Assembly (NCBI GenBank): GCA_905178155.1 | Contig: CAJINV010000010.1 | Location: 62,001-126,000 of the forward strand | Direction of reading: 5' to 3' | Origin: Amoebophrya sp. A120 | Lineage: Eukaryota; Protista; Dinoflagellata | Length of the DNA stretch: 64,000 nucleotides | Part shown: positions 1 through 64,000 of the stretch, piece by piece | Position numbering within the stretch: position 1 is the stretch's first letter | Layout: each line of letters begins with the position of its first letter | The notes under the pieces: generated by a model | Told to the model about the DNA's origin: nothing | What the model saw: only the letters and a program-made list of their open reading frames with translations | Databases searched by the model: none | Position numbers and translations under genes: made by a program

Positions 1-3000
1 ATTGGTGTTCGACGTGGATGTTGCAAAAGAACTTGCGGAAGAGGAGGAGTTGGAGGGTGCTGCTGCAACCGCTGGTACAACTCCTGGTAGTGGGGAATAA
101 GGCAGAGCTTTTTTCGTCCAGGTGTCAGAACCGGCTTGCAGGAATGATAAAGCTGTAGATCCTCCGCTGCTGATATTCGCCGGGCCGGTTTTGTTACTCC
201 TTGAATTTCCTGTCCCCGTTTCGGAAGGTTTCGGCTCCCGGACCGGCGGGTTGCGGTCCAAGACCCGTTCCACATCCAGCCGATACTGCTCCATCTCCGC
301 TTCCCGTTCCGCTTGGGTCTTGTAATTCAGGTAGTTGAAGGCTGCCCGGGCATCCGGCTGAACATAGTCGGTCTCGACATGATTCGTCATGCTCTGCTTT
401 GATCCACCGACAGCTTCACTGTTCCTGATTTCCATCCACCGGGTTATCCCACGAAAAAAGTGTTACAACAGTTACTACACACTTGTAGTCAATTCAGCAA
501 CACAAATTTCTCTGCATGAGAGAGAAAACTTGTAATGCAGAAATCCTACGGGAAAACACCTATGAAACGAGGCTCATATGCATATCCGGCATGTCAGAGC
601 TTGGGTGTCTTGCTTGGCCTGCAACACAATGTGTAAGAACTGTAACACTTTTTTCCTGTGATACGAGTTGCTGCGGAATTACTAGGCGGCGACTTGCTGC
701 CGGAGGTTGCGCGGGGGCGAGAAGAGGAGGAGGAAGAGGATGCTCGTCCTGCATTGTTGTTCATCAACATTCCACCAGCTCCAGACGAGGCACTACTGTA
801 TTGGCCGGGCCGGTAGTTAAAAGCATTTCTGGTGCCCGAGGAACTTGAAGCGATTTCAGCAGGGACAGCAACCGCGTCCACAGTGTCAAACAGGGACGCT
901 TTGGTCAGCAGGGAAGTCACATCCTTCTCCCACTCTTTGCTGTTGGACCGGATGGACTTGTACGCCAGCCCAGTGTAACTCCCCCCATCCCCCTCGGAAA
1001 TCCCGTAGGTAGAGAGGAACACGTTGTTCGCGTGGCCACTCAGATCCGCCTGATTCGTATTTGTGGTTGTTGTTCCAACACTTGCATTTGTGATGGATTT
1101 CTTGCTGTTGGTCAGCGGGATGAACCGTTTCTCGATCGGCTGGTGGTTTATCGACCGCGGACTGGCGATTTTCAATCTGTCCCCCGGGTTGATTTTCGTT
1201 CTAGGGGACAAAGGCGAGCTCTGCCCGGGCCCGGACGCGGAGAAGCTGTAACTGCCATAGGGGAGGATCTGCGACGCCTCGCCGCCAAGTGGCGTTGGGT
1301 TATATTGGAACGCATTGCTATTTGTAGTGGTTCCGGTGAACGAGGTATCCCATGTAAAAACATCCCCAGCTGCCCAGAGTTGTCATGCGGATTTGCAAGC
1401 ACGAGAGCATTTGCAATGCGAATCCCCATGAGAGGCATGATTTCCCATTGTGTTTTAGAACTTGTAATGCTGTAAACAGGATGAGGAGACGGATTTGTCA
1501 TGCGGCTTCCCTTGCTATGCTGCACTTCAGTACAGCCTGCAACTTGTCATGCGTGACTCCCAAAACTTCAAGGTTTGTGTTTCAGAATCCCCATCTTGTC
1601 TCTGGGGTGGGGATGTTTTTACTTAGGATACGGGGCACCGCTGATGGAACTGTTCCCAAGCAACTTTCGATTTGTGCCGTACAAATCTCCGAGTAGGTCC
1701 GGATGGCGAAACTTCTCAACCAGCTGCGAGAGCCAGGTGAGGATGTTTGTCGCGGTTGACAAGGACGTCTGTGGCGCCGCACCGGAGACCCCCGCAGCAA
1801 GCCTTAACCGGTGCGACAACTCGTCCGCGACGTAACCCAAGTAGGTTCTCTATCCATAGGAAATAATTTCCTGTGCACGTCGTACAAATACAAATTATGC
1901 GGCTTCTGCATGACAAAACCTACCTTCCATCCTATATTAGCATGACAAGTGGCATGTTCTAAATGATAGCAAAGTTTGTGATGCATTTTGTCCGTGTACG
2001 GGAATAAATTTACTGTGGATATTCTCAATTCCCGGAGGTAGGCCCTGTCCCGATTGTAGGACTCTAGTGCGGAATTGCTGATGTTGGTTGTGATCGTCGA
2101 ACCAGTGGCGCCGAAAACACTTGCTCCACCAGATCTACTATGCAAGGCGAAAGTATCGTCCGTATAAATTGCAGTACAGCATGAGAGGTCTGGTTCCTTT
2201 CTATTGCTAATTCAGAATCTACTATACAAATTCCATTTTTCCGGTTGAAAACATAAAAGTTTGCAATGCCATTTCTACTACTACGATACTTTTGCAATGC
2301 ATATCTCCCATGATACGACCCGGAAGCGCCACTCGCACCTGGCGGTTGTGGCATGAAGACGATCTCCACATCCCGCTCCATCGGGCCGGTTTGCACCACG
2401 GAATCCCGCACCTCCTCCACGAGCCTGACGTCCCCCACCAGCTCCGTTTGGCACGCCTCTGCGAACTGGGTGTTCTTCATGAAAGCGTGGAGCCCGATTC
2501 TCATCAGCAAATTATCCCGCTTCGCGTTTTATGAACTGCAAAAGCAGCGTACTAGTATAAATAGCATCACAAAAACAAATTCCGTCAGAATTAGAAATGG
2601 GATTTGTAATGCTGTTTGACCTTAGGAAGAAGATTTGTCACGCATGTTTGCAATTAGAAGTACGAGCACGATGCTTGTTTTGCAGTTCATACGTTCGTGT
2701 GGGCGTTTTTCACCTCCCCCTTGAAGACCCGGTGTGCCTGCATGTTGGTGATCAATCTCTTCAACATATCACAGGAAAAAGCGTATAACGTTAACGGAAT
2801 TTCTGATGCAGTAATGCATCACAAAACGTGCCCAAATTTGTCATGCATAGCATGCATGCTAAGCAAGATTTGTGATGCATATTTGCAATCTGTGAAAACC
2901 GTTAACGTTAACACTTTTTTGTTTGATACAACAGCGCTAGTGTGACGTCGAACCCTATCAAAAGCAAAAATTCCTCCTCGTCCCCATTTCGAGAACGAAA

Positions 3001-6000
3001 TTTGTCATGCACAAGCTGTATTTGAGTATACAAGTCGACTTGTATTGCCAGAAGGCCAAGAGCCGCAGGCGTGGCCTTGTTTGCAGGCGGTTTCTCATGC
3101 TGTCTCCCGCTTCCAGCTGCCTCCTGTCATGCTGAAGATGCAAGGCCTTCCCACGCCATCAAGCACTACAGTCCTCGCCTTTATTTCCTTTCTAGCATGA
3201 CAAGGCTGATTTGTGACCACAAATCTGCATCACAGATTTCCGTTTTGATGTGGGGAGGGAGGATTTTTCTTCTTGATAAACCCACCACAGGCGGACGGAT
3301 GAGAATCGAACAGGTATTGCAAGCCCTCCAGCTCGTGCAGGTCGAGTAAGTACTCAAATCTCGTGTCGTGTTGGATGTCGAGGTATGGATTGCAAAAATG
3401 TCTCGGTCTGGAAACCTGTGATGCTGAATTGAGCATGGTTGAAGCGCTTGCAATGGCAGCCAAGCATGACAAGTTTTCATACGCCTGCTGATGCCTGGCA
3501 CGCATCACAAATTGCGTTTTTGCATGACAAAGGAAGCCCCTCTTTTGCTACTCATGCAACAGAGATTTTCCAGGAGTCCAAGACACGCATCACAAGTTCC
3601 ACTGTTCCAGACCCAGCCATATTTACATTTGATACTAGGTCGGGAACGCCGAGCCGTTTTTCGACGTTCAGTTTGAAGGACTTCTGGTACTGATTTTCGA
3701 AGAATCGTTTTATCAGCATACCGCGACGTTGCGAGGGCGACATGTCTCTGGTGTGTGCAGCGTCTTCGTTATCGTGAGGAAAAATCCCCCCTCCCCATAC
3801 CAAAAAGGAATACTTCTGAAGATTTGTGATGCTGATCTGTGGCCACAAATCGCCTCTGTGTTGCATCAAGAAGGCCAACTCAGTGACTCCGCTGCGTTAT
3901 GCAGGCGGTTTGTGATGCTATGGCGCCTACAGAGTACACATTTGCCATGCTACGCCAAAACCCTTCTAGCTAGGGTTAGTATGGACTTGCATTCCTCTGC
4001 TGCAAGAAAGAGCTGATTTGTGTACGCAAATCCAGCATCAGAAATTTCCTTCTGATATGGGGAGTGGGGGGTTTTCCTTTTGATATTCGTCGGAATCGGT
4101 ATCCGTCGCGAGTTTGACCCGTCGGGTTTGTGTCCTCCCACGCGAAGTAGCGTCTTGGTCACCATAATTTCTACTCCGGCTCCTGCTACTGGACGATCCG
4201 CCAACCTGGTAGTTGAAATCGAGTGGCGATCTTATCCTTCCGACCTGACCCGGGACTGGTAAATGTGAGCTGTTCACGAAGGATGACGCTGTTGCTCCTG
4301 CCCTCAGGTCGTTCATTTCGGGCGAAGGAACAACATGTATCCGATAGGCGGGTGGCTCGCGGGAGGAGGATCTGCGTAAATGTCCGGTGGCGATGATGGC
4401 CTGTTGCTGTTTCAGAGATGAACTGTTTGATGCTCCTATCCCACGAAAAACGTGATACAGTTACACATTTGTTGGAGTTTCTGCATCACAAAGTTGCTCG
4501 TCGACATGCCAAAGCAAACCTGCGATGCGCAGACTATAAGGGAAAACACGAATGAAATGAGGCCGCCAAGCATTTCCTGCATGACAAAGGTTGCCTGTCT
4601 TGCTTGTTTCGCAACACAATGTGTAACTGTCACACTTTTTTCTTCGCATAGCTCCTGGGTTATAATTATTTCTTGCGTTTGGCGGACTGAAGTCCCCCTC
4701 GTCCCTATGAGAGTGTCAGAATCGAAATCGTCGAAGTTGAAATAATCTGTAATGCAAAAAAACGATACCAGCTGGAGCCCAGTTTGCAAGTGGCGCATGA
4801 CAAATTTTGGCAGCATGGAAATCCAATTTGTCGTGCTGTTTGAGCAGAGAAGACTGCTTTTGTCATGCTATTTTAGCAGCTCTATCTCACACCCCGAGCA
4901 GGCTAATAATCGGTATCGGCCTCGGTTGCCTGCTCTGCAAGACAGGCACTTTGCGTCTAGCATTTTATGCATCACAAACTATTTCAACTTTGACGATTTC
5001 AGTCCTGACGCTTCCATAGTCCCACATGTCTGCGTAATATTTCCCGGGTTCGTCGTGTTCTTTTATTCTCACCTTCCTCTTGAACTTCATATGGTCACGG
5101 TAGCTATCAAATGCAAATATGTCTGGGTTTGGAATAAACTTGTGATGCTAAAGTGTAACTGGTGGGCGGACTGCAATACGCAGCCAAGCATGACAAATTT
5201 TTGAACTGCTACGGTGTTTCGTTTTCCGCATGGCAAACGGTGTTTTGCATGACAGGCAAGAGGCTCTTTTCCTGCTCATGCATTACAGATTGATTTGAGT
5301 CATACCAGACAAGCATGACAAACTTGCACTCTTCCACACCCAGACTACACATTTGCAGTTCATAGTAGCTTCGGGGGGACAGAGACCTTGGTCCGGTACC
5401 TCGCATGTACTCAGGTTCGTAGCCCTCGCGCAGGTAGTATGCAATACAAATCTTACATCAATCGAGTACAGTACTACGCACCACGAATTTTCGCATCACA
5501 AATTTCGTCAAGCTGTCATGCTGAGCCTCGTCGTTGGGAAAAAGTTAAGGCATGTAATCATGCTGCGATGCCAGTATGTTGTGAGCGTGTTTTTGTGAGC
5601 AAGATGTTGATGTTTTTACTGCGGATAAGTAGTGATACTCGTTGAAATACTGGGATCGGACGACAGACGCATCAAGACCACGCGACTGAATTTGCCGGCC
5701 AATGCTGCAGTGAAGAAAATTTTCTTTATTCAGTAAGTATTAAATTTTCTACATTTATTTTTGCATTGCGCGAATAAATCTATGCAAAATAATAAACATG
5801 CAGATCTCAGTTTGTCGTCATGTGATGCTTCTTCTTGTAGAAAAGCACCACGACCTACTAGAAGTACTCACTCGTTATACCGATTCCTCTCCCGCAAGTC
5901 CCTTGCTTCAAGCAGAACGCGGTCCACATTTCCGGTGACCAAACCCCCGCGTCGGTTCCCAATGGTATTCTATGGGGTTCTCAAACGTTACACTCTCAAC

Positions 6001-9000
6001 TGTTACATGATTTGTCATGCAAAATGACCATGACCCGCCAGACGATCAAGCTGCTTCGCATGACAAATTCTCGGAGGGCTAAATAGCACTGTAGTCCGCA
6101 CCAAACCTGTAATGCAAGACGCGCAAGATTCTCCCTCTTACCTGTGCTAGTCTTGCATTACGAATTCATGGAACAGTTGAGAATGTAACGTTTGAGAACG
6201 CCATATATTCACTTCGCAGCTTCTGGTGTAGTGAAAGTACCACGCGCGCTACATATGAAATGCAAAAGCATCGTACTAGTATAGATTGCAATACAAATTG
6301 GCTCAGCATTACAAGTTGAATTTGTAATGCGGATTTGCCTTAGGAACTAGATTTGTAATGCATAAATGCAATTAGTACGACTACGATACTTTATTTGCAG
6401 AGGATACCACACGACCAACAGCAAGTACCGGTTTTGCACACCGGAGTTCTTCCGGACCAAGCACGACAGGCTGAATTTGTAGTCGTGTTTCCGGTTTTCT
6501 AGCAGCCGGTTTCCCTTCATATCGAAGACAGAACTGGCCCAGAGTTCCAAGTGTCTGCGCAAGCAGAACCGTTCGTTGCGGTGGTACACGTATCTCTCCA
6601 GTGCGTGATTCCGCCGCTCCTTGCGCAGAAACGTCAGCCAGGACGCGAACGCCTTATGCATTTTTGCAAATATCCACCCTGGATGATGTCTGGACTTTTT
6701 GTGATGCGAGAGTTGAAAGACAAGAGGATCTGTGATGCGGGAATACGAAGATGCAGGCCAACACCAGCTTTTTTCTCATGCTGGAAGCCAGCTCTTTGCG
6801 ATGCGTAGTTTTATGAATGAATCCGCTACCAGCCCGGAAACTTCTGATGCTGCTGTTCTGCCGCACAAGCGGCCACGACACTGCAATCCGAGTACTATCA
6901 GTATGACTCCAGACAACCCAGATCGATATTTGCAATGCATACGCGTCCGTCTTCATCAATTTCTCGTCTTGCGCCCCCATCGCGAAGAACATCTTTCGTA
7001 TTCTGCCCTGCCGTTCTTGCAGCAGAAGCATGTTCTTCTCGGCTAACTGTGCTTCGTGCCTACCTAACTGGACTTCCTCCAGTATCCTGTGCGAAAGTAT
7101 AATCGTGCTAGTAGTAATGATCGCAGTCATGCATGATTACAAATCTCCATCCCAAGGTAAAACAGCGTGACAAATTGTATTTCTCATGCTCCTGAGCAAA
7201 CTTGTAATGCGATTTACACTACTAGTACGATACTTTTGAAATGCATATCCAGCCATCCGCGCCAGCACTTGTTGAGCATTCCGATTCGGGTGATCATGAA
7301 GCCGTAGAAACCGAGTTTCTCCTGTATGGCGTGCTCAAGTGTTACAATCTCAAACGTTACAATAGAATATGGAAATCTGTATTGCAAGAAGTGCATAGTC
7401 TACGCTAATCCCACAGGATTGCGCATGACAAGTTCTGGAGTCCCAATCCGCGCTAGAATCTGGCGAAATTTGTATTGCAGAAAGTGGAACACTGTGCGAG
7501 TCTGTCATGCTGACCAGGTAAGGCAAAATCCAGATTCTATTGTAACGTTTGAGATTGTAACGTTTGAGCAGGTCATATCCTGTTGACTGGTTTTGAACTT
7601 CATGAACTCCTCGCATTTTTTCTGGAACTCGTACGTTTTGCGATTCCTCTTCGCTTCGACGCCCCTCGTTCTCCACGCCATAAAAAAGGCGTCCATTGTG
7701 TCCTTCTTGTGCCTATGCACTGCAAAAGCATTGCACTCGTAGCACTTGCAGTTATGCATTACAAATCTTTTTACTAAGGTCAATCAGCACTACAAATTCC
7801 ATAATTTCTCATGCTGATAAAATTTGTAATGCAGTTCATACTAGTTGTACGATGCTTTTGCAATTCATAGTGCCTCCACGCTGACAAGTCCTCGCTCGCT
7901 TTCAGGCACTGGTCGTAGGTCTCCTGCAGCACCTCGCACTTGTTCCTATCCACGAAAAAACAACACCCATCCCGATCCATTTTTTGCATCACAAACACTG
8001 CATTTCTGCAACATCTGCAATTTATGCATGTTTTGCATGACAAATTGGATGGGAATGGGTGTAGTTTTGTCCTGGATAATTCAGCGCCAGCTCGTATTTC
8101 GTTTCCGCGAGTTTTAGTTTCATCTCCCCGGACTGCTGGGTTATCATCTTCAACAGTGCGTCGCCGTTGCGATCGAGCAACTTCTGCACGATCGCCTCCC
8201 ACCTGATTGTCACCTTGAAAATCCCGTGCTCTGCGTTGAGCCGTTCGAACTCGGACATTTTTCCGGTTATTTCCCGCTCGTTCGATTCACCTGTGGCGTA
8301 GTCTCGCTCGGTATGGGCATTCGCAAGCGTTTTTACGTTGTCAGCTGCTACACGAATTATTTGTGATGCAAGACTAGCAAAAGTGAGTGGGGGTGATGTG
8401 ATGAGACTCTCGCATCATAAGTTTCTTGGCACAGATTTCCATGCTTTTTAGCCCTTCCTCGAGTTTCTGTGATACAAAGCACCACGACAGTGATGTGGCA
8501 GCATATCTGCGGTGACTCTACCTGACGAAAAATCTTCACGTTACAGTTGAGAACGTAACACCTTAGAATCCCAGCATACCAGGCGCGGATAGCTTTCATC
8601 AGTTGCTTCATCTGGGCTTTCTTCATCCAGGACTTGTACAGATGTTCGACCTGTGATTCATTAAATTCTAGATTTTTTTACGTTTTGGCTTTGATACGAG
8701 ATTGATGATGCAGAAGTAAGTACATGTTGCTGCTCTGTACAGCCGGCCCCTCACACTACACGACTGTCACTCCTGCATACTTAATTGTGCTTCTAGATGA
8801 ACAAGCTTCAACATCTCCATCAAAGGAATTAGTACCATCTTATCCTGCGTCTTTCCTTCCTCCGTCTGTTTTTTCCAGACCGCGAAACACCTGTTTGGCC
8901 CGACCATGAGCTGTATCAAATGCAAATATGTCTGGCCTGGAGAAATTTTTCCAGGTTTGCCATGCATATTTCCCAAGACCCATAAGGTCTGTGATACATG

Positions 9001-12000
9001 CTCTAGCATCACAGATTCTGGGAGGGCTTCCTGATGGTCATGCCGCATGAGAAATGCCCGCTCCGCGTAGCAAAAACTGGACCACTTCTTTTGCTGTTCA
9101 TGCAACACAGAAGATTTTGTGTAGAGTCCCAAGGCAGCATCACAAATTTGCAACCCTCCAGACCGGGATAATATTTGCAATTCATAAGCTGCATATCGGC
9201 GCACATTTTGTTCATCATCATCTGCATGCGGTCGCCGTGGAAAGCGTTCAGCTCTGCTCTCAGCTATGAAATGCAGAAGTATGATTGTACTCGCATAAAT
9301 GCATTACAAACTTTCTCAGTATGACATAATGCGGATTTACCTTGAGAAAAAAATTGTAATGCATGATTGCAATTATTGCGAGTTGTACGATACGTTTGCA
9401 GTTCATATCACCCTTGCACGGTCGATCTCCATCGACCACTCCTTGAAAATTTTGTACTTCTGTGCGAGGCCCCTGTGAAGAGATGTTGAATCATTTTTCG
9501 AATTTTCGGCAATAATTTTCATCACGCATGACGAACATGTTTCTCGTATTTCTTCACTACGGTCGTAAAGGAATTTTTATTTTACGCATGCTGATTTCTG
9601 CATCTACTTCGAGTGCACAGCTTTGCAAGATGAAAAACGTCAGCAAAAACAAGTCCACTAGAGTCAATACAAATTTATAAGTACTTTCTCTTTTTCAGAT
9701 GGCTGACCCCGTTCATGGTCAGATTCGCTGCGTCCTTGGCCGCTCGCAATTGCGCCGACCACACTTTCGTAAACCGCCACATGTGGATATGAGAGTGCAC
9801 AACTCCCCCTCCACCTCAGTTACATGGCATCAATTGCAATACAAACACCAGCACACTTGGAGCCCGAGCATGACAAGATCCTGAGCCTACTGTAGTACTG
9901 TTTCAGGTTCCGAATTTGTCATGCAGACCGTGCCACATCGCAGCGATAGGATTTCGGATTTTGCATGACAAATGAGGCTGAGGGGGAGGAGGAGCTGTGC
10001 ACTCTCATATTGGAAAGCGTGCTTTAGGGAGACCGTGTGGTCCCACTTCGCCTGAAAATACTCCTTGTGCTATCAAACAAAAAACTGTTAACGTTTTCAC
10101 AATAAATGGCAGTCCTGCAGCATTGCAAATTTTGCCTTCCATGCATGCTACGCAATACAAATGTGGGTACCTTTTCTGATGCGTTACTGCATCACAAATT
10201 CCGTTAATGTTAACCCTTTTTCTTGTGATATGTGCTCCACGAACCGCGCCCGCATCTTCGTCCGGGTTCGCCAATAGACTCCCCACATCTTGAAGCAGAC
10301 CGCGGCGGTCTTCTTTGTTTTTTCGTACAGAACCTTTCGACACGCTTTCTCGGTATCCAAGGAAAAAACTGTGTTAGTGTAGGTCTTTTGGGAAAACAGC
10401 ATGACAAGTTTGTCTGCCATGAGCTGCATGACAGGAAAAACTTGTGATGCGCAGATAGGACTGGCAAACAGAAACACGTAGGAACAAGCGATCCTATCAT
10501 GCAACAGGTGGAGCATGACAAGCGTAAACTGTTTTGCATTTTCTGCATCACAACATCACTTACACAGTTTCTCTTTTCGATACTCGGCTCGTCGGTTGTA
10601 CTCCGTGAAGCTGACCACGCAGAACTTCTGCCAGATAATGAAGAAGTCCTCTTTGCATTGGGATACGTGGCATCAAATGCAAAAGTGTCTGGGTCTGAAA
10701 GAATGCAACCTGTGATGCTGAATTTTTTTTTTTTTTGCTAGGCAATTCGCACGCCGGTCGGTTTTCGCATTCTTTTTTTTGTTTTTTTTTCTATTTTCAT
10801 TTTTTTTTTCCTTTCCTTTTTTCCTTTTCTTTTCTTTTTTTTGTTTTTCTTCATTCCGACACAGCTGGCGCACAAAAAGCGGTGGGCGATTCACGAAGAA
10901 GTGCGCGGGTATGCTCGGCGTTCCCGAGGCCTTAGGCCGTACCTTTTTGACAAAATCCGGGCTGCGTCCTGGCTCGCGTCCTGGCTCCTGCATTGCCTCC
11001 GCCCTTCTCTTCCCTCGCAAACAGGCCGCGCCCATCTTCCGCGCCGCACGCGTGCATGTGCGCGGCTACGCCAGTTCGTTTTGTGCTTATGCTTTAGACT
11101 AAGACAAAGAACTTCGAAAAACGGTATGGACTACTTACCTAATACTTTGGTGCTGCGTAGTACTGCTATCGGAATCAGACTCTACACCTTATGACTTCAT
11201 TGCAACAATGTCACTGGCCGCAGCCTTAATCTTACCCAGCCAGCCACTGCTGAAAAAAAAAAGGAAGCACATCCCTGCAGTTTTGGAAAAAGGCGCAACG
11301 AGTGGGGGGGGACCACAGGAGTCACCCCCCCGCAAGCTGCGCACGCGTTGAAGTATCTGCTGCTTATTTCTACATGAGGCATTTGCTTCGTCACGTAGTG
11401 CTTCCAAAAAACGAACTGCTTTTACGAACCTGTGATGCTGAATTTGGATTCCAAAAAAATCTGTATTGCATGAGCAGCAAAGGGAGCGCAATGTTTGCTA
11501 CGCGGGGAGGGCATTTGTCATGCGGAATAGGCATCGAGAAGCCCTCAGAAAATCTGTGATGCTAGGGCATGCATCACAGACATCGCGGCTCATGCAAAAT
11601 GTGCATGACAAGTCTCAGAATCTTCCAGACCCAGACATTTTTGCATTTGATACGTGGGACTTTATCCTCTTCCGGATTTTCTTTTCGTTTATCACGATTT
11701 TTTTCCAGTACTTGAGGACGTTCGTATGCATCGCAAATATACCGGAGTTTCGATGAAAAATCCAAATGTCTGCCATGCGGTTTCTGCGCGAAGACCCAGA
11801 AGGTTTGCCATAATGCGAGCCCTAGCATCACAAATTTTTAGAAGCTTAGGTTTTGAATCCGCAATGCTCTGCATGACAGATAATTCCCTTTTACAAGAAG
11901 TGGGCAGCTTCTACTTTTGCTGTCCATGCGTGAGAGGTTTTATTTTTAGTATGATGTGATAGAGGCCGCGCATCAAACATTTGCGTAGTTCCAGACCCAG

Positions 12001-15000
12001 ACATATTAATTTGCGATGCACAGTTCGTCTTAATCTTCAGCTTTACCTCGTCCGTTTGCTTCGAGGATGCGCCGCCGATGTAGGACATGAGTCGCATCGC
12101 AGTTTGCTGCTGGTACTCTAGGTGGGTTCGCTGCAGCTCGGCGTGCTCTCGGGTTTCCCGGACGCAGTTTGACCAGTATGCATTGCAAAAGCATCATGGT
12201 ATCTTCGCATCACAATTTTTTTCTGCACGAGTAAAATGAAATTTCTTATGCAGAAGTAGAAATAGGTTTAGGTAATGGTAAAGGAAGCACATAATAACAG
12301 AGATTTTTGCGATTACTGTGAGTGCGAAGAAACTCCTGCTTTTGCGAAAATGCGTAGCCAGGCATTCATCACGATGATGAGTCGTCTCTTCTTCTGCTCG
12401 CGCCGACACACAGATTGGATCGCGCGGTTCCGCAGTCCTAGCTTTTCCCAGATCGATTTCCACCCCAGGTAAAACCTTTGTTTTACCGCTCTCCCCTCCC
12501 ATTTCTGCAGCGCATTTTCCTTGGCCTTTTCCCCCTGGGCGTGGCTATCACAAGAAAAAGTGTTAACGTTAACCGAATTTGTGATGCAGTGATGCATCAG
12601 AAAAGGTGCGCAAATTTGTATTGCAGAGCACGCATGGAAAGTAAAATTTGTATACGCATGACTGCCATCTGTGAAAACCGTTAACGTTAGCACTTTTTTG
12701 TTTGGTACTGCCCTTGGGCAAGCAAGGCCTCCTGCCGGAGCCTGATAGAAGAACAAAGGGGAGAGCGATCGTTTTTCTTTCTGAGAAGTAGATTTTGCAT
12801 CAATAATTGTTATGCGGTAGCGGTTGCTGATGCTGTACTAGTGGGAAATAAGCTATGAATTTACAGAGAGGTCGACAGAGGTGGAGAGGTGGCGCGGGAG
12901 GTCATTCGAGGGGGTGGCCGAGAGGTGGCGCGGGTATAGCCAGCCGAACCGTTCACCCTAAAGCCGCGCCTATGGGGGACGGAGGTGGCCGAGAGGTTCG
13001 GGAGAGGGTAAGCGAGAGGGGGACAGAGGTGCCGAGAGGTTGCGCGAACAAGGGCGAACCTCTCGCGCACCCTCTGGGCCACCTCTCGGCCACCTCTGTA
13101 GACCTCTACCGGCGAGTATAGCCGGATTATTAGCAACACCTCTCGGGAGAGGTCAAAAAGAGGGTCTGCGAGAGGGGTAGAAAAACCCGAATCCACCCGG
13201 CACGAGGCTGATTCTTTTGTGGCCAGGCCTTTTCATGCATAGGCTGGCCCGAACCCTCTCGCGCACCCTCTCGCGCCACCCTCTCGCGCACCCTCTCGCG
13301 TCACCCTCCCGCGCAACCCTCTCGCGCCACCCTCCCGCGCCGGGCGGCTTCTGTTCGCCCCCGGTGTCCTTTGCAGCTGCTCCCTGCGCAGAGCGCCCAC
13401 AGGCGCGGGAAGCGCGCAAGTGGTCGCGCGGGTTGGCGCCGCGCAAACAGGCGGCAGGACTCCAGTATGCTTCATTATGCATATTAGGCCTGTGGCATTG
13501 TGGCCCGATCCGCAAATAGTCCTGCCCCGCCCCAACAGCCTTGCGCCCCGGCATCAGCCGGGGCATGGCTGGTAATTGTCCTGCGGTTGCTGATGCTGTA
13601 CTAGTGGGAAATAAGCTATGCACTTACTTTACTACAACTTCACCTTATGTTGCAGCTTCTCGTCATGATAACTGGTCGGTCATCGGAACAAGATAAAGCT
13701 GCAGATCCGGTTATGTAGTGGGAGTAGGTCGTTAGGTCGTCGTCGTCGTGTCTATCTCTAGCTTCGATCCTCTGATTATACTTCTACACAATCTACCTCT
13801 ACCAACTACGCAGTTGCCGAGAGCGACGACGTCGAGCTCGAGTCGTGTGAACAATAAAACAGTTGTATAAGAAGAAGTACTACCTTAAAGCTTCTCTTTC
13901 TTCTTCTTGCATGACCTTTATCCCGTTCCCCCAGGCGTCAAACAGTTCGCGTTTCTGGTCGCGATCGGCATTATCAACTGCAAAAGTGTCTGGGTCTGGA
14001 AGAGTGCCAGACTTGTCATGCAGGTTTTGCATGACCCATGAGGTCTGGTCTGGTATGTAAGACATAGCATGACAGATTCTGTAAGAGTTCTATCATGCCT
14101 ATCCTGCATGAGAAACTGCCTCTCGATTACGTCAAAAGTGGACAGCTTTTGGTAATCATGCAACACAGATTGTTTCTTTACCTAATTCAGATTTAGCATG
14201 TGCATGACAAGTTGCGTTGTTCCAGACCCAGACACTTTTGCATTTGATACGCATCCTTTTTGAACCTTTTCACTAGCTTATGAGACTGCACAACTACTCC
14301 CCCTCCCCCTCACTTGTCATGCAGAATACCAAAACCAAGCGCTCCTGCTGTGGGGTACTGTTTGCATGACAGATTTCGGAAGCCCAAACAGTACTACACT
14401 AGGCGCGCGGTGAATTTGCCATGCACAGGCTCCGCGTGCGGTGGTGTTTGTATTGCTGTTCATGCAATACAAATGAGAGGGAGGGGGAGCTGTGCACATT
14501 CATACAGCTTGTTATTCCATTCCTCCATCCTCGCTTCCCTCCGCAGAGCGTCCAGCCCGTCCCCCCAGGCCTTCACGATCCACGTCTTGATGTGTTGTCG
14601 TTTCTGCTTAATCCGTATCCACAGTAAATTTCCCGTACACGTACAAATGCGGTCTCCGCATGACAAAACTTGGCTTCGATCCTAGTTTAGCATGACAAGT
14701 TTTAGGCTCCAAATTGGTGAAATTTGTGATGCATCTTGTACATGTACGGGAAATTTGTATTGCATAATTCGCAAGTTCCAGCGGTCCCACGCGTGCGCCT
14801 CCTTTTCTTTGCGCTGCTTCAACTCCTTGAACCAGCACTGAAATGTCCAGGAAAGCAGCTGCTCTTCCGCCTCCGCGCCCTTCGCTTGCGACCGCATTGC
14901 GAGGTTGGCCATGGACCGCTGTATCGATTCCAATTTCGCCTTATCCGCCTGCAGTTTCTGTTCCATCATCATCTCATTGTTCTTCGTTATTATCAACTCC

Positions 15001-18000
15001 TTCTCAGTGTCGGCGCGCCAGAGCTTTATGATCACGAGTATGGGGGTGTCAGGATCGAAATCGACAAACTTGAAACGATTTGCCATGCATAAAATGGAAC
15101 CCAGTTTTCAAGTGGCGCCTGACAAATTTTGGCTGTGCCTAAATGCAGTCTGTAATGCTGTTTAGGAACAGAAGGCGTCTTTTGTTATGCTACTTTAGCA
15201 GCTCTACCGCAGACCCCAAACAGGCTGACAGTCGGCCTCAGTCACTTGCCACCCCGGCAAGAGAGGCACTTCATGCCTTGCAATTTCTGCATGAGAAATT
15301 ATTTCAACTTTGTCGAATTCAGTCCTGACGCTTCCATAACGAGCTTCGTCCGCATATCCGCCTCGGAGAACGCCTATCATCTGCAAAAGTAATGTCGCAC
15401 TCGTAGCAAGAATTGCAGCTAATGTGCATGACAAGTCCAATTTTTTACCTGAAATAGCATGAGAGATAAAAGCATTTTTGTTCCGATGAAAATCAAAATT
15501 TGCCATGCAATTCATACTAGTACGATAATGCTATTGCAATGCATAAAGCCCCGCCCATCTTCGCTTTCGCCTGGTCGACGCAGTACAGCAATGCTATGGC
15601 ATTCTCAAATGTTACATTCTCAACTGTTACATGAGTTTGTGATGCAAAAATGGCAAAAGTACAAGTAGAAGGGGTGGCCTTGTTGCGCGTCTTGCATGAC
15701 AGATTTCTTGGGGCAGATTCTCATCCTGCTTGCCCTTCGAGAGTTTGTCATGCGAAGCAGCTTGATCGTGTCGATTCTGATTGCAGTTTTGCATGACAAA
15801 CTATGTAACAGTTGAGGATGTAACATTTGAGAATCCCATAAATGCGCGCTGCTTGGCCGCCTGGTCCCGTTCTTTTTTCCAGGTGAAAAAAACTTTCATC
15901 TTATCAAACAAAAAAGTGTTCATTTCACAGAATGCAGTCACGCAGGACAGATTCTGCCTAATATGAATGTTATGCATGACAAATTTGGGCACGACGTTTT
16001 GTGCTCATGCGTCACTGCATCACAAATTCCGTTCAAAGTTAACACTCTTTTCTCTGATACATCTTCACCGTCCTACCCCGAAACTTCACGGCGGTGCGGT
16101 GTCTATGCATTGCAAAAGTATGCATCGCACTCGTATAAATGCATTACAAATTTCATCAGCATGACAAATAAAATTTGTAATGCTGATTTACCTTAAGAAC
16201 AAGATTTGTAACGCATGATTGCGATACGAGTACGATACTTTTGCACAGGATAGTGTCGATGCTTGTTCGCGACGTGCACCGTTTTCGCGATCTGTAGCGC
16301 GAACAGCTCGTGCTTCACAGCGAGTGTAACGTCCTTCCAGCCGTGAAAAGCCGCGCGCATGACGTTGCCGTCAATCTGGACGCATCCTGTGCAAAAGTGT
16401 CGCAGTCGTAGTAATCTTCGCAGTCATGCATCACAAATCGTTTTCTTGAGGCAAATCCGCATTACAAATTCCATTCCTAATGCTGAGGAAATTTAATTAA
16501 ATATGCAATTTATACTACGTACGACATACTTTTGCAATGCATAGGCCGCCCAGCATCAGGGGCATACGGCCCCGGACGAAGTTCTGGTAACGGGCGAGCA
16601 GGTATGCGTTGCAAATATGTCTGGGTCTGGGAACTTGTGATGCAAGGAGGGGAATAGGTAGCGCACTGTAAAAATGCGCTACCAAGCATGGCAAGTTTCT
16701 CGGTGGTTCTGAGTTGCGTCCTTCGCATGAGAATAAACTGCGTTTCTGCATCATGCCAGGCAAGAAGAGCTCTTTGTGGCCACACAATACAGAGTTCAGG
16801 GTCATGCCAGGCTAGCACGACAAATCTCGCAGTCTTCCAGACCCAGACATATTATTGCATTGGATAGCAGCCCGAAGGCGGCTCCGTTTTCTTCCGAGAC
16901 CGACTTCTGTGGATGTGTCAGGATTGAAATCGACAACGTTGAAATAACTTGTAATGCATGAAATGAACGAAAGTTGTGACCCAGTTTCCTAGTGGCGCAT
17001 GACAAATTTAGGTAAAGCCGATATCCAGTCTGTCATGCTTTTTGAGTAAGAAAGACGCCTTTTGTCATGCTACTTTAGCAGCTCAGTTTCTACCCCTCAA
17101 CAGGCTTAGAATCTTCCTCACTTGCCTACTCTGCAAGGCAGGCACTTTGAGGGCTGCACTTTATGCATGGCAAAGTATTTCAACTTTGACGATTTCAAAC
17201 CTGACGCTTCCATAACTTCAGGGACTCTTGTAGCAGTTCCTGCCGCTCGACAAAATCGGCCTCCTTTGCCTTTTCCTTCTGCTCAAAACGGGTCAGCAAG
17301 GTCTGCACCTCATGTTTGTGTTCCCGGTTTAAGTCTTCCCTTTCTATCCTGCGGAGACCCTCGCGGAGCTTGCGAATCATGCGGGCGACGTACCTGAAGT
17401 GGTTTTATTAACGCTCTTCTTCGATCCGATCGAAGTCGCACGGTCGTGTTCGTGTTTGTTGATATTTCGCAAGACAGTAGTAGTAGATTTGAATTTCATC
17501 TGCCTATATAGGTACGATTCGGTTTCGGAGCGCAAGCTATTTTTTTTTCCTCTTATTTCATCAACCCATCACGACATTTAATTCGACGTCAGGCATACAT
17601 ACACGACATCGACAACTGCAAAACAACTACATCAGGAAAGCCAAAGAACGCTTTGATTCTCAATATGATCAAAATAAATCAGTACCCTCTCATCAGCACC
17701 ACGTCCGCTTGACTCGGGCGTGGTGGTGGAATCAGGAAGGGCTTTGCTCGGGTTCTCCTGCTATGCATTGCAAATAGGAACGACCTGGGTCGTGGGGCGT
17801 CTGGAAAAATGAATGCAAGCTCTGTCATGCTGCGCTAGCAGCAGATGTTATTTTTACAACCTGTCCCGACAGCACATCTTGCTGGAATTTTAGGACCAGC
17901 AGAGTACTAGAAAGATAGCTGCGCACGACTTCAGGAGCCGTTAGAAATACAAAGGCAGTGCAGCTCACATGGTGTTCATCGTCTCTGTTCGTTAACTACA

Positions 18001-20906
18001 CGTGCTGCTGCTCTCAATGGTGGAGAAAATGAGATCGAGATGCTACGCAGACATGCGCATAGCCTATAATGTGACATCTCTAATTATTTTTTAATCAAAT
18101 CATCGACATGTAGTTGCTGGCCACGACGTAATATTTGCAGTGGATACCTTATCGCAAGAAAAAAGTGCTACAGTTACACACTTGTTGGAGTTTCTGCATC
18201 AAAAAGTTGCTCGACATGGCCAAGAAAACCTGTGATGCACAGACTATAAGGGAAAACACGAATGAAATGAGGTTAGCAAGCATTTCCTGCATGACAGAGG
18301 TTGTCTGTCTTGCTTGTCTCCCATCAGAATGTGTAACTGTAACACTTTTTTCTCACGATATACCTGCCGGGATGATGACTCGAAGACGATCTCGTGTTGT
18401 TTCCGCCTTTTCCTTATCCTCTATCAAAGTTGCATCGCACTCGTTTGCTTGTCATTACTATTGTGCATAGCAATATTTTTTGTTCTTAGTCTTGTTCAAT
18501 CAGCTTCAGCATTACACCATTATATTTTTTATCGTTTTGGTCAATTGTTTTTGTGCTTCGTACTACATGCAGTTTGTGGATATAGTACTGGCGCGGTGCA
18601 ACAACTTTTGCCGTGCATATTCCGTGATCATGGTTACACGGCTTGCCGCTGATTTTGTGTGGACAGTAGGGGTTAAAGCCGTTGCGGTAGTAGGTCGTTG
18701 TGTTCGTCGCCAACGCCCCTCCGGTATCAACTGAAGACCTGTCATCTGGGTCTGGAAGGTGGTAACTTGTGATGTTGTCTTTGAATTCCAAAACAATCTG
18801 TATTGCGTGACTAGCAAGAGGCGTCCACGTCCAGTCTGTGCTACGCGCCGGAGAGGCATTTGGCATGCGGAATAGGCATCAGGAACAAGCCCTCTAAAAA
18901 TATAAGGTGCTAGGGCATGCATCACACGCGTTAGGGGTCATGCAAAGTGTGCATGACAAGCGTCGCACTATTCCAGACCCAGACATATTTGCCGTTGATA
19001 TCCGGGTATCCCCGGCGTACCGGGCGCGGACCGGCCTTCTTTGCTGTTGTGTTTCCGCTTGAAAGCGGAACCAACCGCGGCGAGTCCGTATGGAAGCGTC
19101 AGGATTGAAATCGACAAAGTTGAAATAGTTTCCCATGCATAAATTGCAAGGCATGAAGTGCCTCTCTTGCAGGGATGGCCAGTGAGGCCGACTGTCACCC
19201 TGTTTGGGGTATACTGCGATAGAACTGCTAGAGTAGCATGTTGACAAAAGACGTTTTATGTCCCTAAACAGCATGACAAACTGTTGAATTTAGACGGTCG
19301 TGCCGAAATTTGTCACGCGCCGCTGGGAAAGTGGGCTTCCAACTGGAGGTATCGATTTTATGCATTACAAGTAAAGATTTCAACTTTGTCGATTTCAGTC
19401 CACCTGACACTACCATAGTCCGTTCGACTCCTGTAGTATCCGCTCTGCGGATCCAGACCTTTTGTGGTTATCCAGGTACTCGCGCATCGCGGTCTCTTCC
19501 CTCTGTCAAATGTAAAAATGTCTGGGTCTGGAAACTTGTGATGCTGGGTGGCGTCTCACGATAAGGCCACAAATGCTCGCTCAGCATGACAAGTTTCTGA
19601 GCTTCTAGGTGTCGGTGTCGCCTACTCTGCGTGACAAACTGCGTTCCTGCATCACAGAAAAACAGAGCTCCTGGGTAACGTGCATGACAGATTTAAGAGT
19701 CATGCCAGACAAGCATGACAAACATGCATTCTTCCAGACCCAGACATTTTTGCAGTTGATACCCTCTGCAGGTCAACCATGGACACGGCCCGCTGGCTCG
19801 CACCGAAAAACGCACCCGACCCACCGGCTTCATCTGGCGACCCCGCGTGCGAGGAGTTTTTCGAGGTTATCGCGGAATTTTCTGGATGTGTCAGGTTTGA
19901 AATCGACAAACTGTCATGCACAAAATGGATACCAGTTGGAAGCCCAATTTCCAAGCGGCACATGACATAAACAGACTGTGCACCTGCGGGAATGGCATTG
20001 TGTTTCGGGTGAGTTGATCAACCCAAAGACATGACAAATTTTCGGAGCATGACAAATTTTCGGAGCACCGGAGTGATCCAATTTGTCATGCTGTTTGGGC
20101 ACAGAAGACTGCTTCTGTGATGCTCCTTTAGCAGCTCTATCCCAAACCCTGAATAGGCCCACAATCTGCCTCACTTGCCATTCCTGCAAGAGAGGCACTC
20201 CATGCCTTGCATTTTATGCATGACAAACTATCTCAACTTTGACGATTTCATTCCTGGCACTCCCATAAATTTCTTGGCGGCAGGTTGGAGGGCAGTATCG
20301 TAAGGAAAAATCCCCCCTCCCCATATCAAAAAGGTACTTCTCGGAAAATTTCTAATGCTGATCTGTGACCACAAATCTTTTTGTCTTGCAAGAAGGCAAT
20401 TCTACAGTCTCCGCCACATTATGCGCACGGTTTGTGATGCTGCTTGGGCTAAAGCATAGACATTTGTGATGCTAAGCGTCCACGTCAGACGCTTCGTTCT
20501 CAGGCACGGCATATGCCTGCAATCCTCTACTGCAAGACAGCTCTCATTTGTGTACGGAAATCCAGCATCACAAACTTCGTTTTGATATGGGGAGGGGGGA
20601 TTTTTCCTCACGATAAAAAGCGCGTTGCCGTTTTCTGGCAGTTTGTCCAGCTCCTCCTCGAGGACTTGGGCGAAGGTCTATCGCAAGAGAAAACTGCTTC
20701 ACTGTGAACTTGTGATGCAGAAACAGCATCACTGAAGTCTTTGTCTTGCTACACATGCAAGACAAGTGATTTTTAGTGGTATTTTCCCTTAGGATCCTTG
20801 CATGGCAAGTTTTCTTTGTAATGTGTAGCGAACTTGTAATGCAAAACTTGCAAAATCCTTACAGTGAAACAATTTTTTCTTACGATAAGGTCTCGAGGGA
20901 GTACAT
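1..20906 (-). CDS. Giant multi-exon gene, Sfi1-like (centrin-binding-type W repeats) / coiled-coil protein; 3' end lies outside the window
   Basis: Exons join in frame at checked junctions after removing introners plus one 5-bp DR and about 6 conventional introns (e.g. ~5706-5871, ~8652-8836, ~9461-9707, ~12742-13882, ~17394-17685). Probable start is MYSLETFAQVLEEELDK at 20906. Recurrent aromatic-x-x-W motifs: RFYLGWKSIW, IVMNAW, AFASWLTF, LNKCWRGW, AFFMAWRT, ELFDAWGN, WTFQCWFK. Continuity across 18.4-18.7 kb is less certain. 49 introners counted. Confidence 0.65.
445..663. mobile_element. Introner F1
   Basis: TIR TATCNCANGAAAAAAGTGTTACA; DR cgggt/cgagt; removal joins AATR-WMEIRN in frame. 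Confidence 0.9.
1346..1630. mobile_element. Introner F2
   Basis: TIR TATCCNANGTAAAAACATCCCCA; DR cgagg/cgggg. Confidence 0.88.
1851..2021. mobile_element. Introner F3
   Basis: tatccatagg...ctgtggata; perfect DR ttctc. Confidence 0.9.
2139..2303. mobile_element. Introner F4
   Basis: TIR TATGCANNGCNAAAGTATCGT; DR tctac/tctcc. Confidence 0.85.
2530..2691. mobile_element. Introner F4
   Basis: TIR TATGAACTGCAAAA; DR cgttt/cgttc. Confidence 0.88.
2767..2928. mobile_element. Introner F5
   Basis: tatcacaggaaaaag...ttttttgtttgata; perfect DR caaca. Confidence 0.9.
2956..3278. mobile_element. Introner F6
   Basis: TIR TATCAANAGNAAAAATNCCTCC; perfect DR aaccc. Confidence 0.9.
3384..3634. mobile_element. 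Introner F7
   Basis: TIR with ATGTCTNGGTCTGGAA; DR cgagg/ctagg. Confidence 0.88.
3770..4085. mobile_element. Introner F6
   Basis: TIR GGAAAA(A)TCCCCCTCCCCATA; perfect DR ttcgt. Confidence 0.9.
4437..4650. mobile_element. Introner F1
   Basis: Homologous to 445-663; perfect DR gctcc. Confidence 0.9.
4706..5018. mobile_element. Introner F8
   Basis: TIR TATGNNAGNGTCAGNANNGAAATCGTCNAAGTTGAAATA; perfect DR gtccc. Confidence 0.92.
5105..5364. mobile_element. Introner F7
   Basis: tatcaaatgcaaatatgtctggg...gcagttcata; perfect DR gtagc. Confidence 0.9.
5438..5627. mobile_element. Introner F3 (degenerate)
   Basis: tatgcaatacaaat...actgcggata; DR ggtag/agtag; joins NEYHY-LREGY in frame. Confidence 0.8.
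5971..6205. mobile_element. Introner F9
   Basis: TIR TATGGNGTTCTCAAACGTTACANTCTCAACTGTT; perfect DR tattc. Confidence 0.92.
6254..6406. mobile_element. Introner F4
   Basis: tatgaaatgcaaaagcatcg...gcagaggata; DR ctaca/ccaca. Confidence 0.85.
6655..6941. mobile_element. Introner F7 (degenerate)
   Basis: tatgcatt...ttgcaatgcata; DR cgcct/cgcgt. Confidence 0.8.
7083..7247. mobile_element. Introner F4 (opposite orientation to 6254)
   Basis: tatcctgtgcgaaag...aaatgcata; perfect DR tccag. Confidence 0.88.
7325..7577. mobile_element. Introner F9 variant
   Basis: TIR with GTTACAATCTCAAACGTTACAATAGAAT; perfect DR tcctg. Confidence 0.9.
7714..7869. mobile_element. Introner F4
   Basis: TIR TATGNANTGCAAAAGCAT; perfect DR gtgcc. 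Confidence 0.9.
7947..8078. mobile_element. Introner F2-related
   Basis: TIR TATCCANGANAAAACNACACCCAT; DR gttcc/attca; homologous to 37501-37618. Confidence 0.82.
8312..8578. mobile_element. Introner F9 (degenerate)
   Basis: tatgggcattc...gaatcccagcata; DR ctcgg/ccagg. Confidence 0.68.
8914..9186. mobile_element. Introner F7
   Basis: F7 TIR; perfect DR agctg. Confidence 0.9.
9265..9407. mobile_element. Introner F4
   Basis: TIR TATGAANTGCA; DR tcagc/tcacc. Confidence 0.85.
9788..10009. mobile_element. Introner F10
   Basis: TIR TATGAGAGTGCACANCTCC; DR gtgga/ttgga. Confidence 0.88.
10071..10230. mobile_element. Introner F5 (reverse complement of 2767-2928)
   Basis: tatcaaacaaaaaac...tttcttgtgata; perfect DR tgtgc. 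Confidence 0.9.
10354..10582. mobile_element. Introner F11 (TIR matches the 13.7-kb element)
   Basis: Left end TATCCAAGGAAAAAACTGTGTTAGTGTAGGT, right end revcomp TATCGAAAAGAGAAACTGTGTAAGTG; perfect DR ctcgg. Confidence 0.92.
10671..11652. mobile_element. Introner F7 with nested ~700-bp insertion
   Basis: catcaaatgcaaaagtgtctggg...gcatttgata; perfect DR cgtgg; element body resumes at 11427. Confidence 0.85.
10726..11426. mobile_element. Insertion bounded by 19-bp direct repeat, poly-T at left end (retroposition-like)
   Basis: aacctgtgatgctgaattt at 10707 and 11427; T-run follows the left copy. Confidence 0.7.
11725..12022. mobile_element. Introner F7 (degenerate)
   Basis: tatgcatcgcaaat...tttgcgatgcaca; perfect DR gttcg. 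Confidence 0.82.
12177..12356. mobile_element. Introner F4 (degenerate)
   Basis: tatgcattgcaaaagca...aaatgcgta; DR accag/gccag. Confidence 0.72.
12546..12707. mobile_element. Introner F5
   Basis: Homologous to 2767-2928; DR decayed. Confidence 0.82.
12858..13582. mobile_element. GC-rich intronic insertion bounded by 38-bp direct repeat
   Basis: gcggttgctgatgctgtactagtgggaaataagctatg at 12820 and 13583; inside, many gagagg/cctctcgcgcac units in both orientations. Confidence 0.75.
13972..14249. mobile_element. Introner F7
   Basis: TIR TATCAANTGCAAAAGTGTCTGGGTCTGGAA; DR ggcat/cgcat. Confidence 0.9.
14279..14504. mobile_element. Introner F10
   Basis: tatgagactgcaca...ctgtgcacattcata; DR tagct/cagct. 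Confidence 0.85.
14616..14766. mobile_element. Introner F3
   Basis: tatccacagtaaatttcccgtaca...tgtacgggaaatttgtattgcata; DR atccg/attcg. Confidence 0.88.
15039..15338. mobile_element. Introner F8
   Basis: F8 TIR; perfect DR acgag. Confidence 0.9.
15375..15545. mobile_element. Introner F4
   Basis: tatcatctgcaaaagt...ttgcaatgcata; DR acgcc/aagcc. Confidence 0.8.
15595..15840. mobile_element. Introner F9
   Basis: TIR TATGGNATTCTCAAATGTTACATNCTCAACTGTTACAT; perfect DR aatgc. Confidence 0.92.
15902..16059. mobile_element. Introner F5
   Basis: Same orientation as 10071; perfect DR catct. Confidence 0.9.
16104..16252. mobile_element. Introner F4
   Basis: F4 TIR; perfect DR gtgtc. Confidence 0.9.
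16383..16543. mobile_element. Introner F4
   Basis: catcctgtgcaaaag...ttgcaatgcata; DR ggacg/ggccg. Confidence 0.82.
16603..16866. mobile_element. Introner F7
   Basis: F7 TIR; DR gcagg/gcagc. Confidence 0.87.
16908..17214. mobile_element. Introner F8
   Basis: F8 TIR (left end TGT variant); perfect DR acttc. Confidence 0.88.
17762..18146. mobile_element. Introner F7 (degenerate)
   Basis: tatgcattgcaaata...tatttgcagtggata; DR cctgc is restored once the adjacent element is removed. Confidence 0.72.
18150..18360. mobile_element. Introner F1 inserted into the terminus of the previous element
   Basis: Perfect DR tacct overlapping the ATA end of 17762-18146. Confidence 0.88.
18725..19000. mobile_element. 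Introner F7
   Basis: F7 TIR; perfect DR tccgg. Confidence 0.88.
19089..19417. mobile_element. Introner F8 (opposite orientation to 4706)
   Basis: F8 TIR; perfect DR gtccg. Confidence 0.9.
19504..19761. mobile_element. Introner F7
   Basis: F7 TIR; perfect DR ccctc. Confidence 0.9.
19881..20267. mobile_element. Introner F8 with internal duplication
   Basis: Perfect DR aattt; tandem catgacaaattttcggag x2 at ~20029-20065. Confidence 0.82.
20296..20615. mobile_element. Introner F6
   Basis: Near-perfect TIR TATCGTNAGGAAAAATCCCCCCTCCCCATATCAAAA; DR decayed (ggcag/aaaag) but removal of element plus 5 nt keeps frame. Confidence 0.88.
20679..20886. mobile_element. Introner F12
   Basis: TIR TATCGNAAGANAAAANTGNTTCACTGT; perfect DR aggtc. 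Confidence 0.9.
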
Positions 20907-21074
20907 GATAGGCACTGAGAATCAATTGTGAAGGTAATAAACGAAGAAGTAGAAAAGACCACGATTAGACAAAAACTTTCAAAAAAAAGAATCAAGCCCC
21001 ACAAGAACTTCTTCACATTAACACGACTTCTGTACAGCTATTGCAGTAGCTTTGCTTGCTAAAGGTCCTCTTTG

Positions 21075-22002
21075 CAGCTCTTGTTCGAGTTCAATCACAA
21101 TCTCAATGCAGTAAGTATACTGGTAAATAAGTTTAAGCGTGCGTGGTCGTGATTATCTTGCTTCTTCCCAGGAGGCGGCTGCTCGCATTACATCTAAGCC
21201 CAGAAGCAACAAGCCAGCTTTTGTCGCTCGTGGGTAGGACAACACGAAACCAAGTAGCCGGGCTGGTACAAGACGATGAAACCACATCCGCTACATGCAG
21301 GACACAACTTAACCTTCGCGATTTTCAGCACATTTGAAGTCGCTCACACACTCGAGAAGGAGGGTCGGTCCTCCTTATATATTCAAGGTCGCACCACCAT
21401 CGAAGCGGCACCTCCACCTCCCCTCACGACAGTCAAAGTATAGAATAATAAACGATAGTTGTAGTGTAACACTTTTGCACACGACATTGCAGGTTATTGT
21501 CTCTACTTTGCGCCCGAGGTTCTTTTGAAAAATTTTCCTCTCGTTGATGGACAATTTTGTCTCCATCTCTCAACTACATGATCTCTCTACTTTCGATCAT
21601 CTGCTTCGCCCAACACTAATAGCGCAAGAACTTTTTATCAATGAGAACAACACAGTACGACCTCCTCTTATGTAATACAGCTACGACCTTCTGAGAACAG
21701 GAGAAGAAAACTGCACTGGATTTCCATGCAGATGCGGAATATTAATTCTCCCGCGAGTCTTTCCTTTGGTGTGTCTTTTGGCATGTGCAAAGGGTAACTG
21801 GCACGCACAAAATTCATCTCCTTGTCGTCGCCCACGTGCAGCCGTTCACTTTTCAAATAAATAAGGCCTCAACTTTCGAAGTCCGAAAAGCGCTTCTAAC
21901 AGCTGAAAGAGATAGCGAATCTGTCACGCGCGTTGCCGTTCCGCACAACTTTGCCACATCACTCCACTTCTTAACTTGTCGCGCTGTTTCTTCTTTTTGT
22001 CT
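21075..22002. repeat. Diverged dispersed copy of part of the 1447-bp tandem unit
   Basis: Colinear similarity with 30811-31722. Confidence 0.85.
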
Positions 22003-22901
22003 TGTTGCTGTTGTTGTTTTTGTTCTGTTCCTCATGCAGGTTAGCCTGCCTACCGTGATATCTTTTAGCGCAAGATTACTGCTTTGGAAAAGGTTAGAAG
22101 CTACTTGTCTGCGTGGGGAGTTTTCTAATTTTTCAAGCGACATCTACTATAGAACTTTTTCCGCAGTACACCCGAGAGCTGTTAACGAACGGACTCGAGT
22201 CTAAACTAGGACTACTACCGCGATTCGGGAACTGTTGTTGTGACTTCTACGCGCTAGTGGTTGAAAAAGCAAGCTTACACTTACCCATAATCTGTTCACA
22301 TGCTGGCTTTAAAAATATCCAGTGCCCCCTGCCCTACCATAGTGCGATCGGTTTCGATTTACGAAAGACCGAGAGCACCTCATTCCCATGAAGCTCATCT
22401 CCAATTTGAAGCAAACGTAGCGAGCTTGTCCGGTTGCGTTTCCGATTTTCGTGATAAATGTCTTCCACACGGGTGCCCGAGAGACCGAGATTTACATTTT
22501 TCAAACACAGTCGCCCGAGGTACATTGGACTTGCATCTGAAAAACTACTCCGCCGGCACTCTGCTAATTCTTTTAGTAGATCATGGTAGTTCATCGGTCG
22601 TGTGTCTAGGTTTCATAGTAAAATCTTACACGTAGAGCTAAAGAGACCATAGTAATGCCAATGCTGTTTTTAAGTTTTTGCATGGTAGTTCTTGTAGCCG
22701 CCCGCAGGTCAGACGCTATCTTTTTAGATTTTTGAGATATGTCGATCTACTAGTATCTTTTGCGACTAAATTTTTCACAACTGCATTGATTGCTGCGTCA
22801 TGTCTGTAACACCATTTCCCCCGCACTTTCCATCCCTCCACCATAATCCCTTTCCAGCATAATAATAAATGCAGAGTAGAACATCAGCAATCTGGCTTCA
22901 T

Positions 22902-23046
22902 TATGAACTGCAAAAGTATCGTATTCGTATAAATGCATGACAAATTCCCTCAGCATGAGAAATGAAATTTGTAATGCTGTTTTACCTTCAGAAAAGAATT
23001 TGTAATGCATGATTGCAATACGAGTACGATACTTTTGCACAGGATA
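22902..23046. mobile_element. Introner F4
   Basis: F4 TIR; perfect DR ttcat; host gene context unclear. Confidence 0.88.
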
Positions 23047-23393
23047 TTCATCATCTGGCAACCCCGCGTGGGAGGAGTGTGCAAGAAAAAAGCTGTGTAG
23101 GTGTAAATCTGTCATGCCGAACTACAAGCAACAGAGTTCTTGTTACACCTGTCACGCCAGGCAGCCACGAAGCCCTCTCTTCGTGTGTGTTTTGGTTTTC
23201 CCTTACACGGCACGCATGACAGGTTTATTTCTTCTCTTATAAATTCGTAAATGAAATTTTACACGTAGTTCTAGTGAAAGAAAGACAAATTTTAGAACGT
23301 ACTTACTATAGTTAGAAGCACACTCATAGTTAGAAGTTCATTTTTTTCCGATGTAGTTGGCCCCTGTAGGTCGCGTAGTCCAAATCTAATGTT

Positions 23394-23706
23394 TATGGAA
23401 GCGTCAGGATTGAAATCGTCAAAGTTGAAATAGTTTGTAATGCATAAAATGCAACCCACAAAATGCCTGTCTTGCAGAGTAGGCAAAGGAGGCAGATTTT
23501 AAGCCTGTTGAGGAGTAGGAGTAGAGCTGCTAAAGTAGCATGACAAAAGGCGTCTTCCTTACGCTTACCCGAACAGCATTACAAACAGGATCTCGGCTCT
23601 ACCCAAATCTGTCACGCGTCACTTGAAAACTAGCCGCCATCTGGTATCCATTTTATGCATTACAAATTATTTCAACTTTGTCGATTTCAATCCTGACACT
23701 CCCATA
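23394..23706. mobile_element. Introner F8
   Basis: F8 TIR; DR atgtt/atatt; host gene context unclear. Confidence 0.87.
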
Positions 23707-24112
23707 ATATTGCCAGTAGGTACTCCTGCACTCGCTGACTCCGAAGCGTGGCAAGGTCACCGGCGCGCGTGCGACTTAACATGAGTCGCCGGGCGGGGCG
23801 AGTTTTTGTAGTCGGTACGATCTTCAAAATCATCAAAATTTGAAATATAGTCCTGAGGCTGAGCTGCAGTACAAAACAATCTTCATCCAGGCCTTGTAGA
23901 AGATACAGCTGCCTCAACGTTCGTTGTAGATCTTCTTGTTGTACGCAAAAGTAGAGGGGCGGCTAAGGCTGGCCCCCCTGATCAATCATCATTCTCCAGA
24001 AAGCGCTGCTGAATGTTGAAAAACAGGAATTGTCAATCCTTGAGTCCTCTCGACGCGCTCTGGAAGACCGCTGATTTTTCGACACTTCATACATCCAACG
24101 GATACATTTTAC

Positions 24113-27100
24113 CTAAGAAAGGGGAATATACCCTCGACGCGTGCCATCGGGCATTAGCCGGTAGCCTTTGGAATCGATTGGGTCGCGTCCGTAGGCTCTG
24201 CCTTTTTGCATGAGATCCCGCTGCTTTTCCGTCAAGTGCTCCGCCGGGATAAAATTCAGAGCGCCTTCCAGCATGTCCTCGAATATTAAGGCCAAGAAAT
24301 CGGGCATGCCGGGGCCGAAAACGCCTTGCTTTATTTTTGCTTCCTCTTCTAGCATCCACGCTTCCCAAGCGACCAAACTTTGGCGGAAGGACGACGCATC
24401 TCGGAACATCTGACACAAACGCAGACGAGGACCCTCGCCCCGCACCCGCTGCCCGAGTTTTTTCCCCCATTCGGCAAGTGGCTGATTGAAGGCTTCCGCG
24501 TCCTTGAACATTTTACCCATGTCCTCCACGCGGCGTATGACAGCCTCAGAATGGAAATCCTCAAAGTGGAAATAATTTGAAATGCAAAAAAACGACTCCA
24601 GTTGAAGCGCCATTTCTAGTCGGCGCATGACAAATTTTCCGGGCACTCAAAGCATGTCTGTCATGCTAGGTAGGCAAAGGGGTGCCCTTCTCTCGTGCTA
24701 ATCAGCAGCCCAATCCTGAACCCCTAGCAGGACAATAGTCGGTCTCCATTGTGTCCTCTGCAATACAGTCTCTTTGCCTTGCATTTCATGCGTCACAAAT
24801 TATTTCCACTTTGAGGATTTCCATTCTGAGGCTTTCACACGGCGAACGTCCCACGTGCTAAGATCCTGGTTGAAGCGGACGGCGCCCTCGAACATGCCGT
24901 GCATATACGTCACCCTGCCAACGTTCCACCGGCTGAGATCCTGGTCGAACGATGCAGCACGCTTAAACATCGCGGACAATCTGTATGGCATTCTCAAACG
25001 TTTTTACTATATGACTCGTCGCGACCACGAACAAGATGACCACTTAGGATTTTGATGCAAGAGCACCAGTAATGAAAGAAAAGGCCAAGAAGTGCGTGGG
25101 CGGGGGAACGAGGCTCCCTGCCCCTTTGTTTCCTATTCCTCCTCGCTTCTTGCATACCATATACAGACTTGGCACGAAAGATCGTCCACCCAATTATGCT
25201 AATACTTAGCACGTCAAGGAGTTTCTGTTGCTGCATCAGCATCGCGCAAATTATGAGGGTGAACTGAAAGTGCTCCTTCATTTACATGACAAAGGATCGA
25301 CAAACAGCGACCAATGTAAAAATCACGCAGTGGAGCATGCCATACGTCAGTCACATCCCGGACATCCCACGCACTAATGTCTTGGTTGAAGAGGGGGGCA
25401 TCCATGAAGAGTCGTCGCATGCTTGTCACGCCCCGTGTGTCCCAGAGCGACATTTGGAACGTATCATGATACCCAAAACGCGCAAAATTAAAAATGCCGT
25501 CTAAGTTGTTGACTCGGCAAACATTCCACTCGTTTACGTCGCCGTACTCGTCAACGATCTGTCGGCGCGCCTCAGCCCTCTGTTGATTGTTGAAGTCAAC
25601 ACGACGATCATCCCGCCACAGATCAATCGCTAGCGCGAGTGTCTGCCGATCGGGGAAAGGCTTGTTTTTCCCCTTCACAATGACGACCTGGAGTGTGTGG
25701 GGTTGTGGTTTGCTGCTCGTAGTTCCTCGTCCACCATTCCGACGCGCAATATCCTCTCGCAACACGTCTGCTAAGAAACGCCGCGCCCCTTGTTCCTCAC
25801 GCGGCACGGGAGTTGTTGCGGCGCCATTTGCCAGGAGGATATCCACCTTTCCGCAAGGGAGTATTTCGCGCGGCAACTGTGTCTCGACGTGGCGGTAAAG
25901 GTCTGCTGGCGTCCATTGTAACCACTGCTCCGGCTTGACGACCTCAGGCAAGTTGGGCAGCGGTTTGTCAAATGTAAAAATGTCTGGGTCTGGAATGATG
26001 CTGGATTTGGATTCCAGAAAAATCTGTATTGCATGAGTACCAAAAGGAATGCAATTTTTGCTCCGCGTGTGTGTGTGTTGACCTTTAACTCCTGTCTGGG
26101 CGGCGTTAGAACAGATTTAGCCTCTGCCGATACCGTGGCGCTAGAACAGATTTAGCCTCTGCCAATGCCCCTAGGTGGACACCCGTTCCACGTCCTACAG
26201 GTACCACCCGACCGCATCCGCCGAACCGTTTCCGATTTCTTACGCGTGCATACGGCCAGCGGGCGCTGGATGTGGCTGACCTGCTTTACCATCCAAGCCC
26301 GCGAGCAAGGTGGAGCTCCAGCGTTGCCTTGCTGGGTTATTCTTACAAACGTCGAACGCTACTGCTTTTGTGGTCGGTCGCGCGCTAGAATAAACTGGGG
26401 GACTATTGGCCACACACGTTGACCCTATCACGATGACGGACAACCCCAAAGCATGCCCCTTCCAAGCACCTTCCCGACCTATTTCCGCGCACCCTTTTTA
26501 TGCGCATAGATAGAGCCGGGCCTTGGAGCTCCGCGTTAGCAGAGCCGCCACCGCGCCCGCCCCGGGGGGCCCCTTGGGGAAGGGGGGTGCTGCCTTAGCG
26601 CAGTCTTTAAAATAACAACCCTGCCACTCTACTAATAAATCTCCTGGCATGCAAACTCCCAGACGCTTGCAGTTCAGGTTCTTGTGTTTTTTGTCCTTCA
26701 ACCCATGCCCCCACCCATCTTTCCTTTTTTCTTTTTTGCCCCACCCAAGTCTTCTTCTTTTTTCTTCTATTACTTTCCCCCCCCCGTCTTCTTTTCCACT
26801 TTTCGGTCGCTCCATTTTTGTGTATGTCTCTTCGTTCATTTGCCCACTTTAGGGGCCCTACGCAAAAGGATCTCCGGCCAGCCAGAAAAAAAGGGGCTGC
26901 CGCGCAAAACACAAGGAAAACCAGCCAAAAAAGGGGCTGTCGCGCAAAACAAAGGCGACGCAGTATGAAAGTATGTACGGGGCGGCATCTAAAGTCTACA
27001 AGGGTAGTAAAGCTAGCGCTAGTAAAAAAAAACATGAAGATTTTTTATCGAGGTTTTCTCCTCACGCTAGTAAACATTTATAAGGATCTCGCGCCCCTAC

Positions 27101-29142
27101 CAAGGTCTAACTACTGTGATCATTGAAGTGTGTGTGTGTGTGTGGAGCGCGCGCAGATCTAGAAGGACGCATGAGGAGAGGATCTAGGACACATGCATAT
27201 CCCACCAAAAAAATCGATCATACTCATACAGGGCCGCAAAAAGCCCAAAAATCGCTATTTTTTCAATTTTTTATTTTCAAAAATTTTTCGCGGTGTCCGG
27301 CAGACCCGGGCAGCCGCTTCTGTTTTGGTGCTCTTATGACGTAAATATTGCGCGGCCTATCTTCTTTGGCTGCTTGGAGTAGTTTCGCTACTTCAGCAAC
27401 TAAGAGGCGGCAGCAGGCCGAGTAGCTATGAGGAGGCGGATGCTACTCCAATAGGGCCGTCAGACAAACCACAAAGAAGATGGCGCAACTACTGGAGACC
27501 AATACCATTGCGCGGCCCTGTCCCATTGATTTCGTTGGCGTTATGGCCATGGGCCTGCATTTCTGGGCACATGCCGAGGAGCCCGATACCCCGCCTTGGC
27601 CTTACTTACCACCAGCTCCTCGTCGGGATTTTAACTGCTTTGCCCCCCCCCAGACCGGCAACGCCGTCCAATCTGGAGAGACTGCTCGCGCACTTTCTGG
27701 CCCCAGATGAGCTAAGGCAAAGTGGGCACATGATTGGCCTCGAAAAGACGGCCATTGCATGCGGATCAAAAAAATCGATCATATCACTTTCGGGCGCCGG
27801 AGACCTCTTCCGGGCCGCCCCATCAGCGGAGTCGATTTGCTGAACTTCCACAGCTGAATTTGGCAAGATTTTCGCACTTTTTCGAAGTTCGAAAAAATGC
27901 CGATTTTCGATATGATCGATCGGCCTCAAAAAATGGCCGTTAGCTCGGTCCCAAAAAAATAGATCATACATTTTTGCGAGTATGATTAATGCCATTTTTT
28001 CACTTTTTTCAAATTTTCTAAAAGAAAATGGCAGCTTTTGGCATATGATCAATTTTTTTGGGCCGCTGCTATGGTGAAAAATTTGCAAATTTACAGTTTT
28101 TGAAAAAACGCCAATCGCGGTGCTACGGCGCAGGTCAGCAAATATGATCGATTCCGGACTCAGCTCGTGCTAAAAAAAATTGATCATACCGCAAAAGCTG
28201 TCAGCTTTTGCCGATTTTGCCACGTTTTGTTGGCCGTTTTTCCACGTTCTCCGCACTGAAAATTGCTGTTTGAGATGGCCTTTTTTGGTCCCGTCCCTGG
28301 TCGATCGCTCTGGCGGCGATCCTGTGGAGGCGTGCCAGAGGATGCCACCGGAGGTCTGCCCAAGAACCCCAGAACGCCTCAAAATAGAAGGCCCAGCCCT
28401 TAGGCTTTTGCGCGGCCCCCAGCACAACCCATGCATGTTTGTCGCAGCACCGTCTCAGCGGGGCTAGAGCTGGCATCCTGAAGGCCATTCCTTTCCTCCT
28501 GGGCCGAGCATGTGCCAGGCTGCGTGGATCCTTTGCCTCCATCCATGTGACAGGCTTGGGAGCGGGAGTTATGAGAGACAAGCGCCCGACGGCGGGGCCG
28601 GTAGGTGAGGAGGGGCTTGGACCGGTAAGAGGGGGCCGGCAAGAGGCCGAAGAGCAGAGCCAGGACAATTGTCGCGGGCGACATATCCGCGCCAGTCGCC
28701 TCCTCGTAGCTAGTTGAACTACTACAGGCAGCCAGTCCAGAGCTCAGCAACGTTGCCGCCCAAGCAGAATGCTCCAGGCCTTACCTCCAAGCCATGCAAA
28801 TTTTCCGCCGAAAAAGAAAAATCGCTGCCGAAATACAGGATTTTTGTTAAAAAAGCGCAGGCTTTTTTCAAAAAAGTAGCATTTTTTGTGTCTTGAATTC
28901 GGCCAAATATGAGTATGATCGATTTTTTTAGTGCGATAATGCACATGGTCGGAACACAAATAGTACATTTGTCATGCGGAATAGGCATCAAGAAGCTCTC
29001 AAAAAATCTGCGATGCTAGGGCATGCATCACAGACATCAGGGCTCATGCAAAACGTGCATGACAACTGTCAGAATCTTCCAGACCCAGACATTTTTGCAT
29101 TTGATACGGTTCACCGGCAAGCGACACGAACTGCAGCGGCAT
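24113..29142 (-). CDS. DUF285 / BspA-type repeat protein (4 exons)
   Basis: Spliced: MPLQFVSLAGEP-LPNLPEVVK...YGDVNEWNVCRV...WDTRGVTSMRRLFMDAPLFNQDISAWDVRDVTD-VSAMFKRAASFDQDLSRWNVGRVTYMHGMFEGAVRFNQDLSTWDVRRV-EDMGKMFKDAEAFNQPLAEW. FNQDxSxWDV repeats are characteristic of DUF285. The start may lie further upstream (~29345). Confidence 0.8.
24536..24839. mobile_element. Introner F13
   Basis: ~44-bp TIR with AGCCTCAGAATGGAAATCCTCAAAGTGGAAATAATTTG; perfect DR cggcg. Confidence 0.92.
24984..25344. mobile_element. Introner F9 (degenerate)
   Basis: tatggcattctcaaacg...gagcatgccata; DR lost, but removal of element plus 5 nt restores the DUF285 frame. Confidence 0.7.
25966..29106. mobile_element. Introner F7 expanded by ~2.9 kb of nested insertions
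   Basis: F7 left part 25966-26068, right part ~28966-29106; perfect DR cggtt. Confidence 0.85.
27198..28938. mobile_element. 1.74-kb non-autonomous TAT...ATA TIR element
   Basis: TIR TATCNCACNAAAAAAATCGATCATACTCATA; perfect 5-bp TSD atgca; internal repeats of (t)atgatc(g/a)at. Confidence 0.88.
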
Positions 29143-30275
29143 ATCAAACACCCATCGAAGATGACGGAGACCCTCAGGGGCTCCCAGGGCGCTCGCGGCG
29201 CGCGGCCCTGGGCCCGAGGAGGGGTCTACTTCTCGGTCCGCCGGGCCCCCAGCTCTGGTCCCGCTGGCTGGTGAGCGGGAGCGCGGCCGCAGATGACGCC
29301 CCCGCACGCCCCCACGTCCCGCCAATGGAGGTCCTGCGGCATCTGCAAACACAATGCAGGAGTAGAGAGAGCAAACACTCCCGAGATGAACAAATAGAGA
29401 CGATCGATTTGCTGCAAGCATGTTGGCTGTGGTGTATCTTTAGGAGTTGTTCCTTCAAAACTTTTTCCGGCGGTGAGTCGTGTATAAAACGTGCTGTGGG
29501 TAAACTACGTTCTACTACAAGAATACAATTACTGTGTAAAAAATAAATGGGTGTAGATGTCGAAGTTGGTGCTGGAGGCCGCGTTCTTTCCGGATGCAAC
29601 GTGCTGATTTCAAGTTGTACTCGTGCCGAGGCTCGCGAGCGAGAGAGTAAAAAACTGAATCAGGTTGCAGAGGTACTACTAGGAGCGCGCGCAGCTTCTA
29701 TGGATGCAACAAGTTTAAACGCGCAACAAACTACTCCCTCCAATAGATATAGTTGTGTCGACAGATAATGTTGTGTATGTGTTTCAGTAAGCGATGCGGC
29801 TACTCTAATAAGCTAAAAAAAAGCGTTTTCGTTTTAAGTAGTTTGAAGAAGGTTCTGATAGGTACCAACAAGAGGCACAAAACAACTGCTTCAGATTTAT
29901 TGGCATGTTGAAAGAGGTGTTGTGGGTGTTGAAAACGGCCCCGGTAAAAGTAGACCGTCCTCCGGGTAGGCGTACCACAGAAATGAGACGTGGCAGATGG
30001 ATCAAAAATGGCTTATATTTGCATAATTTTCGGATCTTCGACGGTGGATCTTCTTGACGAGAGAACTACTTTTCTACTACTTGTCTGATCATCTTCCTGT
30101 CTGATCCACATTATAGAAATTTTCAATTTCTTTGCAGCGGATCTTTCTGCGTGGTCGCGATCTCTCGAACGAATTTTTTGGACCGAAGGAGGAGATAACC
30201 TTCTTTCTACTCGTCCGAGTTGGGTACTTAATACTGCTCCTTGGTGGAGCTCGTCTGTCTAGTACCGAAGGTCTA

Positions 30276-33200
30276 CTAGTTGCACAACAACACGGACCCA
30301 GAAAAAGATCTCATTTTTCATTCTTCATCTTCACCGGGGCTGGATCATGTCCAACGACCATGCAGAAATAAGAAACTACCGGGCCGAGCCTCAAACTCCT
30401 GGCTCTAACTACAAAACTTCATCAATTTGGTTGCATTAGGAGTAAGTGCTGCGGTGGTCGTGACCACACTACTTCTCTGGCAGCTGCGCGACTTCTGTTG
30501 CGGCTTCAGGAGTAGAGACATCTGTCTGTGGAGCAAAAAGCTCGGCGCCAACGATCCTCCCGGGACGGGCGTCACTGCGACTAGAGCGCAAATCTGTCGC
30601 CGTGCGAGACAGTCTAAAGCACCACGATTGTGGTTGTGGAGTTGTCGACTCTACGATTTGAGCAGCATTCTACCTAGCTCCGTTCTGTATGTATCTATCC
30701 TTTTTTTACACTTGTTCATATCCCGTTTCTATCCGCACATCAAACCAAAATATGAATCGTTCGTCCCCGTCTTTTTCAACATTTCCCCGATCTACTTTTT
30801 CTCTTCCTGTCAGCTCTTGTTCGTGTTCAATCTCAATGCGAATGCAGTAGGGATACTGGTAAATAAGTTTAAGCGTGCGTGGTCGTGATTCTGTTGCTTC
30901 TTCCGTTCCCAGGAGGCGGCTGCTCGCATTACATCTAAGCCTAGCAACAAGCCAGCTTTTGTCGCTCGTGGGTACATCAAAACGAAACCAAGCCGGGCTG
31001 TTGTACAAGACGATGAAACCACATCCGCAACATGCAGGACACAACTTAACCTTCGCGATTTTCAGCACATTTGAAGTCGCTCACACACTCGAGAAGGAGG
31101 GTCGGTCCTGCTTGTTCAAAGTTGCATTGGAGCTGCAACTCCGCCTCCCCTCACGACAGTCAAAGTATTGTGACGTAACACGATAATTATTGCAACGTAA
31201 CACTTTTGCACACGACATTGCAGGTTATTGTCTCTACTTTGCGCCCGAGGTTCTTTTGAAAAATTTTCCTCTCGTTGATGGACAATTTTGTCTCCATCTC
31301 TCAACTACATGATCTCTCTACTTTCGATCATCTGCTTCGCCCAACACTAATAGCGCAAGAACTTTTTATCAATGAGAACAGCACAGCACGACCTCCTCTT
31401 ATGTAATACAGCTACGACTTTCTGAGAACAGGAGAAGAAAACTGCACTGGATTTCCATGCGGAATATTAATTCTCCCGCGAGTCTTTCCTTTGGTGTGTC
31501 TTCTGGCATGTGCAAAGGGTAAATGGCACGCACAAAATTCATCTCCTTGTCGTCGCCCACGTGCAGCCGTTCACTTTTCAACTAAATAAGGCCTCAACTT
31601 TCGAAGTCCGAAAAGCACTAACAGCTGAAAGAGATAGCGAATCTGTCACGCGCGTTGCCGTTCCGCACAACTTTGCCGCATCACTCCACTTCTTAACTTG
31701 TCACGCTGTTTCTTCTTTTTGTCTAGTTGCACAACAACACGGACCCAGAAAAAGATCTCATTTTTCATTCTTCATCTTCACCGGGGCTGGATCATGTCCA
31801 ACGACCATGCAGAAATAAGAAACTACCGGGCCGAGCCTCAAACTCCTGGCTCTAACTACAAAACTTCATCAATTTGGTTGCATTAGGAGTAAGTGCTGCG
31901 GTGGTCGTGACCACACTACTTCTCTGGCAGCTGCGCGACTTCTGTTGCGGCTTCAGGAGTAGAGACATCTGTCTGTGGAGCAAAAAGCTCGGCGCCAACG
32001 ATCCTCCCGGGACGGGCGTCACTGCGACTAGAGCGCAAATCTGTCGCCGTGCGAGACAGTCTAAAGCACCACGATTGTGGTTGTGGAGTTGTCGACTCTA
32101 CGATTTGAGCAGCATTCTACCTAGCTCCGTTCTGTATGTATCTATCCTTTTTTTACACTTGTTCATATCCCGTTTCTATCCGCACATCAAACCAAAATAT
32201 GAATCGTTCGTCCCCGTCTTTTTCAACATTTCCCCGATCTACTTTTTCTCTTCCTGTCAGCTCTTGTTCGTGTTCAATCTCAATGCGAATGCAGTAGGGA
32301 TACTGGTAAATAAGTTTAAGCGTGCGTGGTCGTGATTCTGTTGCTTCTTCCGTTCCCAGGAGGCGGCTGCTCGCATTACATCTAAGCCTAGCAACAAGCC
32401 AGCTTTTGTCGCTCGTGGGTACATCAAAACGAAACCAAGCCGGGCTGTTGTACAAGACGATGAAACCACATCCGCAACATGCAGGACACAACTTAACCTT
32501 CGCGATTTTCAGCACATTTGAAGTCGCTCACACACTCGAGAAGGAGGGTCGGTCCTGCTTGTTCAAAGTTGCATTGGAGCTGCAACTCCGCCTCCCCTCA
32601 CGACAGTCAAAGTATTGTGACGTAACACGATAATTATTGCAACGTAACACTTTTGCACACGACATTGCAGGTTATTGTCTCTACTTTGCGCCCGAGGTTC
32701 TTTTGAAAAATTTTCCTCTCGTTGATGGACAATTTTGTCTCCATCTCTCAACTACATGATCTCTCTACTTTCGATCATCTGCTTCGCCCAACACTAATAG
32801 CGCAAGAACTTTTTATCAATGAGAACAGCACAGCACGACCTCCTCTTATGTAATACAGCTACGACTTTCTGAGAACAGGAGAAGAAAACTGCACTGGATT
32901 TCCATGCGGAATATTAATTCTCCCGCGAGTCTTTCCTTTGGTGTGTCTTCTGGCATGTGCAAAGGGTAAATGGCACGCACAAAATTCATCTCCTTGTCGT
33001 CGCCCACGTGCAGCCGTTCACTTTTCAACTAAATAAGGCCTCAACTTTCGAAGTCCGAAAAGCACTAACAGCTGAAAGAGATAGCGAATCTGTCACGCGC
33101 GTTGCCGTTCCGCACAACTTTGCCGCATCACTCCACTTCTTAACTTGTCACGCTGTTTCTTCTTTTTGTCTAGTTGCACAACAACACGGACCCAGAAAAA

Positions 33201-34395
33201 GATCTCATTTTTCATTCTTCATCTTCACCGGGGCTGGATCATGTCCAACGACCATGCAGAAATAAGAAACTACCGGGCCGAGCCTCAAACTCCTGGCTCT
33301 AACTACAAAACTTCATCAATTTGGTTGCATTAGGAGTAAGTGCTGCGGTGGTCGTGACCACACTACTTCTCTGGCAGCTGCGCGACTTCTGTTGCGGCTT
33401 CAGGAGTAGAGACATCTGTCTGTGGAGCAAAAAGCTCGGCGCCAACGATCCTCCCGGGACGGGCGTCACTGCGACTAGAGCGCAAATCTGTCGCCGTGCG
33501 AGACAGTCTAAAGCACCACGATTGTGGTTGTGGAGTTGTCGACTCTACGATTTGAGCAGCATTCTACCTAGCTCCGTTCTGTATGTATCTATCCTTTTTT
33601 TACACTTGTTCATATCCCGTTTCTATCCGCACATCAAACCAAAATATGAATCGTTCGTCCCCGTCTTTTTCAACATTTCCCCGATCTACTTTTTCTCTTC
33701 CTGTCAGCTCTTGTTCGTGTTCAATCTCAATGCGAATGCAGTAGGGATACTGGTAAATAAGTTTAAGCGTGCGTGGTCGTGATTCTGTTGCTTCTTCCGT
33801 TCCCAGGAGGCGGCTGCTCGCATTACATCTAAGCCTAGCAACAAGCCAGCTTTTGTCGCTCGTGGGTACATCAAAACGAAACCAAGCCGGGCTGTTGTAC
33901 AAGACGATGAAACCACATCCGCAACATGCAGGACACAACTTAACCTTCGCGATTTTCAGCACATTTGAAGTCGCTCACACACTCGAGAAGGAGGGTCGGT
34001 CCTGCTTGTTCAAAGTTGCATTGGAGCTGCAACTCCGCCTCCCCTCACGACAGTCAAAGTATTGTGACGTAACACGATAATTATTGCAACGTAACACTTT
34101 TGCACACGACATTGCAGGTTATTGTCTCTACTTTGCGCCCGAGGTTCTTTTGAAAAATTTTCCTCTCGTTGATGGACAATTTTGTCTCCATCTCTCAACT
34201 ACATGATCTCTCTACTTTCGATCATCTGCTTCGCCCAACACTAATAGCGCAAGAACTTTTTATCAATGAGAACAGCACAGCACGACCTCCTCTTATGTAA
34301 TACAGCTACGACTTTCTGAGAACAGGAGAAGAAAACTGCACTGGATTTCCATGCGGAATATTAATTCTCCCGCGAGTCTTTCCTTTGGTGTGTCT
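30276..34395. repeat. Tandem array of 1447-bp units (2.85 apparently identical copies)
   Basis: Units start at 30276, 31723 and 33170; identical ORF sets offset by 1447; array ends at the N at 34396. Confidence 0.92.
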
Positions 34396-35024
34396 NGCCG
34401 GGGAGCTACAAAACGCGCGCGGAAAGCTACTCTTTTTCTCCTCTTCTTCTAGGGCAGGGCAGTGGACTGCTGGTTTTAGAAGAGAAAAACTTTAGCGACG
34501 TATACGACCACGCAGGGCTTCGCGAGCCGGTGCTCGCGCCCATGTCCCGGGCCATCAGTTCGCGGGAAAGACGGTTGGGGCTGGGGTTGACAATGCTCGT
34601 TTCCTCTTGTGCCAAGTCCTCCGCGCATCCGCGAGGAGGCAGCCCACTTAAATTTCAACTGGCTAGAAGCTAGTCAACATCGCGCTAAATACAACAGTAG
34701 ATAGTTTTTGAGGTCGGTTTTCGTAGCTAGTCGAGGTTTTTAAAATTTCTTTGATTTGTGCAGCTGAGCCTCTTAGACCCACACTTCCGTGCTGCCCGTG
34801 CCAGGGCTAGAATTCAGAGCGCCTTCCAGCATGTCCACGAATATGCCGGCGACGACATGGTGCAAGTCGCCGAAAGCGCCTTGCCTTATTTTTGCATCCT
34901 GTTCTAGCATCCGCGCTTCCCAAGTGACCAAACTTTGGCGGAAGGACGACGCACCTTGGAACATCCCACTGAAATTCAGAGGCTCGTCGCCCTGCACCCG
35001 CTGTCCGATTTTTTTCCCCCATTC

Positions 35025-35287
35025 TATCAAATTTAAAACTGTCTGGGTCTGGAAGAGGAGAAGTTTGTCATGCACATTTTCAATGATCCATGATGTCTGT
35101 GATGTAAGCCATAGCTGCATCACAGATTTTTTGAGCGCCTATCTATGCGCATCCAGCATGACAAATGCCCTCTCCGCGTAGCCAAATTGGAATTCTCTTG
35201 CGGGTCATGCAATACAGGTTCTTTTAGCATCCAAATGCAGCATCACAAGTTTGGCTCTTCCAGACCCAGACATTTTTGCATTTGATA
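35025..35287. mobile_element. Introner F7, absent from the paralogous site
   Basis: Perfect DR cattc; the paralogue has a single cattc at 24468-24472. Confidence 0.92.
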
Positions 35288-35355
35288 CATTCGGCAAGTG
35301 GCTGACTGAAGGCCCTCGCGCCAGCGAACATTTCACCCATGTTCCCTACGCGGCG

Positions 35356-35456
35356 TATGAAGGCCTCAGAATGGAAATCCTCAAAGTGGAAATAATTTGT
35401 GATGATGAAATGCGAGGCAAAAAAAAACTGTATTGCAAAGGACGCAATGTGAGTTA
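35356..35456. mobile_element. Truncated introner F13 at the same site as 24536
   Basis: cggcg followed by the F13 left TIR; right end missing. Confidence 0.75.
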
Positions 35457-37392
35457 TTAGAGTTCTTAGACCCACACTTCCGTGCTGCCCGTGCCAGAGC
35501 CAGCAGCAGCCTCGCCGACAGAGTGGGTCTACCCGAAAATCTACATCCCCAACACTAGTAGCCCCGAAGACAAGCAAAGTGCACCCCGCCGGCGAACTGT
35601 AAACGTATGAGCCTGGGCGTCTGTAACCGTACGAACCTGCCTAAAAACCTGACTACGTCAATTTATTTGCATGTAATCCCGCCGGATAAATCGAGGAGGG
35701 TCTCCACCAGGACCCGGAGCCAGCCTACTACCAGCCTATCATACCCGTAGGTAAGGGTCCTCCAGCAGAACCCGTGCCCCAGGATGCACCCGAGACAGCT
35801 CGCGTCCTGCCGAACCACACAAGAGAAACCCCCAAACGAAAGTCCTACACCCTTCTAGCCATACCTATTGGACCGGGAGGATGTCCCCTACAGCGGCAAT
35901 TTCTCCCAACAAATTTCAACCCCATTTCGCCACCAGGAGCTGAGGAGGAAGACTGCGCTACGCGCGTCCTGCTAACCACAATACCGGGGAGCAACAAAAA
36001 CCAACCAGGGCCAACGCGACGTAGCCCACTGCCATGGCTAGCAAGAAAGTAGCCGGAAGGAAACTAGGGCGCAACTGGACTGCCTTTAAACGAAGGCAAC
36101 CGCGACAGATCACAAAAGCCTAAGCCACAAGAAAAGGGAAAGCTAGCCGGCCTATGTCACCACAGCATGCTTAGGCCCCCAGGAACAGGGAAAAACCTGT
36201 ACGCCGTGCATACACCCTGAGATACCAAAACTGGAGACAGCGCCACTGTCTGCCCAAAGCAAACGACCACTGCCACGAAAAGACTTCGCGGGCACCGGTA
36301 GGGGCCTCGATAACATCCTAGCCCTACTGATAGAAGCCGGCTCCCCATAAAAGACAGAACGAGGCCTGCGCAAACCTTCTCCTGATGGAAGATACAAAGC
36401 CTTCTCCTGATGGAAGATACAAAAGTCAACCTAGACTGGGTCCAGCCAATCGAAAGAAAAACCATGGCACGACCCCCGCCTTGAATGCGGGTCCAGTCGT
36501 GCCGCCTTGCATTAGCTTACCAGGGATCTGCTAGCCCTTTCCATAGAACTCTCGTCCTTTCCGTCACTTACTCGAAAATGATGCACCGAGGTGCATCCGT
36601 ATTTAGAGTTCTTAGACCCACACTTCCGTGCTGCCCGTGCCAGGGCTAGTAGAATCCTGAATCGGGATTCGGCGAACGTTAACATTGCAAACATACAGCC
36701 TCGAAGTTGTGCTGACCCGTGAATAGGGACACAGGAGCGCAAGGGCAAATGAGTACTCCCTGAGTCGCGGACTCCCTGAGCCTGCCGGGAAAAAAAACCG
36801 CTTAACATGACCTTTGCATGGCCAAAGGTCGTGTTAAGTAGATTCAGTATCCCCGTCACCCAGGCCGACGTTGTGTCCAGGAATGGACCCTGTGCCACTC
36901 CGTTAACCAGACCTATGGGCACCCAGAGGTCGTGTTTATCGCGAGCTGTTTTTGGATTTTTGGCTGCAGACCCAAAAATCCAAAAACAGCTCGCGATAAA
37001 CAGAACCTCTGGGTATCCCGAGGTCTGGTTAACGAAGTGTCTGGGGCCTCACTCTGTGACAAAACGTCGGCGCCGAGGGGCGCACCAGCGGACGCCCGGG
37101 CGCGTCCGCCTGCTCTACGAAGCCTGTGCGCTGAAATGGCTGCGTTTCAGACTTGTCACCTGGGGCAGGCAAGTTAGGTAAGCCAGGCCCGCGGCGACGA
37201 GCAGCGTAACAGGTTTGCTGCATTTGGACAAAGCGAAGCAAGGCACGTTTGCCAAATTTGCAAAGTAGTTCTGCTCCAAGATTTTGAAACACGGGCGGCG
37301 GGCCTTGATGCACGAGTACGAGAGTCATGGGCTTTTGGAATTCACAGGGATTACCGGCTTTGCCGCTAATTGAGCGTTTTAGAGTAGAGTTC

Positions 37393-40300
37393 TTAGACCC
37401 ACACTTCCGTGCTGCCCGTGCCAGGGCTAGTAGCAGCCTCGCCGACAGAGTGGGTCTGCTCCCTCGGTGACGACGACGAGTCCACCTTTCGATAATTTTC
37501 TATCCAGGATGAAAAAACATCATCCACCCGCATCCATTTTTTGCATGACAAACAATGGATCTTATGCATGTTTTGCATGACAAATTGGATGGGGATGGGT
37601 GCCTTTATTTCCTGGATATCTTCATCCGTCGCAGAAGTAGAACTCGAGGACTTCGCCGTCGCCAAGCCCACCGCCTTCTTCCCGTAGTCGAATGTCACGT
37701 ATGCAATACAAATACTTCTCGCACATGTACAAAGTGCATGACAAATTTTCCCAACTTAGAAGAAGCAACTTCTTGTCACGCTGCGGATAGAGGTTTCAAG
37801 GAAAATTTTGAAATTCAGATGAAACCGCACATATTGTACGTGTCCGAGAAATTATTTCCTGCGGATATCACGTAGTACTTGCGCATGAACGTGTCGCCCA
37901 AAATCCACAGCGGGCCGCTCGGCACGTCGATGGGCAGAATTGCGAACAGGCACTGGCCCATCACCATGGGAATTTTCACATCGTTGCCGTCGAGTGTGAA
38001 ATCATGCCCGTTCAGGCTGAAATATGCATTGCAAATAAGTATGTCGTCCTCTCCTGCTGGGTCTGAATTTCAAACCCTACCTGCAATGCGAGTATCATCA
38101 GCAAGAGAAATAATTTTCAGAAAATACTCGCATAATTGCAGAGTGGCCGCTTTTGCTGCCAGCGTCAGAGATGAACAGCAGCAGAAGTCTGCTGAGCAGT
38201 CTTTTTGCTGATTCATTCGTATTAAAACGCATCACAAACTGCCACCAGGCATGACAAACAAAACTTCCCAGTTGTCGTCGTCGTGTTTATGCATTACAGA
38301 TCTTGTTGTCCTTGAGGTCTTGCATTACAAATTTGCAATGCATATGAAAGTGAAGGTCCCTATGGGAGCGTCAGGATCGAAATCGACAAAATCGAAAAAA
38401 AATTCTGGCTGTACTTGGCGGGGGCCTTCAGGGCACCCCCTCCGGGACCCGTTTCGATTCTGACACACTCAAGCATACCGTCGCGGCTAGCGGGAAAAGG
38501 TCCGAGTGTGTCAGAATCGAAATGCGAAATCCCGGCACCCCTCCAGGGGGCCCCTGGGTTTTTTTTCGATTTTGCGAATTTCGATCCTGACGCCTCCATA
38601 GTCCCAATGTCCTTGTCGCAAGGAATCAACATCTTCCCGAAGATATCCTCTGCGAAAGTATCGCACTGGTACAGTATAAATGCAAGTCTTGCATTACAAA
38701 TCTTGTTCCCAAAGCAAATCAGCATGACAAATTCCATTTCTCGTACTGAGCAATTTTGGAAAAATGCAATCCTTTGCTACTAGTAGTAGTGCGATATTAC
38801 TTTTGCAATTCATAAAAAATGTTCACCGCACCTACCTTGGACGCCAGGGCGTTGACCTGGAGTCAGCAGAAGTTTGGTCTTTACATTGCAGGGCCAAAGA
38901 TAAAGAAGCATCAAGTACTTAATTAATATTATATAAGACAAAGACGAAGCGGGGGCGGTCGCGGTCAAACGCGGGTCGGGTAAACGCGGAGGAGGCGGTC
39001 AAACGCGGGGCGCCCAAACGCGGCCGCGCCCCGGCAAAATCGCGGTCGTACCCCGGCAGAAGCGTGGTCGTGCCCGCAAAAAAACGCCGGGCGCCCACCC
39101 AAAACGCGGGGGCGGTCCCCAGAGGGGCGCCTCGCGGTCGCGCTAATCCCGCCGCAGTCGCGGTTTTGCAATCTTGGCCAAGGCCGGTCGAGGCGGGGGC
39201 GCGGCGCGTTTGGCCTCGATTTGGGGGGGCGCGGCCGCGATTTCGGCGGCGCGTTTGACCGCGATCGACCGCCAAGACAAGGGCGGAATCGCGGGGCGGT
39301 CGAAGGCGTCGCGCTTTTTCCCGGGGCGGTCGGGGGCGCCGCGGTCCACCGCGGTGCGGTTAAAGGCGCCGCAGCCCACCGCGGTGCGGCCAAAGGCGCC
39401 GCGGTCCATCGATCCCGGTGCGGCCAAAGGCGCCGCGGTCCATCCCGGCGCGGCCAAAGGCGCCGCGGTCCGCCCCGGTGCGGCCACCGGCGCGCGCCGC
39501 GGCCCGGCCCGGCGCGCCACGGACGGTCAAAGGCGCCCCGGCCAGACAAGGGGTCGCCTTTTGCGGTGCGGCCGAAAGCGGCGCGCGCGCCCCCCCCCGG
39601 GGCGGCCGGGCGGAGGCGCCCCGGCGATGTATGCGCGGGCGGGACCACCGCCATCCGCCGCCCGAAAAGGTGGCGGAGCCAAGTAAACACACATGGCCGC
39701 GCGGCCCCGCGGAAGGCTGACGCGCAAAACATGCGTCCCGCTTCCTCCTCTGCTGCCGCCCCCTGCGCGCGCTTTTATTTTTCTAGCCCCGCCGGGGGCG
39801 CGCACTTTCTTTCGCCCGTCCCGCATTGCCGCGGCCGGCGCATTCCTCTGCCCGGCCTCTGCCCCCTGCTTTCTAACAACCTTTCCTCCACTGGCACCGC
39901 CCCTGCTCCCTTTCTCTCCACTATTCCTCCACTATTCCTCCAATTTCCTCCTGCCCCCTGCTTTCCTCCACTTTCCTCCACTGCCCGCCGAGTCTGGGCC
40001 CCCCTCACCCTCCCCTCACCCTCCCCTCACCCTCCCTCCCCTCCCCTCACCCCCCCCTCACCCACCTTGGACGCTAGGGCGTTGACCTAAAGTCAGCAGT
40101 AGTTTGGTCTTTCAATTGCAGCAGGGCCGAAGAAGAAGTATCAAGTACTTAAGAAAGCGCAGATTGAAAGTGTCAGTTTCTATATTGAAAGAAAAAACTG
40201 TGTTAGTGTAGGTATTTCAAAAAGTGCGATATTTTTTAATAGCGAAAGCTCAAGATTTTTTTCAAAGCAGGTAAGTCCGGTTTTCTTAATGCTGCCTCTG

Positions 40301-43300
40301 CTGTGGTGCTTGGAATGCAAGTAGCTAACGGTTGCTTCGGTAATAATTGTCTTTAGCTAGTTAAGGAGGCAGGACTCATGTTTCTGCTTCGAAACCCGCC
40401 GGACATCGTCGCAGTACTCCTTCAAGTCGGTACCTGGCCCCACCTCATAACAAAAAGCCCTAAATTCGCAGTAGTTGTAGCCTCGTAGCATAAGACCAGG
40501 CTGCTTGCGTGAGACACTGCGTCAGAGCGGCGGCTTTGTAGCATATCCGCGTAGAAGCCAGGCAAGGATCAGCACAGTAGTCCTTAGATAGCGCCTACAC
40601 AAGCTCGACAGGTAGGGCCTTCTGCGATGGCATGATCTCACTCAGAACAGGGATCTTCTTTAGCAGCGAGCAGCGTGGTTCCCAAATTCGAGCCGTTCAG
40701 ACAATTGCTGCGCATGACAAATCCTGCATTGACTGACAACCTTAGTCCATTTCTACCATGTAGAGCCCTCTTTGCACTGCTTCCAAAATCAAATCCAGGG
40801 ATTAACTTCTTCGCGCGATTTATCGCGCCCTGCTCTTTGCTTTTCTAGCATTACAGATTTCATCCTACGACTGCGCTATTTTTTCTTATTACTGCTTAAG
40901 ACTAGACTTAGCCACCTTCTGCACGCGAACCTTCTGACTTTGGTCTTTGTTTCCCGTACCTTTATCAAAATACACCACCACAAAGACACCTCCTTGGCCA
41001 TGCTTAGCCCGCGCGAGGTTTTTGCTCGTGTGGTAAGCATCGCGCTGGGTGCTTTGTGGGGGCTTTTTCGCCCAATAACACGTCCTCCGACCCTCCTCAC
41101 CGAAAGCAGCAACGCGATGTCGCGAGCCAACGTAATCCATGCGGCGAAGCTGTCCGGCGATTATTCCGCCTTAAACGCTTCCGAAAAGAAAAAAGAAGCG
41201 GCCCGCCTCTGGAAGGCGATGAAGGCCTTGGGTTTGTGCTATCATGCGCCCAAAGATTTGCACCTGATGATGGACGACATCCAGGAGCAGATCGACGAAC
41301 AGGAAAAACGGCCGGAAGAACAGATTTCCGGCCAGGTGTTTTCGGGGGAGCGCTACAAAAAGTATTTGCTTTTGTGCCCGTTTTTGCATCGGCTGCTGCT
41401 TGGCATTTTCTGGCCCCAGCGACAGTGCCTCCGGGGGTGTCATGCAGATAGGAACTTGCATGGTCCGAAGGTGTATGGTTGTCCTAAAGATAAAGGGGCA
41501 TGGAAAGCAAAGACCGCAGTTTTTTAGCCCAACAGCTGGCCTCGATGCGCTTGTGACTCTTCTACTACTTCTTCCCACAGAAAAAAACTACTTCACCATG
41601 CCAATGCTGAGAATTTTTCACAACAGCGGGTGGCTGGACATTGACCTCAAGTACCACCAGAAGTGGATTGCTTTGCTTTTCGGATACGACACGCAGGATA
41701 TTGAGCGCGTGTTTGTCTCAGCGTCGCAGGCAGTGGCGATTTACAAACTCATGGGCGTGAAGGGATCCCATGTATTCTCTATAATTTGTAATGCGCGCAA
41801 GCCTACATATCTTTTTTCATCTTCTGCTGCACCTGAGCACCCTAAAGACGAATCCCGATCATCTCTTCCTCTCCGGTCGTAACCAACTAAAAACAACTTC
41901 ACACAGCCGCCCAAAGGTGCGGAAAGGGCCCCCAACGAAAGAACGGCAGTTGCGGAACTGCAGAAATGGAAAACGGAGAACCAGAAAGGTTTCAAGAAGG
42001 CGCAGGTCGCCGTGACGAAGGCGGTCAAGAGCGCCTTCCAGCCCGACTCGTCCAGTGATTCCGATGACGACAGCGACAAACAGTCCGCCCTCGGCTCCGG
42101 AACTGACGACCAGACGACCGATGAGGACGACAACCTGCGCAAGCGCGGCCGCAATAAGAATCGGGGGAAGAAGGACGACAAGAAGTCGACCAAATCTATC
42201 AAGGTATAGTCTAGCTGTGTTCCTATTTTTGCAATAGTCCCTGATCTGCCGGTCATCGAGAGCTTGCCCTGTCTATCTCGTTGGTTTCGAAAGCCATCTT
42301 GTCTGAAATCCACAAGTAACATCTTCCCCAGGACCGCCAGCCCGTGTTGGCGATCAAAGATGCCCCGCGCAAGTCCAAGCGCCGCGACCCGTCTTCGGAA
42401 AAAAAAACCCGCCGTTCCCGCAGTACCCGCCGGAACAAGGAGAAGAAGCGTCAGCGCAAGGGTATGAAGTGCAAACTTTTGTCACTAGTGGCAATCTGTC
42501 ATGCGGAATTGGCATCAAACCTAGCACGAAAGGCAAGAAATCCGCATTACAGATTGGGGCACTAGTGAAAAAGTTTGCCTTGCATAGCCGAGTCGTCGTC
42601 GTCTGAATCCGAGGCCCCTGCCTCCCGCAGCCGCAAAACGAAGACTACTTCCAAGTCCTCCAAAGAACCGATTGGAAAACAGTCCGCGTCTTCCCGCCTC
42701 GAGAAAAAGAACGTCGTCTCGGGCAAGAAGAGCACCAAAAAATCTTCGGGCAAGAAGCTGACTTTGCATGTGAAGTCGAAGAAGGACAAGACCCGGAAGC
42801 AGTTGTTCAAGAGTAGCAAGGATGTTTTCTCCGACTCCGATGCGGAGGAAGAAGCTGATGCCGACGACCTGGACGCCCTCCGCTCGGAAGATGAGCGTGA
42901 CCCCTTGAGCGACGAGCTGGATTCCATGATGAACAGCAGCGACGAGGACTTTGTGGACGACGAGGATGCGTCGGAGGAAAGCAGCTCCGAGCAGTATTCG
43001 GAGGGCGAATTAAAGCGGCTGGAGAAAATCAAAAAGAAGAAGGAGCAGCAGACGTTGGAATCCCGCTCGAACAAGAACGACAAGAAACCGGCCAAAGAGG
43101 ATAAGAGCAGCAAAGGCAAGAATGGCAAGGACAAGGGGTCGCCGGATCACAAGAAGCCGGAGGTGAAGATTAACGCTCCGGGTACGGATGACCGCCCGAA
43201 ACCTAAATCCCGCGTGGTTAACCGCAACAAGTTGCAGGAGGAACTGGAACAGGAGGCCAAGAACAAGAAAAAGGATGCGGGGAAGGCGGGCAAGGGTGAA

Positions 43301-46300
43301 CCGAAGGAAAAAACACCGGGTGGGAAGAATGGAGACAAGCAGAAGCCGACTGGTTCGATTCTGGATACCCCCAGCACCCCGGCCAAGAACAAGTCGCCCA
43401 AGGAGAAGCTTGGCTCGGCCCACAAGTCCTCCGGAAAAGAGTCTTCTTCTGCGCTGCAGACCCCCCCTGCCTCGGGAAGCAAGGCGAAGAAGAAGGCCGG
43501 AAAGAATGGCGACACCCCGCCGTCCAGCAGCAGCAAGAATACCAGCTCCACCCCGGTTGGCGATTCTTCCAACGCTCCCTCTTCGCGGGCTACGCCGAGT
43601 AGCGGTTCGAAGAGTAGCCCTGCCGCCGGCAGCAGTGGCAAGAACACCGGTAAGGGGACGGAGTAAATTGGCAGCCACCTGTCGTGCGATTCGGAGGAAG
43701 GTTTTTCTATGATGTTGGCCCTCATCATAGGTGGTCCGGGACGTGTTTTTGGCAAGAATATGCATCACAAATTCTCTTCTATAGATGGAAACTGCAGAAA
43801 GATTGTATCTCACTAGATATTTTAAGGCGTAGATCTCCCACGGGATGCTCTACCAACTTCACAAGCAGCTGGCTTTGCTTCGTATTTCTACTTGGTGAAC
43901 TAGACAACTCTCCTAGATGTTTAGAAATCGCGATGACCTAATATGTTTTGAAAGGAAAAGCGCATGGATTGCGCTTCTGGTTCTCGAGAAGAACTCATAT
44001 CCAAAGTGGTTGTATACCGGCTAAGTGTTGTGAGCTGTTTCACAACTTCAAAGCCCACGAGGCGAGCTTTTTACTTTTGACGATTTGGAATAGCTGGAGC
44101 ATGGCGTAGCATGCGCGCGCACCCCGTCCCGCAACGCCAAAAAGAGCGGGCGGCGGTGATAGACTAATATCGCGCGCTAGAGCTATTGTGTCCCCTGATC
44201 TATTTCGCCAAGCATGGCACGGGTGCCAGAAGTTCTCTTCGGCCAATGCGGCACTGCGACCTCCTGTCGAGAACTTGTATCAAACCAGATCAGCAGCGTG
44301 TAGATAGCAAGAAACGCCGCCCCGCGCTGCAGATGACAAGCGTGGGCGGAGGCTGGGGCTCTGCAGATGTACTATTTTTCAGCTTCGGGGGGCCAAGATT
44401 TCCAAGGATGTATCCACTCACCCCGAGGCGCCGCCGCATTACAAATACTCTTCCACTTGCTCTGCCCTATCGCAGGACAGGCCTTGAAGCTGACGCACTT
44501 CATCTAGTTGGGCACTTCTTTTTCCCTTGGAACCGCAGCGACACACTTGTGCTAGTATCAACCCTTCAGAGTTGGAATCTGGCAGACAGACAGGACCTTT
44601 TCACTACACTTCGCCAGCAGTATAATTATCCACAGCGGGAGGCTGTTGCATTTCTTGACTTCCGTATTTTTTGAACGCGCATCTTTACCGACTACGACTT
44701 ACGCTAATTCTTCTGCATATTTACCGAGGTTTTTTATTTTCTCTTCGATTCTTTTGTTTCTGCATTACAAACTACGAGCTTTTGCATGTTCAACACCTGT
44801 GAGAATGGTTTTAGCCAGCTTAAAACACGTCCAGAGCGGCACCCTCGCCCTGGTGAGGATGTTGCCGGAGACACAGCGCGGCAACTGGGCGAGGAAGAAG
44901 AGCACCCGTACGAAAATTGTCTGTGTTGCGATTTTATGTTGTTTTCTAGTCACCCCCGATCACGCATGACAAATTCCAAAAAGAGACACAAAACAACTGG
45001 AATCGCAACGACGTTCAGGTGGCATATTGTTACGGAAATCCTGGCGGGATTGGAGGCGCGACATGGCCCTTGCGTACCCGCTTCCGGGCGCCTTGGACTT
45101 GGACAAGGGCGAGACGCGCGAGGATTTCGGGACAGAAATGGTACTCATGACGAGCATAAAACTGCCTGCGTTTTAGGTTCTTTAGACACTGACCCTCGTA
45201 TCTATGACCCTAGATGATGAAATCTGTAATGCTCAGGCTGTTCAAGAAAGTTCTGATCATGTTCTGGCGCAAAAGCGGGCGCCACCAGGTCCGGCTTTTG
45301 CACATGTTTCGAAAATGTCAACTCAGGTTTTGTTTCTCGACTGGATGGAGGTACGCGGGTACGAGCAGCAGGTCCAGAGTTATTGCACTTCCGTGAGAGT
45401 GGACCACTCGCAGCTGGCGGACGACAGCGGGCGGCTGTTGTTGGCCTCCGCATTGGAAAAGCACTACTGTCAGGAGGAGCTCAGCAAACGCCACCAATTG
45501 GTAAAGATTTTCACACATCAAGCAGTCTGTGTTGCGTGAGGTGGTAGCTGTGATTCCAGTTTTCCAATTAGAATGCGCCTGCTCGTATTGTCTTCGTCTT
45601 TGGTCCCATAGTTCCCTCCTGGGCTCTTGGTCCTCGGCCAGGGTGCTTTCAAATAATGTTTCGAAACTCCGAAAAACGGAACAACGTCCTGCGCGGAGTC
45701 ATTGACGCCGTTATCTGGATCCGGAACCTCCTCGGGGGCACCTCGGTCTCGTTTCCGGCTGAGTACGAAGACCTGCAGGACATGCAGTGGAACAGAACAA
45801 TCTGTATTGCGCAAGACAAATCCACCAAGGGCCTGGAGTCGAAGAACGGGATCCAGGTACGCAGTACATTTGTAATGCATGACACAAGATTTCTGATGCA
45901 AGCGCGTATATTTGTCATGCGTGGGATCGCCTTTCAAACAAAAATCCACTCTCGCAGGTCTATCTCACGTTCCTGGTGATGAGTACATACGAGTTTGTGA
46001 CCCAGCTTTGGACCATGCCGCTTCAGCGTCCATCCGGCGTCATCGGGAGAGGAGGACGGCCCCGACCCCGCGCTGCGGCCCAAGCGATGGCAACCGATAC
46101 GCTCAACGTTTTGCATTTTCTCGGCGGCAATCAATTGATAAACAAACTCCGAGGACCATTCACGACCGGCTGGCGAGTTACTTGCGTGCTAGCAGGGGAC
46201 CAGGAAGAGAGTATGACGAGAAGTTCGCACGCCCTGGCAATGGTGTTAAATTGTATACCAACAATCGGGCTCCACCATCGTCTTGCAAATGTCGTCAATA

Positions 46301-49300
46301 AGCTCTACGCCGCCTTGTCGCGGGTAAGAGAGGCGATCAGGATCCTGCTCGGCGGGCAATGGTCCCGCCAAAGTTTGCGCGGTTCGTACGAAGACGCGCG
46401 CTTGCGGTTGGTGGAGCGTGCGGAGAAGCATGGTTTCCGCTCCGAAGCGGTCGAAACGCAAGCCGGGATGTCGACTCTTGAAGCCCTGCAGACCTGTATA
46501 TTAATAATTTTTGAATTTGTCATGCAGAAAATCATTTTTGTGATGTTCATCCCCCTCTCCCCTCCGGCCCTGAGCAGCCTCTCGCGTTACTTTTTTGCAG
46601 GCCAGGTTCTTGCTCCCGCTGCTGGGTGAATGAGGCGGATGCTTTCTTTAGAGGGAAGAACCGCCTTCGTCTGTTCCCAGCAGCGGGAAGTCGAACTGCG
46701 TGGCCTTTTCTGTAGGCCGAAGTCCTGGCTTCCGCTGGGGATTGGCGAAAAAAGCGATGTTGTCCTAGGGAGATCATCGCTTTTTCAATTTTGTCGAGCG
46801 GGAACTGGAACTCTCGGCTTTTTCGAAAGCCGAAAGTTCCAGCTCCCGCTCGACAAAATTGAAAAAACAACTCGGGCAGGGAAAAGAGAATAGTGAGAGT
46901 GTAGGTCACATCCAGGAAAAGGGAAGTTGACGAGTGTAGCAGAGAAAATCTTCTCCGGGGGGGGGTCAAAAGGACCTCCAGAAATTGCATTACACTCGAT
47001 CAATTCTCTTTCCCAAGATGGCCATTTACACTGATTCTTATTTCTTTTTATAGGTGGGGATTAGGAAAAAGAAAATCGCGAGTGTAGCAATTTCATTCTC
47101 GCGCTGGGGGGGTGGTTGGGGGGGGTCGAAAAAGCACCTTGATTTCAACGCGATCTCGAGAATTGGTTTTGCACTTACACTCACGAAAATATCTTTTTCG
47201 CCTTCAACTTTCCGGACTTTTGTCTTCATAAAATGAAAACGCAACAATACCTTCCGACCAGGTGCCCGCCTCGATTCGATGGTCGAAGCGCGATGGTTCG
47301 CGGAGATGCGAATCGCGTTGCTCCTGTTGAAATCCAGCCAGGCGATCCCCCTGGTTCTCTACGAGATGTTAAGTGGAAACAGTCCGCTGCGTCTTTCGCT
47401 GGGCCCGGGTGAAGAAGGTGATCCCGCCGTGACCGAAATGGGCGACCCGGTGGATTATTGGGACCTGGCGCCGCGGCAGGTGGAAGTAGTGGAAGAGGGG
47501 CCGGTGCTTGGGTTCGATACTAATCTCTTGGCCGGTGATCTTGCTGCCATCGAAGAAGCCGAGGTGGCTTTTGAGGCGGCCCGCGAAGAGCGAGAGGAGG
47601 AAGTTCTCTTTCGACCGGGAGTTGACGATGTGGATGTCGATGGAAACAATGCTGATCTTGCTCCGCCCGACGTGCCCCTACTGCCGGTTGAGGAACTTTT
47701 CGGGGACGGAGAGCTCGACTCTATCTTCGACGAAGAGCCAGATGCCGCCGCTGAGCCTGCTCCTGCTCCGGTGCCGGGTGATCCTGCTGACAATGACAAC
47801 GCAGTATGAAAATGAAAACAGAACGCCTGCGAATGGCTTCGAGATGTTTTTGCATTCAAGACCATTTGACGCATTTGAATTTCGCATGACAGATTCTGAA
47901 CTCATTCGCAGGCGCACTTTTTTCATTTTCATATCGCGCTCCGAACGTCCGGGGGCGGGGACAAAACCAACGGATGACGGATAGGCAGAAGGTGATGGAC
48001 CTCATCCATGCAATCGAGGCCTGCGACATCGACCGCGTGAACCACACCCGGAACCTCTCCAGCCGCTACTACAAGCTACATCAACTTCATTTAGAGGTGA
48101 CGGCGGGTGCTCTGCAGGAGCCGCGAAAGCGTGAAGCCTTAAAGCAGAAATACCAGGACGTCTTCCCGTCATTGGACCTCGAAGGGAGCCACCAGCAGTT
48201 CCTCCAGTCCTGTGAGCGAGCTTTGCCGTCGATCTGCCTGGAAGCAGCCCGGGATGCCGCGCGACAAATCCACAACATCGACGAAGTGCAGGCCTCGTTC
48301 ACGCAAATAATCTACAGCATGCGGCATTGGATGTACATGGTCTTCTATCGTGTGCAGAAATCTCAGAGCTCCATGTTTGTCATGCAAGAATACCTCCGCA
48401 GCATCGTAGATTCGAAGGTCCGTGGGAAATCGGTTGTGTGTTTCTGCATGCAAACAACTTTTGGTGTGGTTGTGCATGACAAACATGGAACTCTGAGAAT
48501 TGTTCCTCCTGATAGCCGTGACCCCGCGTACAATCTTTGGTTTACTCTCGGGCACCGTCCCGACGAATGCCAGGCCTGGCTCCGGAACAACCTCGTCAAG
48601 TATGACGCCCTCGACCCCACGAACCGCGACGGCTTATTCCGCCGGAAACTTCCCGTCTTTGCTAATTGGATTCAGAACCTGCTCCGGTCGGACGAGCAGC
48701 TGGCGAAGGACGTTCTTGACAACATCCCGGTGGCGGGAAGTACGTCCGACTTCGAGCAGGAAAATCATTGGAGATATGTGACGCTGGCACAAAGGATTTT
48801 TCGCAAACTCCAGGGGCGGTTCCTTCTTTCGGCGGCACGGGATCGGTGGAGGAATAAGATGAAGCTTTTCAACCCGTTCCCCAGCCTGTGGGGCAGCACC
48901 GCCCGGAATGCTACCATTGCGCCGTCGAAGCTGCGTCCTTTCCTAAACGACCCGCAGCAGGAGGTTACCGCGGAGACGGTCCGCGCCCATGTTTCCGAAG
49001 TCGCCGCGAAAAACGAGCAGACGCCAGTACAAATCTTCGCACAGGTGGAAGACATTCGGTCCTCCCACCAGCTTCCTGCAGACATGGCGGCAATTCGTGA
49101 CGAGGTCCGACACGAGGCTCTCTCGGCCGAGATTCAGGTTGCAGGGACCAACTACTACAGCCACAGCCTCCAGGTGGCGCCATACATGGAGGCGTCGAAG
49201 GTGGAGGCGGTTGCGGACATCCCGATTCTCCAGGAGGTTGGCGACAGAGTAGGCTGTGAAACATGGGGCTGCGCTCGGGCAACGTTTGTAATGCGGTGGC

Positions 49301-52300
49301 ACAAAACCAAAGCCGTTCCTCCTCGTTCCAAAATGCCCTTCGCAACCTGTGTTTCACCTTTCCATACGTTGTCGACTCGTGTTACCGCTTCAGACATTGG
49401 GCTGCAGATAAAAAGCCGCTGGGTATGCAATGAATTCATGCACCACCAAGCCCTTCCTTTTTTAGAATGCATCAAATACGCATGACAGATTTCGCTTCAA
49501 GTCTCTGCAAAAGCAAGAAGGTGGGCTTGGTGGCAGGACGATCGCCTTTCATATGTGTTGCGGTTGACGAGGAGGCCGTCGGGTTTCGGTGGATACTGGT
49601 GTTGCAGATTTTGCTATGCTGGGAATAGTAAGTCTTGCAAGGTCATGCACACGGCAATCTAAACCCGTACCTCCGGAACGTCCGGGGGCCCCGGTAATGT
49701 TTGCATGTGTCATGCGAGTGGTTAGTCCTACATTTTACAGATGAGACGCAGAATGGTTTTCAGTATTCCAGATTTCGTTGGGCAGATGCCGCGCAACTGA
49801 ATCAAGGCCATTGCCGCCGCATAAAAGCGCAGCAAGACGCTCTATTCACCTGCATACTCGCAGGGACTTTTCTACGGTCTGCTGCTGTCGCCGAAGGAGC
49901 CCTACGTGTACATGTTGAACCCGGCGAATTTTACCCCCGTGTGTGGTCTCACTGCCCATCTTGCTGTAATGGTCTTATGTAGAAAAACCTTCCGACCCTA
50001 CAGATGTTTGCGATTCTGGTACTTTGTGATGCAATTTTCCCGGAAGTGATGTCGTGCAGACATGTTGCAACCAGCATCACAAACCCCGCGGTCGTTTTTC
50101 TTCACTTGGATAAACCAACTACCGAATCCAGTTCGACAATGGGAGGCTGTGCGTCCACTTCTTGAATACGGATTTCATTTTGTTCAGGGAGGCGATGACC
50201 CGGGCGATCGGACACATCCCCAGCCACCTCTTGAAAGAAATAATCCGGATGCTCACCGGCCTTGAAATTCTTTCGGACCCGCCGCTATGAATGTGAACGA
50301 TGAGCGCCACCGCGGCAAGGTTACAAAGCGGCCGGAAGGGCAGTGGTCAGAAGTGCTGCTGCTCTTGTGGTTTTTTGCCGACCCGTGGCTGTGCTCTGCT
50401 TCTTCATCTTCATACTGTGCTGCCGACTTGCGCGAAATCTTCCAGGCGATGGCAGACGACAACATCGAGCTGGACAGCGCGGCTGAAATAATCAGGAGCA
50501 AGCTCACCTCCAACGTGCTCGAATTGGGCGCGATCGATGACGAGCCGGCTCGGAGGCGACGCAGAGGTGATGCCGGGAATGCTGCTGGGCAGGGCGGCGC
50601 CGGGCAGGACGGAGCGGAGCGTGCGGGGAGACGGGAGTTGGGGAGGGTGCGGAACAAAAGTCAACTTGCTCTGACGTGTCCGGCCTGCGAGCAAGATGTT
50701 TGTTTTGTTCGCCGAAGTATCCGCAGAACCGGCGGTAGCGGGTCCATGCTACGGCGTGTCTGGCCACCGGGAACGGTTTTTGAGAACATGAGGAAGCCAC
50801 AGATGAGCACCTTCATCGGGGCCCGGAACGACGACCGCCAGGTGATTGCCTCGGTGTTCAAAGCCGGCGCATTGGAGAAGCACCAGCAGTCGTGCTTGCT
50901 GTGTCTCGACCTTGACATTGTTGAGCGGGAGATGGGGACCAAGCTCGGCGCCGTCCTGGAAATGGCCGAGAACTTGCAGGAGGGCGAGCAGGTTGTGGCT
51001 GAGGCTGGTGACGACTTGATGGGATGGCTGAGATTGTTTTCGTACTTCGTAGAGGCTCCGATATATATTCAGAGCCAGACATTGCCAGTTTTGATCTTAT
51101 ACAAACATGGAAACTACCGACCCTTTTTGGTTCGTTCTGCCAAGATACCGCTATAAAAACGCTGATAAATAGACTTACTGCTGGACGTAGACGCACTTTT
51201 ACACCGGTTTCAGAAACAGTATCTTCTTCCTACACAGCAAGCCATGTCTGCGAGCTGTTCTTGCAGCCGTTGGCATTTCCGCTCATGCTGTCCTTTTATT
51301 CGAGATTCTCCTTTGATTTCGTACTGCCATTGTGCGCCAGCCACAGTGTGGAAGCAGGCGTGGAAGGTAGCGCCTTGATTCCCTAGAGGTTTGTATCTTA
51401 GCTCGTCTTCCGGTAAGAATTCACACCACAGCAAAACGCACTGCATTTATTCCGAGGGGTTGTGAGAAGTCGACGTCTGCATTTTGGAAGGAAGAGCTTT
51501 GCTAGAAAAGCATGGGGCGCATGCTTCTGGGAAGTTGTCTTGCTTGAGCTGGTTTTTTGTCGTGAAAAGCTGTGAAGGAGGCGTATTTCAAAAACGGCCC
51601 GAAGAACCTCGCTCTGTGGTCCCGCCCGTTATTGCAACTGGAAAAAAGGGTGGGCCCGGGGTGCTGCTGCTGATATGTGTCCCGTCGTCCGTGTCTTCTT
51701 TGATACTCAATCTCCCTGGTCCTCACCTCCCGGCCCTGTGGAAAACCATTCGAAACCTGCGCAAGATTTCCAACCCCGATCCTTCCTGCATTTGCTGCAG
51801 AGGCCCGCCGGAAGGTGTGGTTGCTTCAGGTCCCATAGACTAAATTGCCGACGCTACGTCGTTAACTTCCTCGACCTTCTTCAACATCCGCAAGAGCTTG
51901 ATGGGATCACACATGTCTGCTGCGCTCAGATAGAATTCATCCGTCCAATCCGGACAGGCCGCAGGCACGAAGTCCAGGACTTCCGGATAAAGAGCGATCG
52001 TTCCAACCCATGGCGACCTGCATTGCCGTTAGTTTTTTCATGTATTTGCAGCACTCGGCCTCGATATGTTATCTATGCACTGCGGTAATGTCCACTCTTC
52101 ATTCCATCAGCTCACAGCGGATAATCTTGAACAAAAAAAAGCACTTCCACATAGGGGCTTGAAGCATGCAGCACCTTGAATCGCACTCGGCGCAAGTATT
52201 TGCGCCCGAGATGCAAGAAACAGTGTCTAATGATGGCCATAATACGACGGATCCGCCGGGTTTGGTGCGTAGCCATGCTCCACCAGCGACCGGACCGGCA

Positions 52301-55300
52301 AGAAGAACGACCCGGCGTGGGTTTGCTCCGGGCCCGCCGATTTCCGTGCGTGAAGGAGGAGGACATCGAGGACACTGGCATCGAATCCTTCGCCGTTTTT
52401 CCTGGTTGAAAAAGGTATTTGTGGTGGTCTGTTTTGGTCAATAGAGAGCTGAGACACAGCGGCGCCATTGGTTGAGCCCGCAGCGAAGACACGCACTGTT
52501 GCTTACGAAAGTAAAGGCTCTCTTTTTCAATTGAAAATGTCGCGCACCCTAGAAAAAAGCGAGCTACCTTTGCGTGCTTGCACGAATTCCCGTCACTTGC
52601 CCGTGATGGTTCTTCTTGAATTTGGCCGCTCGCTCTTGGCAGCGTAGCTTCAGGCCCTCAAAATGTAAGCAGCCGCCCACCACGGTAAAGCCAGTGCTGT
52701 TCAGGTCATAGGCGCCACCTGCCAGGCTTACGCCCTGCGCCATTTGTTGCCTCATACACTGCTCCACGCGCTGGTTGCGCGATGAGGCGTTCAAGTGCCC
52801 CAAGGCGCCGGCAAGGTGCACACCGAAGGCAGGCCATTGGCCACGTAGGCGCTGCGCTAGCGCATTTGGTGCGCACCACCAATGCTTTGCCCGAAAGTCC
52901 ACTTTTTCCCAGTCATAGTACTTGAAAACCGGGACAAAGAGCACCAGGCGGCGGTGGGTCGTTATGCCAACGACTACGCTGCCGGCGTACTCGACGCGCT
53001 TTTTCAGAACCTGGCACTTTACATTGCGCAGCCAGTCCTCGACGGCACTTTTTGAGCCCTTGACCTGCAGTCGCAGGACCGTGGGCGCCGCAGCCCCGCC
53101 GCTCGATGAGCTCCCCTGTGAGCCGTCGCTCACGTCGCCGTGGGCTTTGTCAGCTATGACCAGGTCTGCGAGGTATTCAGGGGCGCTGATGATCTTGAAA
53201 TCGGGGTCCAGTAAGCTCGTCAGCTTTTTTGCCGACCACTCTTCAGTGCCTCGTGGACTTGAGCCCATTGGCAGCGATCTTTTGCCGAGGCAGGGTGGCC
53301 GAAGGGGCTGCAAGCTGAGTCCGTTTTCTTTGAGGTTCTCGCTAAACAGGCTGCTGACAGACGACTGCAGCCGCGGCCAGCGCGAGAAAGCGGTGTATTT
53401 AGTGGGTTTTGGCGCTGTTCTAGGTGGGGTAGTTTAGGGAAAAGGGAGTCCTGTCAAGAGTCTGTCCCTCTAGCATTGAGAAAAGCCTTCGAGTATTTGA
53501 AAACGAGTCGTCGCATGTAAATTTCTGCTGTCTCAGCTCTAAACCCGATCAAAACAGGCCCTGCAATGCCTTGCCCAAGAGCACAACCGAAGACGCAAGA
53601 CGGAGGCGCAACCGACCTGATCGAGACCTTCGGCCAGAGTCCCGTGCTGTTACGAGGTGGGGCCAGAATGCTTCTGCGCCAGAAATCAAGCTCCACGACC
53701 TTCAGTCAGCCGTCGCCACCGATGAGTCCTGCCTCCTTAACTATTCACATATACCGAAGCAACCGTAGCTAGTTTTGACTATATAAATTCACCATATAAA
53801 CATCAACACATACCAGGTCGGGGATTGCGCCGGAGCTTGAGAATTTTTGAGTTTTGCATATCAAAAAAAATAGTGATTTTTGAAACACCTACACTAACAC
53901 AGTTTTTTCTTTCAATATTCTATCTTGTTGTCATGATGCAATTATACCTCATCAAGTTCAAGTGCCGCAGCCGCTGCTGCTCCTCGTGCCGGAGCAGTAG
54001 AAACAATACGAATGATCACACAACAACTTAAAAAAAGCCCTGCTGTACCACGTCCGTCGGCCCAGCAAGCACGGAATATCCTGTGCAAAAGTATCGCACT
54101 TGTGGTAATTTCAAACATGCGCTTACAAATCTTTTTCTGAAGGAAAATCTGCATATGCAAATTTCATTTCTCATGCTAAGGAAATTTGTCATGCGATATA
54201 TACTAGTACGATGCTTTTGCATTTCATACGGAAGTCCCACTGTCGATAATCGCAGCCTGGTTTTTCGCGATCACATCTCCCCCAACAGACATGCTTGTCA
54301 TCAAAACCTGCCAGTAACCTTCTCGCGTCACGGGCACGTACGTCATATCCCCCGTGTAGTGCTTCGGATCGGCACCGCCAATAACGAGCTCTCCGTCCGC
54401 GCCGGACTCGGTTCCGAGGAAAAACGAAAAAGCCGGCTGGTCGATGAGTTTCTGATCAATGTATCAAGTGCAAAAATGTCTGGGTCTGGAAGAGTGGAAG
54501 CTTGTCAGGCTTGTCTGACATCACCCTCAGGTCTGTCATGCACATTACCCAAAAGCGGCCCTACTTTTCTGTCAAGCAGAAGCTCACTTTGTCATGCAGA
54601 AAAGCCAAGACTATCGCACCTCCAAAACTTGTCACGCTTGCCAGTCAATTGAGGCGTCCTCGTCTTTCTCAACCAGCATCACAAGTTTCCAGACTCAGAC
54701 ATTTTTGCATTTGATACAATGAGCGACTGGACGACCGTGGGGATCCCGTCGACGGAAATAGTGCTCCAGCCCAGGCTATTGTGAGGAAAAATCGAAATCC
54801 CCTCTCCCCATATCGAGAAGGAAATTTGTGATGCTGATTTGTGACCACTGACCAGCTCTGTCTTGCATATGGGGCAAATGGAAGCCGTTTGGCGCATTCC
54901 ACAGCCAATCTGTGATGCGCTTTTGCGTACTGCAAAAGTGTCTGCCATGCCTAACTGCTAGCCTGTTGCATACCCAAAAATCAGGCTTAGGATGTGCCTC
55001 CAAGGAGCGCCTTCGGCAATACAACGGTGATTTGTGTACAGAAATCCACCAACATCAGAAATTTCCTTTTTCCTATGGGGTGGGAGCATTTTTCATTGTA
55101 ATACAGGCCGAGGATCCCGTCGAACTTTCCAGCGGCGTAGGCCATGCCGAGACCTGAAATATTTTTTTGGAAAATTTGAGTGACAACATCTTCGTCCTCC
55201 GCGGAACTCCTTGGGCTGGATTGCCAAAGCTGACTCACATAGCTGTTCCTGGGGTCTCTGGCCACCTTCCGGCCTACTTTGGGCCAGCTTTCCGGTGGGT

Positions 55301-58300
55301 TGCTGTTGCATTAACGGCGGTGGCCGCTTGTAACACCTGTCGCCGAGCAGGGCGCCACGGGGCTTGGCCAATCTGCCTAACTGGGCGGTGTTGTGGCGCT
55401 CTTGGTTGCTTTAAGAGGGGCCACCCTTTCCAGAATTTTTCTAGAAGAGAAAGTTAGCCAAAAGTTAGCCAAAAGTTAGCCAGAGGGCAAAAAAAAAAAT
55501 CCCCAAAAACGTTAGCCAAAGAAGGAAAGCAAAAAACGCTGATTTTTGCTTTTCGGCAAAGGGCGATGCTATGGCCAACCTTTGGCCAACTTTTGGCTAA
55601 CTTTTGTTCTAGAAAGTCGGACTGCGCCATGTTGAAACCGCATCTGCGGTCGGGAGGTGGTCGGAGCTTGTCTTGTCGCCGTGCAGATGAGGCAGAGGTT
55701 GCGGAAAAACTGCTGCTGAGAGATGTTCGACGAGAACGCTGCTGGGGTGGTCGCTGTAGACTGGGTAGGCAATCGCGGTGAAGATCTGGACGAATCACCG
55801 TAATGTCCTTGGGACAGGCAGACCGCTGCTGGTGAGAGCGGAACCAGCGTCACAGATCTTGCCCCAGTCGTAAAGCGCGTGGGGTTCGAGCGCTATATTT
55901 TGTAGCACTCTCAGCAACTCACTCTCAGCAACTCTGAGGACTCTCAACACTTCGAGTGAGAAGAACATCTTCGTCCTCCGCGGAACTTCTTGTGCACGAC
56001 TCACTGCTGGCGCTGCTGCACCGAGGCAGAGTATCTGCTCTTCAACCACACAAGTCTAATAGTAATACCTGACACATCCGTGATTTCCGCAAAAACATAC
56101 TTTTCCAGCTTCACGTTCCCACTGTTGCCCAAGTGCAACGTGTCCTGGCCCAGAAATCCATCTACTGGCTATCAAAATGAAAAATCCCCCCTCCCCCTAT
56201 CAAAACGGCGATCTGTTATGAGGGATTTGTGTACACAAATCGCATTGGTCTTGCAGGAAAGCACTGCACGCAGGAGATCGGAAGCCTAACGGGGGGGGGC
56301 TTTTGGTGTAGGGGCCTAGCATGGTAGACGTCTGCCCTGTAGGCCTTGCAGCATTACAAACCGCCTACAGATCGCGGCGGAGTCTTTTGATTTGCCTTCT
56401 GGCAAGACAGGATTTGTGGTCCTGGTCACAAATCTGCATCACAAATTTTCGGAAGGACATGTTTTCAATATGGGAAGGGGGGATTTTTCCTTGCAATACT
56501 GGTCCGGAGCCGTACTGGATGTGGAACTTCGTTATGAAACACAAATTTGAATTTCCCGCACATGCACAAAATGCATGACAAAAATAAATCTCCCTAGCTT
56601 GGAGTGTCAACAAACTACGTGTCATGCTAACTAAGATTGAAGGCAAGTTTTGTCATGCCGAAACAGCAGGTTACGGAAAATTTTCTGAGGATACTCGTGC
56701 CGTTTTTCACGTAGCTTTCCGATTTCGCTTCGTTGAACAAGGATTTTGCCTGACGCGAATGCAACAAAAAAACTGTGTGAGTGTAACTTTCTGCTGTTCT
56801 TGCAGACGATAGTACAATCCAGTTTTTACACTTGTCATGCTGGTCATGCATCAGAAGCTCGTATCTTATTGTTAGTTTTAACATCCTAGCTACGCATGAC
56901 AGGTTTTTTTTGTGACGCAGAGCAAATTTGTGATGCTGTTCCTGCTCCATCAAAGTTACAACTACACTCACATCACACCACAACTTTTTCTCTTGGATAA
57001 CACGCGAAGGCCGTGCATTCCGAACTGGGGACCCACAGGTTGCTTGACCCTATGAAAGCCGCAGGTTAGAAATCCTCAAAGTGGAAATAGCTTGTGATGC
57101 AAAAAAACGACTCCAGTTGAAGCGCCATTTGTAGTCGGCGCATGAGAAATTTCCCGGGCACTCAAAGCGTGTCTGTCATGCTACTTAGGCAAAGGGGTGT
57201 CCTTCTGTCGTGCTAATCAGCAGCCCTATTCTTCACCCCTAGCAGGACAATAGTCGGCCTCCATTGTGTCCTCTGCAATGCAGTCTCTTTGCCTGGGATT
57301 TCATGCATCGCAAATTATTTCCACTTTGAGGATTTCCATTCTGAGGCTTTCATAGACCCGGTATCGTAGATGACTTGGAATTCGGTCGGTGGGCTGCCCA
57401 CAGCGATATCACAGGAAAAAACTGTTTCACTGTGATGATTTTCTTGCAAGATCTGCAACATGACAAGTTTGTTATTGTTACACATGACACTGAAAATCTG
57501 TCATGCGCGCATTTCCCATAGGGGAAACCACGGTTGAAACTCCAATGTTCTATGCAGGTGTAGCAAAACAAGTAGCTCTGTGTTCCATTTTCTGCCTGAC
57601 AAGTTCACAGTGAAACAGTTTTTTCTTGCGATAAGCGACGGCGCCGAAGTACTGCGCGTTACCAAAGTCGTGAATCGTAATGTCGGCCGTGTCTTGCAGC
57701 GAAGATTTTTCTGTTTTTGCGGAGGGATTTTGGATCTCCTTGATCAACTTTTCCCGCCAAAGCTTGTCATTGGCCGACTGCTGCTTGCGGAGCGGAAACC
57801 TGAGAACAGTTTCTAGAATGTTCGTAGTTGAGTTGTATCCACTCTTCATCTCCTGCAGTTCGTTTTTTTACTATCTGAAGCTGTTGTTCTTGGGTATGCT
57901 GAAGTGGAAATAGTTCATCTCATGATTCTGTTTGTTGGCAAATAAACTACGAATTAAAATAAGTACTTGAGCAGCTTGGGTCCACCTCCTTTTCGGTGTC
58001 CCATGAAGGCGGCCGCACCTCCACCCGTGCTGCTCCCGACCGCATTTATTCGCCCGCTAGGATCTATGGAAGCGTCAGGATCAAAATCGTCAAAGTTGAC
58101 ATAGTTTGCGATGCATAAAATGCAACCCACAAAGTGCCTGCCTTGCAGAGTACGCAAGGGAAGCAGATTGTAAGCCTGTTGAGGGGTAGAAATAGAGCTG
58201 CTAAAGTAAGCGTCTTCCATACCCAAACACCATTACAAACTGGATGTAGGCACCGCCGAGATTTGTCATGCGCCACTTGAGCACTGGGCTCCAACTGGCA

Positions 58301-58434
58301 TCCAATTTATGCATGGCAAATCATTTCAACTTTGACGCTTTCGATCCTGACAGTTCCATAGGACCCGCACCCACGACAGCAGGCACTGCTGCTGCTGCAG
58401 CAGTGAGCAACAATGATCCCGCGCAAGACGGCAT
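37393..58434 (-). CDS. Pepsin-family (A1) aspartic protease, cathepsin D/plasmepsin-like, with signal peptide
   Basis: Spliced: MPSCAGSLLLTAAAAV...[43 protein letters not shown]...[17 protein letters not shown]...KFDGILGL-GWSTISVDG...FSFFLG...GELVIGGADPKHYTG...YWQV...AIIDSGTS-VLAGP...WILGDTFMRKYYV-TFDYGKKAVGLA. Both catalytic motifs (DTG, DSG) are intact. 14 introners, plus a long intron holding the 13.7-kb element. Confidence 0.93.
37501..37618. mobile_element. Introner F2-related (118 bp, shortest)
   Basis: tatccagga...tcctggata; DR ttttc/tcttc. Confidence 0.85.
37700..37867. mobile_element. Introner F3
   Basis: Perfect DR tcacg; joins KYYV-TFDY. Confidence 0.92.
38023..38344. mobile_element. 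Introner F7 (degenerate body)
   Basis: TIR TATGCATTGCAAAT; perfect DR tgaaa. Confidence 0.85.
38361..38600. mobile_element. F8-ended introner with atypical GC-rich body
   Basis: TIR TATGGNNGCGTCAGGATCGAAAT; perfect DR gtccc; internal TIR-like copies. Confidence 0.9.
38644..38814. mobile_element. Introner F4
   Basis: tatcctctgcgaaagtatcgcact...ttgcaattcata; DR gaaga/aaaaa; joins VNIF-GKMLIPC. Confidence 0.85.
38923..40063. mobile_element. Very GC-rich insertion bounded by ~89-bp imperfect direct repeat
   Basis: 38834-38922 repeated at 40064-40152; internal ~20-30-bp units cggccaaaggcgccgcggtcc and a C/T-rich tail. Confidence 0.78.
41000..43666 (+). CDS. Element-encoded multi-exon K/S/D-rich low-complexity protein, function unknown
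   Basis: Exon-like GC-rich blocks (~41117-41336, 41580-41771, 41907-42203, 42332-42461, 42588-43666) mostly flanked by GT-AG; start uncertain. Confidence 0.6.
44830..51050 (+). CDS. Putative multi-exon DDE transposase, Mutator/IS256-like
   Basis: Hand-spliced GT-AG exons give FVSRLDGGT (D at 45344), PGCFQIMFRNSEKRNNV, TICIAQDKSTKGL (D at 45815), IGLHHRLANVVNKL (H at ~46276) and GSTSDFEQENH (E at 48754), the motif order expected of MULE/IS256 transposases. The 46.5-47.3 kb junction was not resolved. Both ends are uncertain and the 50.3-51.1 kb part may be a separate gene. No database search was run. Confidence 0.55.
46781..46866. repeat. 86-bp near-perfect palindrome/hairpin
   Basis: tttttcaattttgtcgagcgggaactggaact...agttccagctcccgctcgacaaaattgaaaaa. 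Confidence 0.85.
52227..53313 (-). CDS. Putative PD-(D/E)XK-fold endonuclease-like protein carried by the element
   Basis: GTEEWSAKKL helix, LADLVI and LRLQVKGS (D...QxK); a GT-AG intron (~52402-52567) joins ASTQR-KNGEGFDASVLDVLLLH...SFFLPVRSLVEHGY in frame. Confidence 0.5.
54077..54228. mobile_element. Introner F4
   Basis: Perfect DR cggaa; joins DSGTS-VLAGP. Confidence 0.93.
54462..54716. mobile_element. Introner F7
   Basis: F7 TIR; perfect DR caatg. Confidence 0.92.
54777..55103. mobile_element. Introner F6
   Basis: Perfect DR caggc; joins DGILGL-GW. Confidence 0.9.
55209..55963. mobile_element. Intronic insertion bounded by 24-bp direct repeat, containing an inverted-repeat unit
   Basis: aacatcttcgtcctccgcggaact at 55185 and 55964; IR ttctagaa..aaagttagccaaaagtt at ~55439-55613. 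Confidence 0.68.
56170..56498. mobile_element. Introner F6
   Basis: DR ctggc/ctggt; joins YGSGP-VDGF. Confidence 0.9.
56533..56693. mobile_element. Introner F3 (degenerate)
   Basis: DR ttcgt/ctcgt; joins VKNGT-KFHIQY. Confidence 0.85.
56758..56999. mobile_element. Introner F11-like
   Basis: Left end aatgcaacAAAAAAACTGTGTGAGTGTA; DR acgcg/acacg; joins FAC-QAKSLF. Confidence 0.82.
57051..57354. mobile_element. Introner F13 splitting the catalytic DTGS-SNLWV motif
   Basis: F13 TIR; perfect DR gaccc. Confidence 0.93.
57407..57633. mobile_element. Introner F12
   Basis: TIR TATCNCANGAAAAAACTGTTTCACTGTGA; perfect DR agcga. Confidence 0.93.
58065..58360. mobile_element. Introner F8
   Basis: F8 TIR; DR ggatc/ggacc. 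Confidence 0.9.
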
Positions 58435-60519
58435 TTATCGATTTTCACCCTCTAAGCTAAGTAGTAGATCAATTAAGTAGTACTAGTAGAGTAGACACAG
58501 CTCTGCTTGAAAAAAGACGAGAAACGGGCAACAAGCTTTTGCCCGCTAGGTACAGCCAGCTGGGCCTGGGTCAGACGCAAAGAAACTACACCCGTGGTCT
58601 CTCGGAAAAGCACGAAGAAGACAAAATACTTAAAAACTAGCTTCCACGACGGCAATCAGCCGGACACTGTGAAAAGCTCGGAAGAAAAAAAAATTGGCGG
58701 AACAAAAATATGTGGCAGGATGTTGGTCATGGAAATCGATCCCGCACACACGTAACACGATCGCCCCAGATGACGCCTGTTCCCAATGAGATGACGCTTC
58801 TGAATAGCCTGAACTAGCTAGATCCTTAGGGAAATGGTCAGAATCTATCTAGATCCTAAAGGAATCTCTTCACCATGTTCCGCGAATCCCCCAAATACTA
58901 CGAAGGCAAAGCCATCAGGATCGTAATGAAATGAATGGACTCAGCTCGGTCCAGACGTTCAGAATGGTCACCCTGGGGGACTTGACTCCCGCCAGGGTCG
59001 AGCACCAAACCGACAGCATTGAGGGATGGACTCCCATGCTGTTTTGCCACTTGACTCTGACCCGAATGGTCCATATGAATCTGATGAATTTGGATGAATT
59101 GATCCTACAGGATGTAACACAGCAAGAGACTTCCGTCACTTGCTTGCTTACTTGCAATTGAGAGAATTCTTCGAATTGCTGTTGATAACGAGCTCAGTGG
59201 AGCAAACGCGTGTAAGTGTGTTCGAGTGTTCTCAAGTCCACTAGCACTACGCTACGCCTTGGGACTCAAGCTGGCTCTTCTAGTCAGCTAAGTGATGGAA
59301 ATAATGGGCCAAGAGGCAAAGCTGGTCGAGAAGCTGTCCAGCGCGCAGGACTGGCGCGTCTGGCATCGCGGAGTCACGAACGAGGTTTCTCGCCTCGGAC
59401 TCCGGGAGTATTGGGATAATCGTCTTGCTGGTAACCCTCCGGGGATTCCGCAGGCGCAAAATACTGCCAATAACGCGATCCGGGAGAAGTGGCGCGACCT
59501 GAAGGATGCCATCTACAAGTCGCGCACCGGGTCCGTGTCCACGTGGGTCAACAGTCAGCACTACATCAACGACGACGCTGCGCAGTTGTTCATGCGTATT
59601 CGTGACGTTGGTCGCTTCCGTGTTGCCTCCCGTGACCAGCAGCACATCAAGACGTCCTCGATCGACGCCATGCATTTCGACAACCGCGACGCGCCGAAGG
59701 ATGCTCCGACGTTCCTGGCCCAGATCCACGAGCTAATGGCGATGGCGCCGAGTGTCTACGTCCCGGAGCCCGGGCGTCCGGTTGAAGATCAGCATGTCAG
59801 GAACATCCTGGACAAGTTGCCCAAGATGTTCGCGTCGGCCTTCCGCCAGACCATCGACCGCTGCGTGGACGAGTCCGATCACATCACCCTCAGGCGTCCG
59901 GGCTCGGGCCACCTAAGGCGTGAACTTTTGCGCAAAGCTTCGGGAATTTTGGAAAATGCAAAGCGGGTCGGGGGGTGGGAGCAAAAGAAAGGAAGCGTGG
60001 GGGGCGGCAAGCAGAAATGGCGAAACACAACGAAGGCTGCGGGGCTCCACAAAATAACCTCTCCGGTCTTATGTTGGAGCAGCCGGGACGTGGAGTCTTT
60101 TGTTTCGTGCTCAGTCGGAGGACCCGGGGCGGTGGAGGCTTCTAGTTTTTTTCTATTTTTTTTCTGATTTTGGAAAAAACACAAGCTGGGCGCAATTCCT
60201 TGTGAAATACCAAGAACGGAGACGGGCGGGTCGGCAGAAGAACAAAGGCAAGGCGCAATGTCAACGGACCCCGGGGCAAGAGAAAACGAAGAGGAGAAAC
60301 CGGGGTCGGTCTCCAAACCCCAAAAGCACAAGGGTGGCAAAGTTGAAAAGCGGCATCGGGGCAAGCTTCTTTGAGGCGGCCACACACAATGGCATGATCT
60401 GATCCTCATGCGCCCTTGCCAAGACTACCCAAAAACACGAACCAGGTCACTCAAGAATTCCCCGAAGCCAAACCCTACCAAGAAGCCAGGCGCTACAATC
60501 GAGAAACAAAAACTGAAGG

Positions 60520-60668
60520 ACCTTCTAAATTTCCTTCTATTTTTGTGTCTAAATCCGCGCCTTCTATTTTTCCTTCTAAATTTCCTTCTATTTTTCCTTC
60601 TAAATTTACCTTCTATTTTTCCTTCTAAATCTGCCTTCTATTTTTGTTTCTAAATCCACCTTCTAAGT
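60520..60668. repeat. Degenerate tandem repeat ccttctaaattt/ccttctatttt
   Basis: Direct inspection. Confidence 0.8.
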
Positions 60669-62261
60669 CACTTGCTATTTTTCTTCTGATTCGACCCAAA
60701 TGTTCGGCTGATGAGCAGCTTCTTCTCCTTCTTCTAAATCTGTTGCACAGTGATTTCCCTAAGGAAATGCTTGTAAACAGGATTTAGAAGAAGATTTAGA
60801 AGATGTTCATCAGCCGAAAAATGGTCGAATACAGCAGTTTTGGAAACGGACAGGTCTCAACCTGTCCGTTTCCAAAACTGAAAATAGCAAGCGACTTTTG
60901 CGCGAAGGTGGATCTTGTTTCGAAATACACATCAAACTTGACACAGAACGAAGCCAAATGCGGAAGGAGAAGGTCGAGGCAGAACATGCTTCACATATGA
61001 TCGTGCAGAAGACGGAACAAAAGACGCGAAAACTGTTGCCCGTGGCGACTGCCAGAGCAACAATCTTCGCGGCTGTCCCACTGTCGAACACCCTCACACC
61101 CCAAAACATGCGGAACAACCAGACGGGCGACACCCTGAACCACCTAACTGCGCCGGGTGACAGAAATGCCCAGCGGTACCCCGCAACACAGACAAACACC
61201 AAAGGGCGCGGGCCCATCCATGCACCGGACGACCGAAGTTGGCGCCGTGGGGCGCGGGGCACAGGACAAAGGCCAGCAAACCCGGAGCGGGGGGAGCACA
61301 GACACCCACCAAACGAGAGGCCCCGGCCGCTTCCTCGCCGCGCTGGGATTTCGAAAATCAGAAAAAAAATAGCCATTTTGTAGCCACCTCTGTGGCCCCA
61401 CGACCCTCTAACTGATCGTGCCTTCTCCGGCCCGGCGAGCGGGGCACATGCGAAACACAAAACAAACACAGGCGACGGCCTATGCCCATGATCCCCCGAA
61501 AACCCGGGCAGCCAAAGTCTCAGGGTCGACGTGAGATCTTGGCCGCCTCAAACCCGTGGATCTTGTGCAATTCCTTGTGCAATTTCTTGTGCAATTGTTG
61601 TGCAATTGCACGAAGACAGGTGGCTTGACCACCAGAGGGGTTTTGGGAATTGGGGTGGGAGTTGCGTGTTCAATATTTTGGGAATTGTGTGCGCAATTGA
61701 GCAAAACAAAGGAAATCCTTCCGGATTCCGTGCCCCCCCCTTCAATTGCACCCCGAATTCCACACACAATTCCACACGAAATTCCACAAATCCCGGTGGT
61801 GTTTCCGCCACGAATTCCCAGAATATTGCACAAAAAATTGCACACGCAATTGCACAAAAATTGAACAGAAATTGCACACAAGGCACACTGCGCCGACATC
61901 ATGCGGAAAACGCCCGGGCGGTCCCGGCGTCTAAAATTCTTCTAATTTTTCCGGTTTTGAAGAAAAAGCAAGAACCCAAAACCCTTGGCGGCAGACCCAG
62001 GGGAAGACAGAGGTCGGCGCCGAAGCCAAGAACGGAAATAGGCGGCGCGGTGAAAAGACACCAACAACATGACGACGAAAGGGCGACCCAGGCGAGGAAG
62101 GCGGTGGCGAGGAGGGGAAGACAAAACAAGAGATCGCCCCGAACACCTGCACATTGGATCATTGCCGCGACTACTTAGTCACGACGATCCGACATGGAAG
62201 ACGGGGCGATCTATTGAAACCAATCCGCAGGCGCCGACTGCTACAGTCGGCTTCTAATTTC

Positions 62262-62462
62262 GGCCTCTAGAGTCGGCCTCTAAAGCCGGTCTCTAAAACC
62301 GGTCTCTAAAACCGGCCTCTAAAGCCGGTCTCTAAAACCGGTCTCTAAAGCCGGTCTCTAAAACCGGTCTCTAAAATGCTCCTCTAAAGCCCGCCTCTAA
62401 AATGGCCTCTAAAAAGGCCTCTAAAAAGTCCTCTAATTCTTCCCTCTAAAATTCCTCTAATT
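62262..62462. repeat. 12-bp tandem repeat (ccggtctctaaa-like)
   Basis: Direct inspection, about 15 degenerate units. Confidence 0.85.
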
Positions 62463-64000
62463 CTTTCGCCCGCCCGGCAGTTTCGAGGCTTCTAAAAATC
62501 CTCTAAAACTGCCGGGTAGGCGAAATCACACACAAAGTCGCAGCTTTGCGATTTTAGAAGATGAGTTAGAAGAATTCGGGATGGCAAAACCGGAAGCGGA
62601 ACCGGAAGATTCTTCCGGTGAACCGGAAGATTCCTCCGCCTCCGCTTCACGGGAACATGTGAGACCCGGCATCATATATGTGTTTGTGGGCTGCAGGAGA
62701 TGACGTTCGCGCTCGAAACCCACGAACATCATCTTCCGCGAAACGACAAACGAATATTTTTGCTCTGGTTTCGAAAAACGCAGAGGCGATGCGAGCGTCC
62801 ACAAATTTGCCCGACGACACCCTTCTCAACTTCCCACCCCAAAGCTGCACCCTCCCACGACCTACATCAACATAGTTTTAAAATTGCAGAGCATGAATTA
62901 CCCCGGTAACCGCTTCGAATTTTTAAATTTTAAAACTAACGCCGCCCCGGTAAACCAAGAAACCAACAACGAACAACCAGGCGGCTGCCTGTACAAAACC
63001 AGCCGGGGACACCGGGCAGGATGTCACGCGGCACACTGCCACACGCCCGGGGCGAAGCCCGTCGCGGCCAGAGAAAACGGGCGGCGGGAATTTTTGAAAT
63101 CCCGGAAATTTTAGTGGGTTTTTAGCTGCAAAATCCGCCCGGGGTGTCTCCGCATGACCGACACAAAAAAAACCGGCGAGACCACAAGAGCTGGCCCGCT
63201 ACGCCAACACCGGAAGGGTGTTTTCGCCTGCATGATCAAGAACATGGGACCTCGCGAGAACTCCCACGCCGGTCTTTTCGCAAGAAACCCGAAGCAACCC
63301 AATGGAACATGGAGGGGCGGACACCAACAACACCCAAGAAGCCGGCCGGCCAAACTCCGCGGACAGAGGTCGGGGAGCTCCTCCGCGTAAACCTATGAGG
63401 CCGGGGAGGCAACGCGGGCCATTCCCAAAATTCCGCAAAAATCGCACAAATATTCCCCGCTTAGTTGGCCCGGTCTCGGACGCCTGATCACCCTCCAGCA
63501 GATCGGCGACCGTCTCGAGAAGAAGCTCGCGCAGTTGGTCAAGGAAGGGTCGCACAAGATCGAGAGTCCGTCCCTTGGCAAGGCCTTCCCGGTCGTCGAG
63601 GAAAAGACGAAGAAGAAGAAGGGAAACAAACGTCAGAAAAATGACGACGATGACGAGGAGCCGGACTCCGCGGATGATGGTCAAAATGCTGCTTCTGGCA
63701 AGGTGTTCTCGGCGAAAGCCTTGAAACGCATGAAAGCCAAATTACGCAAGCAGACCGAAGCGAGTGTCTTGGCTGCCCATGGCCTGCCCCCGAAGTCTAA
63801 CGCTAAGGGCGGAAGTGGCCAGAAAGGTGGTGGCAAGACTGGTCGGAACCAGAGCACTCCCTACAACACTGCGACCAAACCCAAATGCTGGATCTGTGGC
63901 AAGGAAAACCATAAGGCGGACCGTTGCCGCTGGAATCCTAACAATCAAGGGAAAGGTCAGTGGGGTGGTGCCTGGGGAAACCAGCAGCCGCAGTGGTGTC

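Follow-up and report, generated by a model that had tools for sequence, protein, structure and literature searches.

A family of long three-gene TIR transposons in Amoebophrya as candidate mobiliser of introners

The 13,735-bp element at 40183-53917 of the analysed window (a stretch of 64,000 nucleotides from Amoebophrya sp. A120; features in Table 1) represents one intact-looking copy within a family of large, autonomous-type DNA transposons with terminal inverted repeats (TIRs) and 5-bp target site duplications (TSDs). The presence of such an autonomous-type family in Amoebophrya is very likely, and the family has probably gone unreported so far. Because the ends of this three-gene family match thousands of tiny elements acting as introns (introners), it stands out as the strongest candidate to date for the introner-spreading machine, a role which is well supported but circumstantial.

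Table 1. Coordinates of the element, its genes and related short elements in the window
Feature	Position	Strand	Remarks
Left TSD copy, TTCTA	40178..40182		letter-for-letter match to 53918-53922
Left TIR, TATTGAAAGAAAAAACTGTGTTAGTGTAGGT(A)TTTCAAAAA	40183..40223	+	40/41 match to right arm
Subterminal motif CTGGCCCCACCTCATAAC	40434..40451	+	~250 bp inside left end
Gene A	41117..43666	+	conserved N-terminal region, then long K/S/E/D-rich low-complexity tail
Gene B, candidate transposase	44799..51156	+	intron-rich; homology to annotated Amoebophrya A25 and AT5.2 proteins
Gene B inter-block segment, probably intron	46829..47247		inverted as middle part of six ~895-bp derivatives, 84-88 % identity
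174-bp TAT...ATA introner	48346..48519	+	in-frame in largest exon of gene B; absent from all paralogous elements
Gene C, convergent with gene B	51846..53268	-	first exon 53268-52567, 234 aa; more conserved blocks about 52412-52233 and 52028-51846
Subterminal motif, right-end copy CTGGCCCCACCTCGTAAC	53649..53666	-	
Right TIR	53877..53917	-	
Right TSD copy, TTCTA	53918..53922		
229-bp short element (introner), TSD CTCGG	10354..10582		TIR with 23-mer of the long element
227-bp short element, TSD AGCGA	57407..57633		TIR core matches long element on contig C14

Both ends of the element proved to be as described in the first-pass annotation: the perfect TSD directly abuts the TIRs (left junction ...gtcagTTTCTA/TATTGAAAGAAAAAACTGTGTTAGTGTAGGT..., right junction ...ACCTACACTAACACAGTTTTTTCTTTCAATA/TTCTAtcttg), and the two 41-bp arms differ solely at position 32 (A/G). 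Beyond the TIR, inverted similarity runs to 77 nt at 83 %, followed inwards by a perfect 22-nt subterminal inverted repeat (40358-40379/53722-53743), and reaches ~270 bp past the TIR in total. Every long element has such a structured, inverted subterminal stretch (~270 bp). The subterminal motif is inverted at both ends in all four long elements studied closely, with the surrounding DNA diverged, and may represent a protein-binding site or promoter element. The 23-mer GAAAAAACTGTGTTAGTGTAGGT, previously noted as common to the TIR and the introner at 10354-10582, has exactly three occurrences in the window (one at each element end, one in this introner), with none expected by chance. The introner motif GCAT[GCT]ACA[AG]A is present in 137 copies in the window (about 1 expected), 20 of them inside the element (40712 to 50083). 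This matches the about 20 copies originally claimed; since they fall in the gaps separating conserved coding blocks, where introns should be, they do not constitute a separate feature of the element.

At least four further complete long elements (11.4-14.3 kb) are present in the genome, each with its own TIR variant (perfect or almost perfect over about 29 to 54 bp) and an exact 5-bp TSD (AATGA, AATAC, GATTC and AACCG in case of C14, C15, C13 and C12, respectively). Perfect 5-bp TSDs flank all five complete long elements, the chance probability of which is about (1/1024)^5. The TIRs are TA-initial, with a TATYGAARGAAAAAA... start in four lineages. Three collinear coding units (genes A, B and C), in agreement with the three genes initially predicted, are conserved across the paralogous elements and share 37-55 % amino acid identity with 40183-53917 in C14, C15 and C13, and 20-26 % in C12. 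A truncated copy (C35) displays 98.7 % identity to C15 across 9.8 kb; the homology starts right at the tip of the TIR, with unrelated sequence outside, revealing a different insertion site. The genome check proposed along with the first-pass annotation has thus yielded four complete copies with TIRs, perfect 5-bp TSDs and homologues of all three genes, as well as a truncated one, and since further long copies exist, the objection that there are none falls away. Each lineage is present at only one or two copies. Mobility of the long elements is shown by the perfect TSDs and by the presence of one lineage at two distinct sites. With dN/dS values of 0.15-0.5 and synonymous sites saturated between lineages, the element genes are, judged from these substitution patterns, under purifying selection. 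The family comprises several old lineages in Amoebophrya and may still be active.

Gene models of 40183-53917 were built on conservation across the paralogues; RNA runs X4-X6, which probably come from another strain, aligned no reads here. Gene A (conserved N-terminal blocks at 41093-41374, 41610-41822 and 41883-42206; tail ORF at 42575-43666) is kept in C14, C15, C13 and C35 at 35-63 % identity; a Pfam search yielded zero matches, and its product may serve as an accessory protein binding DNA or chromatin. Gene B encodes about 1,150-1,280 aa, judged from its annotated A25 and AT5.2 homologues, in the conserved exon blocks 44799-44909, 45015-45143, 45279-45515, 45602-45859, 45928-46512, 47261-47608 (blocks 1-6), 47920-49251, 49371-49421, 49843-49980, 50114-50284 and 50407-51099 (blocks 7-11). 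Invariant motifs are QxDxS(T)KG, DxDQE..R, G(I/L)HHRLxN, DPxxxLW, (S/T)xDxExExxW and a C-terminal CxxC...H...CxxC. Homologues are restricted to 14 matches in 1.84 billion proteins; the named ones all belong to Amoebophrya A25 or AT5.2 and the others to short metagenome (marine) or Logan contigs, an insect protein among the 14 being low-complexity and taken as spurious. Within the genome, homologues of gene B are located inside long elements, with just weak partial matches otherwise. Searches against Pfam, NCBIfam and PDB, including the full-length A25 and AT5.2 homologues, gave no family match for gene B, and no recognisable transposase domain was found in element ORFs of at least 70 aa. The AlphaFold model of gene B is unusable (pLDDT 32.8). 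In the ESM-Atlas, the ten best named clusters obtained with the A25 homologue include nine of hAT transposases, at scores (0.75-0.79) below the stated reliability level of 0.9.

The first exon of gene C is predicted to fold as a PD-(D/E)xK nuclease, based on its AlphaFold model (pLDDT 79, pTM 0.71). Foldseek placed Hjc resolvases on top, VIA-align returned Z-scores of 9.6 to the homing endonuclease I-Ssp6803I and 9.3 to archaeal Hjc, and nearly all of the 50 matches listed by VIA-align are PD-(D/E)xK-type nucleases. The N-terminal 148 residues superpose on Hjc and I-Ssp6803I with an rmsd of about 3 Å over 105-115 residues, whereas sequence identity amounts to 13-17 %, the ExK motif has Q instead of E and an extra C-terminal beta-rich domain is present. 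The best whole-length matches are uncharacterised giant-virus proteins. Residues E9, D35 and Q68-x-K70 are invariant across 8 diverged homologues. Catalytic residues of the PD-(D/E)xK fold sit on the first helix and the two core strands after it; in the gene C model, E9, D35 and K70 map to this helix and to, or next to, these two strands. Inspection of the encoded proteins for a transposase fold, as suggested in the first pass, has therefore provided a nuclease fold in gene C and no family match for gene B.

Shorter derivatives retain both ends of the element. A 525-bp derivative consists of element positions 1-263 and 13476-13735 (98-99 % identity) and has a 5-bp TSD, while six ~895-bp derivatives with 5-bp TSDs combine both ends with an internal piece; read depth goes up over the corresponding gene B segment (46829..47247). 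The TIR core AAAAACTGTGTNAGTGTA of 40183-53917 has 1863 matches in the genome compared to 1 for the control, and those of the other three of four lineages have 1308, 236 and 129 (controls 0-2 overall). Most of these matches are pairs flanking ~209-bp elements with 5-bp TSDs, the TIR core of each lineage corresponding to its own family of ~209-bp elements. Among 20 sampled pairs (206-223 bp), the 5-bp TSD is perfect in 13 and matches in at least 4 of 5 positions in 19, and no target-site consensus is evident. Similarity of these short, MITE-like elements to the long ones is confined to the TIR (20-30 bp). The short element at 57407-57633 forms an intron in a pepsin-like protease gene (- strand), and taking it out together with one TSD copy exactly restores ...NAQYFGAVAVGSPPTEFQVIYDTGS.... 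The introner within gene B corresponds to residues 125-182 of the 503-aa ORF, a section missing from C14, C15, C13 and C35.

One may ask whether 40183-53917 merely pairs two introner ends by chance or reflects misassembly. Similar TIRs occur in thousands, so facing ends 13.7 kb apart are conceivable, but the perfect TSD, the inverted similarity beyond the TIR, the architecture and gene content common to four more complete long elements, and the 525-bp derivative joining precisely these two ends argue against coincidence. Together with DNA contigs of run X1 at even depth (42-43) across 44799-50798, except for a repeat at about 46.6-47.2 kb, and the Nanopore-scaffolded assembly (PMC7789003), this refutes both for practical purposes. 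It is improbable, though to a far lesser degree, that the long elements are non-autonomous MITE-like ends with captured host genes (cf. Pack-MULEs, transduplicates), moved by a transposase encoded elsewhere, with genes A-C unrelated to transposition. Such an origin would agree with the lack of a transposase domain in these genes, their host-like richness in introns with the common introner motif between coding blocks, and the low copy number per lineage. Yet the same gene trio recurs with unchanged order and orientation across at least five lineages saturated at synonymous sites, each with co-diverged TIRs and perfect TSDs, and repeated independent capture, or passengers long retained under purifying selection, is unlikely. 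Further points against captured cargo are the near-confinement of gene B homologues to such elements, the nuclease among the three genes and the fact that no other transposase has been reported for A120 (PMC7789003).

Gene B could also be a hAT-type DDE transposase past sequence recognition, with a large helical insertion interrupting its RNase H-like core. The family would then not be new but branch deeply within a known superfamily, a possibility we regard as real but doubtful. It draws on the weak language-model resemblance seen in the ESM-Atlas, the short TA-initial TIRs (as in Ac, hobo and Hermes), the TATYG termini near the hAT YARNG pattern, and a possible D-D-E spacing: the QxDxS strand is followed by DxDQE about 100 aa on, HHRLxN about 25 aa further, a long helical region and then (S/T)xDxExE, resembling the D...D...CxxH...insertion...E layout of Hermes and Ac. 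However, the Atlas scores fall short of the reliability level, no gene B member has the hAT dimerisation domain (hATC, PF05699; no genomic match attains the family cut-off) or a BED finger, the gene B profile matches no solved hAT-type transposase in PDB, and the TSD comprises 5 bp instead of the usual 8. The extra accessory and nuclease genes likewise differ; hAT elements are not known to carry a PD-(D/E)xK nuclease gene.

On the whole, the evidence is probably best explained by an autonomous-type family in which gene B, possibly with gene C, moves the element itself and the MITEs in trans. Gene B, possibly together with the gene C nuclease, would bind the lineage-specific part of the TIR, excise the element and reinsert it via a 5-bp staggered cut; genes B and C would accordingly be the transposition enzymes. 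The same proteins would work in trans on the thousands of ~209-bp MITEs, and upon landing of a MITE in an exon, the transcript would lose the element plus one TSD copy, resulting in a non-canonical intron. Since the short MITEs have only the TIR in common with the long elements, mobilisation by genes B and C is what we infer from matched ends. The initial proposal that this family supplies the introner transposase is strengthened by the other long copies, the TIR-matched ~209-bp families, the exact intron and the gene C nuclease fold, and falls short in that gene B matches no transposase domain.

No introner mobiliser of this kind was reported in the literature searched, as the first-pass annotation had supposed. 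The introner elements described for Amoebophrya (PMC7789003), and introners at large (Gozashti 2022 and 2025), resemble the short relatives found here in their inverted repeats at intron ends, 3-5-nt boundary direct repeats, non-canonical splice sites and occurrence of many per gene; the Amoebophrya study (Farhat 2021) found no transposase in A120 and spoke against a spread mediated by transposase. An earlier mobiliser search (PMC9860276) was limited to 10 kb downstream of a 5' match and to BLASTP comparison with known transposases; elements of 11-14 kb with novel proteins would therefore escape it. A different A120 TIR element, 'family 38' (Gozashti 2025; PMC12130899), has Copia/Gypsy-like ORFs, which the long elements lack.

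The 5-bp TSD and a PD-(D/E)xK nuclease with Q for the second acidic residue, encoded beside a larger protein, recall bacterial Tn7 TnsA/TnsB. The TnsA residues are reportedly E63/D114/Q130/K132, as Hickman et al. are said to have described in 2000. The resemblance would be one of working principle only, since an rve/TnsB-like domain, a TnsC-like ATPase and target-selector genes are absent here, and the host is eukaryotic, the TIRs symmetrical and the genes interrupted by introns. Further parallels are autonomous/MITE pairs of class II TIR transposons (e.g. Ping/Pong-mPing, Mariner-Stowaway), with few long coding copies, hundreds to thousands of short non-coding ones sharing only TIR and TSD length, and internal-deletion derivatives (here 525 and ~895 bp). 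Unlike in these pairs, the present proteins match no known transposase superfamily, three genes including a PD-(D/E)xK nuclease are encoded, the elements are rich in introns and, at 11-14 kb, unusually long, and the MITEs serve as non-canonical introns. Through its matched TIRs, a coding partner family for the introners of Amoebophrya has been identified.

The 13,735-bp element at 40183-53917 has the ends TATTGAAAG...CTTTCAATA and is flanked on either side by TTCTA. Its terminal inverted repeats (TIRs) match at 40 of 41 bp (one mismatch), with inverted similarity extending to 77 nt at 83%, and are followed by a second, perfect inverted repeat of 22 nt in subterminal position. A 23-mer common to both element ends and the introner at 10354-10582 occurs at these three places only in the window, none being expected by chance. 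The motif GCAT[GCT]ACA[AG]A is present 137 times in the 64-kb window (about 1 expected), with 20 copies inside the element. The first-pass annotation had described the ends, TIR and TTCTA target site duplication (TSD) in the same way, had likewise reported the shared 23-mer and about 20 motif copies, and had assigned three genes to the element, agreeing with three coding units (genes A, B and C) now delimited by conservation among long elements. The element appears to be located between two convergent genes, i.e., an ORF ending at 40090 and a minus-strand protease gene from about 54.0 kb, and DNA contigs covering 44799-50798 show an even depth of about 42. Three RNA runs (X4-X6), probably from another strain, yielded no reads matching this segment.

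All 20 motif copies of the long element fall into the gaps separating conserved coding blocks, and these gaps are probably introns. The motif typically forms inverted pairs near both ends of an inter-block gap (e.g., 48376-48385 and 48474-48483) and is also found in the terminal repeats of a long inverted structure on contig C5; it could be a repeat bound by a transposase or act as a signal in the unusual splicing. One of the gaps between gene B coding blocks contains an 86-bp near-perfect palindrome (46781-46866), to which related units exist as tandem arrays elsewhere (C4:1.388 Mb, C1:12.54 Mb, C1:5.414 Mb and C10:1.254 Mb).

When three ORFs were searched against the genome (115,520,608 bases) at the protein level, collinear paralogous loci emerged on contigs C14, C15, C13 and C35 (37-55% identity). 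A more distant element on C12 harbours a homologue of gene C as well as homologues of gene B exons (20-26% identity). The further long copies that the first-pass annotation had called for thus exist: those on C14, C15, C13 and C12 are complete and, together with the element in the window, bring perfect 5-bp TSDs to five of five complete long elements (Table). The C35 copy is truncated and 98.7% identical to that on C15; since their homology begins at the very tip of the TIR and the flanking sequences bear no relation, the pair arose by transposition, and segmental duplication as its origin was ruled out. In the four closely studied long elements, a terminal TATYGAARGAAAAAA common to all is followed by a lineage-specific stretch, and subterminal motifs such as CTGGCCCCACCTCRTAAC recur about 250 bp from each end in inverted orientation. 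With dN/dS between lineages of 0.15-0.5 and synonymous sites saturated, the lineages must be old and their proteins kept under selection. The long elements form a genuine family of large coding TIR elements, which is mobile and comprises several lineages.

Additional loci resemble parts of these elements. A gene C homologue at C5:6813801-6843800 is enclosed by inverted repeats at a distance of about 11.4 kb; the ends and TSD of this locus are undefined because the similarity of its two sides runs outward for more than 200 bp, and a homologue of gene B was not detected at this site. Weak partial matches (E 1e-5 to 1e-11) to the C-terminal half of the most conserved gene B exon occur at C13:279381, C20:985971, C2:570756 and C1:14429257, loci which may be more diverged elements or domesticated copies.

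Features of the long element in the window and its complete relatives on other contigs of the same genome (TIR-core matches are genome-wide, controls in brackets)
Feature	Location	Strand	Length	TSD	TIR-core matches (control)	Remark
Long element, window type	40183-53917		13,735 bp	TTCTA	1863 (1)	
Gene A		+				conserved N-terminal region, then charged low-complexity tail
Gene B (candidate transposase)	44799-51156	+				at least 11 conserved blocks
Gene C (nuclease)	52567-53268 (as modelled)	-				convergent with gene B
Introner in gene B	48346-48519		174 bp			in-frame in largest exon; missing from all paralogues
Segment inverted in derivatives	46829-47247					intronic piece, carried between element ends in six ~895-bp derivatives
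Subterminal motif CTGGCCCCACCTCRTAAC	40434-40451 and 53649-53666					conserved at either end in four elements that have otherwise diverged
C14 element	C14		12,791 bp	AATGA	1308 (0)	own TIRs; TSD perfect
C15 element	C15		14,268 bp	AATAC	129 (2)	own TIRs; TSD perfect
C13 element	C13		~13.7 kb	GATTC	236 (1)	own TIRs; TSD perfect
C12 element	C12		11,441 bp	AACCG		more distant; TIRs; TSD perfect

The exact TIR of the element in the window recurs genome-wide as pairs with spacings of 525 bp and about 895 bp, while the remaining interior is single-copy at the DNA level. The 525-bp copy consists of element positions 1-263 joined to 13476-13735 (98-99% identity). The six copies of about 895 bp combine the left ~250 bp, the inverted positions 6647-7065 and the right ~194 bp of the element, an arrangement that simple internal deletion does not explain. 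All seven derivatives read have perfect or near-perfect 5-bp TSDs of varied sequence. The deletion junction of the 525-bp derivative coincides with the CTGGCCCCACCTCRTAAC motif.

A connection to the introners, the short TAT...ATA elements acting as non-canonical introns, is provided by the TIRs. Many of the genome matches to the TIR cores of the four lineages (Table) form facing pairs with about 170-190 bp between them, and 20 sampled pairs delimit TAT...ATA elements with lengths of 206-223 bp, 13 with a perfect 5-bp TSD and 19 with a match of at least 4 of 5 positions. These MITEs and the long elements have the TIR alone in common, as in classical pairs of MITE and autonomous element. One C14-type element (57407-57633, TSD AGCGA) is inserted in a minus-strand gene for a pepsin-like protease; if it is removed together with one TSD copy, NAQYFGAVAVGSPPTEFQVIYDTGS is restored. 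Its position within a gene, inverted repeats at the ends, direct repeat and exact removal from the coding sequence fit the published Amoebophrya introners, which were described to possess inverted repeats at their ends and a direct repeat of 3-5 nt (Farhat 2021). The interrupted gene (54000-58300, minus strand) encodes a pepsin-like aspartic protease with DTGS and DSGT motifs and is apparently split up by numerous short introners belonging to several TIR types.

Thus, the ends of the long-element family match those of the main TAT...ATA introner families, and we consider this family the best candidate, and a fairly probable one, for their mobiliser. The lineage-matched TIRs of the MITEs strengthen the proposal of the first-pass annotation that the element, or its family, supplies the transposase spreading these introns; in gene B, the candidate transposase, Pfam, NCBIfam and PDB searches retrieved no transposase domain.

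The product of gene C is better defined. An alignment of eight homologues shows E9, E31, D35, Q68 and K70 to be invariant, with E9, D35 and Q68-x-K70 corresponding to the catalytic E...D...(D/E)xK residues of this superfamily, and the AlphaFold model (m861044e2bf3f; pLDDT 79, pTM 0.71) displays the alpha-beta-beta-beta-alpha-beta core fold of PD-(D/E)xK nucleases. Best Foldseek matches in the PDB are Hjc resolvases (E about 0.009, probability 0.98), VIA-align yields Z-scores of 9.6 to I-Ssp6803I (2ost) and 9.3 to Hjc (1gef), with PD-(D/E)xK-type nucleases accounting for nearly all of its 50 listed matches. Conserved residues, model and fold matches together identify the predicted protein as a PD-(D/E)xK nuclease of the QxK variant, so termed because Q replaces the usual D/E in the catalytic motif. 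Over its whole length, i.e., nuclease plus C-terminal domain, the modelled fold resembles that of uncharacterised proteins from Aureococcus anophagefferens virus, Klosneuvirus and Hyperionvirus (Foldseek E 3e-6 to 3e-4), pointing to a possible connection with mobile DNA of giant viruses.

In case of gene B, exons were searched one at a time, and annotated homologues from other strains were used for whole-protein work. Its counterparts are annotated proteins of 1,154-1,279 aa with several invariant motifs, and all named homologues are from Amoebophrya A25 or AT5.2. Scanned against Pfam, 10 large ORFs and subsequently all 103 stop-to-stop ORFs of at least 70 aa gave no real match, nor did Pfam with the A25 and AT5.2 homologues, NCBIfam with gene B, or PDB profile searches with four exon alignments and one of full length. 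Word-indexed protein searches (503-aa ORF, P0001 and gene C alignment), with a scope set by length window and word index, returned the query itself only. An AlphaFold prediction for a full-length homologue (5 sequences) reached a pLDDT of 32.8, too low for a fold search. In the ESM Atlas, the nearest neighbours of gene B are hAT transposase clusters (scores 0.75-0.79, rated by the tool as a lead only), and those of its largest exon are exclusively unnamed bacterial clusters. The motifs follow the order QxDxS, DxDQE, HHRLxN, a long helical region, ExE and a C-terminal CxxC...H...CxxC, an order that at the level of sequence motifs would suit an RNase H-like core in split form.

With TIRs, a TSD of fixed length, copies at unrelated sites, and derivatives and MITEs sharing their ends, the long elements have the properties of class II TIR DNA transposons. 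Among these, an affinity to hAT elements may be considered from the Atlas lead and from the motif order of gene B, which is compatible with their DDE RNase H-like core, CxxH motif and inserted helical domain, but neither structure prediction nor profile searches gave a confident match. The hAT TSD is usually 8 bp, with 5-6 bp in a minority of subgroups, while that of the long elements and MITEs is 5 bp throughout; moreover, the hAT dimerisation domain PF05699 is absent from the window ORFs and the A25 and AT5.2 homologues in Pfam searches, and gave no match above the family cut-off across the whole genome. A resemblance to Tn7 lies in its TnsA-type PD-(D/E)xK nuclease and 5-bp TSD, which have counterparts in the fold and E/D/QxK residues of gene C and the TSDs of the long elements; no TnsA structures are among the matches listed for gene C (Foldseek, VIA-align), and Pfam detected no TnsB rve-type DDE or TnsC AAA+ domain in any window ORF of at least 70 aa.

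One may speculate, tentatively and with considerable doubt, that the long elements are a new eukaryotic superfamily of cut-and-paste transposons, in which the gene B protein would act with the dedicated gene C nuclease, and whose MITEs would have generated thousands of non-canonical introns in Amoebophrya. Such a two-nuclease arrangement would resemble TnsA/TnsB of Tn7, likewise yielding 5-bp TSDs, and the gene B protein (~1,200 aa) is taken as one that may be without detectable relatives beyond Amoebophrya and related marine alveolates.

In agreement with the statement in the first-pass annotation that no matching mobiliser had been reported for these introners, a literature search found no description of this long-element family. 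Farhat 2021 (PMC7789003) reported no transposase for strain A120 and argued against transposase-mediated introner spread. Gozashti 2022 (PMC9860276) looked no further than 10 kb downstream from a 5' match and judged ORFs by comparison to transposases already known; either limit would have missed these elements. Diverse TIR introners in A120, and a separate TIR element with Copia/Gypsy-like ORFs, were described by Gozashti 2025 (PMC12130899), and a 2025 study named autonomous introners as the still missing piece in dinoflagellates.

Bursts of intron gain are currently attributed above all to introners. Yet almost all introners known so far are non-autonomous, with no mobiliser at hand, a gap most evident in dinoflagellates. 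If true, the generation of thousands of these introns by such MITEs would overturn the published view that transposases do not mediate the spread of introners in Amoebophrya. A coding family with lineage-matched TIRs provides concrete proteins and DNA ends, rendering the spreader of non-canonical introns experimentally addressable, and may add a new type of transposase, together with a eukaryotic transposon that brings along a PD-(D/E)xK nuclease of its own.
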